From contig JBFMAF010000045.1 of assembly GCA_040755995.1 (NCBI GenBank), forward strand, positions 20,412 to 84,411: a stretch of DNA of 64,000 bases, given 5' to 3'. Positions 1 through 64,000 of this stretch are shown piece by piece (position 1 is the first letter of the stretch; each line of letters begins with the position of its first letter). The notes beneath the pieces were generated by a model that was not told where the DNA came from, searched no databases, and worked only from the letters and a program-made list of their open reading frames with translations. The position numbers and the translations under genes were made by a program. This stretch comes from Acidobacteriota bacterium. Lineage in GTDB: Bacteria; Acidobacteriota; CAIWXX01.

Positions 1-757
1 ACCAATCGGCCCAATCACTGGCCAGCTTTCCGTGTCGATACGTCGCGGTTGCGAGCACATCGGCCTTGAGCACGAATGGTGGGCGCCGGGCAGGTGTACC
101 CTCGGGGTACCTGCCACGGTATTCCCGAATCGCTTCGCTGTCGAACAACTCGACGTCTCGCGACAGCCGGAAGGCCCATTCGGTCAGCTGCGCATTCAGG
201 TGATACACCTCATGTCCGGCCCTCCAATTTTCGCACCACGGCTCGTCGCACCACATGCGGGATCGAGGGTGTTTCCAATTCGAAGGCAACTCTCTGATGT
301 CTATCTCCTGGTTGAGATCCGCATCCACGATCCATTCAGCCCAGGCAGCCGAACCCAACGTGGCGACATTCGGCGGTGTTCCCGCCGAACCGGCGACCAG
401 GAAGTAGGTGTTCCGAAGATCCAGCCGATCGGATAGCCCAACCGCCATCAATGATGCGGCGGCATTGGCGGGACCGACATCGGTGACTATCAGGCAATGA
501 CCGGCGTCGTTGTAGGCGAGAGGACTGGCCACACCTGGGATCGACATCCGTCTGTTCAGGCTCTCGTGCTCAACCCACAACCGTGCCTCTCCATAATCGC
601 CATCCGGCGCATCTATATCGCTCACCGCCACGATCGTCATGATCTTGATCGGAATCGCATCAGGGCCAGGAGAAGCCGGTTCAACTGGTCTGGGCAGCAT
701 TGCCCCGAATATCAGACCACAGATCAGCACGTTGCACAGCGCGGTTCTGCTCGTCAT
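1..757 (-). CDS. Purine nucleoside permease (NUP family)-like secreted protein, partial (runs off the left edge)
   Basis: Manual translation, not in ORF track: MTSRTALCNVLICGLIFGAML...GEARLW...VGPANAAASLMAVGLSDRLDLRNTYFLVAGSAG...TLGSAAWAEWIVDADL; purine-rich RBS-like GGAAAGGGG upstream of ATG at 757. Confidence 0.75.
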   Translation of the reverse strand, partial: MTSRTALCNVLICGLIFGAMLPRPVEPASPGPDAIPIKIMTIVAVSDIDAPDGDYGEARLWVEHESLNRRMSIPGVASPLAYNDAGHCLIVTDVGPANAAASLMAVGLSDRLDLRNTYFLVAGSAGTPPNVATLGSAAWAEWIVDADLNQEIDIRELPSNWKHPRSRMWCDEPWCENWRAGHEVYHLNAQLTEWAFRLSRDVELFDSEAIREYRGRYPEGTPARRPPFVLKADVLATATYRHGKLASDWADW

Positions 758-983
758 GTAAGATCCCCTTTCCAGTCACGGAGGCGGCCGCACCCGTCCA
801 TGGCGGTCTTCAGGGAGGCGACATCCTCGACGTCTCCACGCACGACTTCGAAGCCCGCGCCAAGGGCCGCAGTGGCCTTCTCTGGACTGCGGCTGAGGAC
901 GCGCACCGGGAAACCGTCCGAGACGAGCCGACGGGCTCGCCGAGCATCCCCGTGGCCCCGATCACGAGAACCCGTTCTACCAT
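754..983 (-). pseudogene. Frameshifted, truncated NAD(P)H-binding Rossmann (NmrA/SDR-like) remnant
   Basis: RBS GGAGGAG, then MVERVLVIGATGMLGEPV; a second frame continues LVSDGFPVRVLSRSPEKA...EVVRGDVEDVASLKTAMDGC and stops overlapping the next start. Confidence 0.7.
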
Positions 984-1029
984 GAATGACTCCTCCCGAG
1001 CCGATGCTGAGTGGCAGCTCGTCGAGCTA

Positions 1030-2352
1030 TTATGGAAGCGGCGTGTCTCGCGCCACCGTCTGCGGATACCCCACAGGGCGGATCAAGGGCCGGCGCGTCT
1101 CGACCAGGCGCTCAAGGAAGCGGGCGGCGGTGGATGGTCCGTCGGTGCGTGCGAGAGCCGCCGCGATCTCCAGCGCTCTCTGCTTGAAGCCGTCCTCCTT
1201 CAGCAGGCGCGTGACCTTGGCGGCGATCTCCTCGGAGGTGGATCGAGCCAGGTCGGCGCGCAGCCCTGCGCCAAGGGCGACGACTCGACTGGCGTTATCG
1301 CCCTGTTCCCCGCCGACCGGCAACACCAGGAGAGGTCTGCCCGCCGCGAGGGTCTCGTTGACGGTGTTGTTGCCGCCATGGCTCACGACCACGTCCACGT
1401 GCTTGAGCACCTCGATTTGAGGGACGGAGCGGTAGAGCAGCACGTGGGAGGGCGGCGCACTCTTTCGCAGGCGACTGAACGCTCCGCCAGCGCTCACCAC
1501 CACCTGGCATGAACCGTCCGAAAGGGCTCTGATGATCCTCGCAAACGCCTGCGGCTTTCGGTTGAATACTGTCCCCATGGACACGTAGACCCTCGGCCTG
1601 TCCGCAAGCAGTTGCCCCGTGTCAAACGGCGGGCCGGCCTCGTCGCCCCTGCCTGCGAAGCAGGGGCCGATGTAGTAGGAAGTTGGCGGCAGAGGATCTC
1701 GCGGAGCCTCGCTGGCTTCGGCGGTCAGCACTAGGGTCAGCCACGGCGACTGCGGGCGCGTCAGGAATCCGGGCTCGGACAGCGGCAGTCCCAGCCGCCG
1801 GCGCGCGCGCCCGATCGACCGGTCCACCCACTGCTCCAGCGTGTCCAACGCCCGTCGGTAGCGCTCCCCCTCCGCTCCCAGCGGTTCCCCGATCGGGAGC
1901 CCGCTGGCGAACGGCGGGATGCCAGGGCCGCGGAAGCTCAGACCGGCATGGTAGATCAGGGCGTACGGGATGCCGCGCGTCTCCGCCGCCAACCCCGCAC
2001 CGATGTAAGCGAAGTCGCAGACCACTGCATCGGGTCTCACGCGTCCGATGATTCCTTGGAAGGCTCTGCCGGTGAGCCTCAACCCCGAGTAGAAGGCGTG
2101 AGCTGCGAACCAGGTCTCTCGAAAATCGCTCAGAAGCGGCACCACGATCATCTTCATCGAAACCAGCGCAATCGGCAGGCTGCGGATGTTGATGAACTGG
2201 AAGCCGGCGGTTTCCACGTAGCGCTGCATCGGCCCGGGAGCGAAGCCTGCGAAGACGACTTCGTGGCCACGGGAACGCAACTGGCGTCCGATCGCCAACA
2301 TGGGGTTGATGTGACCCCTGGCGGGTTGTGCTGCGAACAAGTAGGTACTCAT
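1030..2352 (-). CDS. GT1/MGT-family UDP-glycosyltransferase
   Basis: N-terminal GHINP; C-terminal UDPGT signature VVSHGGNNTVNETLAAGRPLLVLPVGGEQGDNA. Confidence 0.9.
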   Translation of the reverse strand: MSTYLFAAQPARGHINPMLAIGRQLRSRGHEVVFAGFAPGPMQRYVETAGFQFINIRSLPIALVSMKMIVVPLLSDFRETWFAAHAFYSGLRLTGRAFQGIIGRVRPDAVVCDFAYIGAGLAAETRGIPYALIYHAGLSFRGPGIPPFASGLPIGEPLGAEGERYRRALDTLEQWVDRSIGRARRRLGLPLSEPGFLTRPQSPWLTLVLTAEASEAPRDPLPPTSYYIGPCFAGRGDEAGPPFDTGQLLADRPRVYVSMGTVFNRKPQAFARIIRALSDGSCQVVVSAGGAFSRLRKSAPPSHVLLYRSVPQIEVLKHVDVVVSHGGNNTVNETLAAGRPLLVLPVGGEQGDNASRVVALGAGLRADLARSTSEEIAAKVTRLLKEDGFKQRALEIAAALARTDGPSTAARFLERLVETRRPLIRPVGYPQTVARDTPLP

Positions 2353-2756
2353 CGCGTCTCCCTATCTCCGTCTGCCGCCGGTTTGGTGCCTCACGGATTC
2401 GACATGCCGGGTTATGGAACGATGAGGATGCCGGCCGATGCCGAGGTTAGGGCCAACCTGCCGAAGCCGCGTGGCGCGTCGGGCCAGCGTGCAGCCAGTG
2501 GTCATTACGTGGCGGTTCCAGCTGCGCATCGGTGGCTCCAGCTGGCTACTATAGACCGGCGAGCGCCAAGGACACCAGGCCAATGTCCGGCGTACCGAGC
2601 TGCCATCGCGCAGGAAGCGCCGCCGGAAAGGCGCGGACTGTGCATTCCCACGTGGCCTGGCCTGAGAGGCTGACTGCCAGGCGCCCTTCCGGGACTTGCA
2701 CCTCGCGGCGACCATGCATAAGATGCCTTCGATCCAGGTACGCCTTCCATTGCCTG

Positions 2757-2784
2757 ACTGAAATGGATATAATTCCATTTTAGT
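2757..2784 (+). promoter_or_regulatory. -10-like TATAAT centred in an 11-bp inverted repeat (operator candidate)
   Basis: ACTGAAATGGA-TATAAT-TCCATTTTAGT, 1 mismatch, 23 bp before ATG 2808. Confidence 0.5.
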
Positions 2785-2807
2785 TAAACCGTTTTGGAGT
2801 GACTTCC

Positions 2808-3971
2808 ATGACAGGACAGATCAGACGGTTGCTGCAAATCGACTTGCCGGCGGGGCAATCGGCCTTCCTGTGGGGGCCGCGGAAAACAGGCAAGACCACC
2901 TATCTCCGCCATGCGTTTCCGAAGAGTCTGGTCTACGATCTCCTGGACACGGAGCTCTATCTTGAGCTGACGAAACGGCCGCACCTGCTTCGCGAGCAGC
3001 TCGTGGCCGCGAGTCCGCACCAGCTTGAGCATCCGGTCATCATCGACGAAGTCCAGAAGGTGCCGCAGCTGCTGGACGAGATTCATTGGCTCATCGAAAA
3101 CAGGCGGGTTCGCTTCATCCTCTGCGGCTCCAGCGCGCGGAAGGTCAAGCGCGGAAGAGCGAATTTGCTTGGCGGCCGCGCGTGGCGCTATGAAATGCAT
3201 CCGCTTGTCTCCGCCGAGATTGGGAGCCTGGATCTGCTTTCGGCCCTGAACCGGGGCCTTCTACCCGCTCACTTTCTACAGCAGGACTACTCCAGATCGC
3301 TGCATGCCTACTTGCGCGACTACCTCAAGGAAGAGGTCTTCGAGGAAGGCCTGACCCGCAACATCCCCGCGTTTTCTCGGTTCTTCGATGCCGTGGGGTA
3401 TTCGCACGGCGAGCTGACCAACTACGCGAACATCGCCCGCGACTGCGGCGTGGATTCCAAGACGGTCAAGGAGTACTACCAGATTCTGGTGGACACGCTG
3501 CTCGGCACCATGATCGAGCCATTCAAGAGACGGCAGGAGCGCCAGGTAATCTCCAGGGCCGGAAAGTTTTATCTCTTCGATGCCGGGGTCGCCGGGGCGA
3601 TCACTCGGCGGCACCTGGCCGCGGAGAGAGGAGAACAGTTCGGAAAGGCCTTCGAGCACTTCATCCTGATGGAGATCCTTGCGCACCGGTCATACCGCGA
3701 CCTCGGCTACGACGTCAACTTCTGGCGGACCAAGGCGGGGCAGGAGGTCGATTTCGTACTGGGCGGAGGGGAGGTGGCCATAGAGGTGAAGGGCGCGTCC
3801 CGAGTCGACTCCACCGAGCTGAGGTCCCTCCGCGCCTTCGTAGATGTTCAACGTCCCAAGAAGGCCCTGGTCGTCTGTGCCGAAACACGGCCGCGCATGT
3901 ACGACGGCATACAGGTGCTGCCGTGGCGGCTGTTCCTGGACATGTTGTGGGGCGGGAAGATCATCGCCTGA
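2808..3971 (+). CDS. AAA+ ATPase (AAA_14 plus DUF4143-type C-terminal PD-(D/E)xK-like domain)
   Basis: Walker A GPRKTGKT, Walker B IIDEVQ, CGSS, LLGGRA, KFYLFDAG, C-terminal EVDFV...AIEVK. Confidence 0.88.
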   Translation: MTGQIRRLLQIDLPAGQSAFLWGPRKTGKTTYLRHAFPKSLVYDLLDTELYLELTKRPHLLREQLVAASPHQLEHPVIIDEVQKVPQLLDEIHWLIENRRVRFILCGSSARKVKRGRANLLGGRAWRYEMHPLVSAEIGSLDLLSALNRGLLPAHFLQQDYSRSLHAYLRDYLKEEVFEEGLTRNIPAFSRFFDAVGYSHGELTNYANIARDCGVDSKTVKEYYQILVDTLLGTMIEPFKRRQERQVISRAGKFYLFDAGVAGAITRRHLAAERGEQFGKAFEHFILMEILAHRSYRDLGYDVNFWRTKAGQEVDFVLGGGEVAIEVKGASRVDSTELRSLRAFVDVQRPKKALVVCAETRPRMYDGIQVLPWRLFLDMLWGGKIIA

Positions 3972-4238
3972 GCAGAGGCATATCGAGGCCGCCCGGCTCT
4001 ATGCCATGGCGTGCCGCGGCCGTGCCGGGAATCTACAACGCTTCCGGCAGCGGGAGCGTGGGCCGATCGCGGCGTTCAAGGGCTTCGAAATCGCTCGGAG
4101 CTTGCGGTCGCAAGTCCGGGCGGCAGCCTCATCGACCTCCGGTCGCCGTCGTCGTCGTCGTTGCACCGCGGGAGAACTCGGCCGGCGTTTGTGCTACGAT
4201 TGGAGGTTCGACGGAGGATACTTCGAGGAGTCTGGTGT

Positions 4239-5921
4239 ATGACAGAGTCGGTTGCGAGCGCCCCGGTCCATTTCATCAAGGACATCATCAACGAGGACTT
4301 GCGAACGGGCAAGCACAGCCGGGTGCATACGCGTTTCCCGCCCGAGCCTAACGGCTATCTGCACATCGGCCATGCGAAATCGATCTGCCTGAACTTTGGG
4401 CTGGCCAACGAGTACCACGGCAAGTGCAACCTCAGGTTCGATGACACGAACCCCTCGAAAGAGGAAGTGGAGTATGTCGAGTCCATCATGGATACGGTCC
4501 GATGGCTGGGATTCGACTGGGAGGACCGCTGCTTCTACGCGTCCGACTACTTCGAACGTCTCTATCAGTACGCAGAGCACCTGATCCAGCACGGCAAGGC
4601 GTTCGTCTGCCATCTTGGCGCGGACGAAATTCGCGAATACCGAGGCACCCTCACGGAACCGGGCAAGGATAGCCCATATCGAAACCGGCCGGTCGAAGAA
4701 AGCCTCGACCTGTTCCGGCGCATGCGGGCAGGTGAGTTCCCAGACGGCCACTGCGTGCTGCGCGCCAAGATCGACATGACATCGGGCAACATCAACATGC
4801 GCGACCCGGTCATCTATCGCATCCTCCGCGCGTCTCACCACCGCACAGGCGACGCCTGGTGCATCTACCCGATGTACGACTACGCCCACCCCATATGTGA
4901 TGCGATCGAAGGAATCACGCATTCGATATGCACGCTCGAATTCGAGGACCACAGGCCTTTCTACGACTGGCTGCTGGATCAGCTCCCCGTCCCCTGCCAT
5001 CCTCAGCAGATCGAGTTCGCCCGCCTGAACCTCACGTACACTGTGATGAGCAAGCGCAAGCTCCTCCAGCTGGTTCAAGGAGGACACGTGGCCGGATGGG
5101 ACGATCCGAGGATGCCCACGCTGGCTGGCATGCGCCGGCGCGGCTTCACGCCGGAGGCCATACGGGACTTCTGCGAACGGATCGGCGTCGCAAAGGTGAA
5201 TAGTACGGTCGACTACGCATTCCTCGAACATTGCCTCCGCGACGACCTGAACCGGCGCGCCCAGCGGGTCATGGCGGTCCTGCGCCCCTTGCGCGTCGTG
5301 CTGGAAAACTACCCGGAAGGGCGCGTCGAGGAGCTGGACGCGGTCAACAACCCCGAGGACCCGGCAGCGGGCACCCGCAAGATCCCGTTCAGCAGAGTGT
5401 TCTACATCGAGCAGGATGATTTCAAGGAGATCCCGCCCAAGAAGTTCTACCGCCTCTCCCCTGGCCGGGAGATCCGGCTGAAGCACGCGTACATTATCAA
5501 GTGCACCGGCGTCGTGAAGGACGAGAAGGGTGAGATCGTGGAGCTGCGATGTACTTATGATCCCGATTCGCGGGGCGGCGAGGCAACGGATGGGCGCGTG
5601 ATCAAAGTCACTGCGCACTGGGTTTCAGCTCCACACGCGATCGATGCGGAGGTGAGACTCTACGACCACCTTTTCACCGTCGATGACCCCGGGGAAGCCG
5701 GCGACTTCGCCGCGTGCATCAATCCCGCCTCGCTGGAAGTGCTCCGGGGATGCAAGGTCGAGCCAGGCCTTGCCTCCATGCAGCCCGGGTCCTTCTGCCA
5801 GTTCATGCGCCAGGGCTACTTCTGCGCCGACCTGGTCGACCATGCGCGCGAGCACCCGGTGTTCAACAGGACCGTGTCGCTCAAGGACGAGTGGGCGAGG
5901 ATTCTGAAGCGGACGGAATAG
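4239..5921 (+). CDS. glnS: Glutamine--tRNA ligase
   Basis: [52 protein letters not shown] before ATG 4239. Confidence 0.97.
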
Positions 5922-5975
5922 GGTGAGTAGGAGACCGTATTGCGATTGATATCCGACGGCGCGGGTGCGCACGAA

Positions 5976-6020
5976 CCGGAGACGCGGAGAGGCGGAGACA
6001 CGGAGACGGAGAAACGGAGA
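5976..6020 (+). repeat. Intergenic CGGAGA short-repeat cluster (6 copies)
   Basis: ccggaga-cgcggaga-ggcggaga-cacggaga-cggaga-aacggaga. Confidence 0.8.
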
Positions 6021-6112
6021 GAGGCCGAGTACATGGTCAGAGCGCGATCGAGTCCGACAATCCCGCCGCAGGGCGAGCTCGCAGATTAGATGCGGCGCGG
6101 CCAAGGTGAGAT

Positions 6113-7591
6113 ATGAGTGAAGTACGGGTCCGATTTGCGCCGTCGCCCACGGGACACCTGCACGTGGGAAGTGCTCGCACCGCCATATTCAACTGGCTCT
6201 TCGCGCGCCATCACGGCGGCGCATTCATCTTGAGGATCGAGGACACCGACCGCACGCGTTCGAGCGACGAGTACACGCGGTCGATTCTCGACGGGATGCG
6301 ATGGCTGGGGATGGATTGGGACGAAGGACCTGAGATCGGTGGCGGGTTCGGGCCGTACTTCCAGGCGCAGCGGCTGCATCTGTATCGAGAGGCCGCCGAA
6401 GGCCTCGTCCGGGAGAGGAAGGCCTATCGGTGCTTCTGCACGCCCGAGCGGCTGGATGCTCTGCGCGAGCAGCAGCAGGCGGCGAATCTGCAGACCCGAT
6501 ACGACGGGCTCTGCCGCGAGATCTCGGCAGAGGACGCCGGGCTGCGAGTGGAGCGCGGAGAGAAGTGCGTCATCCGCATGAAGGTGTCGACCGGCGAAGT
6601 CATAGAATGGAATGACCTCTGCAAAGGGACAATCTCGATCACGACCGAGCTGCTCGATGACATGGTGCTCCTCAAGTCCGACGGGTTCCCAATGTACAAC
6701 TTCGCCGTAGTGGTGGACGACGCCGGCATGAAGATCACCCATGTGATCCGCGGCGAAGACCACATCTCGAACACTCCCAAGCAGATCCTGACCTACCGCG
6801 CTCTCGGGTTCGAGCCGCCTTTTTTCGGTCACATCCCTATGATCCTCGGCACCGATCGCTCCAAGCTCAGCAAGCGGCACGGTGCCACCAATGTGATCGA
6901 ATACGAGAAGGCGGGCTTCTTGCCCGACGCGTTCTTCAACTTCCTCGCTCTGCTCGGCTGGTCGCCGCCTGATGAGCGGGAGTTGCTGAAACGCGAGGAG
7001 ATTGTGCAGCTCTTCAGCCTGGGTCGCGTGGCCGCTCACGGCGCGATCTTCGACATCGAGAAGCTCAAGTGGATGAACCTTCAGTACATCAAGACGGTTA
7101 CAGGCGAGGGTTTGCTGAGTCGTTGCGAGCCTTTCCTGCAACGAATTCCGGGATATCCGGGCGAGTATGAGCGGCGCGAGCTGCTGGAAATGGCGTCGCT
7201 CTTCCGCGAGCGGATGAGCACGCTGCCCGAGATCACTCACCTGGCCTGGTACTTCTTCAACGAGCCGGACTCCTACGACGAGAAGGGACTCAAGAACGCG
7301 CTCAAGACGCCGAACCTCGATGCTGTCATGGCGGAGCTTGCCGGGGAGCTCGAGATGCTCGACACGTTCTCGCACGAGCGCATCGAGAAGGCGATTCGCA
7401 CGGTGGCGGAACGCCGCGGCATGGGGGCCGGCAAGGTGATCCATCCGGCGCGTCTCGCCGTGAGCGGTCGCAGCGAGGGGCCGGGGCTGTTTGAGATGAT
7501 CCAGGTCCTGGGACGGGAGCGATGTCTGAGGCGCATACGCGCATTTGTCGAGCGACGGCCTTGGGGCCAGCCGCACGGCCACGCAGCCTGA
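6113..7591 (+). CDS. gltX: Glutamate--tRNA ligase
   Basis: VRFAPSPTGHLHVG, LRIEDTD, ITHVIRGEDH, KLSKRHG. Confidence 0.97.
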   Translation: MSEVRVRFAPSPTGHLHVGSARTAIFNWLFARHHGGAFILRIEDTDRTRSSDEYTRSILDGMRWLGMDWDEGPEIGGGFGPYFQAQRLHLYREAAEGLVRERKAYRCFCTPERLDALREQQQAANLQTRYDGLCREISAEDAGLRVERGEKCVIRMKVSTGEVIEWNDLCKGTISITTELLDDMVLLKSDGFPMYNFAVVVDDAGMKITHVIRGEDHISNTPKQILTYRALGFEPPFFGHIPMILGTDRSKLSKRHGATNVIEYEKAGFLPDAFFNFLALLGWSPPDERELLKREEIVQLFSLGRVAAHGAIFDIEKLKWMNLQYIKTVTGEGLLSRCEPFLQRIPGYPGEYERRELLEMASLFRERMSTLPEITHLAWYFFNEPDSYDEKGLKNALKTPNLDAVMAELAGELEMLDTFSHERIEKAIRTVAERRGMGAGKVIHPARLAVSGRSEGPGLFEMIQVLGRERCLRRIRAFVERRPWGQPHGHAA

Positions 7592-7610
7592 GATCGAGGG
7601 TTGGCAGGCG

Positions 7611-8153
7611 ATGCCCGGACACGTGCACTTCAAACACCCCGTGTCGAGCTTCACGTACTGCCCGCGGTGTGCGGTGCCGCTCGCCTTGGAGAGCCACAGC
7701 CATCGCGTGCGCAAAGTATGCCCTGCGTGCCGGTTCGTCGATTTCCACAATCCGGCGCCTGCCGCCGGAGCTGTCGTCGTCGAGGATGGGAAGCTGCTGC
7801 TCGTGAGACGCGCGCACGATCCGTTCAAGGGTGACTGGTGCTTCCCGGCCGGATTTGTCGAGTGGGATGAATCGCCGCGGGAGTGCGCCGAGCGCGAGGT
7901 GAGGGAGGAGACTGGTCTGGAGATCGCCGCGAAGGAGATCTTCAACGTCTACTCAGGCTCGGACGACCCGCGCACCAACGCAATCCTGGTGCTCTACTTC
8001 GCGGAGGTCACCGGAGGAAACCCGGTCGCGGGCGACGATGCGTCTGAGATCCGCTTCTTCGGCGCGGGGGAGATACCGCAGGAGATCGCCTTCGAGGCTC
8101 ACCGGCGGGCTATCAGAGACCTGAGGGAGCGATATCCCCGCTCATTGAAGTGA
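7611..8153 (+). CDS. NUDIX hydrolase with N-terminal Zn ribbon
   Basis: CPRC...CPAC; Nudix box GFVEWDESPRECAEREVREETG. Confidence 0.92.
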   Translation: MPGHVHFKHPVSSFTYCPRCAVPLALESHSHRVRKVCPACRFVDFHNPAPAAGAVVVEDGKLLLVRRAHDPFKGDWCFPAGFVEWDESPRECAEREVREETGLEIAAKEIFNVYSGSDDPRTNAILVLYFAEVTGGNPVAGDDASEIRFFGAGEIPQEIAFEAHRRAIRDLRERYPRSLK

Positions 8154-8388
8154 CGAGTGCGCAACGGCGCGGGCAGGTATGGGCATCGGCCAGCGATCGC
8201 GGATACCGCGACCGCAGGGTCTCGTCCGGCTGGAATCGTCTCCTCGTTCTGATAAAGTAAGAGTCGATATCGGGGTCGAGAAGCGCGGGAGGGACGGGGT
8301 TGACCGGAGTGAACCGCATGCGAACTGGGACCATAAGTGGGCGCGCCTGGTCCTGCGACGTGGCAAGTCGCACTGAAGGGGCACAAGC

Positions 8389-9708
8389 TTGAGCGCTGAT
8401 CGAGCGGCGGGAGCTGACCCGCACCCGCGCAGGCTCGCCTGGTTGCGGCGTTTCTGGGAACGGGAGGCCAGGCGGCACTTGCCGCCGGGCTTCGATCTTC
8501 AGGGCGTCATGGGGGGGAGCACAGGGACGACTTTCCCCGCGTTCCTCACCATCATCGCCCTATCCATCGGAGCCTGCATCGTGGCGGCCGCCTGGGCGGC
8601 GCTCGTCCTCGATTGGCCTGCGACCATTGGCGTTATCGGCGTAGTCGTGGCGAGCGTGACTATTCCGCACCTCCTGTCCGAGCTCGGTGTCTACCGCTCG
8701 GTGCTCCTGGTGAGAAGTCCGGATCGGCTTATCGTGATCGAGCGCGCCGGGTTCGACCGTCTTGTAGCTGCACGCGCGTACTCTCTGCCACTCCGAGTGG
8801 CGCTGAGGTGGGAAGGGGCAGGGACGCTCGTGTTCGGAGATGAGCGTATTCACGTGCACGTGCCACAGGTCAGCCGGCCATATCTAGCGACGGCACTGGA
8901 CGTCCAGCCTATGGCAGCCCCAGGCGCGGGACCTGCCTTCGAGGACATCACGGCGCAGACACCCCGCGGCACGATCTGGCACACGGTTCATGTCGCAGGC
9001 ATCCTGTGGGTCATCGCTTCGCTTTGGTTTATCATAGCATGTGGCGTCGCCGGGCTGGGGTGGCCCGCGAGTTGGCCGATGCCGTTGGCCTGCCCAACAG
9101 GTGTTGTGGCCGACAGCGCAGGTCAGATCGCGGTGCTGCTGCAGGCATATGGGCGCGTTCAGATCTACGACACCGATGGGCGCTTCGTTCGCGGTCTGAA
9201 CATCGCGAATGGGGGCCGAGGTGCGCTGATCGCTGTCGACACGCTGGACCGACTCTGGGTGTACTGCGAGGGAGGCGGAGCTCTGCAGCGGTACGCGCCG
9301 GACGGCGGAAGATCGGGGCAGTGGATCTATGTCACCCCGGCGGCCCCCAGGCGAATACGTCTTTGGCCGGGCGGAAACGCAGGTATCGATCGCACCACCC
9401 AGTTGACCATGAAGGGCCAGGGCGGACCGGTCCAGCTGGGAGGCATGCTGTTCACAAATGAGCGGTCGTCGGTCGACTTCGTCGACGCGAGTGGCGCTCG
9501 CTACGAGCTGCCGGGCCCGCACTGGCTCCCGTGCGTGCGCAGGAACGGAGGAGACGCACGCGCGCTTACGCTCTGGGGTCCATGGTGGCTGATCCCGATC
9601 GGTTTCCCCCTGCCGGGGCTCCCTGCGGGCCTGTCGCTGGCGGTGCTCGGCTACTATGCAGCGCGTCATAGGTCCACAACAGATTTGACGAGTAGACGCA
9701 GTGTATGA
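8389..9708 (+). CDS. Hypothetical membrane protein with NHL/beta-propeller-like segment
   Basis: 439-aa ORF with several hydrophobic segments; PTGVVADSAGQIAV...RVQIYDTDGRFVRG resembles an NHL repeat; start uncertain. Confidence 0.6.
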   Translation: MSADRAAGADPHPRRLAWLRRFWEREARRHLPPGFDLQGVMGGSTGTTFPAFLTIIALSIGACIVAAAWAALVLDWPATIGVIGVVVASVTIPHLLSELGVYRSVLLVRSPDRLIVIERAGFDRLVAARAYSLPLRVALRWEGAGTLVFGDERIHVHVPQVSRPYLATALDVQPMAAPGAGPAFEDITAQTPRGTIWHTVHVAGILWVIASLWFIIACGVAGLGWPASWPMPLACPTGVVADSAGQIAVLLQAYGRVQIYDTDGRFVRGLNIANGGRGALIAVDTLDRLWVYCEGGGALQRYAPDGGRSGQWIYVTPAAPRRIRLWPGGNAGIDRTTQLTMKGQGGPVQLGGMLFTNERSSVDFVDASGARYELPGPHWLPCVRRNGGDARALTLWGPWWLIPIGFPLPGLPAGLSLAVLGYYAARHRSTTDLTSRRSV

Positions 9709-9885
9709 CGCGCTGTATTCGCGGGGATGGCCTCAGGCCTTGCATCTGCGGCCATTCGGCCGCGCAAGGCCTGAGCCCTCCCCACGTACCCCACCGGGGG
9801 AGACCTCCGCGCGAGGCCTCCCCCGGAACCCCCACGCGCATACAGCGCGACTTGCGTCGCGCCGTATATCGCACGCGGCGCGTCA
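9706..9885. repeat. Multi-hairpin palindromic element (REP/MITE-like or structured RNA)
   Basis: Stems CTCAGGCCTTGC/GCAAGGCCTGAG, CCGGGGGAG/CTCCCCCGG, GCGCGAC/GTCGCGC; complementary ends TGACGCGC/GCGCGTCA. Confidence 0.6.
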
Positions 9886-9947
9886 CTCGCTGAATTGTCG
9901 ACACTCGACACCGGTCTGTGTAGGATATGGGCGAGAACGGAGTGAGT

Positions 9948-10436
9948 ATGGGAATCAGGTTGTTCATCACCGGCGGCACGTTCGACAAGGAGTACGACGA
10001 GATACACGGGCGACTGTACTTCGCAGACACCCACATTCAGGAGATGCTGCGACTCGGGCGCTGCAGATACGAAGTGCAGGTGCGGACATTGATGATGGTC
10101 GACAGCATGGAGATGACCGACGCGGACCGGTTGGTGGTTATGGAAAACTGCCGGCAAGCCGCCGAGGATCGCATCGTGATCACCCACGGCACTGACACCA
10201 TGGCCGACACGGCACGGATCCTGGGAGAAGCGCGACTGCCCAAGACGATCGTCCTCACTGGGGCGATGGTTCCGTATGCCTTCGGAAGCTCCGATGGGCT
10301 CTTCAATCTGGGAAGTGCGCTGGCCTTCGCCCAGACATTGCCTCCAGGGGCCTACATCGCGATGAACGGATGCTGTTTCTGTTGGGACAACGTCAAGAAG
10401 AACAAGACCCTGGGGGTTTTCGAGAGTATCTGGTAG
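9948..10436 (+). CDS. Short asparaginase (N-terminal domain only)
   Basis: TGGTFDK, ITHGTDTM, VLTGAMVP, SDGLFNLG. Confidence 0.9.
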   Translation: MGIRLFITGGTFDKEYDEIHGRLYFADTHIQEMLRLGRCRYEVQVRTLMMVDSMEMTDADRLVVMENCRQAAEDRIVITHGTDTMADTARILGEARLPKTIVLTGAMVPYAFGSSDGLFNLGSALAFAQTLPPGAYIAMNGCCFCWDNVKKNKTLGVFESIW

Positions 10437-10529
10437 GGGCGCAGGGCTCGCGCCCGCTTGGTCGACGCCCGTGTTGCGCTTCACGTGCAAGTAGCGGATG
10501 GAACGGCGTTCGCCGGTTCGCGGGCTGCG

Positions 10530-10558
10530 TTGACAGGGCATCCGCCTTCCACTAGAAT
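10530..10558 (+). promoter_or_regulatory. Sigma70-type promoter of the tRNA gene
   Basis: TTGACA-17 bp-TAGAAT followed by GC-rich TCGGCCCG, 9 bp before the tRNA. Confidence 0.85.
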
Positions 10559-10567
10559 TCGGCCCGT

Positions 10568-10641
10568 TGGGAAGTCGTCCAACGGCAGGACACATGGCTC
10601 TGGACCATGGTATCGGGGTTCGAATCCCTGCTTCCCAGCCA
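10568..10641 (+). tRNA. tRNA-Gln (anticodon CTG)
   Basis: Acceptor TGGGAAG/CTTCCCA plus GCCA; anticodon arm CATGG-CTCTGGA-CCATG; T-loop GGTTCGAATCC. Confidence 0.97.
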
Positions 10642-10985
10642 AACACCCGCAGTCGAGGTGAGTTTCGCACGTCTGGATATGACGCAGGGGTCTCGCGAAG
10701 AGTCAGACAACCGGTCCCGCGTGAGCAGCGCGCCTGCACTCACGCAGGTTGTGTACACTTGGACGAAGGGAGGTCGTTCTTCGCACAGTGCTCCACAACC
10801 CCGCGCCAGTTCCAGGCGATATTGACATGACTAACACACGCTCCGCTCCACTGGTTGCATCTCGTAGTGGCAGACATGGACGTGAACAATGTCACTTGCT
10901 GCGGTCAATTGGTCACGGCTGGAACCGCCGCGAATGCAAGGGCTTTGTCGCGGGATTGCAGATCCATTCACGACCTTTGACGCTA

Positions 10986-11013
10986 TTGACTTTGTGCGCA
11001 TGTATTCTATAAT
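10986..11013 (+). promoter_or_regulatory. Sigma70-type promoter upstream of the kinase gene
   Basis: TTGACT-16 bp-TATAAT. Confidence 0.7.
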
Positions 11014-11047
11014 GTCGGACGTTGGAACAGTGAATCCCGGTTAAGCA

Positions 11048-14000
11048 ATGCTAGACAAGACAATTCTCCTCGTCGATTACGAGCCCAAGGGCCTTGCCTC
11101 GGTAAAGAGCTATCTCGAGGGGCTTGGCTTCGCCGTGGAAACCGCGACCGATGGCTCTATCGCGCTCACGAAGTTTTTCGAGAAGCGCCCGGACATGGTC
11201 GTGCTGAGTCCCATGTTGCCAAAAATCCACGGGTTCGATGTCTGCCGGCAAATCACGCAGAGCCCCGAAGGCAAGGACGTGCCGGTCATAATCGTAACGG
11301 CCGTGTACAAGGGCAGCAAGTATCGGAACGAGGCCATACATTCGTGCGGAGCGCGCGCCTATTTCGAGAAGCCATATGCAGAGGACGAGCTGACCGACAG
11401 CATCTTCAAGCTTCTCCATCTCAAGCGCGAGAAGCCGGCGGCGAAGCCGGCGGCCGCGCCCCGCGAGAAATCGATCGAAGACATGCTCCCGGATCTCAAG
11501 GCCGATAGGACCATTCCATTCATCAAGAAGTCGGATGTCCTGGCCACGCTCCATCTTGAAAAGCAGAAGATCGCGGCCAAGCCGCCTGAACCGCCCAAGG
11601 CGCCCGAGCCCAAGCCCGCCGAAGAGAAGTTCGTCACCTCGGAGGACATTTTCGGAGAAGTGATTGAGAGCTTCGAGGCGCCGAGGAAGGGGCCACCGGC
11701 CCCGCCCGTACAGGCTCCGAAAGAAGAAATCGTGACTCCGCCGCCGGTACCCAAGCCGGTGCCGATAGCTGCGCCGCCTCCGCCACCGCCGCCAAAGGTC
11801 GAGCCGCCCCCGCCGCCCCCGAAGCCGCCTGCTCCGCCAAAACCTCAATTGGAAGTCAAGCCGGAGCCGAAGGCTCCGCCGGTAGTGCCGGTCCCTGAGC
11901 CGACAGTTCGCATCCCCACTGCTCCCAAGCCTGATATCGGCGCGACGGTCCGGGTCGAAGCTGCTGATGAAATGGCGAAGCTGGACCTGAGCATGAAGAA
12001 GCCCGCGGCTCCAGCGCCGCCAAAGGCGGCTCCGCGCGACGAAATGGAGAAGAAGTTGGAGGAGACGCTCTCGGGGCTGAGCCTCGGGGCGAAGCCTCGC
12101 GCGCCGCGCCCCGCCCCGGCTCCGCCCAAGGTCGAGCTGCCCAAGATCGAGGTGCCGCGGCCGGCGCCAGTTGTGGCGGCCCCGCCGCCTCCTGCAGTTG
12201 AAGCACCAAAGGTGGAGCCGGTCAAGATCGAGCCGCCTCCTTCGCCACCGCCTCCACCACCTCCGGTAGTCGAGGTGCCGAAGATCGGGGTGCAGAAGGT
12301 TGAGATTCCACGGCCTGCGCCGCCTCCACCGGTGGTCGAGCCGCCGAAGGTTGAGGTGGTTCGCCCGGCGCCGCCGCCGGCAGTCGAGCCTCCCAGGTTC
12401 GAGCCGCCGCGCCCGACCGCTGCGGCCGCGCCTGTTCTCGATGCCGCACCGAAGGTCGAAGTGCCGCGTCCTCAGCCGGTGGTTGCGGCGCCCCCGCCGC
12501 CTCCGCCTGTGGCTGAGCCCCCGAAAGTTGTTGAGCCGCCGCGGCCCGAGCCTAGGTTCGAGCCTCCTCCAAGACGCGAGGACAGGCCGCGTGCTGTGCC
12601 GGGCAAGTTTGGAGACTACGTACTGCTGGAGAGAATTGCCACTGGGGGCATGGCGGAGCTGTATCGGGCGAAGCGAAGCGGGCCCGAAGGTTTTGAGAAG
12701 ATCCTGGCCATCAAGCGGATCCTGCCGCACCTCTCGGACAACGAAGAGTTCGTGACGATGTTCATCGACGAAGCCAAAGTGGCGGCGCAGCTCAACCACC
12801 CGAACATCTGCCACATTTACGACCTGGGCCGGCTGGAGGACTCGTACTTCATCGCGATGGAGTTTGTTCTGGGCCGGGACTTGCGGGCGATCATCAAAGA
12901 GGCCGACAAGCGGGGCAAGAGTGTTCCGTACGACCTCGCGGCATACGTGGGGGTCAAGGTGTGCGGCGCGCTCGAGTATGCTCACCGCAAGCTCGATTAC
13001 CACCAGAATCCGCTGAACATCGTACACCGCGACGTGAGCCCGCAGAACGTGCTGCTCTCGTATGAGGGCGAGGTGAAGTTGGTGGATTTCGGCGTGGCAA
13101 AGGCCGCTTCGAAAGCACACCACACGACGCACGGAGCCTTGAAGGGCAAGATCCTTTACATGTCTCCCGAGCAGGCCTGGGGCAAGACCATCGATCACCG
13201 CAGCGACATATTCTCGCTCGGGTCGGTGCTCTTCGAGATGGCCACGGGCAAGAAGCTGTTCCTCGGCGATAGCGAGATCTCGACACTCGAAGCGGTTCGT
13301 CACGGCAAGGTGATTGCGCCTTCGAGCATTCGGAAGGATCTGCCGAAGCCCTTCGAAGAGATCATCATGAAGGCGCTCAAGCAGAAGGCCGAGGATCGCT
13401 ACCAGAGTGCTGGGGAGATGCAGAAGGCACTCGAAGGGTTCCTCGAGCATGCCGGCCTGCGTCCCGGGCCCCAGGATCTCTCGGAATTCATGTGGGCGCT
13501 TTTCGCTGACGAGATGAAGGCAGCCGGCCTCCAGATCGAGCCGCGCAAGGTGGCTGCGCCCGCGCCGCCGCCACCGCGTGCTCCCGAGCTGACGATCAAG
13601 GTCGAGAAGCCATCGGTGAAGGTACCTCCACCGAAGGTGATCGGGCCCGCCGAGAAACCCGCCGCTCCTCCGACTCCTGCGCCCCCTCCGCGCGTCGAAG
13701 CGCCGCCGAGGGAACCGGTTGTAGCGAAGCATGCGGAGCCCGAAGTCGATTTCAAGCCCATCCTAGACACTGGCCTGCACACGGGTTACCAGAGGGTGAA
13801 GAAGCGCCGGATGGGGATCATCGCTGTCATCGTGGCGGTGGTTGCGGTGGTCGGAGCGGTGGCCGTCTACCTGAGCACGCGTCCTGAGAAACCTGTTGCG
13901 GTGGTGCCCACGCCGGCTCCACAGCCGCCTCCCGTGGCCGCACCAACTCCACAACCGCCTCCCCAGCAGGCGCCGGTCGAGACTCCGAAGCTGACACCGG

Positions 14001-14593
14001 AAGAGGAGGCCGCGCAGAAGGCGAAGCTCGAAGAAGAGCGTAAGAAACGGGAGGAGGATCGGCTGAAGGCGCAGGCGGCCGATTTGGAGAAGAAGAAGGC
14101 GGAGGAGGAGGCCGCGAAGCAAGCCGACGCGGCGGCGAAGGCCGCTGCGGATGAGCAGGCGAGGCTGGAAGAGGAGGCGCGCAAGAAGGCTGCGGACGAA
14201 GAGGCGGCCAGAAAGGCGGCTGAAGATGCCGAGAGGGCGCGCCAGGAACAGCTCGCCAGGCAGGCCGCCGCAAAGGCCGAGGTGAAGGAGGGGGACATAA
14301 TCCCCATCAACCAGGTAGACACCAAGCCCGTGCCCGTTTCTCGACCCATGCCGGTTTATCCCGAAATGGCGAAGAGATCGAACGTCCAGGGCACGGTGAA
14401 GCTCAGCATCCTGATCTCCGAAACAGGCAGTGTGGCAGAAATGAGGGTGCTCTCCCCCACGGGCGGGAAGATGGATATCCTGAATGAGGCCGCCAAGTCC
14501 GCGGTGACGCGATGGAAGTACCAGCCCGCCACAAAGAACGGCAAGAGAGTCAAAGTCTGGACGAACGTCGACATTCCGTTTGTGCCTCGATAG
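11048..14593 (+). CDS. Atypical receiver / Pro-rich linker / Ser-Thr protein kinase / TM / charged helix / TonB C-terminal domain fusion
   Basis: REC-like N-terminus; kinase motifs IATGGMAELY, AIKRI, HRDVSPQN, DFG, YMSPEQ; TM IIAVIVAVVAVVGAVAVYL; TonB_C-like PVYPEMAKRSNVQGTVKLSILISETGSV...WKYQPATKNG. Confidence 0.9.
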   Translation: MLDKTILLVDYEPKGLASVKSYLEGLGFAVETATDGSIALTKFFEKRPDMVVLSPMLPKIHGFDVCRQITQSPEGKDVPVIIVTAVYKGSKYRNEAIHSCGARAYFEKPYAEDELTDSIFKLLHLKREKPAAKPAAAPREKSIEDMLPDLKADRTIPFIKKSDVLATLHLEKQKIAAKPPEPPKAPEPKPAEEKFVTSEDIFGEVIESFEAPRKGPPAPPVQAPKEEIVTPPPVPKPVPIAAPPPPPPPKVEPPPPPPKPPAPPKPQLEVKPEPKAPPVVPVPEPTVRIPTAPKPDIGATVRVEAADEMAKLDLSMKKPAAPAPPKAAPRDEMEKKLEETLSGLSLGAKPRAPRPAPAPPKVELPKIEVPRPAPVVAAPPPPAVEAPKVEPVKIEPPPSPPPPPPPVVEVPKIGVQKVEIPRPAPPPPVVEPPKVEVVRPAPPPAVEPPRFEPPRPTAAAAPVLDAAPKVEVPRPQPVVAAPPPPPPVAEPPKVVEPPRPEPRFEPPPRREDRPRAVPGKFGDYVLLERIATGGMAELYRAKRSGPEGFEKILAIKRILPHLSDNEEFVTMFIDEAKVAAQLNHPNICHIYDLGRLEDSYFIAMEFVLGRDLRAIIKEADKRGKSVPYDLAAYVGVKVCGALEYAHRKLDYHQNPLNIVHRDVSPQNVLLSYEGEVKLVDFGVAKAASKAHHTTHGALKGKILYMSPEQAWGKTIDHRSDIFSLGSVLFEMATGKKLFLGDSEISTLEAVRHGKVIAPSSIRKDLPKPFEEIIMKALKQKAEDRYQSAGEMQKALEGFLEHAGLRPGPQDLSEFMWALFADEMKAAGLQIEPRKVAAPAPPPPRAPELTIKVEKPSVKVPPPKVIGPAEKPAAPPTPAPPPRVEAPPREPVVAKHAEPEVDFKPILDTGLHTGYQRVKKRRMGIIAVIVAVVAVVGAVAVYLSTRPEKPVAVVPTPAPQPPPVAAPTPQPPPQQAPVETPKLTPEEEAAQKAKLEEERKKREEDRLKAQAADLEKKKAEEEAAKQADAAAKAAADEQARLEEEARKKAADEEAARKAAEDAERARQEQLARQAAAKAEVKEGDIIPINQVDTKPVPVSRPMPVYPEMAKRSNVQGTVKLSILISETGSVAEMRVLSPTGGKMDILNEAAKSAVTRWKYQPATKNGKRVKVWTNVDIPFVPR

Positions 14594-14627
14594 ACATACC
14601 ATTTTACAAGGAAGGGGATGTGATCTG

Positions 14628-14870
14628 ATGCCGCTTTCAAAGGACCAGCAAGCCTTTTACCAGAAGACGATGGAGTGGACCCGCAAGGAGATCGCCGACA
14701 TCGACACCCAGATCGAGGAAGAGCTCGCTCGCGTGAAGGAGCGGCTGGCGGAGCTCCAGAATGCCAAGAAGGCAGCCAGGCAGATTTACGACGGCGCGAC
14801 CGCCCGCCTGGGAGTCGAGAATGAGCTCGAGAAGGCCGAGCAGGCGCAAGAGAGCGGAGGCGGCAGCTAG
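14628..14870 (+). CDS. Small helical (coiled-coil-like) hypothetical protein
   Basis: RBS AAGGAAGGGG; 80 aa, E/K/A-rich; 34 bp after the kinase stop. Confidence 0.75.
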   Translation: MPLSKDQQAFYQKTMEWTRKEIADIDTQIEEELARVKERLAELQNAKKAARQIYDGATARLGVENELEKAEQAQESGGGS

Positions 14871-15019
14871 TCTAGGACCGTTCAGCAGTCCCCGCTCAGA
14901 CTGCCACAGTCCCGTCATTTCACAGCGCGCCTTTCATCCTGACCAGGACGCCCGTGGCCGCAGACGGCGTTCGGCCGCTGCACGGCGTTCCAAGGAGGCA
15001 AGTAGCGAACATAGATACT

Positions 15020-15178
15020 TGAGTTGAGTCCACGCCCGGTGTGAGGGAAGTCCGTCGACGCGGACGCTGCCCCGCAACTGTATGCGGCGATGAAAGCCGG
15101 CGCGAGGCCACTGCTCGCCAGGAGGCGAGTGGGAAGGCCCGGCGAGTAAGATGACCCGCGAGCCAGGAGACCTGCCGG
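15020..15178 (+). ncRNA. Cobalamin riboswitch 1 (approximate bounds)
   Basis: GGGAA...GCTGCCCCGCAACTGT, GCCACTG, TGGGAAGGC, B12 box GAGCCAGGAGACCTGCC; upstream of btuF. Confidence 0.9.
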
Positions 15179-15214
15179 GATACTGGAAGAAGAACCTCGA
15201 GGGAGGAGACAAGA

Positions 15215-15243
15215 GACCCAACCGCGAGGTTGGGTTTTTTTTT
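15215..15243 (+). terminator. Intrinsic terminator (probable riboswitch expression platform)
   Basis: GACCCAACC-GCGA-GGTTGGGTT followed by a T run. Confidence 0.85.
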
Positions 15244-15432
15244 CGAAGAAATATGGTGATCGGTCACAAGCAAGGGCCGGTGCTGGCGGCCCAGATTCGA
15301 CTCCGGACTCGGCGATTCGAGCCCCGAGTTGGGACAGGCGCGGGTGCCGTTCTGCTATGGTGGCTTAGCTTCACGGTTCCGCGTATGGGTTTCGGACCCG
15401 GCCGATCACGCAAGTCGTTCCTCGAGGGAGGC

Positions 15433-16353
15433 ATGAATCCGGTGCGCCGTTTCAGTCGCTTCGCGGCTTTCATCCTGCTCTTCATACTTGCATCGTGCTC
15501 GAAACCTGAAGCACCGACCGTTGGATCCAGCGTCAGAGATCAGCTCGGCCGGACCGTTCCGCTCAAAGGAGCTCCCAACAGAATAGTATCGCTCGCGCCC
15601 AGCAACACCGAGATCCTTTGCGCCCTGGGCCTCAGCGATTCCATCGCCGCGGTCACCACATTCGACAACTATCCTCCTGAAGCCTTGCTGAAACCGAAAG
15701 TTGGAGGATTCTCGGACCCGAGCGTGGAACAGATCATCTCGTTTTCACCCGACCTGGTTCTGGCGGCGCCGATCCATGAAACTCACCTCATTCCGCAGCT
15801 CGAAGCCAAGGCAATCACGGTCCTCGCGCTCGCACCCAGGACTCTGGAAGATGTTCTACATGCGATATCGCTGGTAGGCCAGGTCACAGGAAGATCGGAG
15901 CGAGCCCATGAAATCGTCGCTGGCATGGAGAAGCGGATCAGGGCAATCACCGAAAAGACAGACAAGATTTCGCCGGACAAGAAACCGAAGGTCGTTTATC
16001 TCGTATGGCACGAACCGCTGATGGTATCAGGGAGCGGTACGTTTCATGATGAGCTGATCAGAAAGGCCGGAGGCACGAACATAGCGGCGAATGTCCGCGA
16101 GTACGCATTCATCAGCCTCGAAACCGTCGTCAGGGAGAATCCCGACATCATCATGGCTGGAGTGAAGATGGGCGAGGGCCGGGACGCCCCGCTGAAATTT
16201 GCCCGGACCGACCTCCGGCTGAGAGACGTTTCTGCTGTCCGGAAAAACCAGGTCTTTGGAATCGACAGCGACATATCGAGCCGCGCGGGCCCAAGAATCG
16301 TGGATGCCCTCGAGCAGTTTGCGGGGCTCATACATCCGGAGTCATTCAAATAG
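15433..16353 (+). CDS. btuF: Cobalamin ABC transporter substrate-binding lipoprotein
   Basis: Lipobox LASC; RIVSLAPSNTEILCALG, SRAGPRIVDALE; behind a cobalamin riboswitch; RBS GGGAGG. Confidence 0.85.
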   Translation: MNPVRRFSRFAAFILLFILASCSKPEAPTVGSSVRDQLGRTVPLKGAPNRIVSLAPSNTEILCALGLSDSIAAVTTFDNYPPEALLKPKVGGFSDPSVEQIISFSPDLVLAAPIHETHLIPQLEAKAITVLALAPRTLEDVLHAISLVGQVTGRSERAHEIVAGMEKRIRAITEKTDKISPDKKPKVVYLVWHEPLMVSGSGTFHDELIRKAGGTNIAANVREYAFISLETVVRENPDIIMAGVKMGEGRDAPLKFARTDLRLRDVSAVRKNQVFGIDSDISSRAGPRIVDALEQFAGLIHPESFK

Positions 16354-16358
16354 CCATC

Positions 16359-17453
16359 ATGAACAGGAATGCGCGACACGCCTCGCATGCGGCTGGCGGT
16401 GTGTCTGGGGCGGAGCGAGCGATACCCTGGGGGAACAGGCGATGTTCGATAGTTTGTCTTGCATTCGGACTGTTGTTCATCGTCCTCCTGGCACTGGTGG
16501 TCGGCAGTGTCCCGATTCCGCTCGCCACCACGATCAAGATACTTTTCTCCAAGCTGCCGTTTGTGCGTGTCGAGCCCGCGTGGCGGGCTGGTACTGACAT
16601 AATCATCACGGAGATTAGGATGCCGAGGATCATGATGGCAGGGCTCGTGGGCGCGGCGCTGGCCGTTGCGGGTGCGGCATATCAGGGCCTGTTCCGGAAT
16701 CCGCTTGCAGACCCCTACCTCATCGGTGTGGCTCAGGGATCGTCGCTCGGAGCCGTGGTCGGCTTCATGCTGCCTGTCACGGGGAGGGCGCTGGGAACTG
16801 GCATCATCCCGCTCTTTGCGTTCGCCGGAGCGCTTGCCGCCACCGCCGTCGTCTACCTTCTGGCAAGGCAGGGAAAGACGCTTCCTGTGACAACGTTGAT
16901 TCTGGCTGGCGTCGCCCTGGGATCGCTGCTGACATCAATCATGTCCTACCTCATCATCTCCTCCGGCGACAAGATGCACAGCATCGTGTTCTGGCTCATG
17001 GGCAGCTTCTCGCTCACCCAGTGGTCAGACGTACGGATGATATTCGGATATATTGTGATCGGGACCGTCGTCATTCTGATCTTCGCTCGCCCGCTGAACG
17101 TGATGCAGCTCGATGACGAGCAGGCGCAGCAGCTGGGGGTCAACGTGGAGAAGATGAAGCTGATACTCCTCGGCGCCGCCACGCTGATCACCGCCTCGGC
17201 CGTCTCGTTCGTCGGTGCCATTGGATTCGTGGGAATCATCATTCCACACGCCGTGCGGCTGATCTGGGGAGCCGACTATCGTTTCCTGCTGCCGTTGTCG
17301 GTGCTTTCGGGCGCGATATTCCTCATCCTCACAGATCTCATTGCCCGCACCGCGCTGTCGCCGGCCGAGATACCCGTGGGCGTAGTGACGGCGCTTTTCG
17401 GCGCTCCGTTTTTTCTCTACATCCTTAGAAAAAAGAGGAGGGTCATCTTCTGA
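16359..17453 (+). CDS. btuC: Cobalamin ABC transporter permease (FecCD/BtuC)
   Basis: IRMPR, YQGLFRNPLADPYLIGV, GAIGFVGIIIPH, EIPVGVVTALFGAPFF. Confidence 0.88.
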   Translation: MNRNARHASHAAGGVSGAERAIPWGNRRCSIVCLAFGLLFIVLLALVVGSVPIPLATTIKILFSKLPFVRVEPAWRAGTDIIITEIRMPRIMMAGLVGAALAVAGAAYQGLFRNPLADPYLIGVAQGSSLGAVVGFMLPVTGRALGTGIIPLFAFAGALAATAVVYLLARQGKTLPVTTLILAGVALGSLLTSIMSYLIISSGDKMHSIVFWLMGSFSLTQWSDVRMIFGYIVIGTVVILIFARPLNVMQLDDEQAQQLGVNVEKMKLILLGAATLITASAVSFVGAIGFVGIIIPHAVRLIWGADYRFLLPLSVLSGAIFLILTDLIARTALSPAEIPVGVVTALFGAPFFLYILRKKRRVIF

Positions 17454-18286
17454 TGGCTGTAGATATCGAGCTGCAGGGCGTGTCGCTCGGATACCGCGGC
17501 CGCCTCGTCCTCACCGGCGTCGATTTCACCGTGGGCGCAGGCGAACTGGTAGGCCTTATCGGGCCCAACGGATCGGGCAAATCGACGATCATCCGCGCCC
17601 TTACGCGGATAATCGCGCCGCTCAAAGGCAGAGTACTGATCGCCGGCCGCGACGTCTTGGAGATCCCGCGGCAGGAGCTCGCCCGGCTGATCGGAGTGGT
17701 CCCTCAAATGCCGTTGCTCCCCAGCGCGTTCACAGGGCTTGAGATCGTGCTGATGGGACGAAATCCGCACCTTGGTCTTTTCGAACATGAAGGGTGCGGC
17801 GACGTCGAGATCGTCTGGAAAGCCATGGATTTGACGGGCACGCATGAGCTTGCCAGGAGGAGCGTGGGTGAGCTGTCGGGCGGGCAGATACAGTCGCTTC
17901 TGATCGCACGCGCGTTGGCGCAGGAGACCCACGTAATATTGCTGGACGAGCCCACGGCAAACCTCGACATCGGGCGCCAGATCGAGATTCTGAACCTGAT
18001 CAAGAGACTGTGTCGCGAAAAGAACCTGGCGGTGCTCGCTGCAGTTCACGACCTCAATCTGGCGTCGCAATATTGCGATAGGCTGGTTCTCATCGGTGAC
18101 GGTGTGGTGTGTCGGGAGGGCACGCCGTCGGAGGTCCTCACGGCTGAAAACATCGGCACGGTCTATGGCGCGCACAACTGTGTTTACACACACCCAAGAA
18201 ACGGGCTCCCCGTGGTGCTCGCAACAGGCAACGGCCACACTGCAGCGGACACTGCATACAGACCCGGCGAACGGATGGATTCATGA
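17453..18286 (+). CDS. btuD: Cobalamin ABC transporter ATP-binding protein
   Basis: GPNGSGKST, LSGGQ, LLDEPT, HDLN. Confidence 0.85.
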   Translation: MAVDIELQGVSLGYRGRLVLTGVDFTVGAGELVGLIGPNGSGKSTIIRALTRIIAPLKGRVLIAGRDVLEIPRQELARLIGVVPQMPLLPSAFTGLEIVLMGRNPHLGLFEHEGCGDVEIVWKAMDLTGTHELARRSVGELSGGQIQSLLIARALAQETHVILLDEPTANLDIGRQIEILNLIKRLCREKNLAVLAAVHDLNLASQYCDRLVLIGDGVVCREGTPSEVLTAENIGTVYGAHNCVYTHPRNGLPVVLATGNGHTAADTAYRPGERMDS

Positions 18287-18399
18287 CGGCCGGAATTGAG
18301 AGCAGTCATCTGCTACGACATGTCCAAGTGGCAGAGCAGCTGACGCCGAAGAAGACATCGAGCGCATCTATTGCGCGCATACAAGGAGGTGCATGGGAG

Positions 18400-18567
18400 G
18401 GAATCAGGGATTCTGTTGTCAGAGGTGGTGTTCCGGAACATCGGAAGGAAGTAGAAGCTTCCGCCGCCCCGCGACTGTGATCGGGACGAAAGCCGCAATA
18501 TGGCCACTGTCCGGAAGGATGGGAAGGCGCGGCGAGTAGGATGAACGAGAGCCAGGAGACCTGTTGC
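18400..18567 (+). ncRNA. Cobalamin riboswitch 2 (approximate bounds)
   Basis: GCCGCCCCGCGACTGTGA, GCCACTGTCC...GATGGGAAGGC, GAGCCAGGAGACCTG; upstream of btuB. Confidence 0.88.
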
Positions 18568-18615
18568 CGGTGCACACGACAGATCATTCATTGCGGTCTT
18601 CGAGGGAAGAAAACC

Positions 18616-20640
18616 ATGAATCATTCAGGAACATTTGCGCGGACTCTTACTATTGCTCTCCTTTTCTCGGGCCCCATCTTATTCAGATCGTCGGCCGCGG
18701 CTGACGAGTCGATACGCGCCGGTCAGACTCAGCCATCCACATCATTGGGGCAGACTGAACCGGCAGCGACAAACGACGGACAGGGCAAGGGCGGAGTCGT
18801 TATCCCGAACCCCGTCGAGGTGGTGGTGACGGCGACACGCACCGAGCTGCCTACCCGAGAAGTAGCCAGCTCCACAACTGTCATAAGCAGTGCTGAGATC
18901 GATCAGAAGCAGGCGAACAGCGTCGTGGAGGCGCTGCGCAACGTCCCGGCGCTCGATGTCGTCCAATCCGGTGGGCCAGGGCACCACGCATCCGTCTTTA
19001 TCCGCGGTGCCCAGCCGGAACACACTCTGATGCTGATCGACGGCATCGAGATGAACGACCCGAGCTCGGCGGGGCGCACCTATGACTTTGAACAATTGAC
19101 GACGGACGACGTCGATCAGATAGAGATTATCCGAGGGCCGCAGAGCACGCTGTACGGCTCGGATGCTATCGGCGGCGTCATCAACATAATAACCAGGAAA
19201 GGCGACGGCCCGATGAGCAGCTCGGTTTCGGCCGAGGCCGGGTCGTTCGACACGTTTCGAGAGAAGCTGCGAGTGAGCGGCAGCAGCGGCGCATTCAACT
19301 ACTCGCTCGGCGTGTCCCGGACCGATTCTCAGGGCATATCTGCGGCCGACGAGTCGCTCGGCAATCCGGAAAAGGACGGACTCGGCAATACGAGCGTGTC
19401 TACGCGCCTCGGACTGTCGGCCGCCGCCAATCTTGATCTGGATGTTTTCGCGGGTTTGACAGATGCTACTACAGATGTAGACACCTACGGGGGGAGCGGC
19501 GGAGACGATCCCAACAGCTTTGTCTATTACAGGCAGTGGTATCTGCGCACACAGGGGACACTCAGATTGGCGGGCGGCACATGGGAGCAGAAGTTCGGCG
19601 TCTCTGTGTCCGAGCACTTCCGGCACTACTACGACGACGTAGATGCGCAGCACCCCTATGACCGCAACGACACCACCTTCAGCGGACGGATAATCAAGGC
19701 CGACTGGCAGTCCAACCTCTATTCTCGCGACATCAATACAATGACGATCGGCGTCGAGTCAGAGGATGAAAGAGGCCGGTCGCATTATTACTCGGAAAGC
19801 ATCTGGGGCCCTTACAGTAGCACCTTCGACGCGGTCTCGGCCCGCACATCCGGCGTCTTCGTGCAGGACCAGGTGAAAGTCTGCGGCGCATGGCTGACCA
19901 CTCTGGGTGCGAGGCTGGATGACCACAGTGAGTTCGGATCGAAGCTCACGTATCGGATCGCATCGGCATACCTGATCCCCGCCTGGGACAGCAAGATCAA
20001 GGGCACGTTTGGGACCGGCTTCAAGGCGCCATCGCTCTATCAGCTCTACTCGCAGTATGGCGACACGTCATTGAAGCCGGAGTCCAGCATGGGCTGGGAC
20101 ATCGGATTCGAACAGTACCTGCTTCATGAGACGCTGGCGGCGGGTGCCACCTATTTCCGGAACAGGTTTACGAACCTGATCGAATACGACAGTGCCACGT
20201 CGAAGTACGGGAATGTTCTTCAGGCGGATGCAAGCGGCGTTGAGATCTTTGCGTCGGTCGATCCGGGTGAAAAGCTGAGCTTCAGGGCCAGCTACACGCT
20301 GACAGATACAAGAGACGGGTCGACGGGCAGGCCGCTTATCCGCCGCCCGCGCCATAAATTCGGGTTTGATGTGAACAGCCGCCTGAATCAGCGCGCGAGC
20401 ATCCATGTCAGCCTCATCCATGTCGGGGAGCGGGAGGACAACGACAGCTCCACCTGGCCGTCGATTCCGGTGACCATGGATGCGTACACGATAGTGAATG
20501 TCGCGGCCAAGTACAGGATTGGTAGAAACATCCGGCTATTCGGACGGATCGACAACCTGTTCAATAGCGAATACGAGGAAGTCTACGGCTATGGGTCGCC
20601 CGGCATATCAGCTTCTTGCGGTGTCGGCCTGGCCTTCTGA
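18616..20640 (+). CDS. btuB: TonB-dependent cobalamin receptor
   Basis: EVVVTATR box, plug motifs VFIRG and IEIIRGPQSTLYGSDAIGGVINIIT, C-terminal F; riboswitch context. Confidence 0.9.
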   Translation: MNHSGTFARTLTIALLFSGPILFRSSAAADESIRAGQTQPSTSLGQTEPAATNDGQGKGGVVIPNPVEVVVTATRTELPTREVASSTTVISSAEIDQKQANSVVEALRNVPALDVVQSGGPGHHASVFIRGAQPEHTLMLIDGIEMNDPSSAGRTYDFEQLTTDDVDQIEIIRGPQSTLYGSDAIGGVINIITRKGDGPMSSSVSAEAGSFDTFREKLRVSGSSGAFNYSLGVSRTDSQGISAADESLGNPEKDGLGNTSVSTRLGLSAAANLDLDVFAGLTDATTDVDTYGGSGGDDPNSFVYYRQWYLRTQGTLRLAGGTWEQKFGVSVSEHFRHYYDDVDAQHPYDRNDTTFSGRIIKADWQSNLYSRDINTMTIGVESEDERGRSHYYSESIWGPYSSTFDAVSARTSGVFVQDQVKVCGAWLTTLGARLDDHSEFGSKLTYRIASAYLIPAWDSKIKGTFGTGFKAPSLYQLYSQYGDTSLKPESSMGWDIGFEQYLLHETLAAGATYFRNRFTNLIEYDSATSKYGNVLQADASGVEIFASVDPGEKLSFRASYTLTDTRDGSTGRPLIRRPRHKFGFDVNSRLNQRASIHVSLIHVGEREDNDSSTWPSIPVTMDAYTIVNVAAKYRIGRNIRLFGRIDNLFNSEYEEVYGYGSPGISASCGVGLAF

Positions 20641-20670
20641 TCAAGATCGATCCGCGCGGGCAAGCACAGA

Positions 20671-21483
20671 ATGCAATACGTTCTCAGCGGTGGAACCGGC
20701 AGGGGCCTGAAAGGGCGGTTTCCATTCAGACTCGGCACGACGTCCTACATTCTCCCAGCCGATATCGTGCCGAACGTGGAGTACCTGGCGCCCATGGTCG
20801 ACGACGTCGAGGTCCTGATATTCGAATCTGATGAGATCTCGAGCCTGCCGGACACTGCGGCTATCGAACGGCTGGTCGAACTGGCGCTTCGGCACCACCT
20901 GACCTACACGGTGCACCTGCCGCTGGATATTGATTTGGGAGCCTGTACCGATCGCCGCCAGGCGGTTGGGAAATGTCTGCGCGTGATCGATCGTGTGGCG
21001 CGCATCCGTCCATTCGCGTATGTGCTACATCTCGAGCCCCCGGACCGGCGCGCGCATGCGCCTGACGAGACGGCCGAATGGGTCCAAGCAGCGGACGAGT
21101 CGGTCGGCGAGATAGTCGAATCGATCGGTGATCCGGGATTGCTCTGCGCTGAGACCGTTGCGGTGCCGTTCGAACGGATCGAAGAAATCATAGTCAAGCA
21201 CGGGCTCTCGATATGTCTGGACATAGGACATATGGCGCTGCACGGATACGCTCTGGATGCATGCCTGAGACGCTGCTTCGCGAAGTGCCGTGTGATCCAT
21301 CTCCATGGGCTGAATGATGGGCAGGATCACAGGCACATCAAGCTGCTGGACCGGGCCTGGCGCGAGCTTCTCATGGACTATCTGTATGCGGACGCCGGCA
21401 GGGAGCGAGTCCTGACGATCGAGGTCTTTGCGCAGGAAGATCTCGACATATCCCTGGATGAAATGAGGACCCACATCAGATGA
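20671..21483 (+). CDS. cbiR: Cobamide remodelling phosphodiesterase CbiR-like (AP endonuclease 2/TIM barrel)
   Basis: FRLGTTSYILP, DDVEVLIFES, YTVHLPLD, CLDIGH, IHLHG...DH, LTIEVF; overlaps cobU start. Confidence 0.75.
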   Translation: MQYVLSGGTGRGLKGRFPFRLGTTSYILPADIVPNVEYLAPMVDDVEVLIFESDEISSLPDTAAIERLVELALRHHLTYTVHLPLDIDLGACTDRRQAVGKCLRVIDRVARIRPFAYVLHLEPPDRRAHAPDETAEWVQAADESVGEIVESIGDPGLLCAETVAVPFERIEEIIVKHGLSICLDIGHMALHGYALDACLRRCFAKCRVIHLHGLNDGQDHRHIKLLDRAWRELLMDYLYADAGRERVLTIEVFAQEDLDISLDEMRTHIR

Positions 21484-22010
21484 AGAAGGTCACGTTGATC
21501 ACAGGTGGATCGCGCAGCGGCAAGAGCCGGTATGCTCAGACGATTGCAATGCGATACGGCGGCACAAGGATCTTTGTCGCCACTGCAGAGCCGGTGGACG
21601 AGGAGATGCGCGCGCGGATCAGGAAGCACCAGGCCGAGCGGGCCGAATTGTTCACCACTATCGAGGAGCCTTACGACATTGGTAGTGCAATCGCGTCCTT
21701 GCCTCCTGGAACAGATGTGGCTATTGTCGACTGCCTGACAGTCTGGCTCGGCAACTTGATGTATCGAAACGAGCGATGCGATGTGACCGCACCGCCGATC
21801 CAACGGCTGCTCGGTATCCTCGATGATCCGCCCTGTGATGTCATCTTGGTGACGAACGAAGTCGGAATGGGTATCGTGCCTGATAGCGAGATGGCCCGTC
21901 GATACCGGGATTTGGCCGGACATCTGAATCAGGCGGTCGCGCAAAAGGCGGATCGAGTCGCCTTCATGGTCAGCGGTATACCCGTCATGATCAAAGGAGA
22001 AAAGGATTGA
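21480..22010 (+). CDS. cobU: Adenosylcobinamide kinase / cobinamide-phosphate guanylyltransferase
   Basis: [37 protein letters not shown]. Confidence 0.96.
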
Positions 22011-23065
22011 ATCTCGTTGAGACTACGATCAACGCTATAGCCCCAGTGGATCGATCTCTGTGCGCGCCGATTCAGGCACACCTCGACAACCTCACCAAAC
22101 CACGAGGGAGCCTGGGGCAACTGGAATCGATCGCAATGCAGTTTTGCGTCGCCGCCGGCACGCAGCGCCCGCGCATCGGGAGGAAGGTCATCTATTCATT
22201 CGCCGCAGATCATGGGGTGACTGATGAAGGGGTATCAGCCTTTCCGAAGGCTGTGACGCGACAGATGGTTGCGAACATGCTGAACGGCGGCGCCGCCGTC
22301 AACGTGCTCGCGCGTCACGTGAACGCCGAAGTGCGCGTGGTCGATGTGGGCGTCGACGACCCCCTGCTCGATCTGAACGGCTTGATTCGGAGAAAGGTGC
22401 GCTCGGGGACTCGGAATATGGCCAGGGGCCCGGCGATGACCGAGCAGGAGGCGAGGAGTGCAGTGGAGGTCGGCATCGAGCTCGCGATTGGAGCTATCGC
22501 CGAGGGCGCCGGACTGCTGGGGACCGGCGAGATGGGCATAGGGAACACAACGCCTTCATCGGCGATTCTCGCCACGCTCCTGCCATGCGATGTTCCCGAG
22601 GTCACCGGGCGGGGCACCGGCATCGATGATGTGACACTGAAACGAAAAATCGAGGTGATCCGGAGAGCAATCGATGTCAACCGCGGCCTGCTTGACACCC
22701 CGTTCGGCGCTCTCGCGGCCGTCGGCGGGCTGGAAATCGCGGGCATCTGCGGATTGATCCTGGGCGCCGCATCGCGGAGGATCCCTGTGGTGGTCGATGG
22801 CTTCATTTCATCGGCGGGAGCGATGGTGGCCACGAAGATGTGTCCGCATGTCACTGGCTACCTTTTCTACAGCCATAGATCGAACGAAGCGGGGCACTCG
22901 GTTTTTCTCGACAGGTGTGGCATTCGCCCCATTCTGGCGCTGGATATGCGGCTCGGCGAGGGCACCGGCGCGGCACTGGCGATGTCTGTAATCGAAGCAG
23001 CCATAAAGATCTACAATGAAATGGCGACGTTCGATTCAGCCGCAGTGTCGAGGAAAGAGGAATAG
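22007..23065 (+). CDS. cobT: Nicotinate-nucleotide--dimethylbenzimidazole phosphoribosyltransferase
   Basis: [33 protein letters not shown]. Confidence 0.96.
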
Positions 23066-23068
23066 ACG

Positions 23069-23848
23069 GTGCTGCGAGGGCTGGTGACCGCTCTCCGTAC
23101 TCTGACTGCGGTGCGGATTCCCGGACGCGACGCCGAGAGCCTGGCGGATTCGCTGCCGTGGTTCCCGGTGGTCGGCGGGCTGATAGGCGTCACTCTCGTG
23201 CTCGCCGCGCGCCTGTCGCTCTCTGCTTCACAGAGCTGGACGGATGGAGCCTCGGTCGTCACGCTCGCTGTCGGCGTCCTCCTGACCCGCGCCCTGCACC
23301 TGGACGGACTCGCGGACTGGGCCGATGGATTCGGTGGAAGCAGGAACCGCGAGCGTGTGCTGGAGATCATGAAAGACCCGCGAACAGGTACCTTCGGAGT
23401 GATTTCACTGATCGTGATTCTGCTAGCCAAATTGATCGGCTATTCACGAATCATATCAGCCGGCTCTTTTCATTGGATGATCTCGGCGTGCATCGTTTCG
23501 AGGGCGATCCAGGTGGAGCTTGCTGCGAGCCTTCCGTACGCACGAACCGGTGGGGGCACGGCGCAATCGTTCGTCTCGGGCGCGCGCGAATGGCATCGCA
23601 TTTCTTCAGCGGCGGCCGCGCTGCTGCTGGCAGCTGTGTGCAGCGGTGTGGCCGGCACGCTGCTCGTGGCCTGCGGCTGGATCGCGGCGCGTGTACTGGC
23701 GACCTGGTTCCGGCGCCGCGTCGGCGGGATCACCGGCGATCTGCTGGGCGCTTCCAGCGAGCTCGTGGAGACTGGGATCCTGCTTGTCTGTGCCGCAACC
23801 GATCTTTGGCTGAGCCGTCTCACGATATGGAGCGCACCATGGCACTGA
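23069..23848 (+). CDS. cobS: Adenosylcobinamide-GDP ribazoletransferase (cobalamin synthase)
   Basis: LHLDGLADWADG, IMKDPRTGTFG, GGITGDLLGA. Confidence 0.95.
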   Translation: MLRGLVTALRTLTAVRIPGRDAESLADSLPWFPVVGGLIGVTLVLAARLSLSASQSWTDGASVVTLAVGVLLTRALHLDGLADWADGFGGSRNRERVLEIMKDPRTGTFGVISLIVILLAKLIGYSRIISAGSFHWMISACIVSRAIQVELAASLPYARTGGGTAQSFVSGAREWHRISSAAAALLLAAVCSGVAGTLLVACGWIAARVLATWFRRRVGGITGDLLGASSELVETGILLVCAATDLWLSRLTIWSAPWH

Positions 23849-25374
23849 CAGGCGCTCGATGCCTTGCGATCCTCGGCACCGGGTCCGATGCCGGCAAGAG
23901 CGTCGTTGTCACGGCGCTCTGCCGGATCTTCAGCGACATGGGATTGCGAGTCGCTCCGTTCAAAGCCCAGAACATGTCGAACAACTCGTATGTCACACCC
24001 GATCGCGGCGAGATAGGCCGCGCTCAGGTAGTGCAGGCCGAAGCGGCCCGCGCACCGCTCCACGTCGACATGAATCCAGTGCTACTGAAGCCGAGCAGCG
24101 ATACGGGAGCGCAGATCGTGCTGCACGGCAGGCCGTTGGCAAATCGGGAAGCCGGCGAGTATTTCAAGGACACGGCCTTTCTGTTCGAAAAGGCCCTGGG
24201 CAGCTTGAACCGGCTTCGTGCATCCTACGATTTCGTCGTGCTGGAGGGAGCCGGATCCTGTGCGGAAGTGAATCTCCTGAGCATGGACATCGTCAACATG
24301 CGAATGGCGGCGGCCGCTGATGCGCCCGTCATCCTCGTGGCCGACATCGACCGAGGCGGCGTATTCGCACAGATCATCGGCACTCTCGACGTGCTTCCGC
24401 CCGCGGACAGCGCGCGGATCCGCGGCTTCATCATCAACAGGTTCCGCGGCGATGCGGCCCTTTTCGAGGAAGGAATCAGATACATAGAAGAACGCACGCA
24501 GAGGCCGGTCCTGGGACTCATACCGTATTTCCATCACATCGAGATCGACTGCGAAGACGGGATGTCCATCGACACGCTCATCGATCCGCCTGGCGGTCCC
24601 GATGCGCGCCGGATAAACATCGCCGTCCTGCGGCTCCCCCACATCTCCAATTTCACGGACTTCTCCCCGCTGCAGCGCGAGCCCTCCGTTGCGTTGCACT
24701 ATCTGATGCGGCTGCGGCCGCTCGTTGACTACGATGTCGTCTTCCTTCCGGGCACAAAGAATGTGCGGGCCGACCTGGAGTGGATGAGGCGCGAACATTG
24801 GGACAGTGCGATCCTGGATTATTCGAAGATGGGCGGGAGAGTGGTCGGAATCTGCGGAGGATACCAGATGTCGGGGAGGCTCATCCTGGATCCGAATGGC
24901 ATCGAGGGTAACCCTGGCGATACTCAAGGGCTCGGATTGCTCGACATCCGCACGACTATCATGCCGGAAAAGAAGCTGGAAACGTGCTCGGGCGTATGGA
25001 TCGCCGATGATACGCCCGTGGAAGGCTACGAGATCCACATGGGGATCACTGATCGCCTGACGAACATCCCGCATATCATCCGGCTGCAGACCCGAAGTTC
25101 CGTGGCATCGTCCGGCCTCGACGGCTCGCGATCCAGCGACGGAAGGATATGGGGCACATATCTGCACGGGCTTTTTGATGGGCCGGAATTCCGCAGCGTA
25201 TTCCTGAAGTCCATTGATCGGAGGGGTGTGTTTCAGCCAAGCGGCTCGATCGCGCTGCACGAATCGCTCTACAAGCAGCAGCAATACGACCTGCTGGCGC
25301 AGCACTTCAAATCGCATCTGGACATCGCGGCACTGATGAAGATCGCAAGGATCGGCATCACACCGGCCGTCTGA
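23839..25374 (+). CDS. cobQ: Cobyric acid synthase
   Basis: GTGSDAGKS, PFKAQNMSNNS, EGAGS, ISNFTDF, GICGGYQM, GYEIH, GTYLHG; start reset to ATG 23839. Confidence 0.95.
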   Translation: MALTGARCLAILGTGSDAGKSVVVTALCRIFSDMGLRVAPFKAQNMSNNSYVTPDRGEIGRAQVVQAEAARAPLHVDMNPVLLKPSSDTGAQIVLHGRPLANREAGEYFKDTAFLFEKALGSLNRLRASYDFVVLEGAGSCAEVNLLSMDIVNMRMAAAADAPVILVADIDRGGVFAQIIGTLDVLPPADSARIRGFIINRFRGDAALFEEGIRYIEERTQRPVLGLIPYFHHIEIDCEDGMSIDTLIDPPGGPDARRINIAVLRLPHISNFTDFSPLQREPSVALHYLMRLRPLVDYDVVFLPGTKNVRADLEWMRREHWDSAILDYSKMGGRVVGICGGYQMSGRLILDPNGIEGNPGDTQGLGLLDIRTTIMPEKKLETCSGVWIADDTPVEGYEIHMGITDRLTNIPHIIRLQTRSSVASSGLDGSRSSDGRIWGTYLHGLFDGPEFRSVFLKSIDRRGVFQPSGSIALHESLYKQQQYDLLAQHFKSHLDIAALMKIARIGITPAV

Positions 25375-25443
25375 AAGGAGCCGCAGGCGCGGATTGGGCT
25401 ACAGCGCTTTACTCGCTGACCTGCTGCTGTTAGTATTCGCTGG

Positions 25444-27789
25444 ATGCTTCGGATCCGCGTGGCGAAATTCAATGCGCGGAAGCTGATTCCGAGCCGGCGG
25501 GTGCTGAAGTACGTGCTGATCGTACTGGCATTCGCAGTGGTCGTCTCGGTCGGATCGCTCGGCGGCTTCTTCCTCGCGTACCAGAGGGGTCTGCCGCGCG
25601 TTCAGGCGATCGAGGACTACCGTCCGTCGCTGATCACGGAGATCATTACCGAGGACGGTGTGGTGACCGGGCAGTTCGCCCTGGAGCGACGCATCCTGAT
25701 CCGGTACGAAGACATGCCGCCGGTTCTGAGGAATGCGTTGTTGGCGGCCGAGGACCCCCGATACTTCACGCATTGGGGGATCGATCCGATCGGGATCACG
25801 CGCGCATTCATCAAGAATCTCATCGCGGGGCGTGTGGTCGAAGGCGCGTCGACCATAACGCAGCAGCTCGCCCAGATGCTCTTCGTCGGCAGGCAGCCGA
25901 CGTATCGCCGGAAGATCGAAGAAGCGATGCTGTCGCTGCAGATCGAGAAGAACTACACCAAGGAGCAGATCTTCACGCTCTACGCGAACCAGATCTACCT
26001 CGGGCACGGCGTCTATGGTGTAGAGGCCGCATCGGAGTTCTACTTCAACAAGCATGCGAAAGAGGTGACGCTGCCGGAATCGGCGATGATCGCAGGGCTG
26101 GTGGCTTCTCCGGGCAGGTTCTCTCCGATCACCAACCCGGGCGAGGCCCTGCAGAGGCGAAACCACATTCTGTCACGGATGCGGGACGAGAAGATGATCT
26201 CGGCCGAGGAATGCACGGCGGCGCAGGCAACGCCCATCTCGATCTCAAAACCGCCCCGCGAGACCTCGGCCTCGGCCTACTTCAACGAGGAGATAAGGAA
26301 GTTTCTGGAGGAGAGGTTCGGGAGCCAGCGGCTGTATCACGAGGGGCTGATCGTCCAGTCGACGCTGAACGAGGAAATGCAGAAAGCCGCCGTGGTTGCG
26401 TTGCGGAAGGGCTTGCGTGATCTGGATAAGCGGCAGGGGTTCAGGAAGATCACCGAGAACTGGCTGAAGCAGGGAGGCCAGTTGGAGACCTTTCACGATG
26501 CGGACTGGGACCAGCCGTTCCGAGAGGGAGACATCGTCCGAGGGCTCGTGACTGACGTCTCCGACAAGGCCGCGCACATCAAGCTCGGGACTTACACCGC
26601 AACTCTCGATCCGTCGGGCATCAAGTGGACGTACCGGACGGCGATCCGCCAGGTGCTCACCGCCGGCGATGTCGCCCCCTTCCTCATCCATCAGAAAGAC
26701 GAGAGCACTCTCACCTGCAAGGTATCATTGGAACAGGTGCCGCGAGTCGAAGGCGCGCTGGTGGCGCTGGAACCTGCCACGGGCGAGGTCAGGGCGATGG
26801 TGGGCGGCTATGACTATAACCAGAGCAAGTTCAACCGCGCCACGCAGGCGTTGCGGCAGGTGGGGTCCGCCTTCAAGCCGTTCATCTACTGTGCGGCGAT
26901 CGACTCCGGGCTGCCGCCGCCGATGCTTCTTCTGGATGCCCCCGTCACGTTTTTCGACAAGTGGACCGGCACACCATGGACGCCGCACAACTACGACCAG
27001 AAGTACAAGGGCATGGTCACGATGCGGCGCGCGCTCGAGCAGAGTCGCAACGTACCGACTGCCCGGCTGCTGGACAAGATAGGCGTTGACAAGGCGGTGG
27101 AGCTCGCCAAGCGCTTCGGCATCACCTCAAAGCTCCATCCCTTTCTCTCCCTCTCGCTCGGTACCTCCGAGGTCACTCTGCTCGAGATGACATCGGCATT
27201 CTCGGCCTTTCCCAACCAGGGGGTGCGGGTGGAGCCGCGGTACATCCGGATGATCAAGGACCGGCAGGGATCGATACTGTATGAGACGCATCTGGAGGCG
27301 CATGAGGTGGTCCGCGCCGAGACGGCCTTCGTGACGCTGAACCTCATGCGGGGTGTCGTGGACCGCGGTACAGCGACGCGGGCCAAGGTTCTGAAGCGAC
27401 CGCTGGGCGGCAAGACCGGCACCACCGATGATTACTCCGACGCCTGGTTCATCGGCTACACGCCGTCTCTGTGCGTGGGCGTATGGGTCGGATTCGACAC
27501 CAAGAAGACGCTCGGCAAGAACGAGGTGGGCGCTCGCGCCGCCCTCCCGATCTGGGTGGACTTCATGGGGCATGTGATGAAGGACAAGCCGATCGAGCAG
27601 TTTGCAGTCCCGCCGGGAGTCGCCTTCGCAAAGGTCGATCGGCTGAGCGGCTTCCTGGCCACACCCATGTGCACCGATACGATACTCGAGTGCTTCATCA
27701 AGGGCACCGAGCCGAATCGCTTCTGCGCCGACGAGGACCACAGGCTCACCGTGACCGCGCCTGACACCGAGGACGAGGAGACTGAGTAG
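25444..27789 (+). CDS. mrcA: Class A penicillin-binding protein 1A
   Basis: Transglycosylase EDPRYFTHWG and GASTITQQL; transpeptidase SAFK, SRN, KTG. Confidence 0.92.
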   Translation: MLRIRVAKFNARKLIPSRRVLKYVLIVLAFAVVVSVGSLGGFFLAYQRGLPRVQAIEDYRPSLITEIITEDGVVTGQFALERRILIRYEDMPPVLRNALLAAEDPRYFTHWGIDPIGITRAFIKNLIAGRVVEGASTITQQLAQMLFVGRQPTYRRKIEEAMLSLQIEKNYTKEQIFTLYANQIYLGHGVYGVEAASEFYFNKHAKEVTLPESAMIAGLVASPGRFSPITNPGEALQRRNHILSRMRDEKMISAEECTAAQATPISISKPPRETSASAYFNEEIRKFLEERFGSQRLYHEGLIVQSTLNEEMQKAAVVALRKGLRDLDKRQGFRKITENWLKQGGQLETFHDADWDQPFREGDIVRGLVTDVSDKAAHIKLGTYTATLDPSGIKWTYRTAIRQVLTAGDVAPFLIHQKDESTLTCKVSLEQVPRVEGALVALEPATGEVRAMVGGYDYNQSKFNRATQALRQVGSAFKPFIYCAAIDSGLPPPMLLLDAPVTFFDKWTGTPWTPHNYDQKYKGMVTMRRALEQSRNVPTARLLDKIGVDKAVELAKRFGITSKLHPFLSLSLGTSEVTLLEMTSAFSAFPNQGVRVEPRYIRMIKDRQGSILYETHLEAHEVVRAETAFVTLNLMRGVVDRGTATRAKVLKRPLGGKTGTTDDYSDAWFIGYTPSLCVGVWVGFDTKKTLGKNEVGARAALPIWVDFMGHVMKDKPIEQFAVPPGVAFAKVDRLSGFLATPMCTDTILECFIKGTEPNRFCADEDHRLTVTAPDTEDEETE

Positions 27790-27797
27790 TCGGAGAG

Positions 27798-29558
27798 CTA
27801 CCGGTCCAGCTTGATGTGCAGCTCGCCCAGCTGCTTCGCGTCCACGGGCGACGGGCTCTCAGTCATCAGGCACAGAGCCGACGTCGTTTTCGGAAACGCG
27901 ATGACATCGCGAATCGAGCTCTCGCCGGCGAGGATCATGCAGATCCGGTCGAACCCAAGCGCGATGCCTCCGTGCGGCGGAGCGCCGTACTCCAGTGCGT
28001 CCAGGAAGAAACCGAACCTGAGGCCCGCCTCGACTTCCGAAAACCCGAGGGCCTTGAACATCGCCTGCTGCATCTCGGGGCGATGAATACGGATGCTGCC
28101 GCCGCCGATCTCGGTGCCGTTGAGCACCAGGTCGTATGCCTTCGCCCGCACCTTCCCCGGTTCCGTTTCGAGCAACGGGAGGTCATCCTCATGAGGTGAC
28201 GTGAACGGGTGGTGGCACGCCACCCACCGGTTCTCTTCGGGGCTCCATTCGACCAGTGGAAAGTCGTACACCCACAGGAAACCGTACGCGTTGGCCGGAA
28301 CGAGGTTCTCGCGCCGCGCGATGGACAAGCGCAACGCGCCGAGAATGCGCGAGACGTCACCTGGGGGGCCGACTTGCAGGAAGGCGCAATCGCCCTCGGC
28401 CGTGCCCAGCCGCGCTGCCATGCCGGCCAAAATCTCCTGGCTCAGCTGCTTCTGAACGGGCGACTGGAACGCGCCTTCCTTGCGCTTGATCCAGATCAGC
28501 CCTTTGGCTCCGAGCCTCCTGGCCTCCTCCTCGATCGTCTGCAGCTCTTTGCGCGAGTAGTTGGCGCCGCCCGGGACATTGAAGCCCCGTGTCACCCAGC
28601 CTTCCGCCGCGGCCTGCTTGAACAAGGCCGCCTCCGTATTTTCTACAATCGTAGATAAATCGGCGATCTTCATCTCGAATCGAGAGTCGGGCTTGTCCGA
28701 GCCGTAGCTCGCCATTGCCTCGGCGTAGGTCATACGAGGGAACGGCGGGCGCACATCGATATCAGCCAGCGCGAACACCTGCTGTATCATGGGTTCGATC
28801 AGGGCGAAAATCGTCTCCTGCGTCGGGAAGCTCATCTCGATGTCGACCTGGGTGAACTCGGGCTGGCGGTCCGCGCGCAGGTCCTCATCGCGGAAGCAGC
28901 GCACGATCTGGTAGTAGCGGTCGTATCCCGCGATCATGAAAAGCTGCTTGAAGAGCTGCGGGGACTGCGGGAGCGCATAGAACATTCCGGGGTTGACGCG
29001 GCTGGGGACCAGGTAGTCCCGCGCACCTTCAGGTGTCGACTTCGTCAGGAACGGTGTCTCGAGCTCCAGGAAGCCCTGCCCGGCCAGATAGTTCCGAATC
29101 GTCAGCGCGGCCTGATGGCGCAGCTTGAGGTTGGCCTGCAGGCGCGGGCGGCGCAGGTCCAGGTACCGGTACTTCAGGCGCGTGTCATCGGAAGCCTGTG
29201 GCGGGTCGTCGATCACGAAAGGCGGGGTCTTGGCGGTGTTGAGAACCTGGAGATCCGTCGCGACGACCTCGATCGCGCCGGTCGCCATGTTGGGATTCAC
29301 CGCCTGGCGTCTCTCGACGACACCGCCCACCTGCACCACGTACTCGCTCCGTACGTCCTTGGCGGCCCGGTGAAGGTCAGGGTGCTTCTCGGCATTGAAG
29401 AGCACCTGGCAGATGCCCGAGCGGTCGCGCAGATCGATGAACGTGAGCCCGCCCAGCTCGCGGCGGCGGTGGACCCAACCGGCAAGCGTGACGGTCTGGC
29501 CAACGTGATCTAGGGAGAGCGTGCCACAGTAGTGAGTTCTCTGCGTGGTCGGTTGCAT
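27798..29558 (-). CDS. aspS: Aspartate--tRNA ligase
   Basis: [43 protein letters not shown]. Confidence 0.97.
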
Positions 29559-29569
29559 GATCCCTCTCC

Positions 29570-30793
29570 TCAGACCTCAGATTCGGGCACCAGTCGCTGC
29601 TCGCCTGTCACCATATCTTTCACCTTAACGACACCGTCGCGCAATTCATCCGGGCCGAGCACGTAGACGGTCGTAGCGGCCATCCGATCGGCCTCCTTGA
29701 ACTGCGACTTCAGCTGCTTGAGCGGATTCCCGACGGCCACAGCGAGCCCTCGATCGCGCAGGCGTTCGGCGAGCGCGGCGGCCCGCCGGAAGCCCTCGGG
29801 CTCCATGTGAGCCACGTAGTATTTCGGGCGTGAACCGGCCGTGACCTCCGGCAATGCCATGATGAGCCGCTCGATCCCCATCGCGAATCCGATTCCTACC
29901 AGGTCCGGGCCGTCCAGGTCCTTCACAAGTCCGTCGTAGCGGCCTCCTCCCACCAGCGCGTTCTGGGCGCCGAGCGAATCGGAGGTCGAGGCGAACTCGA
30001 AGGCCGTGCGGGTGTAGTAGTCGAGACCGCGCACCAGCCGCGGATACACCTGGTGTGGGACGCCGAACTCGTTCAGTTTCGCGACGAACCCCTTGAAGTG
30101 CTCATCGCACCCGGCGCACAGGTGCGCGGTGATAGGCGGCAGTGTTGCCAGGGTGGGCTGGCAGGCTTCCTGCTTGCAGTCGAACACGCGCAAGGCGTTC
30201 CGGTCGCGCCTGCGGCGGCAGTCGTCGCAGAGCTGGTCGAGCACGGGCGCAAGGGATGCCTTCAAGACCTCGACGTATGCGGGGCGGCACTCGTGGCAGC
30301 CGACGGAGTTCACTCGAACCTCGTAAGCGTCGACTCCAAGTCGGGTCATGAAGCGCCCCAACATCAGCACGATCTCCGCGTCTATGTACGGGCCCGCGTC
30401 GCCGAACGCCTCCACACCGATCTGGTGAAACTGGCGATAGCGTCCCTTCTGCGGGCGCTCACGACGGAACATCGGGCCGATGTAGTAAAAGCGCATGGCC
30501 CCGCGCTTCTCATGCAGCTTCGCCTCGATCAGGGCGCGCACGACGCCTGCCGTGTTCTCCGGGCGCATGCTCACCGCCTGATGCGAGTCCTCGAACGTGT
30601 ACATCTCCTTCTCGACGATATCGGTGGCTTCGCCGATCGAACGCGCGAAAAGCTCGGTTGGCTCCAGTACCGGCGTCCGGATCTCCCTATAAAGATAGCT
30701 CTCGAACACCTCGCGCGCGGCGACCTCGACGCGTCTCCACACATCGATCTCGTCGGGCAGAATATCCTTCATGCCCTTCACGGCCTTGATCAT
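29570..30793 (-). CDS. hisS: Histidine--tRNA ligase
   Basis: [41 protein letters not shown]. Confidence 0.97.
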
Positions 30794-31417
30794 CGCATGC
30801 TCTCCATCATGAATCCCAAATCATAACAGGAAACAGTGCGTGCGCAACACTGGCCCGTTCCCGCGTTCCCACCGTTCCGGCACGGCCCGCCTCCACGCAA
30901 CATCCTGAGCGACGGGGGCGATAGTCGCCCGCGGATAGCTCAACCCAGGTTCGGAGCTGTCGGCCAAATCCGATCCGGCAAGAGGCTGCACATGTGTCGG
31001 AATGTGCTCGCGCTCATGGAGCCAGCGTGTGGTTCTACTACGAGTTCCAAACGAAGGGGATTCGAGCCGGGTTCAACCGGCCTCTGGTGGCGCAATCCCT
31101 GTCCATGGCATCGCCTGGGCTGGCAATTCGTGGGGAGAGCAAGCAGTCGCGGCAATCATGCAGCAACAAGTGGGTCTCACTGATCGTGAGCGCGGCGCGC
31201 TCTCGCAACGCGCCGCACTGCAATCATTCAGGCCCATCTACTCACAACGGCGTGCCAGCATTCTCCAAGACAGCGGAGGGTACCATCCAGCATCAGCCCT
31301 ACATCTCGAACCGGTACCCTCCCTGCCCCACCCGAAACTCCCGCGGGATGGTCACGAGGGCAGCCCAGGCGACCTCCAGGAACCACGGCCAGGGTTCTGC
31401 AAACTCCACTTCGTTAT

Positions 31418-32614
31418 CTAGCGCTTGAAATCCGCAGCCTCCTGCTGAGTTATGGTTATGTACAGGAACGGATCATTCGGCGTGTTGTAGGTGCGATAGC
31501 GCCCATAGTCCTCCACCGGCTCTATTTGATCAGCCTCCGTGAAGTCGTTGAAGGTCGTGACGGAGATGTATGCCCCGGCGCTGGGGTTGCCATCCCAAGC
31601 AAGATGTGTATCCGTCCAAGCAGTGCGATAGTGGTCCGCAGAGCGCTCCACTCTGCGGGGATTGTCCGAGAATTCGCTGGGATCGAAGCCCGGCATAACG
31701 GTTGGTATGGCGATTGCGGGGGCGTGACTGATGACCTTGGCGATCCACTCCTTGTAGGCCCAAGTCTCATCATAGCCTCTCGCCCATAGAAACAACCCGT
31801 CAGCCGCGCGCTTCACGATCTTCCGGGCTACATCGACCGAATTGTCTTTGAGGAAGCCTTTGAACTCAGGAGTGCCGTTGGATATGATGAGGGGAGGCGC
31901 TCCACCTCCGTATTTCGTTCTGTTATTCCTGACCTGATTGAACACCCCTGCAAACGTGGCATCCTCGCCCGCGCCTGTGTTCCCAAAGTGCATGAGCACC
32001 GGGCGCCCACCGATCCTCCAATAGCAGGAATCGTATGTAACAGCGGGGTTGTACGCGTATTTCTGCAAGATGTAGTAGAACTGGTCCTCCAGCGTCCCAG
32101 ATGCCACTGAATCCTGGTCTCGCAAGATCGCCACCTTCAATCCTTTTGCCATCGCCTCCTGCATTATCTCAGGCATGAGCTCGTCGGGCAGGCGCTCTGG
32201 AGTCTCGGGAGCGCCGCGGTCCTTCCGCCCCCACCAAGACACCACGACGACATCGATGTTGGCGTCTGCCATCCATTTCATGTGCCACTTGATGCTGGTT
32301 CTCCATTTCACCCGGCCGTCACTGTCGACGGCACGATAGGTAGTAGCCGGTGTGCTGGTGTACGGGCCGAGCAAGGGGTAGTACGGGCTGGCGATGTCCT
32401 CCGGCGGGTAGTGCCGGTGCGGGTCGTTCCCGTTCCACTTAGACCAGCGCCCATCCACGGGCTTTGCCCTGTACCAGGGAAAATAGAATGCCAACACCTT
32501 CTTGTCAGTGGTCTGCCCGGTTGCTTCATTCGGTGGTTCGGCACTGACCGTGACCAGAGGCCACGCAAACACCACCATCGCCACAGTCGCCAAGAGACGG
32601 ATTCGTGAGTTCAT
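31418..32614 (-). CDS. Secreted GH99/GH71-like glycoside hydrolase
   Basis: Signal peptide; AFYFPWY, DIASPYYPLLGPY, IDVVVVSWW, TVMPGFD, SVTTFNDFTEADQIEP; RBS AAGGAG before ATG 32614. Confidence 0.8.
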   Translation of the reverse strand: MNSRIRLLATVAMVVFAWPLVTVSAEPPNEATGQTTDKKVLAFYFPWYRAKPVDGRWSKWNGNDPHRHYPPEDIASPYYPLLGPYTSTPATTYRAVDSDGRVKWRTSIKWHMKWMADANIDVVVVSWWGRKDRGAPETPERLPDELMPEIMQEAMAKGLKVAILRDQDSVASGTLEDQFYYILQKYAYNPAVTYDSCYWRIGGRPVLMHFGNTGAGEDATFAGVFNQVRNNRTKYGGGAPPLIISNGTPEFKGFLKDNSVDVARKIVKRAADGLFLWARGYDETWAYKEWIAKVISHAPAIAIPTVMPGFDPSEFSDNPRRVERSADHYRTAWTDTHLAWDGNPSAGAYISVTTFNDFTEADQIEPVEDYGRYRTYNTPNDPFLYITITQQEAADFKR

Positions 32615-32785
32615 GGTTGCTCCTTTGATGAATTTGAATATGCTGTTCTTGGGCGTGCCACCCTGCGCGGTAGGCCAGAGCGTCTGGTATACACGGGATT
32701 GGGAAGCCGGCGCAGCAGTCCAGTTGCACAGGCTCGAGCTGGATGCAGGCGTTCGGCCGAAAGCGCTTCTTGGAGGGTTGGCCAT

Positions 32786-33129
32786 CTACCGACTGCCTCC
32801 GGGAGCACCGCGGCGTCTGCGACGAGCTAGTGCTACCGGCCTCTTGGCCCCGGACGCTTCTCTGTGAGCTGTGTGCCTGGGGCTCGATTCTGCGCAGGCA
32901 CCCTCGATTCCAAGCGCCCTGCGAAACAACGGAATTGGATCGCAGTCGAGTGTACGGATGAGTTCGACGAATTCGATTACATCCAGTCTGCGTTCGCCAA
33001 GCTCGTACTTGGACACATAGGACTGGGGTCTACCCAAACGTGCAGCCAACTCACGCTGGGAGAGTCGCGCGGATCTCCGCGCTTCGATGAGAAGAGCCCG
33101 GAATGGGAGTACGCGCCCGACTTGATCAT
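32786..33129 (-). pseudogene. XRE-family HTH regulator with an apparent 1-bp frameshift
   Basis: MIKSGAYSH in one frame; [45 protein letters not shown] in the next; inserting one T in CATTCC joins them. Confidence 0.65.
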
Positions 33130-33337
33130 GGCATAGATTCCTCTCCCGAGTCCCCTACCACAACTGGCTGCCTGAACCCAAAATCGGTTCAACCAGGATG
33201 CCGCGAATACGCTCGGGTTGGACGAGAACCGCGCGGGGTTCGGCAGCTAGTAGCACGCTCAGGGTGTCCGTAGCTCGGCTGCATCCTACTTACATTCGTG
33301 GCCATGGATATGCTATGAATGGCGGGGGTCAACAGGC

Positions 33338-35323
33338 TTGAGCAACAAGTCGGATGGTAGGCGGGGCAGAGGACTCTTTCTGTTAGCTGACTGGGTTCTG
33401 ATCGGGTTATCGGCTCTGGTCGCTGCGTGCATCGTGCTGGTGCTGTGGAGGGGCGGTCTCAGATTCGACCTGCACGGTACTCCGGTCGGTTTCGCGACCG
33501 CGACTGGAGCTGTTTTGGTCCTGCTGGGTCTCCTGCTCTCCAGATTGTTGCTCCACGCACTGCCGCCGGGAAGACGCAGGCTTCTCCCACCCGATTCGTC
33601 ACTCCTCTTCCTCCTGTCTCTCGGGATCTACCTCTCGAACGGCTCTACCCTGGGAACAGGCGACACGCTACCCGCGCGCTTTCTGCCCATGAGCATTCTG
33701 CGGGACGGAGATTTCTATTTGGACGAGGCGGTGCCGCTGTTCAAGGCGGGTCCACTCCACGCACTGCGCTTCGTCGAGGCCACCGGCAAGGACAAGCCTG
33801 TCCTGGGCGGACCCGCGCTGGCGGGGCGTCCGGGAGTCCACTATGTCTCCGACTATCCTGTTGGCGCACCGGTGCTCGCTGTCCCCGTCTACCTTGTCTC
33901 TGGCTTGGGCAACGTGACTCTCGAAAGTCCGCTGTTGGAGGAATTGGAGAAACTGGCCGGCTCGCTCATGATTGCGCTGTCGGTCCTAGTCCTGCACCTG
34001 TGCCTGAAGCGGGTCACCAGCCCAACTTGGGCTGCCCTCGTCTCAGTGGCGTACGCTTTCGGGACCAGCAGCCTCAGCGTGAGCTCTCAGGCGCTCTGGC
34101 AACACGGCCCAGCTCAGTTGTGCATCACGGCGAGTCTCTATTGTCTGGTTCGCGGTCGCTCGGAACTGCGCTGGATGGCGTTGGCCGGGGCTCCCCTTGC
34201 GATGGCTGTTGTGTGCCGGCCGACGAATGCCCTGCTGTTCCTTCCGGTCGTTGTGTATCTACTCCTGAGCTACCGGCGCTGCTTCCTTCCCTTTGTGGCC
34301 TGGTGCCTCCCTCCAGTGCTGTTCCAGCTCTGGTACAACTACACCTACTTTCACTACCCGTTGCGCACTCAGTACTCTGGGAGCTCGGTTGATCTATGGA
34401 GCGGCGAAATCATACCCGCCCTCGCGGGCCTGCTATTGAGTCCGGGCCGCGGCCTTCTGGTTTACTCCCCCATATTCATCCTCTCGTTGTGCGGGACCGT
34501 TGCCGCGGCTCGCAGACCCCCTGACTTCATGGTGCTCGCGTTGGGCTCTGGTGCTCTGCTGGTGATAGCGCTTCACAGCGCTTGGAAGGTGTGGTGGGGC
34601 GGCCTGTGCTACGGGCCGCGCTTGCTCGCTGACATCACACCAATCCTGGCCTTCTGCATGTACCCCGTGGGAGCCGTCTTGGAGCGTCGCACAAAGGTGC
34701 TGCTACCCATTGTCGTGTCACTGCTCGCATGGTCGGTCTGCGCGCATTCGATCGGGGCGTTCTGGGACGACGGGCGATGGACTGGGTACTCGATTCCGGG
34801 TGGCCTCTGGTCGTGGTCCGACAACCCGCTGGTCAACCCTCCGCGAGAGATCCTCAACCGCTTCCTCATTCGATACCGGCACCTCCCAACGAGTGCGGGG
34901 TCCGCAGAGTACCTCCGGGCGCACTATGAAATCGAGAGCGCCGCACTTCGCGGCGTCGTTGGAAAGGTTCCCGAGCTCACACTGCGGGCGAGTAACACGG
35001 GGCCCGTCGTGTGGCTCGCCTGGCCCAAGGCAGCGAAGGGAACCGTCTCGTTCGAGTGGGAGATGTTGGCGGATGGAAAGCGGATCGGGGGACAAGGTGG
35101 GAGGATTCCGCTTCGACATGACGTCTTCCCTGGGGAGTCGTATGAGCTGACGGCCCCGATCGTTCTGGAGCACCCCGGCATCTACACCCTCCGCGTCGGG
35201 CTCAGGTGCGAGGGAGAGTTCTCGCTTGAGGCACTCGGGATCGCCCCCGCCGAGATCCCCGTGACGATCGACGAGCCGCGCAAGCCGAGCAGGCGGAACC
35301 GGCAGAGCAAGCGCGAGGAGTGA
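33338..35323 (+). CDS. Polytopic membrane protein, GT-C (PMT/ArnT-like) glycosyltransferase-like
   Basis: Many TM segments; SDYPVG, QALWQHGP, CRPTN, LLSPGRGLLVYSP, WWGGLCYGPRLL; C-terminal beta-rich domain. Confidence 0.65.
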   Translation: MSNKSDGRRGRGLFLLADWVLIGLSALVAACIVLVLWRGGLRFDLHGTPVGFATATGAVLVLLGLLLSRLLLHALPPGRRRLLPPDSSLLFLLSLGIYLSNGSTLGTGDTLPARFLPMSILRDGDFYLDEAVPLFKAGPLHALRFVEATGKDKPVLGGPALAGRPGVHYVSDYPVGAPVLAVPVYLVSGLGNVTLESPLLEELEKLAGSLMIALSVLVLHLCLKRVTSPTWAALVSVAYAFGTSSLSVSSQALWQHGPAQLCITASLYCLVRGRSELRWMALAGAPLAMAVVCRPTNALLFLPVVVYLLLSYRRCFLPFVAWCLPPVLFQLWYNYTYFHYPLRTQYSGSSVDLWSGEIIPALAGLLLSPGRGLLVYSPIFILSLCGTVAAARRPPDFMVLALGSGALLVIALHSAWKVWWGGLCYGPRLLADITPILAFCMYPVGAVLERRTKVLLPIVVSLLAWSVCAHSIGAFWDDGRWTGYSIPGGLWSWSDNPLVNPPREILNRFLIRYRHLPTSAGSAEYLRAHYEIESAALRGVVGKVPELTLRASNTGPVVWLAWPKAAKGTVSFEWEMLADGKRIGGQGGRIPLRHDVFPGESYELTAPIVLEHPGIYTLRVGLRCEGEFSLEALGIAPAEIPVTIDEPRKPSRRNRQSKREE

Positions 35324-35411
35324 ACGCCCCTCTCCTCCGCCCGTCTCGCCACCGCCGCAGCCGCGCGGCCGTGGGCCAGCGTGGGCCAGCCCGCGCAAAT
35401 GCCCGTCGCCC

Positions 35412-35897
35412 TTACGCTCGCTGGCGCTTCCAGGCCTCGTAGACCTTGTACATCTGCTGGATGTGGCCCGGCACGTGGCGCTCGTAGGTGTCGAGCCACT
35501 GCTCGAGCGTCATCGTGCCGCGCTCCGAGTGCTCCATCGTCAGGCTCCACGCCGAATCGGGTAGCGTCTTCAGGAGCTCGTATGTGGACTTGCGGAGGAG
35601 GCGGAAAAGCTCGAGCGCGTCCTTTACGCTGCGGGTAGGATAGTTCACAGTGCGCGCCCAGAGGTCCTGATCATAGGCCATGACGGTCTTGCCGGGTTCC
35701 GCAAGGGCCGTACGGCATCGGATGTATCCGTGGACCTCGCTGTCCGCCAGATGAAAGACGATCTCCTTGATGCTCCAGCTATCAGGCGCCGGCTTGTACG
35801 ACCACATGTCTGCCTGGAAGCGAGTGAGAATGGCTTCCAGTGCCTCGGGCGCGCTGCCGTATGCCTCGATCTTCAGGCTGAGTTCGTCCTTGTTCAT
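35412..35897 (-). CDS. DinB/YfiT-like family protein
   Basis: WSIKEIVFHLADSE, YDQDLWA, HSERG, HVPGHIQQ. Confidence 0.88.
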   Translation of the reverse strand: MNKDELSLKIEAYGSAPEALEAILTRFQADMWSYKPAPDSWSIKEIVFHLADSEVHGYIRCRTALAEPGKTVMAYDQDLWARTVNYPTRSVKDALELFRLLRKSTYELLKTLPDSAWSLTMEHSERGTMTLEQWLDTYERHVPGHIQQMYKVYEAWKRQRA

Positions 35898-35980
35898 TAG
35901 CTCACCTCCAGATCAGCCCCCTGCCACGACTCTCTTCTTGCTCGCAACGATTTCTGCGCCTAAGGCCACTCGGCGCGACA

Positions 35981-37972
35981 TCACTCGACTCGGAACGTGT
36001 CCTCTTTCTGGATCGTATACTTCTGCTGATCACCCAGCCGGCACTTGACCTTCCACGTGAGCGTCACGGGCACAGCGTAGTCAGGGCTGCCGAGAATACC
36101 GATGACGTATTCGTACCGGCCGGGCTGCTCCTCGTTGATCATATAGTATGCCTCGTAGCCTCCCCACCCGTGGTCCGATGGGAAGAAAATCTTCAAGCGA
36201 GGGATCAGGAAGTACCCTGGGCTGGCGTTGTCCACCTTGATCGTGGCGGTCATGGCCACCCAGGTGCCCGGCTTGAAGCTCTCGGCCTTCCCGCCCACCT
36301 CGAATGTGTCAAAGTCGAAATGCCGCGTCTGCAGCGTCTCAATTGTGGCCACAGCGGACTTGTTGCCGGGATCCTCACCCGACAGCCCTCGGTCCTCGAT
36401 GATCCCGTTCAGCGCGCCGAGGTCGGCATCATGGTAGAGGGCCTTCTCTGCCTCGAGCAGCCCGTCCCTGAAATCGAAGAAGTCGGCGCGCGGGCCGAGG
36501 CGCGTGAGCGCATCGAAGAGCAGCGATACGGCCTTGTCAGGGCCCAGCGCCCGTCGCATCTCCCAGTACAGCCCGCCGAAGATCAGCCCCGTGTAGTGCG
36601 ACTCAGCTTGACCATACTCCGGATCCTGGACGTCGTCCGGATATCGGTTGCGGTTGTCGATGTTGCGTCCGACGAACTTCCCCGACCCGCGATAGCTCAG
36701 CGCCCACTCGCCCATCTTGCTGTTGCCGCTCATCTGGCCCGCCACCGAGTCGCTGAACCCCTCATGGATCGCTCCCGAGTACACGTGCTCGTAGTGCATG
36801 ATCAGGCCCCTCTCGATCCTGTCGAGCACCGCATGGCCGTACTCGTGCCAGATGACGTCGGCGTCCATTCCGAAGTTGTGGAACTCCTCGCCGGAGCCGA
36901 ACACCAGGACGCCAGTGGACGAGTAGCGGTAGTCACGGGTGTAAAAGGCGTTGTCGTATCCCTTCGAGAGATCTTCCGGATCCTGCACGTTGACCACCAC
37001 CGGAATTGTGCCGTTCACCGCGTTAGTGAGCTCGTTTGCGACCAGGTAATCGTGGAGCTGCGTGACGTGGTAGTACCCCATGACCTCCGCAAAGCGTTTG
37101 TCCGCCGGTTCGTAAACGTAGCGGTCGCTGTCGCTCGCCGCGGTAGTGAACCGTGCCATCTGAAACCCGTTCAGGAACGTCGTGTTTCCGTTCGCGTTGT
37201 ATGTCTGGACCCAGCTTCCCTTGAGGGTGGAGCTGTTGCCAAGGTGAAGGAGATCGACCTGGACCGGGCTCTTGGTCGTCTTCGGGTTCTCGGCGTATAC
37301 CTGACCTCTGCCCGTGACCTCGTCCAGTGCGAGCCTTTTCACGAAATACGTCGTTCCAGGTTCCTCCGCCGAGACCAAGAACAGCCACGTCCCATGCCGC
37401 GTCAGCGCTTCGGTCTGCCAGCACAGGCGCAAGCGGTCGTCGACCTGGTGATAGACCAGCTTCGATGCAGCAGGGTATTCACCACCCCCATACATGGCAT
37501 CCAGGAACCTGAGCGCCGACTGTTCGGATTGTGCCGCGCTGACCACAGGGTCTTTGACGCGGGGCAGTCCGGGTACTCTGTAGGCCTCCACCGCATCTAT
37601 GCTGCCATCCGCCAGCACGTGAACCGAGACCTGCGCATCCAACAGGGGTATGCCTCCGTACCTGAGCTCAAACGGAACCCGGATGCCGGATGGCCCCCTG
37701 ACGCCCGGAAGGCGGACGACTTCGAACCCAGGGCTGCCGATGAGCACCGGTGCAGCCCAGCTCATGTAGCGCTCGGCAATGCCCACCGCCGCACCGGCGC
37801 AGGTGGGAGAAATCGGACCTGAGAGGCGCAGCCTCTTCCCTTCTGCACCGACTACCACCTTGACTCCATCCAGACCTTTCATCAAGTGTTCGATAGTGGC
37901 CGATGGCGAGCCGATTCCCAGGATCAAGGGTGAAATCACAACCAGAATCAATAGAATTCTTCTCACGCTCAT
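35981..37972 (-). CDS. Secreted gluzincin metallopeptidase (M4/M36-like) with propeptide
   Basis: Signal peptide, propeptide, YDNAFY, DADVIWHEYGH (HExxH), GAIHEGFSD, ESHYTG; start approximate. Confidence 0.88.
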   Translation of the reverse strand: MSVRRILLILVVISPLILGIGSPSATIEHLMKGLDGVKVVVGAEGKRLRLSGPISPTCAGAAVGIAERYMSWAAPVLIGSPGFEVVRLPGVRGPSGIRVPFELRYGGIPLLDAQVSVHVLADGSIDAVEAYRVPGLPRVKDPVVSAAQSEQSALRFLDAMYGGGEYPAASKLVYHQVDDRLRLCWQTEALTRHGTWLFLVSAEEPGTTYFVKRLALDEVTGRGQVYAENPKTTKSPVQVDLLHLGNSSTLKGSWVQTYNANGNTTFLNGFQMARFTTAASDSDRYVYEPADKRFAEVMGYYHVTQLHDYLVANELTNAVNGTIPVVVNVQDPEDLSKGYDNAFYTRDYRYSSTGVLVFGSGEEFHNFGMDADVIWHEYGHAVLDRIERGLIMHYEHVYSGAIHEGFSDSVAGQMSGNSKMGEWALSYRGSGKFVGRNIDNRNRYPDDVQDPEYGQAESHYTGLIFGGLYWEMRRALGPDKAVSLLFDALTRLGPRADFFDFRDGLLEAEKALYHDADLGALNGIIEDRGLSGEDPGNKSAVATIETLQTRHFDFDTFEVGGKAESFKPGTWVAMTATIKVDNASPGYFLIPRLKIFFPSDHGWGGYEAYYMINEEQPGRYEYVIGILGSPDYAVPVTLTWKVKCRLGDQQKYTIQKEDTFRVE

Positions 37973-38145
37973 CTCCCGCAGTAGGTTCATGATAATGCAC
38001 GCCTTCCCCAAAATCCAGCTGCCTACCTCTTCCCAATCCGGCGCCAATGCATTCGTGGTAACGATCACCGACCCACCGGATGACCGCGGTCACTTCAAAT
38101 CTCAGGCCTCTTGGTAGATAATATAGGGGTGGAGAAATCTTCCTG

Positions 38146-39867
38146 TTGAGCGAGTACATCGTCGCCTGTTGGAGCTGCACGGGCGAGTACGACGCCGTCA
38201 GCGCCGTCTGGTGCAATTGCGATTCCCGCAATCCGACCAAGCTCTGCCCCTACTGCCTCCGCTGTTTCTGCAGCGCCTCGCCGGAATTCGCTGACAATTT
38301 CTGGAAAAATGCCCCGAATGAGCTGCTCGAGGAGAAGTACTCCCTGAACAGCACAAAAGCACAGCTCGGTCACATACTGGTTGCGGGTGGATTGATCACG
38401 GTCGCGCAGCTCGTCCGAGCCGCCGCGCTATCGAAGGCGACCGGGAAGAAGCTTGGTGAGGCCTTGGTTTCATTGGGGCTTGTGACCGCCGAGCAACTCG
38501 AGCAGGCCCTCGCGATGCAGAAGCCGGCGGGCGGCTCGGCCGCGGTGAAGGCGCAGGCCGCGCGCGCGTCGGCGGGCAGCTCCGCTGCCGTGGCAGGGCC
38601 CACCGGCCTGCCCGGCGGTCGCGTGGAGGCAGGCGAGTCTGTCCAGTCTCCGTCGCCGCTTTCCTCCTCGTCTCCCGATCTGGTCAAGGACACGCTCAAC
38701 AACCTGATGCTCGCAGCCCTCAAGCGCCATGCCTCAGCCCTGTACATCGAGCCGTCGGAGGAGGAAGTGGTGGTCCGAGTGCGGATCGACGGGGTCTTGT
38801 TCAAGCTCAAGACGCTGCCGGCCGCGTGGCAGCCGCAGATCATGGAGAGGGTGAAGCAATGGGCCAGGCTGCAGGCCTCCGAGACGCGGATGCCCCAGAC
38901 CGGGCGGATGAGCCTTCGCGTGGGCGAGCGCACGTTTGACATGATTGTGCAGACGCTGCCGTCGGCGCAGGGGGAAGGGGCGGGTCTGCGCATCATCAAT
39001 CGTGAGTTGCTCAAGCAGAATCTGTCCGCGCTAGGGTTTGAAGAGCGAGACTACACCAATTTCATCCGTGTCGTAGACGGTACTCACGGGCTCGTCGTCC
39101 TGAACGGGCCGCTGTTCAACGCTGTGACTGAGACCGCCTACTCCGTGCTGAATCACCTCGTGTTGAAGAACAGGAAGGTGGTTTCGCTCGAATCGCCTAT
39201 CACATCGGCGTTGACCGGGGTCAACCAACTGGAGATCCAGGAGAGCCGCGGATTCGATTTCGCGCAAGCTCTGAAAACCATTTTGAATTTGAGCCCTGAT
39301 GTGATATTTCTTGGCGACATACCCGATGGCGAGACACTCAAGTTGGCGTCGCGGATGGCTTCGGCGATTCAGGTGTTCGCCGCTCTGGATTGTTCGAATG
39401 CATTCCAGGTGTTCGAACGGCTGAAGATGCTTTCCGGGAACGCGGCTCATCCGCTTGCGGCTTTGCAGCTCGTTGTCAGCCAGCGCGTTATCCGCCGCAA
39501 TTGCCCCCACTGCATCGAAAGAAAGGCCAACACGCCTTCGCTTGCCTCGGAGATGGGGCTGTCTGGAGACGAGATCCACCTCGTCCCCGAGGTGGCGCGC
39601 GGAAAGGGATGCTCCAACTGTAACGACCTCGGATACTCGGGGCGGAAGATACTGTTCGAGACGCTCGTGGTGGACGACGAGGTCCGCAATGTACTCACCT
39701 CCGGCGGTGGCCAGGAGGACTTCGAGCACGCGGCGGCTGCCCAGGACTTCCGGTCGCTCAGGATGCTCCACCTTCGCGAGGTGGCGAAGTTGGCGACGAG
39801 CCCGGAGGAGTTCATCCGATGCGCGTATCCTCGCCCGTTGCTGAGGCGAATCTATAGGGTAAAATAG
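38146..39867 (+). CDS. PilB/GspE-like pseudo-ATPase A with N-terminal 8-Cys domain and MshEN-like repeats
   Basis: ASALYIEP...VRVRIDGVL, QRVIRRNCPHC...GCSNC..GYSGR; Walker A replaced by GPLFNAVT; TTG start with RBS GGTGGAG. Confidence 0.85.
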   Translation: MSEYIVACWSCTGEYDAVSAVWCNCDSRNPTKLCPYCLRCFCSASPEFADNFWKNAPNELLEEKYSLNSTKAQLGHILVAGGLITVAQLVRAAALSKATGKKLGEALVSLGLVTAEQLEQALAMQKPAGGSAAVKAQAARASAGSSAAVAGPTGLPGGRVEAGESVQSPSPLSSSSPDLVKDTLNNLMLAALKRHASALYIEPSEEEVVVRVRIDGVLFKLKTLPAAWQPQIMERVKQWARLQASETRMPQTGRMSLRVGERTFDMIVQTLPSAQGEGAGLRIINRELLKQNLSALGFEERDYTNFIRVVDGTHGLVVLNGPLFNAVTETAYSVLNHLVLKNRKVVSLESPITSALTGVNQLEIQESRGFDFAQALKTILNLSPDVIFLGDIPDGETLKLASRMASAIQVFAALDCSNAFQVFERLKMLSGNAAHPLAALQLVVSQRVIRRNCPHCIERKANTPSLASEMGLSGDEIHLVPEVARGKGCSNCNDLGYSGRKILFETLVVDDEVRNVLTSGGGQEDFEHAAAAQDFRSLRMLHLREVAKLATSPEEFIRCAYPRPLLRRIYRVK

Positions 39868-39873
39868 AGGAGC

Positions 39874-41724
39874 ATGGCAGAGTACATCATCCAGTGCTGG
39901 AATTGCCTGGGCGAGTTCGACGTTTTCTCGGCAGTCTGGTGTGGGTGCGACCCAAAGAATCCGACCAAGCTCTGTCCATTCTGCCTGAACTGCTTCTGCA
40001 GCGCATCGGCCGAGTACAAGGGGCTGTTCTGGAAGAACGCGCCGCCGCAGCTTGCAGAAGAGCGCGCCACCCTGAACAAGTCCAAGGACCTGCTGGGCGA
40101 CCTGCTGGTCAGATCCAAGAAGATCACTACCGACCAGCTCTTGCAGGCGCTGAAGCAGCAGAAGGAGAGCGGGGAGAGACTCGGCGAGGTGCTCATCGGG
40201 ATGGGATTCATCACAAAGGACGACCTCGACGTGATCCTCGCTCAGCAGCACAGGACCCTCACGGCTGACCTCAAGAACAGGAGAGCGGATGCGTCGCTGG
40301 TCCAGAACCTCGGCCTCGATTTCTGCTTCCAGCACGTGGTACTCCCGATCGAGCGCGAGGTGTTGCCGAACAAGACGTTGACCACCATGGCCATGTCGAA
40401 TCCGCAGAACGTAGCCGCGATAGAGTACGCGCAGAAGCGCCTGGGTTCGCAGATCGTCCCGATGTTCGCCCCAGCCGACGAGATCGTCGAGCAGCTGAAT
40501 GCCCTGAAAGCTCAGGGGATCGGCGTGACTGGTCCAGGGGCGGTGGCCCCAGGCGACCTGGCGGGACTGAACGAGCAGAGAATCAAGTCGACGATGAACA
40601 ACCTCATCGCGACGGCTCTCCAGACGGGCGCCTCCGATCTGTACCTCGAGCCGGGCCCCGGCGAGATCTCGGTCCGCGCCCGCATCGACGGCGTGCTCTT
40701 CAAGATGCAGCCGGTCCAGCGGGACGCCGAGGAGGCTCTTTTCGCCCGGATAAAGCTGCTGGCGAAGTTGAATCCGCAGGACCGCGGGCTGCCCCAATCC
40801 GGCAAGATCATGTTCAAGTCGTCGGCCACCAACTACGAGCTCCAGGTGCAGACGTTCCCGACACCGGCCGGCGAGAGCCTGAATCTCAGGTTCTTCGACA
40901 AGAGCCGGCTCGTTAGGCCCCTGAATGAGATCGGGCTGAATAGCGTCGAGCTGACCTATGTTCAATCGGCCACAACTGAGCAGCAAGGACTGATCATCGT
41001 GAGCGGGCCGCTCTTCAACGCGACTCCCACCACCATGTACTCGCTGCTGCAGAGCCTGGTTGCAGAGGGACGGCGGATCGTGACGATAGAGAACACGGCA
41101 CAATGCGCGCTCGGTGGGGTCACGCAGATGGAGCTGCGGCCGGCTGAGGGAATCGGATTCGAGAAGGCCATAGGCGCCGCGATGAGCCTGGAGCCGCAGA
41201 TCGTGGCCATATTTGACTTCAACGATGTGGAGATGGCGAGGGCCGTCGCCAGGCTGGCCAATTCACTCCTCGTCCTCGTCGAAGTGGACGCGAGATCTTC
41301 GACTCTGGCCATCCCTGCCATGTCCGCCCTCGGATACCCGCCGGATGTCCTCGCCCGTCATCTGCGACTCGTGGTGAATCAGCGACTGGTGCGCAAGCTT
41401 TGCCCGCACTGCCGCGAGCAGATTCAGCCCACCGACTCGCTGCTGGCGGATCTGGACCTGTCCGAAGAGGCTTCAAAGCTCCCGCTCTACAAGGCCAAGG
41501 GTTGCTCACGGTGTCACAACATCGGTTATTCTGGACGGATCCCGATGTACGAGGTCATCTATCCGGTCGACTCCATTCGCGAAGCGGTGGCATCAAAGGC
41601 GCCGGCCGCCGAGCTCGAACGCCTGGCAACCCGCATGGGCCTCCTCACGCTCGGCCAGAACTGCCTCAACAAGGTCAGCGAAGGCCTCACAACCCCGGAC
41701 GAGTACCTCAAGGCCGGGTTTTGA
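39874..41724 (+). CDS. PilB/GspE-like pseudo-ATPase B with N-terminal 8-Cys domain and MshEN domain
   Basis: ASDLYLEP...VRARIDGVL, QRLVRKLCPHC...GCSRC..GYSGR; Walker A replaced by GPLFNATP; 6 bp after paralog A. Confidence 0.87.
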   Translation: MAEYIIQCWNCLGEFDVFSAVWCGCDPKNPTKLCPFCLNCFCSASAEYKGLFWKNAPPQLAEERATLNKSKDLLGDLLVRSKKITTDQLLQALKQQKESGERLGEVLIGMGFITKDDLDVILAQQHRTLTADLKNRRADASLVQNLGLDFCFQHVVLPIEREVLPNKTLTTMAMSNPQNVAAIEYAQKRLGSQIVPMFAPADEIVEQLNALKAQGIGVTGPGAVAPGDLAGLNEQRIKSTMNNLIATALQTGASDLYLEPGPGEISVRARIDGVLFKMQPVQRDAEEALFARIKLLAKLNPQDRGLPQSGKIMFKSSATNYELQVQTFPTPAGESLNLRFFDKSRLVRPLNEIGLNSVELTYVQSATTEQQGLIIVSGPLFNATPTTMYSLLQSLVAEGRRIVTIENTAQCALGGVTQMELRPAEGIGFEKAIGAAMSLEPQIVAIFDFNDVEMARAVARLANSLLVLVEVDARSSTLAIPAMSALGYPPDVLARHLRLVVNQRLVRKLCPHCREQIQPTDSLLADLDLSEEASKLPLYKAKGCSRCHNIGYSGRIPMYEVIYPVDSIREAVASKAPAAELERLATRMGLLTLGQNCLNKVSEGLTTPDEYLKAGF

Positions 41725-41755
41725 GCCGACGGCCCGCGAATAGGCCGGCGCCCAG

Positions 41756-44737
41756 TCAGTCCCCGGGCTCGGCCGCCTGTTGCAGCCTGAGCAGCCCTTT
41801 GTCCTGTTCCCTCAGCAGTGCTCTTCCATCAGGTCCGACGCGAACAACTTTGGACACAGCCTTCACCTCCGCTGCGCCGGCCCGTTCCTGGACGAGCAGA
41901 GACACGAGCTGCAGGGCGCACCAATTCTGATCGTACACGTCGCCTTCGCTCATGCCCTTTCGCAGCACATCCTTGAGGCCTTCGATCGGATAGGGGACGA
42001 TCCAGTTGCGATGGAGCCGGACATGATCGAGGAGCTGCTCGGCTTTGGTCCTGCTGGGAGCACCATCGAGACCGATCGCCCCCCACGCAGCGTCCTCGCG
42101 CGGTGCAGTCACGAACGGAAGGATTCTCAGTCCGTACTCCCGCTGCTCCTCGTAGGAGAGTGGAAATGACGCCGGGTCGCCGAGAAAGGCTCTCAGCTGA
42201 AGAGCCGGCCCCATCGGCAGATATGCATTCGGCAGCGCGGAAAATTTCAACCGCAGGGAATTCAACAACTCACCGTACTCGTTCAGACCGATTGCCTCAC
42301 CCTTCGCCCACCCGGTGTACTTCTGAGCCATCAGGAACTGGCTTGAATAGGCGGCCGAATCGGAACCAAACAGGAAGGACAGAGGGACCGAGGATCCCAT
42401 GAACATCCGCCTGCCTGCGATGTAGTGCAGCCGCGGGTAGTCCATCACCTCGGTGCCCAGGTGGGCAAAGCCGGATACCAGGTACCCCGATGGGAAGATC
42501 TCCCGCAGCAGAATGGCATCGATCGATGGCATGTCTATTTCGCTGAGCGACTCCTTGACCTTGGGATTGGACTCGATCACTCGTGCGGCACGGCCGATCT
42601 CTGCGGCTCCCAACGGCTTGTTCGAGCAGACGAACAGCAGGTCACCTGGGGCCATCATGAAAACCCGCACCTCGCGGAACTCCTGCCGAATTGTGTTCAT
42701 GATGATCCCCAGCATCTCCGTGTCCGCAAGATACACGTGGACCCACTGGGCCAGAATGCCGTCATCCGTGAGATGGTTCTTTGCGAGCTGATAGAACTCC
42801 TCCGAGAAGAGCAGATCCACTCCAGTCACCCACAGATTGGACGGCTCGGATGTGATCACATCCCACTTCTTACCGCCCCTGCCGATGACCCGGAACGCGT
42901 CGGCAACGTGGATGCGCACTCTCGCGTCTTTTTCGATGCCGTGCGCGAAGTCCCTGAATGAGGGCAGCGCGCGAACTACAGTCTCCGAGATCTCGGCCAC
43001 GTCTATGGTTCCCGCGTCCGAGTACAGAGCGAGCTCGCCCGCCGTCACCCCGGTGCCGAGCCCGATGACCATGATGTTCCTTCTTGCCGCCGCGAACAAT
43101 GCCGGAACATGCGCCGATAGCTTCAGGGTGTACATGTCGCCGATCGTAGACGAGTCTGACTTGCCGTTGATGACTATGCTCAAAGGTCTCTTCTCGGCTC
43201 CCCGCAAGGGCGCCCCCTCGATCACAGTCACCGACCCGGTGGGTCCGTCGCCCGCGAACTTCACGTTCAGCCCTCTGAGGTACTCCTCGAAGAAGCGGTC
43301 GGGGCCGTCGTAGGAATGCGCCATCGGTGAGTGCTGGAGGAACGTTCCGATCGCGAAGTGATTCCGGTTGTACATCGGAGCGAAGACGACGCAGATGACG
43401 GCGACGGCCGTCACAATGCTCGCAGCGGCCACCGACTTCCTGGAGACAAACCATGCGGTACAGAAGGTGGAGCAGGATGCCAGCAGAAAAGCCGCCGTGA
43501 ATACGCGCGCGTTGTCCAGGAAGTAGAAGAAGGCGATTCCTCCGATCAGGCTCCCGAGAAGGCTGCCGAGTGTGTTGCAGGAGAAGAGGAGTCCCGAGTG
43601 CCTGCCGACATTGCGCAGATCCCGCTTGAGCTCGTGGAATGCGATGGGCACCGTTGCGCCCATGAAGCCCACCGGGACGAGGAGCAGCGCGGCCAGAGCC
43701 GCGAACACGGTCGCGTGGTAGCCCCAGAAACCGGCAAAGTTGGCCTGATATGCGGTCCGAATGACGTGCGCCCAGTACGGCCACGTGTCCAGCGTCACGT
43801 AGACCACCAGCAGGAGGATCGAGATTGCGAGTTGGTTGACGAAGAGCAGGTTGCGCGGCACATCGCGGAGGCGCCCAACGGCATAACCGCCGCACGCGAT
43901 CGCTAGAATGAAGACCGAAACAATCATCGAAAACGAATACGATGAGCTGCCTATCGACAGGTTCGTGAAACGGATCAGTGTGTTTTCCAGGGTCATCACG
44001 TAGAATCCGCTCATGAACGCCACCACGTACAGCGCCCAAGGCGGGTAGAGGGACTCGACCGCCTGTCGCTCCATCCCCGGCGATTCCGGTCCCGAGGCCT
44101 CGCTGCCGGCGCCGTCTGGTGCCGGTGGCGATGCCAGATAGAAGAACAGGAACGCCGCGAAGTTCAGGAATGCCGCACCCATGATCGTGGGAGGCAGCCC
44201 GTACACCGGAATGAGCAAGAACCCGGCGGCGAGCGTGCCGACGAAGGCGCCGGCCGTGTTCACCGCGTAGATGGTGGCGTGAACGTTGGTGGCTTCCCGG
44301 ATATTCCTGGAGACCGCCCGGGTCAGAAACGGAATCGTCGCTCCCATGCACACCGTGGGGACCCCAATGAGGCAGATCGTGCAGAGCACGCCCTCGATCA
44401 CCATCAGAGCCGAGGGGCTGAAGCTCCAACCGGCCGACAACCTCTGCACGATCGAGAAGATCACGGGGAATTCGACAGCCCAGACGCCGATTATCCCCTC
44501 AAGAATCGCATAGGCTTTGAAATGGTTCTTGACGCGCACCGTGGCTTTGCCACAAACGTAGTATCCCGTCGACAGCCCCCCCAGGAACACGGCCAGCACG
44601 ATGGCCGTCGCAACGCAGTCGCTGCCGAGGAGCCGGCTGAGGTACTTCTGCCAGGTGACCTGGTATATGAGCCCGGCAGCTCCGGTGGCGAAGACCAATA
44701 CGTAGAGCCCTGTGTGGAACAGCGCCCCTCGTCTCAT
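41756..44737 (-). CDS. Fused multi-TM / spermidine synthase-like SAM-binding protein
   Basis: About 13 TM N-terminus (GAAGLIYQVTW, MGATIP); VIGLGTGVT, DVAEIS, DVITSEPSN. Confidence 0.85.
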   Translation of the reverse strand: MRRGALFHTGLYVLVFATGAAGLIYQVTWQKYLSRLLGSDCVATAIVLAVFLGGLSTGYYVCGKATVRVKNHFKAYAILEGIIGVWAVEFPVIFSIVQRLSAGWSFSPSALMVIEGVLCTICLIGVPTVCMGATIPFLTRAVSRNIREATNVHATIYAVNTAGAFVGTLAAGFLLIPVYGLPPTIMGAAFLNFAAFLFFYLASPPAPDGAGSEASGPESPGMERQAVESLYPPWALYVVAFMSGFYVMTLENTLIRFTNLSIGSSSYSFSMIVSVFILAIACGGYAVGRLRDVPRNLLFVNQLAISILLLVVYVTLDTWPYWAHVIRTAYQANFAGFWGYHATVFAALAALLLVPVGFMGATVPIAFHELKRDLRNVGRHSGLLFSCNTLGSLLGSLIGGIAFFYFLDNARVFTAAFLLASCSTFCTAWFVSRKSVAAASIVTAVAVICVVFAPMYNRNHFAIGTFLQHSPMAHSYDGPDRFFEEYLRGLNVKFAGDGPTGSVTVIEGAPLRGAEKRPLSIVINGKSDSSTIGDMYTLKLSAHVPALFAAARRNIMVIGLGTGVTAGELALYSDAGTIDVAEISETVVRALPSFRDFAHGIEKDARVRIHVADAFRVIGRGGKKWDVITSEPSNLWVTGVDLLFSEEFYQLAKNHLTDDGILAQWVHVYLADTEMLGIIMNTIRQEFREVRVFMMAPGDLLFVCSNKPLGAAEIGRAARVIESNPKVKESLSEIDMPSIDAILLREIFPSGYLVSGFAHLGTEVMDYPRLHYIAGRRMFMGSSVPLSFLFGSDSAAYSSQFLMAQKYTGWAKGEAIGLNEYGELLNSLRLKFSALPNAYLPMGPALQLRAFLGDPASFPLSYEEQREYGLRILPFVTAPREDAAWGAIGLDGAPSRTKAEQLLDHVRLHRNWIVPYPIEGLKDVLRKGMSEGDVYDQNWCALQLVSLLVQERAGAAEVKAVSKVVRVGPDGRALLREQDKGLLRLQQAAEPGD

Positions 44738-44910
44738 ACCGCGCGGACTATAGATGATGGTTCCATGCCAGTCAAACCCGGACCGACGTCTCCGCCGCGC
44801 TCTACTCTCTACGCGAGGCGCGGCCAGAGCGGCCTCGCATGCCTCTTCGGTCCGAAGCCGCGCCTGGCTGGAAGTGCTTCCCGATCAAGCCCGCCCGGCG
44901 CGACGCAGGG

Positions 44911-46233
44911 CTAGCTCGACAGCCGCTGCACCTTGAACAGAAAATGCGTCTCGCCGATCTGCAACGCGTCCCCGTCCTTCAGGTACGCCTGCGAGACCTT
45001 CTCGTCGTTCAGGAAAACCCCGTTGGTCGACTTGAGGTCGTACAGCACGAACTTTTCACCGTCGTGCTTCAGCCGGCAGTGATCGCCCGACGCCGTCCTG
45101 TCGTCCAGCACGATATTGTTGCTCCTGTTGCGACCGATGTTCAGCACTCCACACCACGGCACCGGGTAGACTGCGCCCAGGTTCTTCCCCTTCTTCACAA
45201 TCAGAACCGGAGTCTCGAGCATCACCACAGTCGTGTCCATCGTTTCGCTGCCCGGAACCCTCGCGGGATACTCTGACTCCGGCAACGGCGGAGGCTCGTC
45301 GGCCGGGATCGGAGCCGCGTACTCCTGAGGAGGCGGCGGCAGAGCGGCCTCGGACGCGCCGGCCGCAGACGCACAATTGGGGCACTCCGACAGGTAGCTC
45401 TCGATGGCGGTGCCACAGTTGGGACAGATCCGCTGGGCCTTTCGCCTGATCGCCGCAATCAACAGAACGCCGCCGAGCGCGGCAGCCAGCACCGCGCCGG
45501 CAATCCACGGCCACAACGGGCGCTCACGCTGTTCGGTCGGCGGCGGGGCCGCAGGCTTTGCGTGCGGAGCCGTCACGGGCGCAGCCTCAGCCGGCGCCGC
45601 CGCAATAGCAGGGGGCTCGAGCCGCTTCCGCAGCGTATTGAGTAGGGGCTGGATCGCCCCGTCGTCAGGCAGGTCGCCAAATATGCCGCCTGTCAGCTTG
45701 GAGATCCGTCGCAGCGGCTGTTCGTTCACCCTCTTGCCGATGCCGAACGCGCATACCGGAATGGACTGCTCCAGGCACATGCGGACGGAATCTTCGAGAA
45801 GCAGGTCCGAACCATAGTCGCGACCGTCGGTGAAGAGGAGGATGGCGCGCAGTGGAGCCTTCCGTTGAGCCAGCATTTTGCTTGCGTCGAAAATCGCATC
45901 GTAGAGAACCGTGAGCTTCCTTTGCGATTGGAAGTCCAGCCGGTATCCAGTCAGGGATCTCCCGACCTGGAAGTCCAGCAGCGTTTCGGTGTGGTCCGCG
46001 AATGCAACCACTGCATACTCGCAGCCAAACCGCGTCTGCAGGAACTCAGACGCGAGCGATACTGCTCTCTGGGCATACGATTCCGCGACACTGCCGCTGC
46101 AATCGATCAGAACGACATATGACTCCTGAACGGCGCCAAATGCCGGGCCTGCCGTGCTAAGAGCGATCAACAGGGGAGCTGCGGCCAGGGACAAGCGGGC
46201 CAATCCGAACGACCGATCAATCACGTTCACCAT
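44911..46233 (-). CDS. VWA - TM - Zn ribbon - FHA domain protein
   Basis: MIDAS DCSGS...T...FTDG; TM LWPWIAGAVLAAALGGVLLI; CPNC...CPNC; FHA IGR...SGDH...STNG; start approximate. Confidence 0.87.
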   Translation of the reverse strand: MVNVIDRSFGLARLSLAAAPLLIALSTAGPAFGAVQESYVVLIDCSGSVAESYAQRAVSLASEFLQTRFGCEYAVVAFADHTETLLDFQVGRSLTGYRLDFQSQRKLTVLYDAIFDASKMLAQRKAPLRAILLFTDGRDYGSDLLLEDSVRMCLEQSIPVCAFGIGKRVNEQPLRRISKLTGGIFGDLPDDGAIQPLLNTLRKRLEPPAIAAAPAEAAPVTAPHAKPAAPPPTEQRERPLWPWIAGAVLAAALGGVLLIAAIRRKAQRICPNCGTAIESYLSECPNCASAAGASEAALPPPPQEYAAPIPADEPPPLPESEYPARVPGSETMDTTVVMLETPVLIVKKGKNLGAVYPVPWCGVLNIGRNRSNNIVLDDRTASGDHCRLKHDGEKFVLYDLKSTNGVFLNDEKVSQAYLKDGDALQIGETHFLFKVQRLSS

Positions 46234-46337
46234 CTCCTCGATTGTCCTGTCATGTTCACCGGGCTGGGACACGCGGCTTACCCGGCGGCTAGGTATTTGC
46301 CTGACGTCTCACTACAATATAGGGGACTGGACAGGTG

Positions 46338-49127
46338 ATGTCAACGAACGGCCGGCCGGCAGTATTGAATCGCTGCCCCGATCTCCGGGCACTCCGCGCA
46401 GCAGTTCTTTCCGAGATCACCCGAGCCTGGGAGACCGACCCACTCGCGGTGCGGCGGATCGCATTCGTCTTCCGCAACGTCCAGGGGGCGAGTCTGGCCA
46501 AGCTGGCAATCGAAGAGATGGGAGCTGCCTTGGGGCGATGCAGCTTCCTTCTGCCGATCATCACCACCGCTGATCAATTCTGGACGGATCTGCATGGCCC
46601 AGTGAGAAGAGCCGACCCGATACTCCGGGAGGCGCTGCTGTCGGCTCAAACCAGGCGCATGGAGAGCGCGGGCATCACGCTGCCCTTCATGGTCCACCCC
46701 GGGGTTCTCAAGGAACTCCTCGCGCTGGACGATGATATGTCCGACAACGGTGTAGGCCTGGACGAATTCGAGGCAGCATGTCGCGAGGCGTTCGGCGGAT
46801 CGCTGGACGATCCCGGGGCGCAGCGCGCCGAGCAGCTCGGCGCATTCGTGGTCTCCGCGCTGAGGGGATTGCACGCCGAGCTGCAACGCCTCGGCCTCGC
46901 TGGCCCGGCCCGGATTCGCTCCGACGTCTCCTCGTGTGACGCACCGTGTGAGGTGGTGCATGTCATGGATCCACTGCCTCCGGCAGACCTCCGCGCCTTC
47001 GCTCAGATCTCCAACCTGCGCCGGCTCGAGATCTGGGCGACGGTCCGGCAGTGCCGTGCCGGCCTCCAGGAAAGGATCGCGAACGTTCTCCCGTCAATCG
47101 AGGCTAGGGAGATCGGTGGTTCCGCCCACAGACCGGCCCTGATCGCGCATGATGGCGGACCCGTATTCATCTGGCGCGACCGCGAGGACGATCTCACCCG
47201 AACGGCGATCCTCATCAAGCAGCTCGCGAGAGACAAACGCATACGCTCGCTGGAGCGGGCGGCGGTAGTCTTCTCCCGCCCGCTCCCGTACGTCTACCTG
47301 GCCAAGCAGTCGTTCAGCCTCGCGAAAGTGCCGTTCCAGATGGCCGACACGTACCCGCTGTCGGTCGAGCCGTGGGCGGGCGCAGTGGATCTCATTCTGC
47401 AGTTCGTGAGCGGCGGCTTCAGGCGTGAGGATGGGATCGCACTGCTGTCCAGTCCGTTTTTCGATCTCCGAGAGAGGGGGACCGATGGAGCCCTCGCGAC
47501 CGTCTATGAGTTGGCGGATGAGCTTCGAGGCGAGCGCTTCATTGCGGGGCGCGCGGGATGGGAGGGCCGAGGAATCGAGATGGGCGATCTTGACGCGCTG
47601 GCGCGCGACGGGCCGGTCTATCAGAAGGCGCAAACGCTGATGCAGATGGTCGAGCATCGCCGGCGGAGGGACCCGGAGGAACCGGACAGGCACCGCCGCG
47701 CGCGGGCCGCGGTGATGTCGATCCTCGCGTCGATCGCGAGCGCCTACGTACAGGCCGGGCCGACGGAAGCCGCGAGGCCTGCCGGGTTTCGCGCTCTGGT
47801 CCGTCGCTGGATCGATGCGCACACGTTCACTCCTCGACTCGGCGGCGAAGGCGCGCACCTGGTGGACGTCGACAGCGCCCGGCACGGCGACTTCGATCAC
47901 GTTTTCATCGTCGGGCTCGTGGCCGACGAGTGGCCGCGCAAACCCCGCCCGAACATCCTCTTCCCTCGCGCCTTCCTCAGCCGCCTCGGGTGGGAAAGCG
48001 AGGCTTACGAAGCGGCGATGCAGAGGGCGCAGTTCCTGGACCTTGTCGAGAGCGCCGGAGCCACCGTGGCGCTTTCCGCCTTCAGTCTCGAGGAGGACAC
48101 GCCGACGTCGCGTTCGCCGTTCATCGAGCAAGTCCCCGAGCTCGATACGGCACCCGTCGATCGCGGGCGCATCGCCCGGACCGTGGTCGATCCGGCAGCC
48201 GCCCTGGCATTTGGTCTGGCCGTCCCTTCGGGCAGTCCATGGCAGTCTCTCCGTGCCGTTCGATCCAGACTTACGCAAGCGCAATTCGCTGCGCGAATCA
48301 GCGCCGATCCGGTGGGGACCTTGTCTCCCAGCGGGATGGAGCTGTATCTAAGATGCCCGTTCCTGCTTTTCGCCCAGAAACTCGGGCTGAAGTCGCCAGA
48401 CGGACCGGATGAGCGCTGGTCGGGTCCTGAACGTGGAACGATGCTTCACCGCGTCATGCATGACTTCTACGAGGCATGGGACGCGGCAGGCGTGCGTCCC
48501 GTGCTCAGCGTAGACTGGAGCGAGTTCCAGGCGACCTTCGTGAAGGTGCTCGAGATCCATCTTCCGAGCGTGCCGCAGGCAGAACGGGGAATCGAGAGAG
48601 CACGGTACACCGGGTCGATGATGGCCGCCGGAATCATCGAGAAGGTGTTCAGAGCGGAGCTGGCCGGCGGTGTGAATCCTCGGCAGCGATGGCTCGAATT
48701 CGAGTTCGATGGCCGTTTCGAGTTGCGTGGCGCGGGCGACGCTGCCGAGGTGTCGATCGACGGTCGCATCGATCGACTGGAACTGGCAGTCGACGGGCGA
48801 GCACGGGTTATCGATTACAAACTCAGCAATCCCCCATCGGCGAAGGTGGCCGTCCAGCCATGGCTCTACGCTGCTTGCGTGGAGCAACTGTCGGCCGCCG
48901 GCGAGCTGCCGGCAATGGAAGGGTGCGACGGACTGTACTACCCGTTCGGCAAGGACACCATCGCGACCGCGCGCTCAGCGAACATGGCTGCCCGCGATGC
49001 CGCCATCGGCCGCGCCCTCAGCGCAATACGCGGGATGGAGGCCGGCCGCTACTCGCCCCGGCCATACTCACCGCACATCTGCGGGTATTGCGATTTCTAC
49101 CGGCTGTGCCGGAAGGAGATCGAGTGA
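46338..49127 (+). CDS. addB: AddB/RexB-like PD-(D/E)xK nuclease subunit
   Basis: Degenerate helicase-like N-terminus; LSPS..ELYLRCPF, RGTMLH, GRIDRLE, IDYK, CGYCDFYRLC (Fe-S staple pattern). Confidence 0.8.
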   Translation: MSTNGRPAVLNRCPDLRALRAAVLSEITRAWETDPLAVRRIAFVFRNVQGASLAKLAIEEMGAALGRCSFLLPIITTADQFWTDLHGPVRRADPILREALLSAQTRRMESAGITLPFMVHPGVLKELLALDDDMSDNGVGLDEFEAACREAFGGSLDDPGAQRAEQLGAFVVSALRGLHAELQRLGLAGPARIRSDVSSCDAPCEVVHVMDPLPPADLRAFAQISNLRRLEIWATVRQCRAGLQERIANVLPSIEAREIGGSAHRPALIAHDGGPVFIWRDREDDLTRTAILIKQLARDKRIRSLERAAVVFSRPLPYVYLAKQSFSLAKVPFQMADTYPLSVEPWAGAVDLILQFVSGGFRREDGIALLSSPFFDLRERGTDGALATVYELADELRGERFIAGRAGWEGRGIEMGDLDALARDGPVYQKAQTLMQMVEHRRRRDPEEPDRHRRARAAVMSILASIASAYVQAGPTEAARPAGFRALVRRWIDAHTFTPRLGGEGAHLVDVDSARHGDFDHVFIVGLVADEWPRKPRPNILFPRAFLSRLGWESEAYEAAMQRAQFLDLVESAGATVALSAFSLEEDTPTSRSPFIEQVPELDTAPVDRGRIARTVVDPAAALAFGLAVPSGSPWQSLRAVRSRLTQAQFAARISADPVGTLSPSGMELYLRCPFLLFAQKLGLKSPDGPDERWSGPERGTMLHRVMHDFYEAWDAAGVRPVLSVDWSEFQATFVKVLEIHLPSVPQAERGIERARYTGSMMAAGIIEKVFRAELAGGVNPRQRWLEFEFDGRFELRGAGDAAEVSIDGRIDRLELAVDGRARVIDYKLSNPPSAKVAVQPWLYAACVEQLSAAGELPAMEGCDGLYYPFGKDTIATARSANMAARDAAIGRALSAIRGMEAGRYSPRPYSPHICGYCDFYRLCRKEIE

Positions 49128-49165
49128 CGGAGACGGAGAACCGGAGAACGGGGGAAACCGAGACG
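49128..49165 (+). repeat. Intergenic CGGAGA short-repeat cluster
   Basis: cggaga-cggaga-accggaga-acggggga-aaccgaga directly after the addB stop. Confidence 0.7.
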
Positions 49166-49203
49166 TGGTGAGTGGAACTTGACGTTCTGGGGAAAGAGAG
49201 TGC

Positions 49204-52200
49204 TTGGCGGAGATGATCGAGGAGTTTGATCCGACGGATCCGTCGATAAGCGTGGCGGTGCGGGCGTCGGCCGGCACGGGCAAGACCTTTCTGCTCGCCA
49301 GGCGCTATCTGAGACTGATCCAGGCCGGCGTGCCGCCGAGGCGGATTCTGACGCTCACCTTCACGCGCAAGGCCGCCGGCGAGATGCGCGAGCGCATCCT
49401 CAGATTGGCGAAGGACCCCGTCATTCTCTCGCCGCCGGCGGCGCAGGCTCTGTTGGATCATTTCGAAGACATCGCCATCTCGACGATCGACTCGTTCTGC
49501 CAGGGGCTGCTTCGCGAGTTCCCGCTGGAAGCCGAGGTCGATCCGGCCTTCGAGATTCTTGACACTGCGGTGGTCGAACGCCTGCGCGGCGAGGTTGCCG
49601 AGGAGGTGGCGCACGACGCGGTTCGGCGGTCATCCCCGTTGGCGATGATGCTCGGCGAATCGCGCCTGGCGCGCGGGCTGTCGACGCTACTCGCGCGCCG
49701 GCACGTCCTGGAGGAACCGCTCTACCGCTACACCGGCGGGCTCGGCAGCGTGCCGACTCCCGGCGAGATTCTCGCACAAGCCGCTGCGACCGCGCTGGAG
49801 ATTGTGGGTGGGGAGAATGGATGGAGCCGGCTCGTAGGGCTGGGCCCCAAGGACGACGCCGTATTCGAACACGTCTGTGGGGAAGTGAACCGGCTGCTGC
49901 GCGGTGCGAATCCGCGCCTGCCAGCGCTCAACCTGTTCTTCGGTCTGTTCCTGCCGAAGAGAGACCGCGCGGCGCCCGCGTACCGGGGCTATCCAACAGC
50001 TGCTTTCAGTAGCCGCGCAGCCTACGAGGCTTACCGGCAGGCGGTGATGGATGCCGCGCCTGATGCGGAAGCGTTGAGAAGAGATGTCCGAGTCAGGCTC
50101 AACCGCGCGCTAGCGATGGAGCTCCGCGGGATCTACACCCGGGCCAAGGCCCAGTTCGCGTCGGCCAAGGCTGACGCCGGGGGGATGGATTTCGAAGATG
50201 TGCTGGACCTCGTCATCAAGATGCTGCGGACGATGCCGGAGTTCGCCCTCACCAGGTTCCATCTGGAGTCGCGCTATCAGCACCTACTTGTCGACGAGTT
50301 CCAGGACACAAATCAGCATCAGTGGGCGGTGATCGAGGGGCTCACGGAGCCGTGGCGCCACGGCGATGGGATCGTCTCGGAAGGCAGGCGGCCGACGATC
50401 ATGATCGTGGGCGACGGGAAGCAGTCCATCTACGGCTTTCGCAGCGCCGACGTGTCCGTGTTCCGACGGGCAGTCTCGCACATCTGCGAAATCGATCCGG
50501 CGAGGCCAGGCAAAGTGGCGACGCTGAGGCGGAGCCACCGCGCGACCCCACGCGTGCTCTCCTTCGTCAACGATCTGTTCGGAGCAATGCCGAAAGCAGG
50601 ATCGGAGTACGACTTCGCATTCGCCTATGACGAAGAGGATCGCTTCCCCATCGATGCCCCCTGCGCGAGGGGGGAGATCGCCATCTGCGTCGAAGGGAGC
50701 GCGGATATGTGCGCGGATGCCATCGCGGCGGAGATCTGCCGGCTTCTCGATCGAGGTGTCGTGATCGAGCGGAAGGCCGGGCAGGCCGTCGAACGCCGGT
50801 TTGGCCCCGCTGACGCGGCCATACTCTTCAGGAGCCGCACCGGCTATCAAGTCTACGAGACGGCGCTGAAGCGCGCCGGCCTGCCCACCTATGTGTACCG
50901 CGGCCTTGGCTTCTACGACCGGCCCGAGATTCGCGACGTTGACGCGCTGATAGGCTACCTGGCCGATCCCGAATCGGATCTGGCTGCCGCCTGCCTGTTG
51001 CGATCGCGGCTCGCTCGCGTCTCCGACACGGGCATCCTCAGGATCGGGCGGGAATGCGGCGGCGGGTTCGCCCGGTTCCTGCGAGGGAGCCAGCAGATGG
51101 ATCTGAGCGTGGATGACATGCTGGCGCTGAGGTGCCTGCGCGAGTCGCTCCCGAGATGGCTCCAGGCCACGGACCGCGTGCCGCCGGTGGAGCTGATCGA
51201 GTCGATCCTCGGGGAGACTTTCTACGGCGCCGAGCTTGATTCTCTGCAGGCTCGCGAGGATCTGAAGAAGCTTCTCAACATCCTGCGACGTCTGCAGAAC
51301 CGCGGGTACATGACCATGTCGCGGCTGGCGGGGCGGCTGGAGGAGGAGTCGCAGGTGGAAGAGGCGAGTGCGGTCCTGGAATCGATCGACGCGGTCAACA
51401 TGATGACGATCCACGCGGCGAAGGGGCTGGAGTTCAACGCCGTGTTCGTCGTGAATATCGCCGGCAGGAAACGCCAGGCAGACGCGGGGCCGCGTATCTA
51501 TCGGCCGGGTGGCGATCACATGCCGGCGGTCGAGGTGGTCGAAGGCGGAGTATACGAGGTGCCGGCGGCGGTGAAGGAGCGCGACATCGAGGATGAGAAG
51601 CGGCTGCTCTACGTGGCTCTCACCCGCGCCAGCGAGCGGATCTGCATCTCGACTCCGTGCGATCCAGACGGAAGAATCCCCGATCGAGGCTTCTTCTCGC
51701 TGCTGCCGGAGAGTTTTCGGGCAACGATGCAGGCGGCGGCCAGCTCGAAGGATGCGGCTGTTCACTGGGCGGCCGGCGATGGTGCCTCGCACCAACTGGC
51801 GGTGCTGCGTGCCCCGGCGGAGCACCCGCGCTGGCTTGGCGCGGAGCCGCGCTGGCTTGGCGCGGAGCCGCCCGAGGTAATGCTCTACGACTCAGAGCCT
51901 GCGAGCTTGGGGACGTCCCGCCAAAGGCGTTCCGTGTCGGAGGCGGTTCGCGGAGAACCGCCTGGTCCCACGGGCGGCCGGCGGGCGGAGGTGGCGGAGG
52001 TCGGGCGAATCGTCCACAAGCTCATGGAGCACCGGGTGTCCGTGGATGAGACACTCATCGATCGGGCGTCTTCTCTGGTGCGGCCTGAGATCCCGGTGTA
52101 CGAGATCGAGGAGATCGCCAAAAAAGCGGCTGATCTCTACGCGACACTCGCGCAGCGCGCAGATCTGCGGCAGACGCTCGCATCGGGCGAATGCCTGCGC

Positions 52201-52440
52201 GAGGTCCCATTTGTGATTGCGGAGCAGAGTGGATCGCTCGTGCGCGGTGTCGTCGATTGCGTCGTGAGACGCGACGAAGGCACGATCGTGATCGACTACA
52301 AGACAGGCCGCCGTACGGAAGCCGACGTCGACCAGATGCGCGTGTACCTCCAGGCTCTGCGCCTTCTCATGGGCCAGGCAACACGGCTCACGGGCATGCT
52401 GTTCTACGCCACCGGCGAGCCTGTGATCGTTCTCGAGTAG
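49204..52440 (+). CDS. addA: AddA/RexA-like UvrD helicase-nuclease subunit
   Basis: ASAGTGKT, TFTRKAA, VDEFQDT, VGDGKQSIYGFR, MTIHAAKGLEF, LLYVALTRA, GVVD...IDYKT. Confidence 0.88.
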   Translation: MAEMIEEFDPTDPSISVAVRASAGTGKTFLLARRYLRLIQAGVPPRRILTLTFTRKAAGEMRERILRLAKDPVILSPPAAQALLDHFEDIAISTIDSFCQGLLREFPLEAEVDPAFEILDTAVVERLRGEVAEEVAHDAVRRSSPLAMMLGESRLARGLSTLLARRHVLEEPLYRYTGGLGSVPTPGEILAQAAATALEIVGGENGWSRLVGLGPKDDAVFEHVCGEVNRLLRGANPRLPALNLFFGLFLPKRDRAAPAYRGYPTAAFSSRAAYEAYRQAVMDAAPDAEALRRDVRVRLNRALAMELRGIYTRAKAQFASAKADAGGMDFEDVLDLVIKMLRTMPEFALTRFHLESRYQHLLVDEFQDTNQHQWAVIEGLTEPWRHGDGIVSEGRRPTIMIVGDGKQSIYGFRSADVSVFRRAVSHICEIDPARPGKVATLRRSHRATPRVLSFVNDLFGAMPKAGSEYDFAFAYDEEDRFPIDAPCARGEIAICVEGSADMCADAIAAEICRLLDRGVVIERKAGQAVERRFGPADAAILFRSRTGYQVYETALKRAGLPTYVYRGLGFYDRPEIRDVDALIGYLADPESDLAAACLLRSRLARVSDTGILRIGRECGGGFARFLRGSQQMDLSVDDMLALRCLRESLPRWLQATDRVPPVELIESILGETFYGAELDSLQAREDLKKLLNILRRLQNRGYMTMSRLAGRLEEESQVEEASAVLESIDAVNMMTIHAAKGLEFNAVFVVNIAGRKRQADAGPRIYRPGGDHMPAVEVVEGGVYEVPAAVKERDIEDEKRLLYVALTRASERICISTPCDPDGRIPDRGFFSLLPESFRATMQAAASSKDAAVHWAAGDGASHQLAVLRAPAEHPRWLGAEPRWLGAEPPEVMLYDSEPASLGTSRQRRSVSEAVRGEPPGPTGGRRAEVAEVGRIVHKLMEHRVSVDETLIDRASSLVRPEIPVYEIEEIAKKAADLYATLAQRADLRQTLASGECLREVPFVIAEQSGSLVRGVVDCVVRRDEGTIVIDYKTGRRTEADVDQMRVYLQALRLLMGQATRLTGMLFYATGEPVIVLE
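51826..51870 (+). repeat. Perfect 21-bp in-frame tandem duplication inside addA
   Basis: CCGCGCTGGCTTGGCGCGGAG x2, encoding PRWLGAE x2. Confidence 0.9.
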
Positions 52441-52455
52441 GCCACCGTGAACGTG

Positions 52456-52510
52456 CCCTCTCGGTTTCTCCGTTTCCTCGTCTCTCACCCCTCCGCGTCT
52501 CCGTGTCTTC
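52456..52510 (-). repeat. Intergenic CGGAGA-type repeat cluster
   Basis: Minus strand reads gacacggagacgcggagggg...gaaacggagaaaccgaga after the sulfatase stop. Confidence 0.65.
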
Positions 52511-52513
52511 TTG

Positions 52514-54262
52514 TCACCGCTGATCGCCGCTCGTGTCGGCTGCTTGGTACGTCTGAGGTCCCGAGACTTTCTCGCCCGGCTGCCGAACTGCGATGACGAA
52601 GTCCTGCTCGTACGCCTGCGGTCTTCCGGAGAAGGGTGAGACCGAAGAGTCCTCGACTCTGACTCGGAAACTGTACATCCCAGGCACCTCGGGCGTGCCG
52701 CTGATGGTACCCAGCGCGGCGTCTATCCCCAGGCCTGCGGGCAGCTCGCCGTCAGAAACGGCCCATCTGAAAGGCGGCCGGCCGCCCCAGGTCGCGATTG
52801 AGAAGGCATACGGGGCTCCCGCTTCTACACCGGGTATGAGGCGGCTGACGATGTTCAGACCGCGCATCGCGGCCAGCTTCTTGGCGAGGGTAGCTCTGAT
52901 TTCTCGCATCGACTTGCCCTGTTCGTTGTGACGGCTCTTCATCTCGAAGGGGTCGGAGTTCAGGTCGTAGAGCTCCTTCTCCCCTGTCGCGTGCTCTACA
53001 TACTTCCAGGTACGCCCTTTCATCTCGGCGCGGATCCCGGACCAACGCAGGCCACCGTGCCCCTGGATCAGGAACTCGGTGCGCCACTCGGTTGAGGAAT
53101 CGGCGAGCAGGGGAAGCAGACTCGCGCCGTCGGTAACGTTGTTGAGTCCGGCCGCCTCGTGAATCGTGGCGCCGATATCGACATTGGTGACTACCGTTTT
53201 CTCCTCGCGACGCGGCGACACACCCGGCATGCGTACGATCAGCGGCACGCGCAGACTTTCCTCATAGGGGTAGGCTTTGCCGCTGAGCCCGTGCTCGCCC
53301 CAGAGGTATCCGTTGTCGGATGTGTAGATGAAGATCGTACGGTCGAGCATCTGCTTGCGGCGCACGGCCTCTACGAGGGCTGCAACCGACCGGTCAACCG
53401 AACGCAGCGAGCGGAGCTGATCGCGGGCGAAGGCGGCTTGCTGCGTTGCGTCATACCGCGCGGCCAGTTCCCGGACCCAGGCGGGCTTGTCCCGGAGATC
53501 CGACTCGCCCGTGCCGCGGCCGGAGTAGATGAACTCCGGATAGAGGGTCTCGTCCCCGGGCGCCGGAGTCGCAGGCTCATGTGGAGCGACCGGAGTGAAA
53601 TACAGGAAGAACGGGCTGTCTCCGCCGGATTCGATGAACTCCACCGCCAGTTCGGTGAGACGATCAGTCAAATAGTCCGACTGGTCCTCGACGCGTCCCT
53701 CGCCCGGACCATCCACCGCGCCCCTGCCGATCACCATTTCGTAGTCGAACCAGCTCTTGCTGCGGCGTATGGCGGCGAAATAGGACCACCCCGGCGGCAC
53801 GTATGCGGAGGACGCCTGGTAGCGGTTCAAGTACTTGCCGATAAGTCCCGTACGGTAGCCCGCCTGACGCACCCGCACCGGCAGGGCGATTTGTTCGAGG
53901 AATTTCTCGACACCTCCGTTGGGGCCCTCGTTCGTGAGCACGCCCGTGTTGTGAGCGTAGTAGCCTCCGGCCAGCAAGCTGGCGCGGTCGGGACAGCAGA
54001 GTGGAGTCGACACGAAGGCGTTCGTGAACTGGACTCCCTTCTCGATCATCTCAGCTCGCACATTCGGCATGATCTCCTGCCCATCGACCGTCAAGTCGGC
54101 CGTGTCCCACCGCTGATCGTCGGTGAGGATGAAGACGACGTTGTATCGCGCGCCGGCCGATCCCGACCGATGAAACCGGTGGCGCGGCAGAAGCGGCGAC
54201 GCATCAGCAGCGACGAGAAGGACGAGCAGAACCCCGAGCAGTGGTGCAGCCTTTGCGTTCAT
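52514..54262 (-). CDS. Secreted formylglycine-dependent sulfatase with C-terminal Ig-like domain
   Basis: FILTDDQ, CCPDR (CxPxR), GKYLN, TSDNG, YEESLRVP, ELYDL; tail GRPPFRWAVSDGELPAGL...GTISGTP. Confidence 0.92.
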   Translation of the reverse strand: MNAKAAPLLGVLLVLLVAADASPLLPRHRFHRSGSAGARYNVVFILTDDQRWDTADLTVDGQEIMPNVRAEMIEKGVQFTNAFVSTPLCCPDRASLLAGGYYAHNTGVLTNEGPNGGVEKFLEQIALPVRVRQAGYRTGLIGKYLNRYQASSAYVPPGWSYFAAIRRSKSWFDYEMVIGRGAVDGPGEGRVEDQSDYLTDRLTELAVEFIESGGDSPFFLYFTPVAPHEPATPAPGDETLYPEFIYSGRGTGESDLRDKPAWVRELAARYDATQQAAFARDQLRSLRSVDRSVAALVEAVRRKQMLDRTIFIYTSDNGYLWGEHGLSGKAYPYEESLRVPLIVRMPGVSPRREEKTVVTNVDIGATIHEAAGLNNVTDGASLLPLLADSSTEWRTEFLIQGHGGLRWSGIRAEMKGRTWKYVEHATGEKELYDLNSDPFEMKSRHNEQGKSMREIRATLAKKLAAMRGLNIVSRLIPGVEAGAPYAFSIATWGGRPPFRWAVSDGELPAGLGIDAALGTISGTPEVPGMYSFRVRVEDSSVSPFSGRPQAYEQDFVIAVRQPGEKVSGPQTYQAADTSGDQR

Positions 54263-54615
54263 TCGACACCCCCCTCACTGGCACCCAGCGCTCCCCTCAG
54301 CCCGCGCCCGCCGCGGGTCTGATGGCGCTCACCTCTCTTCTCTCCCGTTGGCGAGGATTCCTTTCGGTTGTATGTCAGCGCGATGTGAGCCATGTCACTG
54401 GGAGCTGGGCGCACGGAATCTCACCTGTCAGCTCGGCGCGCCCACAACGCGACACTCGATGGCGTTGTGCAGGTGTCAGGGCAAAGGAAGGCGCGCGGAC
54501 GGGATATGTAGGAGCTGGCGAAACGACGACAAGGCAAAGGCAAGAGGGCCGACCGAATGGGCTGTCAGGATTCCGTGGCAAGGCGAATTCTTCAACAGGC
54601 GAGTAGGGAGGCAGA

Positions 54616-54888
54616 ATGTACGCGCACACTTGGCGACCGGGAGGAACAGCGATACGATGTTTGAGGATTCTGCTTAGGATAGTCTTGTTGTCTGGCGTGT
54701 GGAGCAGCGGTCATGCTTCAGCCGAGGGCACGTGGGCTCGCGTGTTGGGCAATTGGGGGTATCACTCCGACACTCGTTCCATGCAGCCGACCGCCGATGG
54801 CGGCTGTGTGTTGGTCGGCTTTCTCCCTGGCTTCAACGGGGCGAAACTGGATGCGTGGATCATGACGGTGAGCGCCGCCGGTGGATAG
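54616..54888 (+). pseudogene. Truncated 5' remnant of a secreted beta-propeller-like protein
   Basis: RBS GGGAGG, signal peptide, one blade-like unit TWARVLG...SMQPTADGGCVLVG...DAWIMTV, then stop. Confidence 0.55.
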
Positions 54889-55092
54889 ACGGACTTGGTT
54901 GAGAATGACCTGTGAAAGACAAAGAAACATGGGAACGCCTGCCACGCAAGACGTAAGCGTTCAGCTGCCCGCTGGACGCTTACCAGAGAACTTGCGAATG
55001 ACTCCGTGATGATTGCCAATCATTTGATCGGCAACGGACGATGGGCTATTGTTCGACTTCAAGGACCACAGCTCGGCGGGGGAGGATGGACC

Positions 55093-56115
55093 ATGAGCAA
55101 GACACCGGCTTCAGACCCTGCAACACAAGAAATCGAGGTGGATTTTTTTCGTAACGAAGACGCACCGGGGATTGCGCGTCTTTTTCAACAAGTCTATGGA
55201 GAAGGGTACCCCATCAGGGCTTATTACCTGCCGGAGCGGTTGATCGAGGAAAATGCTGCCGGTCGCATCATCTCCAGTGTGGCCCGGACACCCACCGGCG
55301 AGGTTGTGGGCCACGATGCGCTCGTTCTACTGGATGCCTCCGCTCGGCTCTACGAGAATGCGGCCGGGGCGGTGCTGCCAGGTTTTCGCGGGCAACGCAT
55401 CTTTCCACGGCTGTTCAAGCATTCTATCGTCGACGCCTCGAAACGTCTTGGCGTGGAAGGGCTTGTCGGGGAGCCGGTCTGCAGCCACGTTCACTTGCAG
55501 AAGATGTGCTTGGAGCTTGATTTCAAGGAGGCTGGTCTTGAGGTCGATCTCATGCCGGCGGCCGCCTATACCGCCGACCCGGGAGTATCCGGCCGCGTCT
55601 CGGTGTTACTCGGATATTTCAAGTACAAGCCCAGAGCTCAAACAGTCCAGGTGCCTCTGACCTACCGGGATGAGTTGGAGTACCTCTATGCTGGTTTGGA
55701 GCTTGAGCGCACCTTTGTGTATCCGACAAGCAAGTTGCCGGCGGAGGGAAGCAGTCAGGGTCGCATGAACCTGTTTGAACTGGCCCAAGTGGCACGCATC
55801 GACGTGGATTGCATTGGACCGGACTTCGACACCTTCATTACCCGCCTGGAAAGCGAAGCCCGCGAGAAAGGCACGGAGGTCTACCAGGTGTGGCTGCCAC
55901 TAGCTTCTCCATTTGCAGCTGCAGCCACGGATATCTTGCGTGGGCACGGTTACTTCCTTGGCGGCATACTGCCATGCTGGCCCAACGGAGATGGCTTGTT
56001 GATGCAGAAGGTCAGCCGAGGGCCTGATTGGGAGGGTATCGCGCTCTATTCCGAGCGCGCCAAGACCATCGCGCAATTGATCAGGCGCGATTGGAAGCGC
56101 GTAGCGCCGGACTGA
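55093..56115 (+). CDS. GNAT-like N-acetyltransferase-fold protein
   Basis: IARLFQQVYGEGYP, GEVVGH, AVLPGFRGQRI; RBS GGAGG before ATG 55093. Confidence 0.7.
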   Translation: MSKTPASDPATQEIEVDFFRNEDAPGIARLFQQVYGEGYPIRAYYLPERLIEENAAGRIISSVARTPTGEVVGHDALVLLDASARLYENAAGAVLPGFRGQRIFPRLFKHSIVDASKRLGVEGLVGEPVCSHVHLQKMCLELDFKEAGLEVDLMPAAAYTADPGVSGRVSVLLGYFKYKPRAQTVQVPLTYRDELEYLYAGLELERTFVYPTSKLPAEGSSQGRMNLFELAQVARIDVDCIGPDFDTFITRLESEAREKGTEVYQVWLPLASPFAAAATDILRGHGYFLGGILPCWPNGDGLLMQKVSRGPDWEGIALYSERAKTIAQLIRRDWKRVAPD

Positions 56116-56172
56116 AAGAGCTACACGCGTGCGGTCATCCTTCGATCACTCTCGATCCCCGAAACCTCGACG

Positions 56173-56724
56173 TCAGAATCGGATCTTGATCTTCTCGAAT
56201 TTCGGAACGTTCTTCCAGCCGCCGCTCGCCGGCTTGAAGGCGATCCAGAGGCCGAGCCCGTCGGGCTCGAAGATCATGGATTGGAGCTTGAAGGAGCCGA
56301 ACAGGTCCCCTGGGGATGGTTCGCCGGGAGCGGTACTCGCCGAAGTCATACCCTCGATCTCGCGGCGGATGTCCGCTGGGAGCCGCGGCTTGATGAGCGA
56401 AACCCGCCTCATCATCTCTACGACGGTCTCCTCGCGGGGCCGGCCAAGATAATCAGCCAGGAGGTCAACAGCTTCGTCGAGATAGGAGTCGAGAAGGACT
56501 TCGAATTGTGGGACGGCCTTCTTGGCCGCGTTCCAGTAGTCCTTCCCCACGTCGAAATGACTGACCCCGTCGGAGAAATCGACGACCACTTCATAGTGAG
56601 TGCTCTTCCTCGTGAAGACGACATGGCTCAGGCTCGCCGAAGAGCCCCCATGCGCGTCCAGCGCTGACACAACCAGGCAGAGGATCATTGTCAGGGCGGC
56701 AACGCGGTCTCCCGCCATGCTCAT
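56173..56724 (-). CDS. Secreted protein resembling an internally deleted C45/Ntn peptidase
   Basis: Signal peptide; LLDSYL...IKPRLPADIRREIEGM then jumps to GDLF...QSMIFEP...IAFKP...PKFEKI; TGATG coupling to the upstream gene. Confidence 0.5.
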   Translation of the reverse strand: MSMAGDRVAALTMILCLVVSALDAHGGSSASLSHVVFTRKSTHYEVVVDFSDGVSHFDVGKDYWNAAKKAVPQFEVLLDSYLDEAVDLLADYLGRPREETVVEMMRRVSLIKPRLPADIRREIEGMTSASTAPGEPSPGDLFGSFKLQSMIFEPDGLGLWIAFKPASGGWKNVPKFEKIKIRF

Positions 56725-58961
56725 CACATCGTCCACGCGTACCCGATCTTGGTAAACACGGTCCGGTCGCAGCGAACGAGCTCGTAGTCGACGTCTGGAT
56801 CGTAGTTGTCAGAGTAGCCCAGGAAGAAGACGGTATGGGGATTGAGCTTGTACGAGAATAGGAACTGCGTGAACAGGTGCTTGTAGACTGGATCTATCGG
56901 GTCCACGTACAGAACAGCGTCATACCTGTAGTCCACGTACTGCAGAATCGCCCGGACGAATGTACGCGTGTTGACTTGGTATGCGGCGATCAGCTCGGAG
57001 AGATTGGCCGTGTAGAGTCTGCCTGCGTCCACATTCATCTTCTCGTAGGTGTGGCTCAAGTCCACCCGCAGATGCCGGCCGATGTCGTAGCCTATTCCGG
57101 GCGCCAGCCGTAAACGCCGCCCCGGCTGCGTGTTAGCGTAGTCGACCCTGTCCCCCGCGTACACGTTGAGGTAGACATGACTGTCGCCGGTCGGGTTCAT
57201 GCACTGATGGACAAAGACCTGGGTGAGGTCGAACTCCCGGGCGTTGTATACCTCGCGCTTCCTGATCAGCTCGAAGATCGAATGAGACTCCCGGGGCTTG
57301 CCTTCGTATTGCAGCGTGATGTCGGCGTACTTGTTCAGCAGCGCACCCTGCTGATCGTCGTGATATACATACTCTCCACTCAGGTTGATCCGGGAGTACC
57401 ATGAGTCCTCAGATGGATTCCACGTGTACCCGGCCCCGCCCAGGTAGCCGCGGTACCCGACCTTGGGAATGAACCCGACGTCGGCCCGGAAGCCGGTTCC
57501 GACGTTCCTGTAGAGGGCCCAGTAGTCGAAGGTGCGGGTGTCGTGTTCGTAGGCGAAGTGGATCGCGTGATCGCCGAACGTCCCCTCGGGCTGGTTGAAG
57601 TGGGCCGCCACCTGATTCGGGTAGCGCGTGCTGGACCCCAGGACCTGCATCCAGACGTGGTCCCTGCTCGTGAACCGGAGATCCGCGTCGAAGCCGGCCA
57701 GACGGTTGAAGTAGCCCTCCCCTTCCCTGTCGGTCGCGATCACTCCTACCGTGTAGTCGCTTCCGAAGTCGTGCTTGTAGCGGAACACGGAGTCGGTGGA
57801 TCGCATGTCGAGCGACGTGGAGTCGGAGGAAGTGTTGGCGGGGAATATCAGGTTCGTGACATCGTCCTGTACGACGTAGCTGCCGATGGTGTGGGCGTTC
57901 TCCTTGCCCGTCAACTTGGCCCCCCAACGCGGCTCCCGCATGGTGCGCGTGTAGACCACGTCGAAGGAGGTGTTGAAGAAATCCGAGCCTTCCTGGAAAA
58001 ACGGCCGCTTCTCCGGGTAGAAGAGGGCGAACGGCTCGTTGATATCGAGCTGGAGTGCATCGGCTTCGACTTGCGAGAAGTCAGGATTGATGGTCCCGGC
58101 CAGAGTCAAGTTCGTGGTCAGGCCCCAGCGGGCCGTGAAACCGACGTCCGCCTTCTGGTCACGTTTCTGCATCTCGCCGTCAGGGAAGTCCTCGCGCACG
58201 TCCGTTCTGACCCCGGTGAGTGTGGGGACGAGCTCGATGTTCTTGCCGGGAGTCACGTTCTCGAACCCTTCGATCTTGGTCGCCTGGCAGAGATAGCAGT
58301 TGTTGTCACGATCCCGCGGAAAGAGCGTGAACCGGTACGTGCGGTCTCGCGGGTAGTTGCGGACCGCGTCGATTCCCCAGGTCTGCCTCCCGGTCGCGCG
58401 CTGAAACCGCAGGGACGAGAACGGGACCTTCATTTCCACTGAGTAGCCCCAGCCGGTCAGCTTCCCCGCGGACTCCCATATCGCATCCCATTCGTCTTCG
58501 CCGTTGCTGGCCGTCTCCACGAAATCGCTCTGTACGCCGGCCGGGTTCACGAGCAGATCGTAGCTCCTGCGCTCGTCGTTGAAAGTATCCAGAATCACAC
58601 CAACCCAGTCGTCCGCCCAGAGGTTGTCCCGGTCCTTGATGTGACAGCGGATGTGCTCGGGGTTGGGATCGCTCGCGCGGAAGCCGAAGTAGGCGTTCCT
58701 CTCATCGTACATTACCAGAACCTCCGTCCTCACAGGAGCCGGAGTGTTCTCGCCGGGAGACACCTCGTACTTCAGCTCGCCCACCCATGCGCTGTTCCAC
58801 GCCTCATCATCGAGTATCCCGTCGATGACGACCGGCGATGCGATGCGCGGGATGACGTTGCCGTTCGCCTCCAGCGTCGCCTCCTGCTCGCCGGCCGTCA
58901 AGAGAACCGGCACCGCAGCCAGGAGAAGCCGGATCGGTATGGTTGAACGGCGATACGTCAC
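56724..58961 (-). CDS. CBM9-like plus DUF5916-like outer-membrane/secreted protein
   Basis: VIDGILDDEAW, LDTFNDERR, EMKVPFSSLRF, INPDFSQVEAD, FYPEKRPFFQEG, aromatic C-terminus. Confidence 0.82.
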   Translation of the reverse strand: MTYRRSTIPIRLLLAAVPVLLTAGEQEATLEANGNVIPRIASPVVIDGILDDEAWNSAWVGELKYEVSPGENTPAPVRTEVLVMYDERNAYFGFRASDPNPEHIRCHIKDRDNLWADDWVGVILDTFNDERRSYDLLVNPAGVQSDFVETASNGEDEWDAIWESAGKLTGWGYSVEMKVPFSSLRFQRATGRQTWGIDAVRNYPRDRTYRFTLFPRDRDNNCYLCQATKIEGFENVTPGKNIELVPTLTGVRTDVREDFPDGEMQKRDQKADVGFTARWGLTTNLTLAGTINPDFSQVEADALQLDINEPFALFYPEKRPFFQEGSDFFNTSFDVVYTRTMREPRWGAKLTGKENAHTIGSYVVQDDVTNLIFPANTSSDSTSLDMRSTDSVFRYKHDFGSDYTVGVIATDREGEGYFNRLAGFDADLRFTSRDHVWMQVLGSSTRYPNQVAAHFNQPEGTFGDHAIHFAYEHDTRTFDYWALYRNVGTGFRADVGFIPKVGYRGYLGGAGYTWNPSEDSWYSRINLSGEYVYHDDQQGALLNKYADITLQYEGKPRESHSIFELIRKREVYNAREFDLTQVFVHQCMNPTGDSHVYLNVYAGDRVDYANTQPGRRLRLAPGIGYDIGRHLRVDLSHTYEKMNVDAGRLYTANLSELIAAYQVNTRTFVRAILQYVDYRYDAVLYVDPIDPVYKHLFTQFLFSYKLNPHTVFFLGYSDNYDPDVDYELVRCDRTVFTKIGYAWTM

Positions 58962-59073
58962 TGTACACCCTCCCAGCCACTACGCGGGATCTGAGGAACC
59001 ATGCCGCACCTCTGTGAGCATCGCTGGGCCGTGGAATGAAATCCGCCCGACCCAGCCCTCTGCGCCGCCTAGT

Positions 59074-59877
59074 CTACATACGCAAGGAACGAGCCAATCG
59101 TTTCGGGGATCTACTCAGGCGGGCAACCTGTACGCCCTGCGGGACGCGCTGGGCGGCCCGGGAGTCGCTCCCGGCCGCTCCTCCGCAGGCCGGATCGGCG
59201 CGCCTCAGCAGCTGCTCTCGCTCCGCCCAGCCATCCAGCAGATGGATGATGCGGTTGCAGTAGGAGGCGTTCTTCTCGGAGTGGGTGGCCTGGAGAATCG
59301 TGGTACCTTCGCGGTTCAGCTGTGTGAAGAGCGTCATGATCTCATCGCCCTGCTTGGAATTCAGGTTGCCGGTCGGCTCGTCCGCGAGAATGAGCTTCGG
59401 CCTGATGATCAGCGCGCGCGCGACAGCAACGAGCTGCTGCTGCCCGCCTGAGAGCTGGTTGGGAAACAGGTCCTTCTTGGCGACGATCTGGAATCGATCC
59501 AGAACCTCCGCCACCATGCGCTTGCGCTCAGAGCCCGGCACCTTCTTGTACAGCAGAGGAGTTTCCAGGTTCTCGTACACCGTCAGATCATCGATCAGGT
59601 GGTAGCTCTGGAAGACGAAGCCGATGTTGCGCTGGTGCAGCTCTGTGCGCTTCCGCTCGTTCAGCGTGTGGACAGGCTCGTCGAAGAAGTAGTACTCGCC
59701 TTCCGATGCGTCATCCAGCATCCCGATGATATGAAGCAGCGTTGACTTGCCTGCGCCTGACGGCCCCATCACCGAAACAAACTCGCCCTCCTTGATGTCG
59801 AGATTCACCCGGCGCAGCACGAAGGTCTTGACGAGCCCCGACGAGTAGAACTTCGTTACGCCTCTGAGCTTGATCAT
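59074..59877 (-). CDS. MacB/LolD-type ABC ATP-binding protein
   Basis: GPSGAGKST, IGFVFQSYHL, LSGGQQQ, ADEPTGNL; about 40-aa atypical tail. Confidence 0.92.
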   Translation of the reverse strand: MIKLRGVTKFYSSGLVKTFVLRRVNLDIKEGEFVSVMGPSGAGKSTLLHIIGMLDDASEGEYYFFDEPVHTLNERKRTELHQRNIGFVFQSYHLIDDLTVYENLETPLLYKKVPGSERKRMVAEVLDRFQIVAKKDLFPNQLSGGQQQLVAVARALIIRPKLILADEPTGNLNSKQGDEIMTLFTQLNREGTTILQATHSEKNASYCNRIIHLLDGWAEREQLLRRADPACGGAAGSDSRAAQRVPQGVQVARLSRSPKRLARSLRM

Positions 59878-59987
59878 TGTCTCACCCCATCTCTTCAATG
59901 CCACCGAGAATCAGATGGGCGCGCCGTTTGGCTGCTGCGCGCGCCCGCGGGATCAGGCCACCCGTTCACCTCTCACCCTGCCAGCGT

Positions 59988-60003
59988 AGCAACTCTCGTG
60001 CCA
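59988..60003 (-). promoter_or_regulatory. Sigma54 -24/-12 promoter
   Basis: Minus strand TGGCACGAGAGTTGCT matches TGGCACG-N4-TTGCW exactly, 110 bp upstream of the ABC start. Confidence 0.82.
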
Positions 60004-60139
60004 TGCATCCTGTGGGGCCGCAGTGCCCGGCGAGGCCGCGGGCCCATCTGCCGGCCGCAGCGAAACCATGCAGTTGCGCTCGACAATGCCTCCCGCGGCC
60101 AGGACAGGCACAAGTCTGCAGCGTAGCGGGTCGCCGAGC

Positions 60140-60177
60140 TGTCCGGGCGCGGACCCCGCGCTGTACGTTTTCGTACA
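60140..60177. promoter_or_regulatory. Tandem palindromes, putative enhancer-binding-protein sites
   Basis: TGTCCG-ggcg-CGGACC and TGTACG-tttt-CGTACA, starts 22 bp apart. Confidence 0.65.
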
Positions 60178-60244
60178 CGGAGCGGCGAATCACAAGAGCC
60201 GGGCGCAGGTGTGCTGTGCCTCCTGCGACCACCGCGTCCCGATC

Positions 60245-60448
60245 CTACTTCTCCTTCCTCAGCAGCGTCTTGACGAAGGCGTGCGCCTGCTCGAGCCACT
60301 GCGCGAGCTTCTTGCCCTCGAAGCCCTTCGGCTCGACCATGACCCAGCCCCTCATGGGCCTGCCCGTGATGTCGAAGGGCTTGACATGGGGTTTCCGATA
60401 GGCCTGCGCCTGCGCGGCCTCGCCGATACGCACGATCAGGCAATCCGT
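60245..60448 (-). pseudogene. TfoX/Sxy-family 3' remnant
   Basis: DCLIVRIG...PFDITGRPMRGWVMVEP...LAQWLEQA; in-frame TGA shortly upstream, N-terminal half absent. Confidence 0.65.
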
Positions 60449-60716
60449 CGACGATCTGCACCCGTGCCGGTTCCGACGCCATCAGAGCGCCTGGAAGGGT
60501 ACTTTGCGTTCGGCGTATTGTCAACAGTTCTGCATTGTCCTATTGTCCCCCATGTGATCAACTCCGCGTACCCCTCGACCGCGGCCTTCCCGCAGGACAC
60601 CGAGTGATTGCCCGGGCGCGGTGAGCGAAGGAGTATGCAGGCGCGATCCGGCCTGAAACCTCCCCGATTCGTTCACGTAGTGACAGGCGATGTTGGCCGG
60701 AAGGGTGGAGTCAGAC

Positions 60717-61595
60717 GTGAAGAGCATTGCAGGGGCCGTGGTCGCGATCATGTTTCTGGGATATTCCCTGCTGATGGGGCAGGGCGACGAGCAGAAGGAG
60801 TTTGGCACGTACCAGGAGATGCGGGTGCGTGTCGGCGAGTTGTATGCGCAGCAGAAGTACAAGGAAGCGGCGGATATCCTGGAGGGGGCGATCGAACGCT
60901 TCCCAGAAAAACTGCTCGCAAACACATACAACCTCGCGCTGATGCGGCTTCTCGTGGGTGACACGGAGAAGGCCGTGGCCACTCTGGAGTCGGGCCTCGA
61001 CCGCGGAATCTGGTTCGGGAAGTTCGATTTCCTCGCCGAGCAATGGGAGCCTCTCAAGGCGTCCGAGAGCTTCAAGCGGTTCGCAGAGAAGAACGAAGCC
61101 ATGATGCGGGAGGCGCAGAAGCAGGCTGCGATGAGGCTCGAGATCGTGACACCGGAAGGCTACCGCGCCGACAAGTCCTACCCCCTCTTCATCGCTCTCC
61201 ACGGCGGTGGAGAGAACACGGCCGATCTTCGACCCCACTGGGTCTCCGAGAAGCTGAAGAAGGAGTACATCGTCGCATTCGTGCAATCCTCGCAGCTCGT
61301 TGCGATGGATGGATACACATGGGAGGATCTGAAGACGTCGGCGAAAGAGATCGGGGAGGCGTACAGGAGCGTCTGTGAGAAGCATGCGGTCAAGAAGGAA
61401 GACGTCGTCGTCGGGGGCTTCTCATCGGGAGGGTTCGCGTCCCTGGCCGTGGCGTTGACGAACGTGATTCCGGTGACCGGCTTCATCGCGCTCTGCCCGG
61501 GTGTCCCCGAGGAGGTGACGGATGAAGACATCCGCCGCGCGGCGGACCTTGGCGTCCGCGGCACCGCGAAGACCTGGGGAAGTTCCCCGGATTGA
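60717..61595 (+). pseudogene. Secreted TPR-like plus alpha/beta-hydrolase (esterase), C-terminally truncated
   Basis: Signal peptide, helical N-domain, YPLFIALHGGG, GFSSGG nucleophile elbow; stops before the expected Asp/His region. Confidence 0.6.
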
Positions 61596-62389
61596 TCTTC
61601 AGGCTGGGGGACGAATTGATCGATACCGGCGCTTGCAGGACGGTCGTGGATATTGACTCTTCCCCGTTTCCTGACCGGGACCTGTTTGACACGGAGAAGT
61701 ACAACGATTGGGTCGGTCTGAGCGTCGGGAAACGCATCTACTACATGATCGGCGCGAGAGGATGTCCCCACAGCTGCAGGTTTTGCACTGACCCTTTCAA
61801 TGTATACCGCCAGCGGTCGCCGGCAAACGTCATGTCAGAACTGCAGCAGCTCGGCAAGTACAAGCCCGATATCGTCGTCTTTGTTGATGATCAATTCTTT
61901 GCCGGAAGGAGCTGGGCGCTGGAATTGCTGAATCTGATAGGTGACGCTCAGTTGCCCATGCGGCTTGTTCTGCAGACACGCGTCGATTCGGTGGACACGG
62001 AGACGGTGAAGGCCTGCAAGCGGGCCGGGGTTGGCCTCATTCAGATCGGGATTGATAGTGGAAATCAGCAGATCATAGACTACTACAGAAAAGGTTTCTC
62101 TCTGTCGCAGGCAAGATCGGCAGTGAAACTGATCGATCGGTATGGCATCTATTCCCTGGGCTTTCTTATCATCGGCGCTCCTATGGAACGGGAAGAACAC
62201 ATCAACGACACATTGAAGTTCGTGACGTCCATTCCGCTCGATTTTATTGCCATAAGCCCTCTTGCATACCGCTATCCTTCGCCTTTGTGGAAAGACCTCG
62301 TGAAGAAGGGGCTTGTGGGAGATGATGAGATGGGGGTTCTTGCAGGTGAAAGGACAGGTTCTTATCCCAGTCATGAACTGGGACGCTGA
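61566..62389 (+). pseudogene. Radical SAM (B12-binding class) fragment lacking the N-terminal domain
   Basis: EDLGKFPGLIFR...SPFPDRDLF linker, RGCPHSCRFC (CxxxCxxC), FVDDQF, TRVD, IGIDSG, FLIIGAP; no ATG/RBS. Confidence 0.7.
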
Positions 62390-62650
62390 GAACAAGCTGC
62401 TATGCGGTCCGCAGCAATTGGCCAGCCAGTGTCCCTGTCAGTGCTGGAGCCGGTCACACGAGCCGCGATGTGCAGGAGCGCACACAATCTCAACCACGGC
62501 CCCGGCCGTGACGGCGGCGAACCGGGTGGGGGCAGGCCGCACTGCTGTGTCCTTAGTGCGCAGGTTGAGGCCGGCAACCACGGCCTTGGAATCGACGGCT
62601 GTGGCGGTGGCATCCCTGCTGTATGCGCGCGTGTCGGAGGTATTCCCGCT

Positions 62651-62759
62651 CCAAGAAGTTGACCCCGGTCCGAGGGCGTTCGATCAAAGAGGGGTCGAAT
62701 GACGAAGAGGATTGCCACGATTCCCATGGCAGTTGAATGCTGCATCTGCCCGGTGCAGC
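62651..62759 (+). repeat. 109-bp imperfect direct repeat, copy 1
   Basis: Ungapped manual alignment to 63340-63448 gives 21 mismatches. Confidence 0.85.
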
Positions 62760-62831
62760 CGAGATCCCGACCAAGTAGATGCCCGCGGTCTGCAGTTCAT
62801 GCGATAATAGATCTGGAAGGAGGATCTGAGA

Positions 62832-63038
62832 ATGCATGAGCATACTTCCGACCGGATCGAGATCGATCCCGAGGTAATGCCCGGAAAACCCGTGATCAGA
62901 GGCACTCGAATACCGGTGGAGATGATTCTGCGGAAGTTGAGCGAAGGCGTGTCCGAAGAGGACCTCCTGGACGCGTATCCTCGCCTGACCCGCGACGACA
63001 TCCACGCGGCGCTCGCCTGTCAGGGCCGGGTGGGATAG
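62832..63038 (+). CDS. DUF433-family antitoxin-like protein (possibly 3'-truncated)
   Basis: RIEIDPEVMPGKPVIRGTRIPVE...EDLLDAYPRLTRDDIHAAL; RBS AAGGAGG. Confidence 0.88.
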   Translation: MHEHTSDRIEIDPEVMPGKPVIRGTRIPVEMILRKLSEGVSEEDLLDAYPRLTRDDIHAALACQGRVG

Positions 63039-63339
63039 TCGCTGAATCAGGGGGACAGGCCCACCTGCCTGAAGTCGTCCAGCGTGGTCGGTGCCTGACC
63101 GCCGAGCAGCCGAAGAGGCCGCTGAAACACCCCCTGGCTCCATATTCTCAATCCGCCTCAATCTGGTCGCGCACCCCTTGGGAGCCCTCGTCGGTTCGAT
63201 CCTCAGCTCCCTGGGCTGTCGGCGGCAGACTTGGTAACAGCCAATCACCCAAAGGGATTGTCGGATTTGGGATATATGGTCGTGAGAACGTCGAATGTTC
63301 GGGGCCGGGCGGCGCGGGTGCAAACAGAGTTTTGACCGG

Positions 63340-63448
63340 CCAAGTAGTTGAACCCGGAGCGAAGACGTTCGGTCGGAGAGCATTCGAATGATGAAGAGGA
63401 TTGCCACGATTCTCATGTTGATTGAATGCTGCGTTTGCCTGGTGCAGC
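63340..63448 (+). repeat. 109-bp imperfect direct repeat, copy 2
   Basis: Shares GAAGAGGATTGCCACGATTC core with copy 1. Confidence 0.85.
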
Positions 63449-63622
63449 GCCTGCACGGTGCCGAAGCGGTCGGAAGACCATCCCTGCGGCGTCTGGGGGT
63501 GCGGCCGCATGTTGAAGGCGACGAGACGAATAATTCAGTGTTCGGGCAGGTTCCCGCAAGATCGGATCTGCCACCTCAACGATAGAACAGGGCCAGCTGG
63601 AACTCCTGGGAGGACTCAGACT

Positions 63623-63904
63623 ATGAAGGGGTATTTGGCGCTTATTCTTCACTCAGTTCTCTTCACTCTGCTGTTCGGGACGCACTTGCCGGTGCGCTGC
63701 GACACCCGTGAGCCTCTGGAACCCGACCACGCGGATCCCAGGTTGGCCGTAAGCAGCGGCTGGTGGAAGTCAATCGCCGATACGGCCGAAATTGGTGCCT
63801 TCACACCCGCCTGGCGCGGCGGCTGGGTCGTGGCGGGCGGCTACTTCTTCTATCAGGATGGCTGGATCGGTGAGCTAGCGCATGTTTGCTGGAGGCTGCC
63901 ATAA
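63623..63904 (+). pseudogene. Truncated 5' remnant of a secreted protein (propeller-blade-like)
   Basis: RBS GGGAGG, signal peptide MKGYLALILHSVLFTLLFG, WWKSI...TPAWRGGWVVAG...DGWIGEL, then stop. Confidence 0.45.
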
Positions 63905-64000
63905 GTCATTGAAAAGCCTGGGTCGGGTTTTCGATTTGGTCACTACATGATGGTTTCGGCGTTTTCGGGCGGCGTTGGGGGATCGAGGTGGGTGACGCCG

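Follow-up and report, generated by a model that had tools for sequence, protein, structure and literature searches.

The locus raises the question of what two adjacent PilB/GspE-like genes with replaced nucleotide motifs may do in a window (the whole 64,000-nucleotide stretch of Acidobacteriota DNA analysed here) that lacks pilus genes. The initial annotation described a tandem pair of intact ORFs of 573 and 616 aa, 6 bp apart, without recognizable pilC, pilin or secretin genes nearby. Both statements were borne out, the latter by a Pfam scan of the 42 ORFs of the window. The following features were assigned:

38094..38122, + strand: weak sigma-70-like promoter upstream of A (consensus match only, 9/12)
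38146..39867, + strand: ORF A, 573 aa, TTG start, intact; orthologues G001, G002, P0051 and P0053
38152..38352, + strand: Cys-rich N-terminal domain of A, 8 Cys, putative zinc binding; 67-70% identity to orthologues
38362..38520, + strand: MshEN-type tandem c-di-GMP motif of A (NF053729, residues 73-125, 53.4 bits)
38683..39816, + strand: dead PilB/GspE core of A, N2D and CTD with tetra-Cys (PF00437, residues 180-557, E 8e-67)
39874..41724, + strand: ORF B, 616 aa, intact; the 6 bp that separate it from the stop codon of A resemble a ribosome-binding site
39880..40080, + strand: Cys-rich N-terminal domain of B, under the strongest constraint within the locus
40093..40248, + strand: MshEN-type tandem c-di-GMP motif of B (NF053729, residues 74-125, 63.3 bits)
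40264..40512, + strand: N1D/GSPII domain of B (PF05157, residues 131-213, E 3e-10), absent from A
40573..41709, + strand: dead PilB/GspE core of B (PF00437, residues 234-612)

In ORF B, the Cys-rich domain is followed by the MshEN motif, N1D and the dead PilB core. ORF A begins with the same two elements and carries a low-complexity, Ala/Gly/Pro-rich linker at the place of N1D/GSPII (PF05157), then the dead core and a basic C-terminal tail specific for A. The initial annotation did not mention three of these features, namely the 8-Cys N-terminal domain (residues ~3-68), the MshEN-type motif and the N1D present in B only. As for the putative promoter, three sigma-70-like sites were found between positions 37800 and 42000 vs. 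0.9 expected.

Alignment to the canonical PilB of the same genome clearly showed that the motifs are replaced just as had been claimed: Walker A reads GPLFNAVT in A (starting at 39106) and GPLFNATP in B (starting at 41005), the Asp box SLESPIT and TIENTAQ, Walker B FLGDIPD and AIFDFND, and the His box SAIQVFAALD and NSLLVLVEVD, respectively. The RVS arginine is likewise lost (Ile in A, Gln in B), and all four zinc cysteines of the C-terminal tetra-Cys motif are kept in both proteins. The same residues were then followed in 205 relatives (Cys-domain ATPase-like proteins), with PilB numbering transferred by motif and the roles of E357 (Mg-binding), E395 (catalytic) and the Arg fingers R271/R286 taken from PMC5424180. 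A canonical Walker A (GxxGxGK[ST]) was found in none of the 205, and the Walker A Lys is lost in 204 and retained in one. E357, which is Thr in A and Gln in B, persists in three relatives, E395 (Asp in both A and B) in 18, and R271, lost in A and B, in two; the His box is absent from A and B and survives elsewhere only in traces (T411 in 4/205, H413 in 2/205, H420 in 2/205). Within the P-loop, Thr and Gly gave way to bulky hydrophobic residues, with no fixed residue in place of the Lys (Ala, Cys, Val, Ser or Thr).

Other parts of the core are well preserved in the family: R455 of the open nucleotide-free interface in 198 of the 205 relatives, the R and D of RIDG in 196, the tetra-Cys motif in 201-203, the first Glu of the Asp box in 198, the P-loop P in 200 and the P-loop G in 189, and the pore-loop D398 in 154; QRLxR is also kept, and the position of R286 is occupied by Lys (181/205) or Arg (19/205, and Arg in both A and B). 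The Pfam scan matched PF00437 in both proteins. The AF2 model of B has a pLDDT of 91.3, and its core is superposable on the best chains of PilB (5tsh) and PilF (5oiu) with a TM of 0.92-0.93 and an rmsd of 1.9-2.2 Å (Foldseek). At the same time, the scores with the extension-ATPase models TIGR02538 (262.2 bits for A, 277.6 for B; cut-off 675.65) and TIGR02533 (261.4 and 263.3; cut-off 630.25) stay far below the cut-offs. In other words, A and B keep the shape of PilB without the residues needed for binding and hydrolysing ATP. Their cores are under purifying selection, with a dN/dS of 0.11-0.18 vs. 0.02-0.06 for PilB, i.e., they evolve about three times faster than PilB, and the inactive state is maintained. 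The dead cores share 32% identity with the resident PilB, and the cores of A and B share the same 32% with each other.

When was the activity lost? The tree places A and B as sister clades (support 0.96 and 0.92) inside one family clade, and none of the 205 relatives bears a canonical Walker A, so that the inactivation preceded the duplication, as suggested before, and does not reflect local decay. The argument originally offered for this, the identical GPLFNA in both paralogues, fails: the hexapeptide occurs in only two of the 205 sequences, A and B themselves. Since the orthologues read GPLFNG for B and GPLFNS or GPHFNS for A, and A and B use different synonymous codons at two of its positions, its Ala is convergent, and the common GPLFNA is partly a coincidence. 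The differing synonymous codons also rule out recent gene conversion as its source. One divergent member, P0178, was considered as an active ancestor on account of its Walker A Lys and rejected, for it has neither E357 nor the His box nor either of the Arg fingers; its basal placement on a long branch is unreliable.

The conservation of the gene pair is narrow. Adjacent A and B were observed only in the family of this genome, where the order is kept in both of the two other genomes, and most carriers have a single copy. B retained the ancestral layout after the duplication, and A lost N1D, had half of its c-di-GMP motif weakened and gained the tail, which suggests a division of labour.

The putative input of both proteins is a 53-residue tandem motif which exceeds the 38-bit cut-off of NF053729 (MshEN) in A as well as in B. 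By the published definition (six key residues per half: R, L, G, L, L, Q; PMC5013675), B bears 5/6 in the first half, with Leu for Arg, and a fully canonical second half (6/6), while A bears 3/6 in the first half, where Arg, the second Leu and Gln are missing, and 5/6 in the second. Both critical Gly residues are present in A and B. Across the family, the Gly, Leu and Gln positions are kept (first Gly in 204/205, second in 201/205), and the first-half Arg is found in 144 of the 205 relatives. Because this Arg is lost in both proteins, and A also lacks the second Leu and Gln, binding of c-di-GMP by A and B may be weak.

The Cys-rich domain comprises about 65 residues with 8 Cys in each of A and B, and it probably binds zinc. 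In B it is 92-94% identical to the orthologues vs. 68-72% for the core, with a dN/dS of 0.02 and a model pLDDT of 93.6. Foldseek retrieved nothing from the PDB at E ≤ 0.001 (best E 3.7), and a comparison with 48,161 chains gave a best Z of 3.0 (rmsd 2.8, 47 aligned), a weak value that neither assigns nor excludes a fold. The search against PDB sequences yielded one non-significant match (E 0.17), Pfam a weak match in one of 14 members (E 0.16), and the ESM Atlas a best score of 0.75. This absence of fold and family matches is no proof of a new fold.

The domain was found in 85 of 401 genomes sampled across Acidobacteriota; among viral contigs, 25 pattern matches contained no confirmed relatives. 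Besides the dead core, it is fused to receiver, GGDEF and EAL domains, with such arrangements as GGDEF-EAL-Cys-REC and Cys-GGDEF. Among the 150 representatives listed, 62 combine it with a receiver, which it directly precedes, and 34 with the dead core. The dead core always carries the Cys-rich domain, with the MshEN motif directly after it, and these two are the parts kept by every family member. Some lineages lost the core and retained the N-terminal part alone: core-less Cys-MshEN-N1D genes were present in four of the five genomes chosen for short matches. As N1D is missing from A and from a subfamily of ~530 aa, and the core from other members, neither of the potential docking surfaces is universal. 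The genome studied here encodes no other Cys-domain protein, and a direct link of A and B to receiver fusions is therefore impossible in this organism.

A genuine PilB is indeed encoded elsewhere in the genome, as had been supposed: we found pilB-pilT-pilC, as well as a secretin gene in a second operon. The 79 family loci revealed no conserved dedicated operon. Their commonest neighbour is the housekeeping gene gcvT, divergent upstream at 53 of them, and an intact PilB lies within 10 kb at four (five counting one partial match); an intact PilB-type gene is nearby in two lineages. Co-occurrence with PilB is uninformative, since 396 of the 401 genomes have a PilB-like match. A complex prediction for the cores of B (residues 226-616) and the resident PilB scored 0.00 in both runs, which gives no answer on binding.

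Taken together, a core with the PilB shape that lost the ATP-splitting residues and gained a c-di-GMP-type motif and a Cys-rich domain is most likely a signal-controlled regulator and not a motor. We are about evenly divided on the more specific proposal that A and B arose by duplication of an old pseudo-ATPase of the Acidobacteriota with PilB/GspE ancestry, which acts as a signal-controlled adaptor for type IV pilus or secretion machinery whose genes lie elsewhere in the genome. Output would be provided by the Cys-rich domain as a protein-binding module, and input by the domain that follows it, i.e., phosphorylation in the receiver fusions and c-di-GMP in A and B. Locked without nucleotide, the dead core would, together with N1D, serve for oligomerization and for docking on parts of the pilus machine (PilB, PilC or stator), and c-di-GMP would thereby tune where or whether pili extend. 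Counting against this adaptor are the rarity of intact PilB genes near the family loci, where gcvT prevails, the incomplete c-di-GMP motif of A and B, the docking surfaces that are not universal, and the lack of another Cys-domain protein in this genome. Such a non-catalytic, c-di-GMP-gated pilus adaptor with putative binding partners is the best reading of A and B, and its chances of being right or wrong look much the same to us. Beyond this locus, we tentatively regard it as possible that several Acidobacteriota lineages possess an undescribed network for signalling, founded on a single new output domain (Cys-rich and probably zinc-binding). Such a network would be wired to phosphorylation by the receiver fusions, to c-di-GMP synthesis and breakdown by the GGDEF/EAL fusions, and to c-di-GMP sensing by the family of A and B, where a pilus motor turned non-catalytic chassis would bring the domain to the pilus machine and gate the working PilB.

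The adaptor reading has to be weighed against others that also start from a dead core. A and B might represent nucleotide-free PilB copied for signalling alone, controlling a non-pilus output (exopolysaccharide, biofilm) and having given up contact with the pilus motor. According to PMC5544727, nucleotide-free PilB was proposed as the active signal in Myxococcus xanthus, where the Walker A variant K327A signals exopolysaccharide production without pili. The near-universal loss of the Walker A Lys together with the kept open-interface Arg fits such a state, as does a family mostly unlinked to pilus genes in which the core can be lost. However, neither polysaccharide nor chemosensory genes are conserved neighbours at the 79 loci, and many members retain the pore-loop Asp and N1D; we consider this explanation rather unlikely.

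More doubtful still is a dead subunit that joins the PilB/GspE hexamer and brakes it, its entry being set by c-di-GMP and the Cys domain. The superposable fold and the conservation of RIDG, QRLxR, D398 and basic character at position 286 would suit a ring subunit, and section 11 of PMC11656802 discusses hetero-oligomers of extension ATPases as an open possibility. Yet a core of 32% identity to the resident PilB that evolves about three times faster is loose for a tightly packed ring, and the core-less forms persist in four genomes.

It is improbable that A and B are nucleotide sensors that still bind, or slowly turn over, nucleotide via a remodelled pocket. Conservation of the first Asp-box Glu, of P and G in the P-loop and of basic character at position 286 leaves some room for this, as does the Lys of P0178, but the bulky P-loop substitutions and the variable Lys position speak against it, and even P0178 has lost E357, R271 and the His box. 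The obligate, self-contained A-B hetero-oligomer, an alternative raised in the initial annotation, is weakened and seems very improbable: the genes lie on the same strand, 6 bp apart, in a kept order and with complementary architectures, but the cores are only 32% identical and the adjacent pair was seen in one family only. As most carriers have a single copy, the ancestral function needs no second subunit. Finally, decaying pseudogenes or an assembly artefact have a negligible probability: the cores do evolve faster than PilB and were lost in some lineages, but the frames are open in all close relatives, dN/dS is far below 1, the model is confident and the family is widespread in the phylum.

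Our literature search, which covered mostly openly accessible papers, found no description of this family, although the supplementary MshEN tables of PMC5013675 could include members; within the same scope, no natural catalytically dead PilB was found. Databases label these proteins "PilB" or "TadA", so that the inclusion of non-motors leads to an overcount of pilus motors in Acidobacteriota. The family lends itself to testing two questions raised in the literature: do extension ATPases assemble into mixed oligomers, and can PilB signal as a separate, nucleotide-free state? The Cys-rich domain, compact, well modelled and matched by no family or fold, ties two-component signalling to c-di-GMP signalling in an abundant, poorly studied phylum, and it can be expressed and assayed alone.

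With the extension ATPases PilB/PilF/GspE (TIGR02538, TIGR02533; PDB 5tsh, 5oiu, 5zfr), A and B share the N2D and CTD fold (TM up to 0.93), the tetra-Cys zinc site, the MshEN motif, R455 and RIDG, and B also N1D; they differ in lacking the Walker A Lys, E357, E395, R271 and the His box, in having the extra Cys-rich domain and in lying outside a pilus operon. The MshE/MshEN receptors of c-di-GMP (PMC5013675; NF053729) have the same tandem motif, scored above the cut-off in A and B with both critical Gly, whereas here it sits on a dead ATPase behind an undescribed domain and without the first-half Arg. The cyanobacterial PatA-type PATAN-REC regulators PixG/PixE place an output domain directly before the receiver, and this domain is reported to bind PilB1 and PilC (PMC11181946); the Cys domain takes the same pre-receiver position in the 62 of 150 listed representatives. 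The likeness is architectural only, for A and B have no PATAN homology or receiver: neither gave a Pfam match in A or B, and the Cys domain had no PATAN match. TfpB of Acinetobacter baylyi and PilU, second motors on one pilus, are like A and B in being extra PilB-family paralogues that possibly work on the main motor's machine, but section 11 of PMC11656802 describes them as ATPases, and A and B score only 211 and 223 bits with the TfpB model (cut-off 850). Finally, PilB K327A of M. xanthus (PMC5544727), the nucleotide-free signalling state, lost the Walker A Lys and retained the c-di-GMP motif just as A and B did; it is an engineered allele of a working motor, whereas A and B are natural, separate and multiply degenerate genes.

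The two ORFs described in the initial annotation were both found intact:

38146-39867, + strand: ORF A, 573 aa
39874-41724, + strand: ORF B, 616 aa, 6 bp after A

Each matches Pfam T2SSE over ~380 residues and stays below the cut-off of the PilB model (262 bits for A, 278 for B; cut-off 675.65). Alignment of A and B to the genome's own PilB gave the same four replaced nucleotide motifs as first described. The PilB-like layout was also recovered, but two N-terminal elements had been overlooked: both proteins begin with a ~65-residue domain bearing 8 cysteines (Cys domain), immediately followed by the MshEN motif, a 53-residue tandem c-di-GMP motif (NF053729; 53.4 bits in A, 63.3 in B, cut-off 38). 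Behind the motif B has N1D (GSPII domain, PF05157), which in A is replaced by an Ala/Gly/Pro-rich linker; the basic C-terminal tail of A is common to A orthologues. AlphaFold2 modelled B with confidence over its full length (pLDDT 91.3, pTM 0.63); superposition of the core on solved PilB and PilF structures gave TM 0.92-0.93 and rmsd 1.9-2.2 Å for the best chains.

In agreement with the initial annotation, no pilC, pilin or secretin gene was found among the 42 window ORFs scanned with Pfam. The window also encodes a 1181-aa fusion of a receiver domain (REC), a Ser/Thr kinase and a TonB C-terminal domain (11048-14593), and a cobalamin uptake/salvage cluster (15151-25374; binding protein, FecCD permease, ABC ATPase, TonB-dependent receptor, CobU, phosphoribosyltransferase, CobQ-like). 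At 44911-52440, a vWA-FHA protein with a small CxxC..CxxC motif adjoins an AddAB-like nuclease/helicase pair, and a spermidine-synthase-like membrane protein gene is convergent with B.

A homologue search gave 323 matches; 120 were listed, B among them, and the other 119 contained none of the four canonical motifs. Individual residues were then counted in sequences gathered via the Cys domain, so that the counts apply to Cys-domain PilBs and not to dead PilBs lacking that domain: 361 sequences (proteins and loci) yielded 225 with an ATPase match, 212 of them unique; the 7 under 480 aa were left out, and 205 remained. Residue roles follow PMC5424180, with Geobacter numbering transferred by motif. 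These relatives do not preserve the Walker motifs, whose presence had been held to speak against the original proposal: canonical Walker A occurs in 0/205, and the Walker A Lys in one. Likewise lost are the Mg-binding E357 (kept in 3), catalytic E395 (18), the arginine finger R271 (2), T411 (4), H413 (2) and H420 (2). Retained are the first Asp-box Glu and R455 (198/205 each), Arg and Asp of RIDG (196 each), the tetra-Cys (201-203) and the pore-loop D398 (154), and the R286 position is basic (Lys in 181, Arg in 19). In PilB, R455 bridges the interface in its open, nucleotide-free form, whereas the closed form with bound nucleotide depends on T411, the His box and R271 (PMC5424180). As R455 is kept and the others are lost, the family may be read as PilB locked in its empty state. 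Since five catalytic features fail and the scores lie below the family cut-offs, A and B, judged by sequence, fall outside the PilB/GspE ATPases.

Other parts of the protein are dispensable. N1D is absent from A and, separately on the tree, from a subfamily of ~530 aa that is frequent in records titled Vicinamibacteria. The core is absent in four of five genomes chosen for short matches (G155, G196, G296, G330; G266 is full length), and all 11 fetched loci of the other strong matches in these genomes have an intact Walker A. The core-less gene of G330, with gcvT on one side and haem-synthesis-like genes on the other, occupies the same place as full-length copies elsewhere. The invariant remainder is the Cys domain together with the MshEN motif. 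In the latter, the critical Gly residues are kept in 204 and 201 of the 205 sequences, Gln in 196 and 197, and the first Arg in 144; B has Leu at the first Arg, and the first half of the motif in A retains 3 of 6 key residues. According to PMC5013675, binding is abolished when the Gly is lost and becomes 10- to 36-fold weaker when Leu is changed. Together with the residues kept, these effects predict that B probably binds c-di-GMP and that A perhaps does so weakly.

The Cys-domain profile matched 85 of 401 phylum genomes (48 of 227 genera). GTDB contigs gave 182 confirmed stretches, from which 79 loci were kept; 74 of their titles name Acidobacteriota or what we take to be its lineages, and 5 only "uncultured bacterium". 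Among 1.84 billion representatives there were 332 matches. In the 150 of these that were listed, local profiles recognised REC joined to the Cys domain in 62 (44 single, 15 tandem, 3 other), a dead core in 34, MshEN without core in 22 and nothing in 32, many members of the last two groups being short fragments. Pfam, run on 93 of these 150, showed three kinds of fusion: GGDEF-EAL-Cys-REC (2), Cys-GGDEF (1) and PALP-Cys-REC (2). By a crude pattern, 44 of 63 REC matches have a phospho-acceptor Asp context. A and B are the only carriers in the source genome (G000). The Cys domain is the most constrained part of B (92-94% identity to orthologues vs 68-72% for the core; dN/dS 0.02); its model is confident (pLDDT 93.6), and from the cysteines alone it may bind zinc.

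Stand-alone Cys-REC proteins of ~205-230 aa (loci L156-L160, L163, L165, L169, L171, L172, L175) occur several per genome in the taxonomic family f19, and two adjoin CheY-like and phosphotransfer-like genes; in L169 a PALP-like gene immediately precedes the Cys-REC gene. Proteins of 800-1450 aa (L161:4664-6112 and P0123-P0139) end in two Cys domain-REC units, their N-terminal parts being mostly Pfam-negative. GGDEF-EAL-Cys-REC proteins (L167, L168, P0209, P0257) have an unusual order with REC C-terminal, and P0198 and P0212 fuse a PLP-dependent (PALP) enzyme to the Cys domain and REC.

The Cys domain nearly always stands directly ahead of a signal-input module, REC or the c-di-GMP motif. On the simplest reading, it would be an output, protein-binding module gated by this neighbour. 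A and B would carry it on an empty PilB chassis which, with N1D in the case of B, would take it to the pilus base; N1D is thought to contact the stator, according to PMC11656802. We give this reading, with the c-di-GMP motif as the gate, an even chance. The data establish fold, motif loss, selection, architecture and distribution; partner, oligomeric state and direction of effect, like zinc and c-di-GMP binding, we infer.

The main alternative, rather improbable in our estimate, is a dedicated copy of a nucleotide-free signalling PilB acting off the pilus; such a PilB has been proposed for Myxococcus (PMC5544727). A brake subunit within mixed rings is unlikely, and a nucleotide sensor is quite improbable.

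As to the pilus, the neighbourhood weakly suggests a link: in nine f19 genomes (one lineage) coordinates place the dead gene upstream of pilB, in the same orientation and 5-14 kb away, and in three other loci an intact PilB-like gene (L110:11859-14519, L105:8758-11541, L119), absent from two related loci, lies tail-to-tail with it, its product having a ~270-aa N-terminal extension and two c-di-GMP motif stretches. A dedicated operon with the dead gene was not found among the 79 loci; gcvT is divergent upstream in 53, and 4 (5 if one partial match is included) have an intact PilB-type gene no more than 10 kb away. A PilB-like match occurs in 396 of 401 phylum genomes (316 above cut-off), so co-occurrence is uninformative.

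The genuine PilB/GspE postulated elsewhere does exist: contig C28 of G000 encodes pilB-pilT-pilC, then a sensor kinase and a sigma-54 regulator, and C52 carries further machine parts, an operon PilC/GspF-ATPase-GspM-secretin. A third intact PilB/GspE-type ATPase is on C37 (L003:7453-8898), with a gene directly after it.

The same genome holds other relatives. The C37 ATPase apparently has two hydrophobic membrane segments where N1D would be. A third PilB-like gene, far more degenerate (L004:7128-8864; C10, about 211127-212863), encodes 579 aa with the tetra-Cys and no Cys-rich domain, the Walker A Lys and His box being gone; it scores 115 bits with the family profile vs 62 with canonical PilB and clusters with P0178 on long branches. 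A PilT-family ATPase (C24:317808-319970) has long extensions at both ends, which by eye we take to be cNMP-binding-like and N1D-like in front and PDZ-like at the end. MshEN-like motifs were seen in at least six more proteins (C41, C32, C3, C8, C37), and by eye several of these have J-domain/TPR-like tails; GGDEF-type motifs number 14.

An obligate A/B oligomer is highly improbable. The adjacent pair, divergent from hisS-aspS, is conserved in both other genomes of the same family (G001, G002), but elsewhere the dead gene is mostly single-copy, G143 and G070 having a second, divergent copy on a separate contig. A FastTree of cores, 55 from the family and 25 canonical (one of the latter from G025, a genome flagged as unpublished and also included in the tallies, on which by itself no conclusion depends), gave a single dead clade (0.875) with A and B as sisters (0.96). 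They were paired again (0.915) in another tree, to which PilT outgroups were added and from which 11 long-branch rows were removed; here the family lay outside canonical PilB, although long-branch error may affect this position. As the whole clade is dead and A and B are sisters within it, inactivation preceded duplication, as first proposed. The shared GPLFNA offered as evidence did not hold: it occurs in 2/205 sequences, A and B themselves; the orthologues of B read GPLFNG and those of A GPLFNS or GPHFNS, and at two codons A and B show synonymous differences. The Ala is thus, on this comparison, convergent and the P-loop sequence loosely fixed.

Decay has virtually no probability. In the dN/dS comparison suggested initially (G000 vs G001 and G002, dS near saturation), the A core has 0.16 (second pair saturated) and the B core 0.18 and 0.11, against 0.06 and 0.02 in the working PilB; both cores are under purifying selection, yet evolve at about three times the rate of that motor.

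The dead PilB family is real, conserved and undescribed within the literature searched (coverage incomplete, supplements outside it), where no account of the family, the Cys domain or a natural dead PilB was found. Judging by their motifs, A and B may work like a c-di-GMP-responsive pilus regulator. The proposed gated Cys output module resembles cyanobacterial PATAN-REC regulators, in which an output module gated by its neighbour binds PilB1 and PilC (PMC11181946); the architectures are alike without homology.
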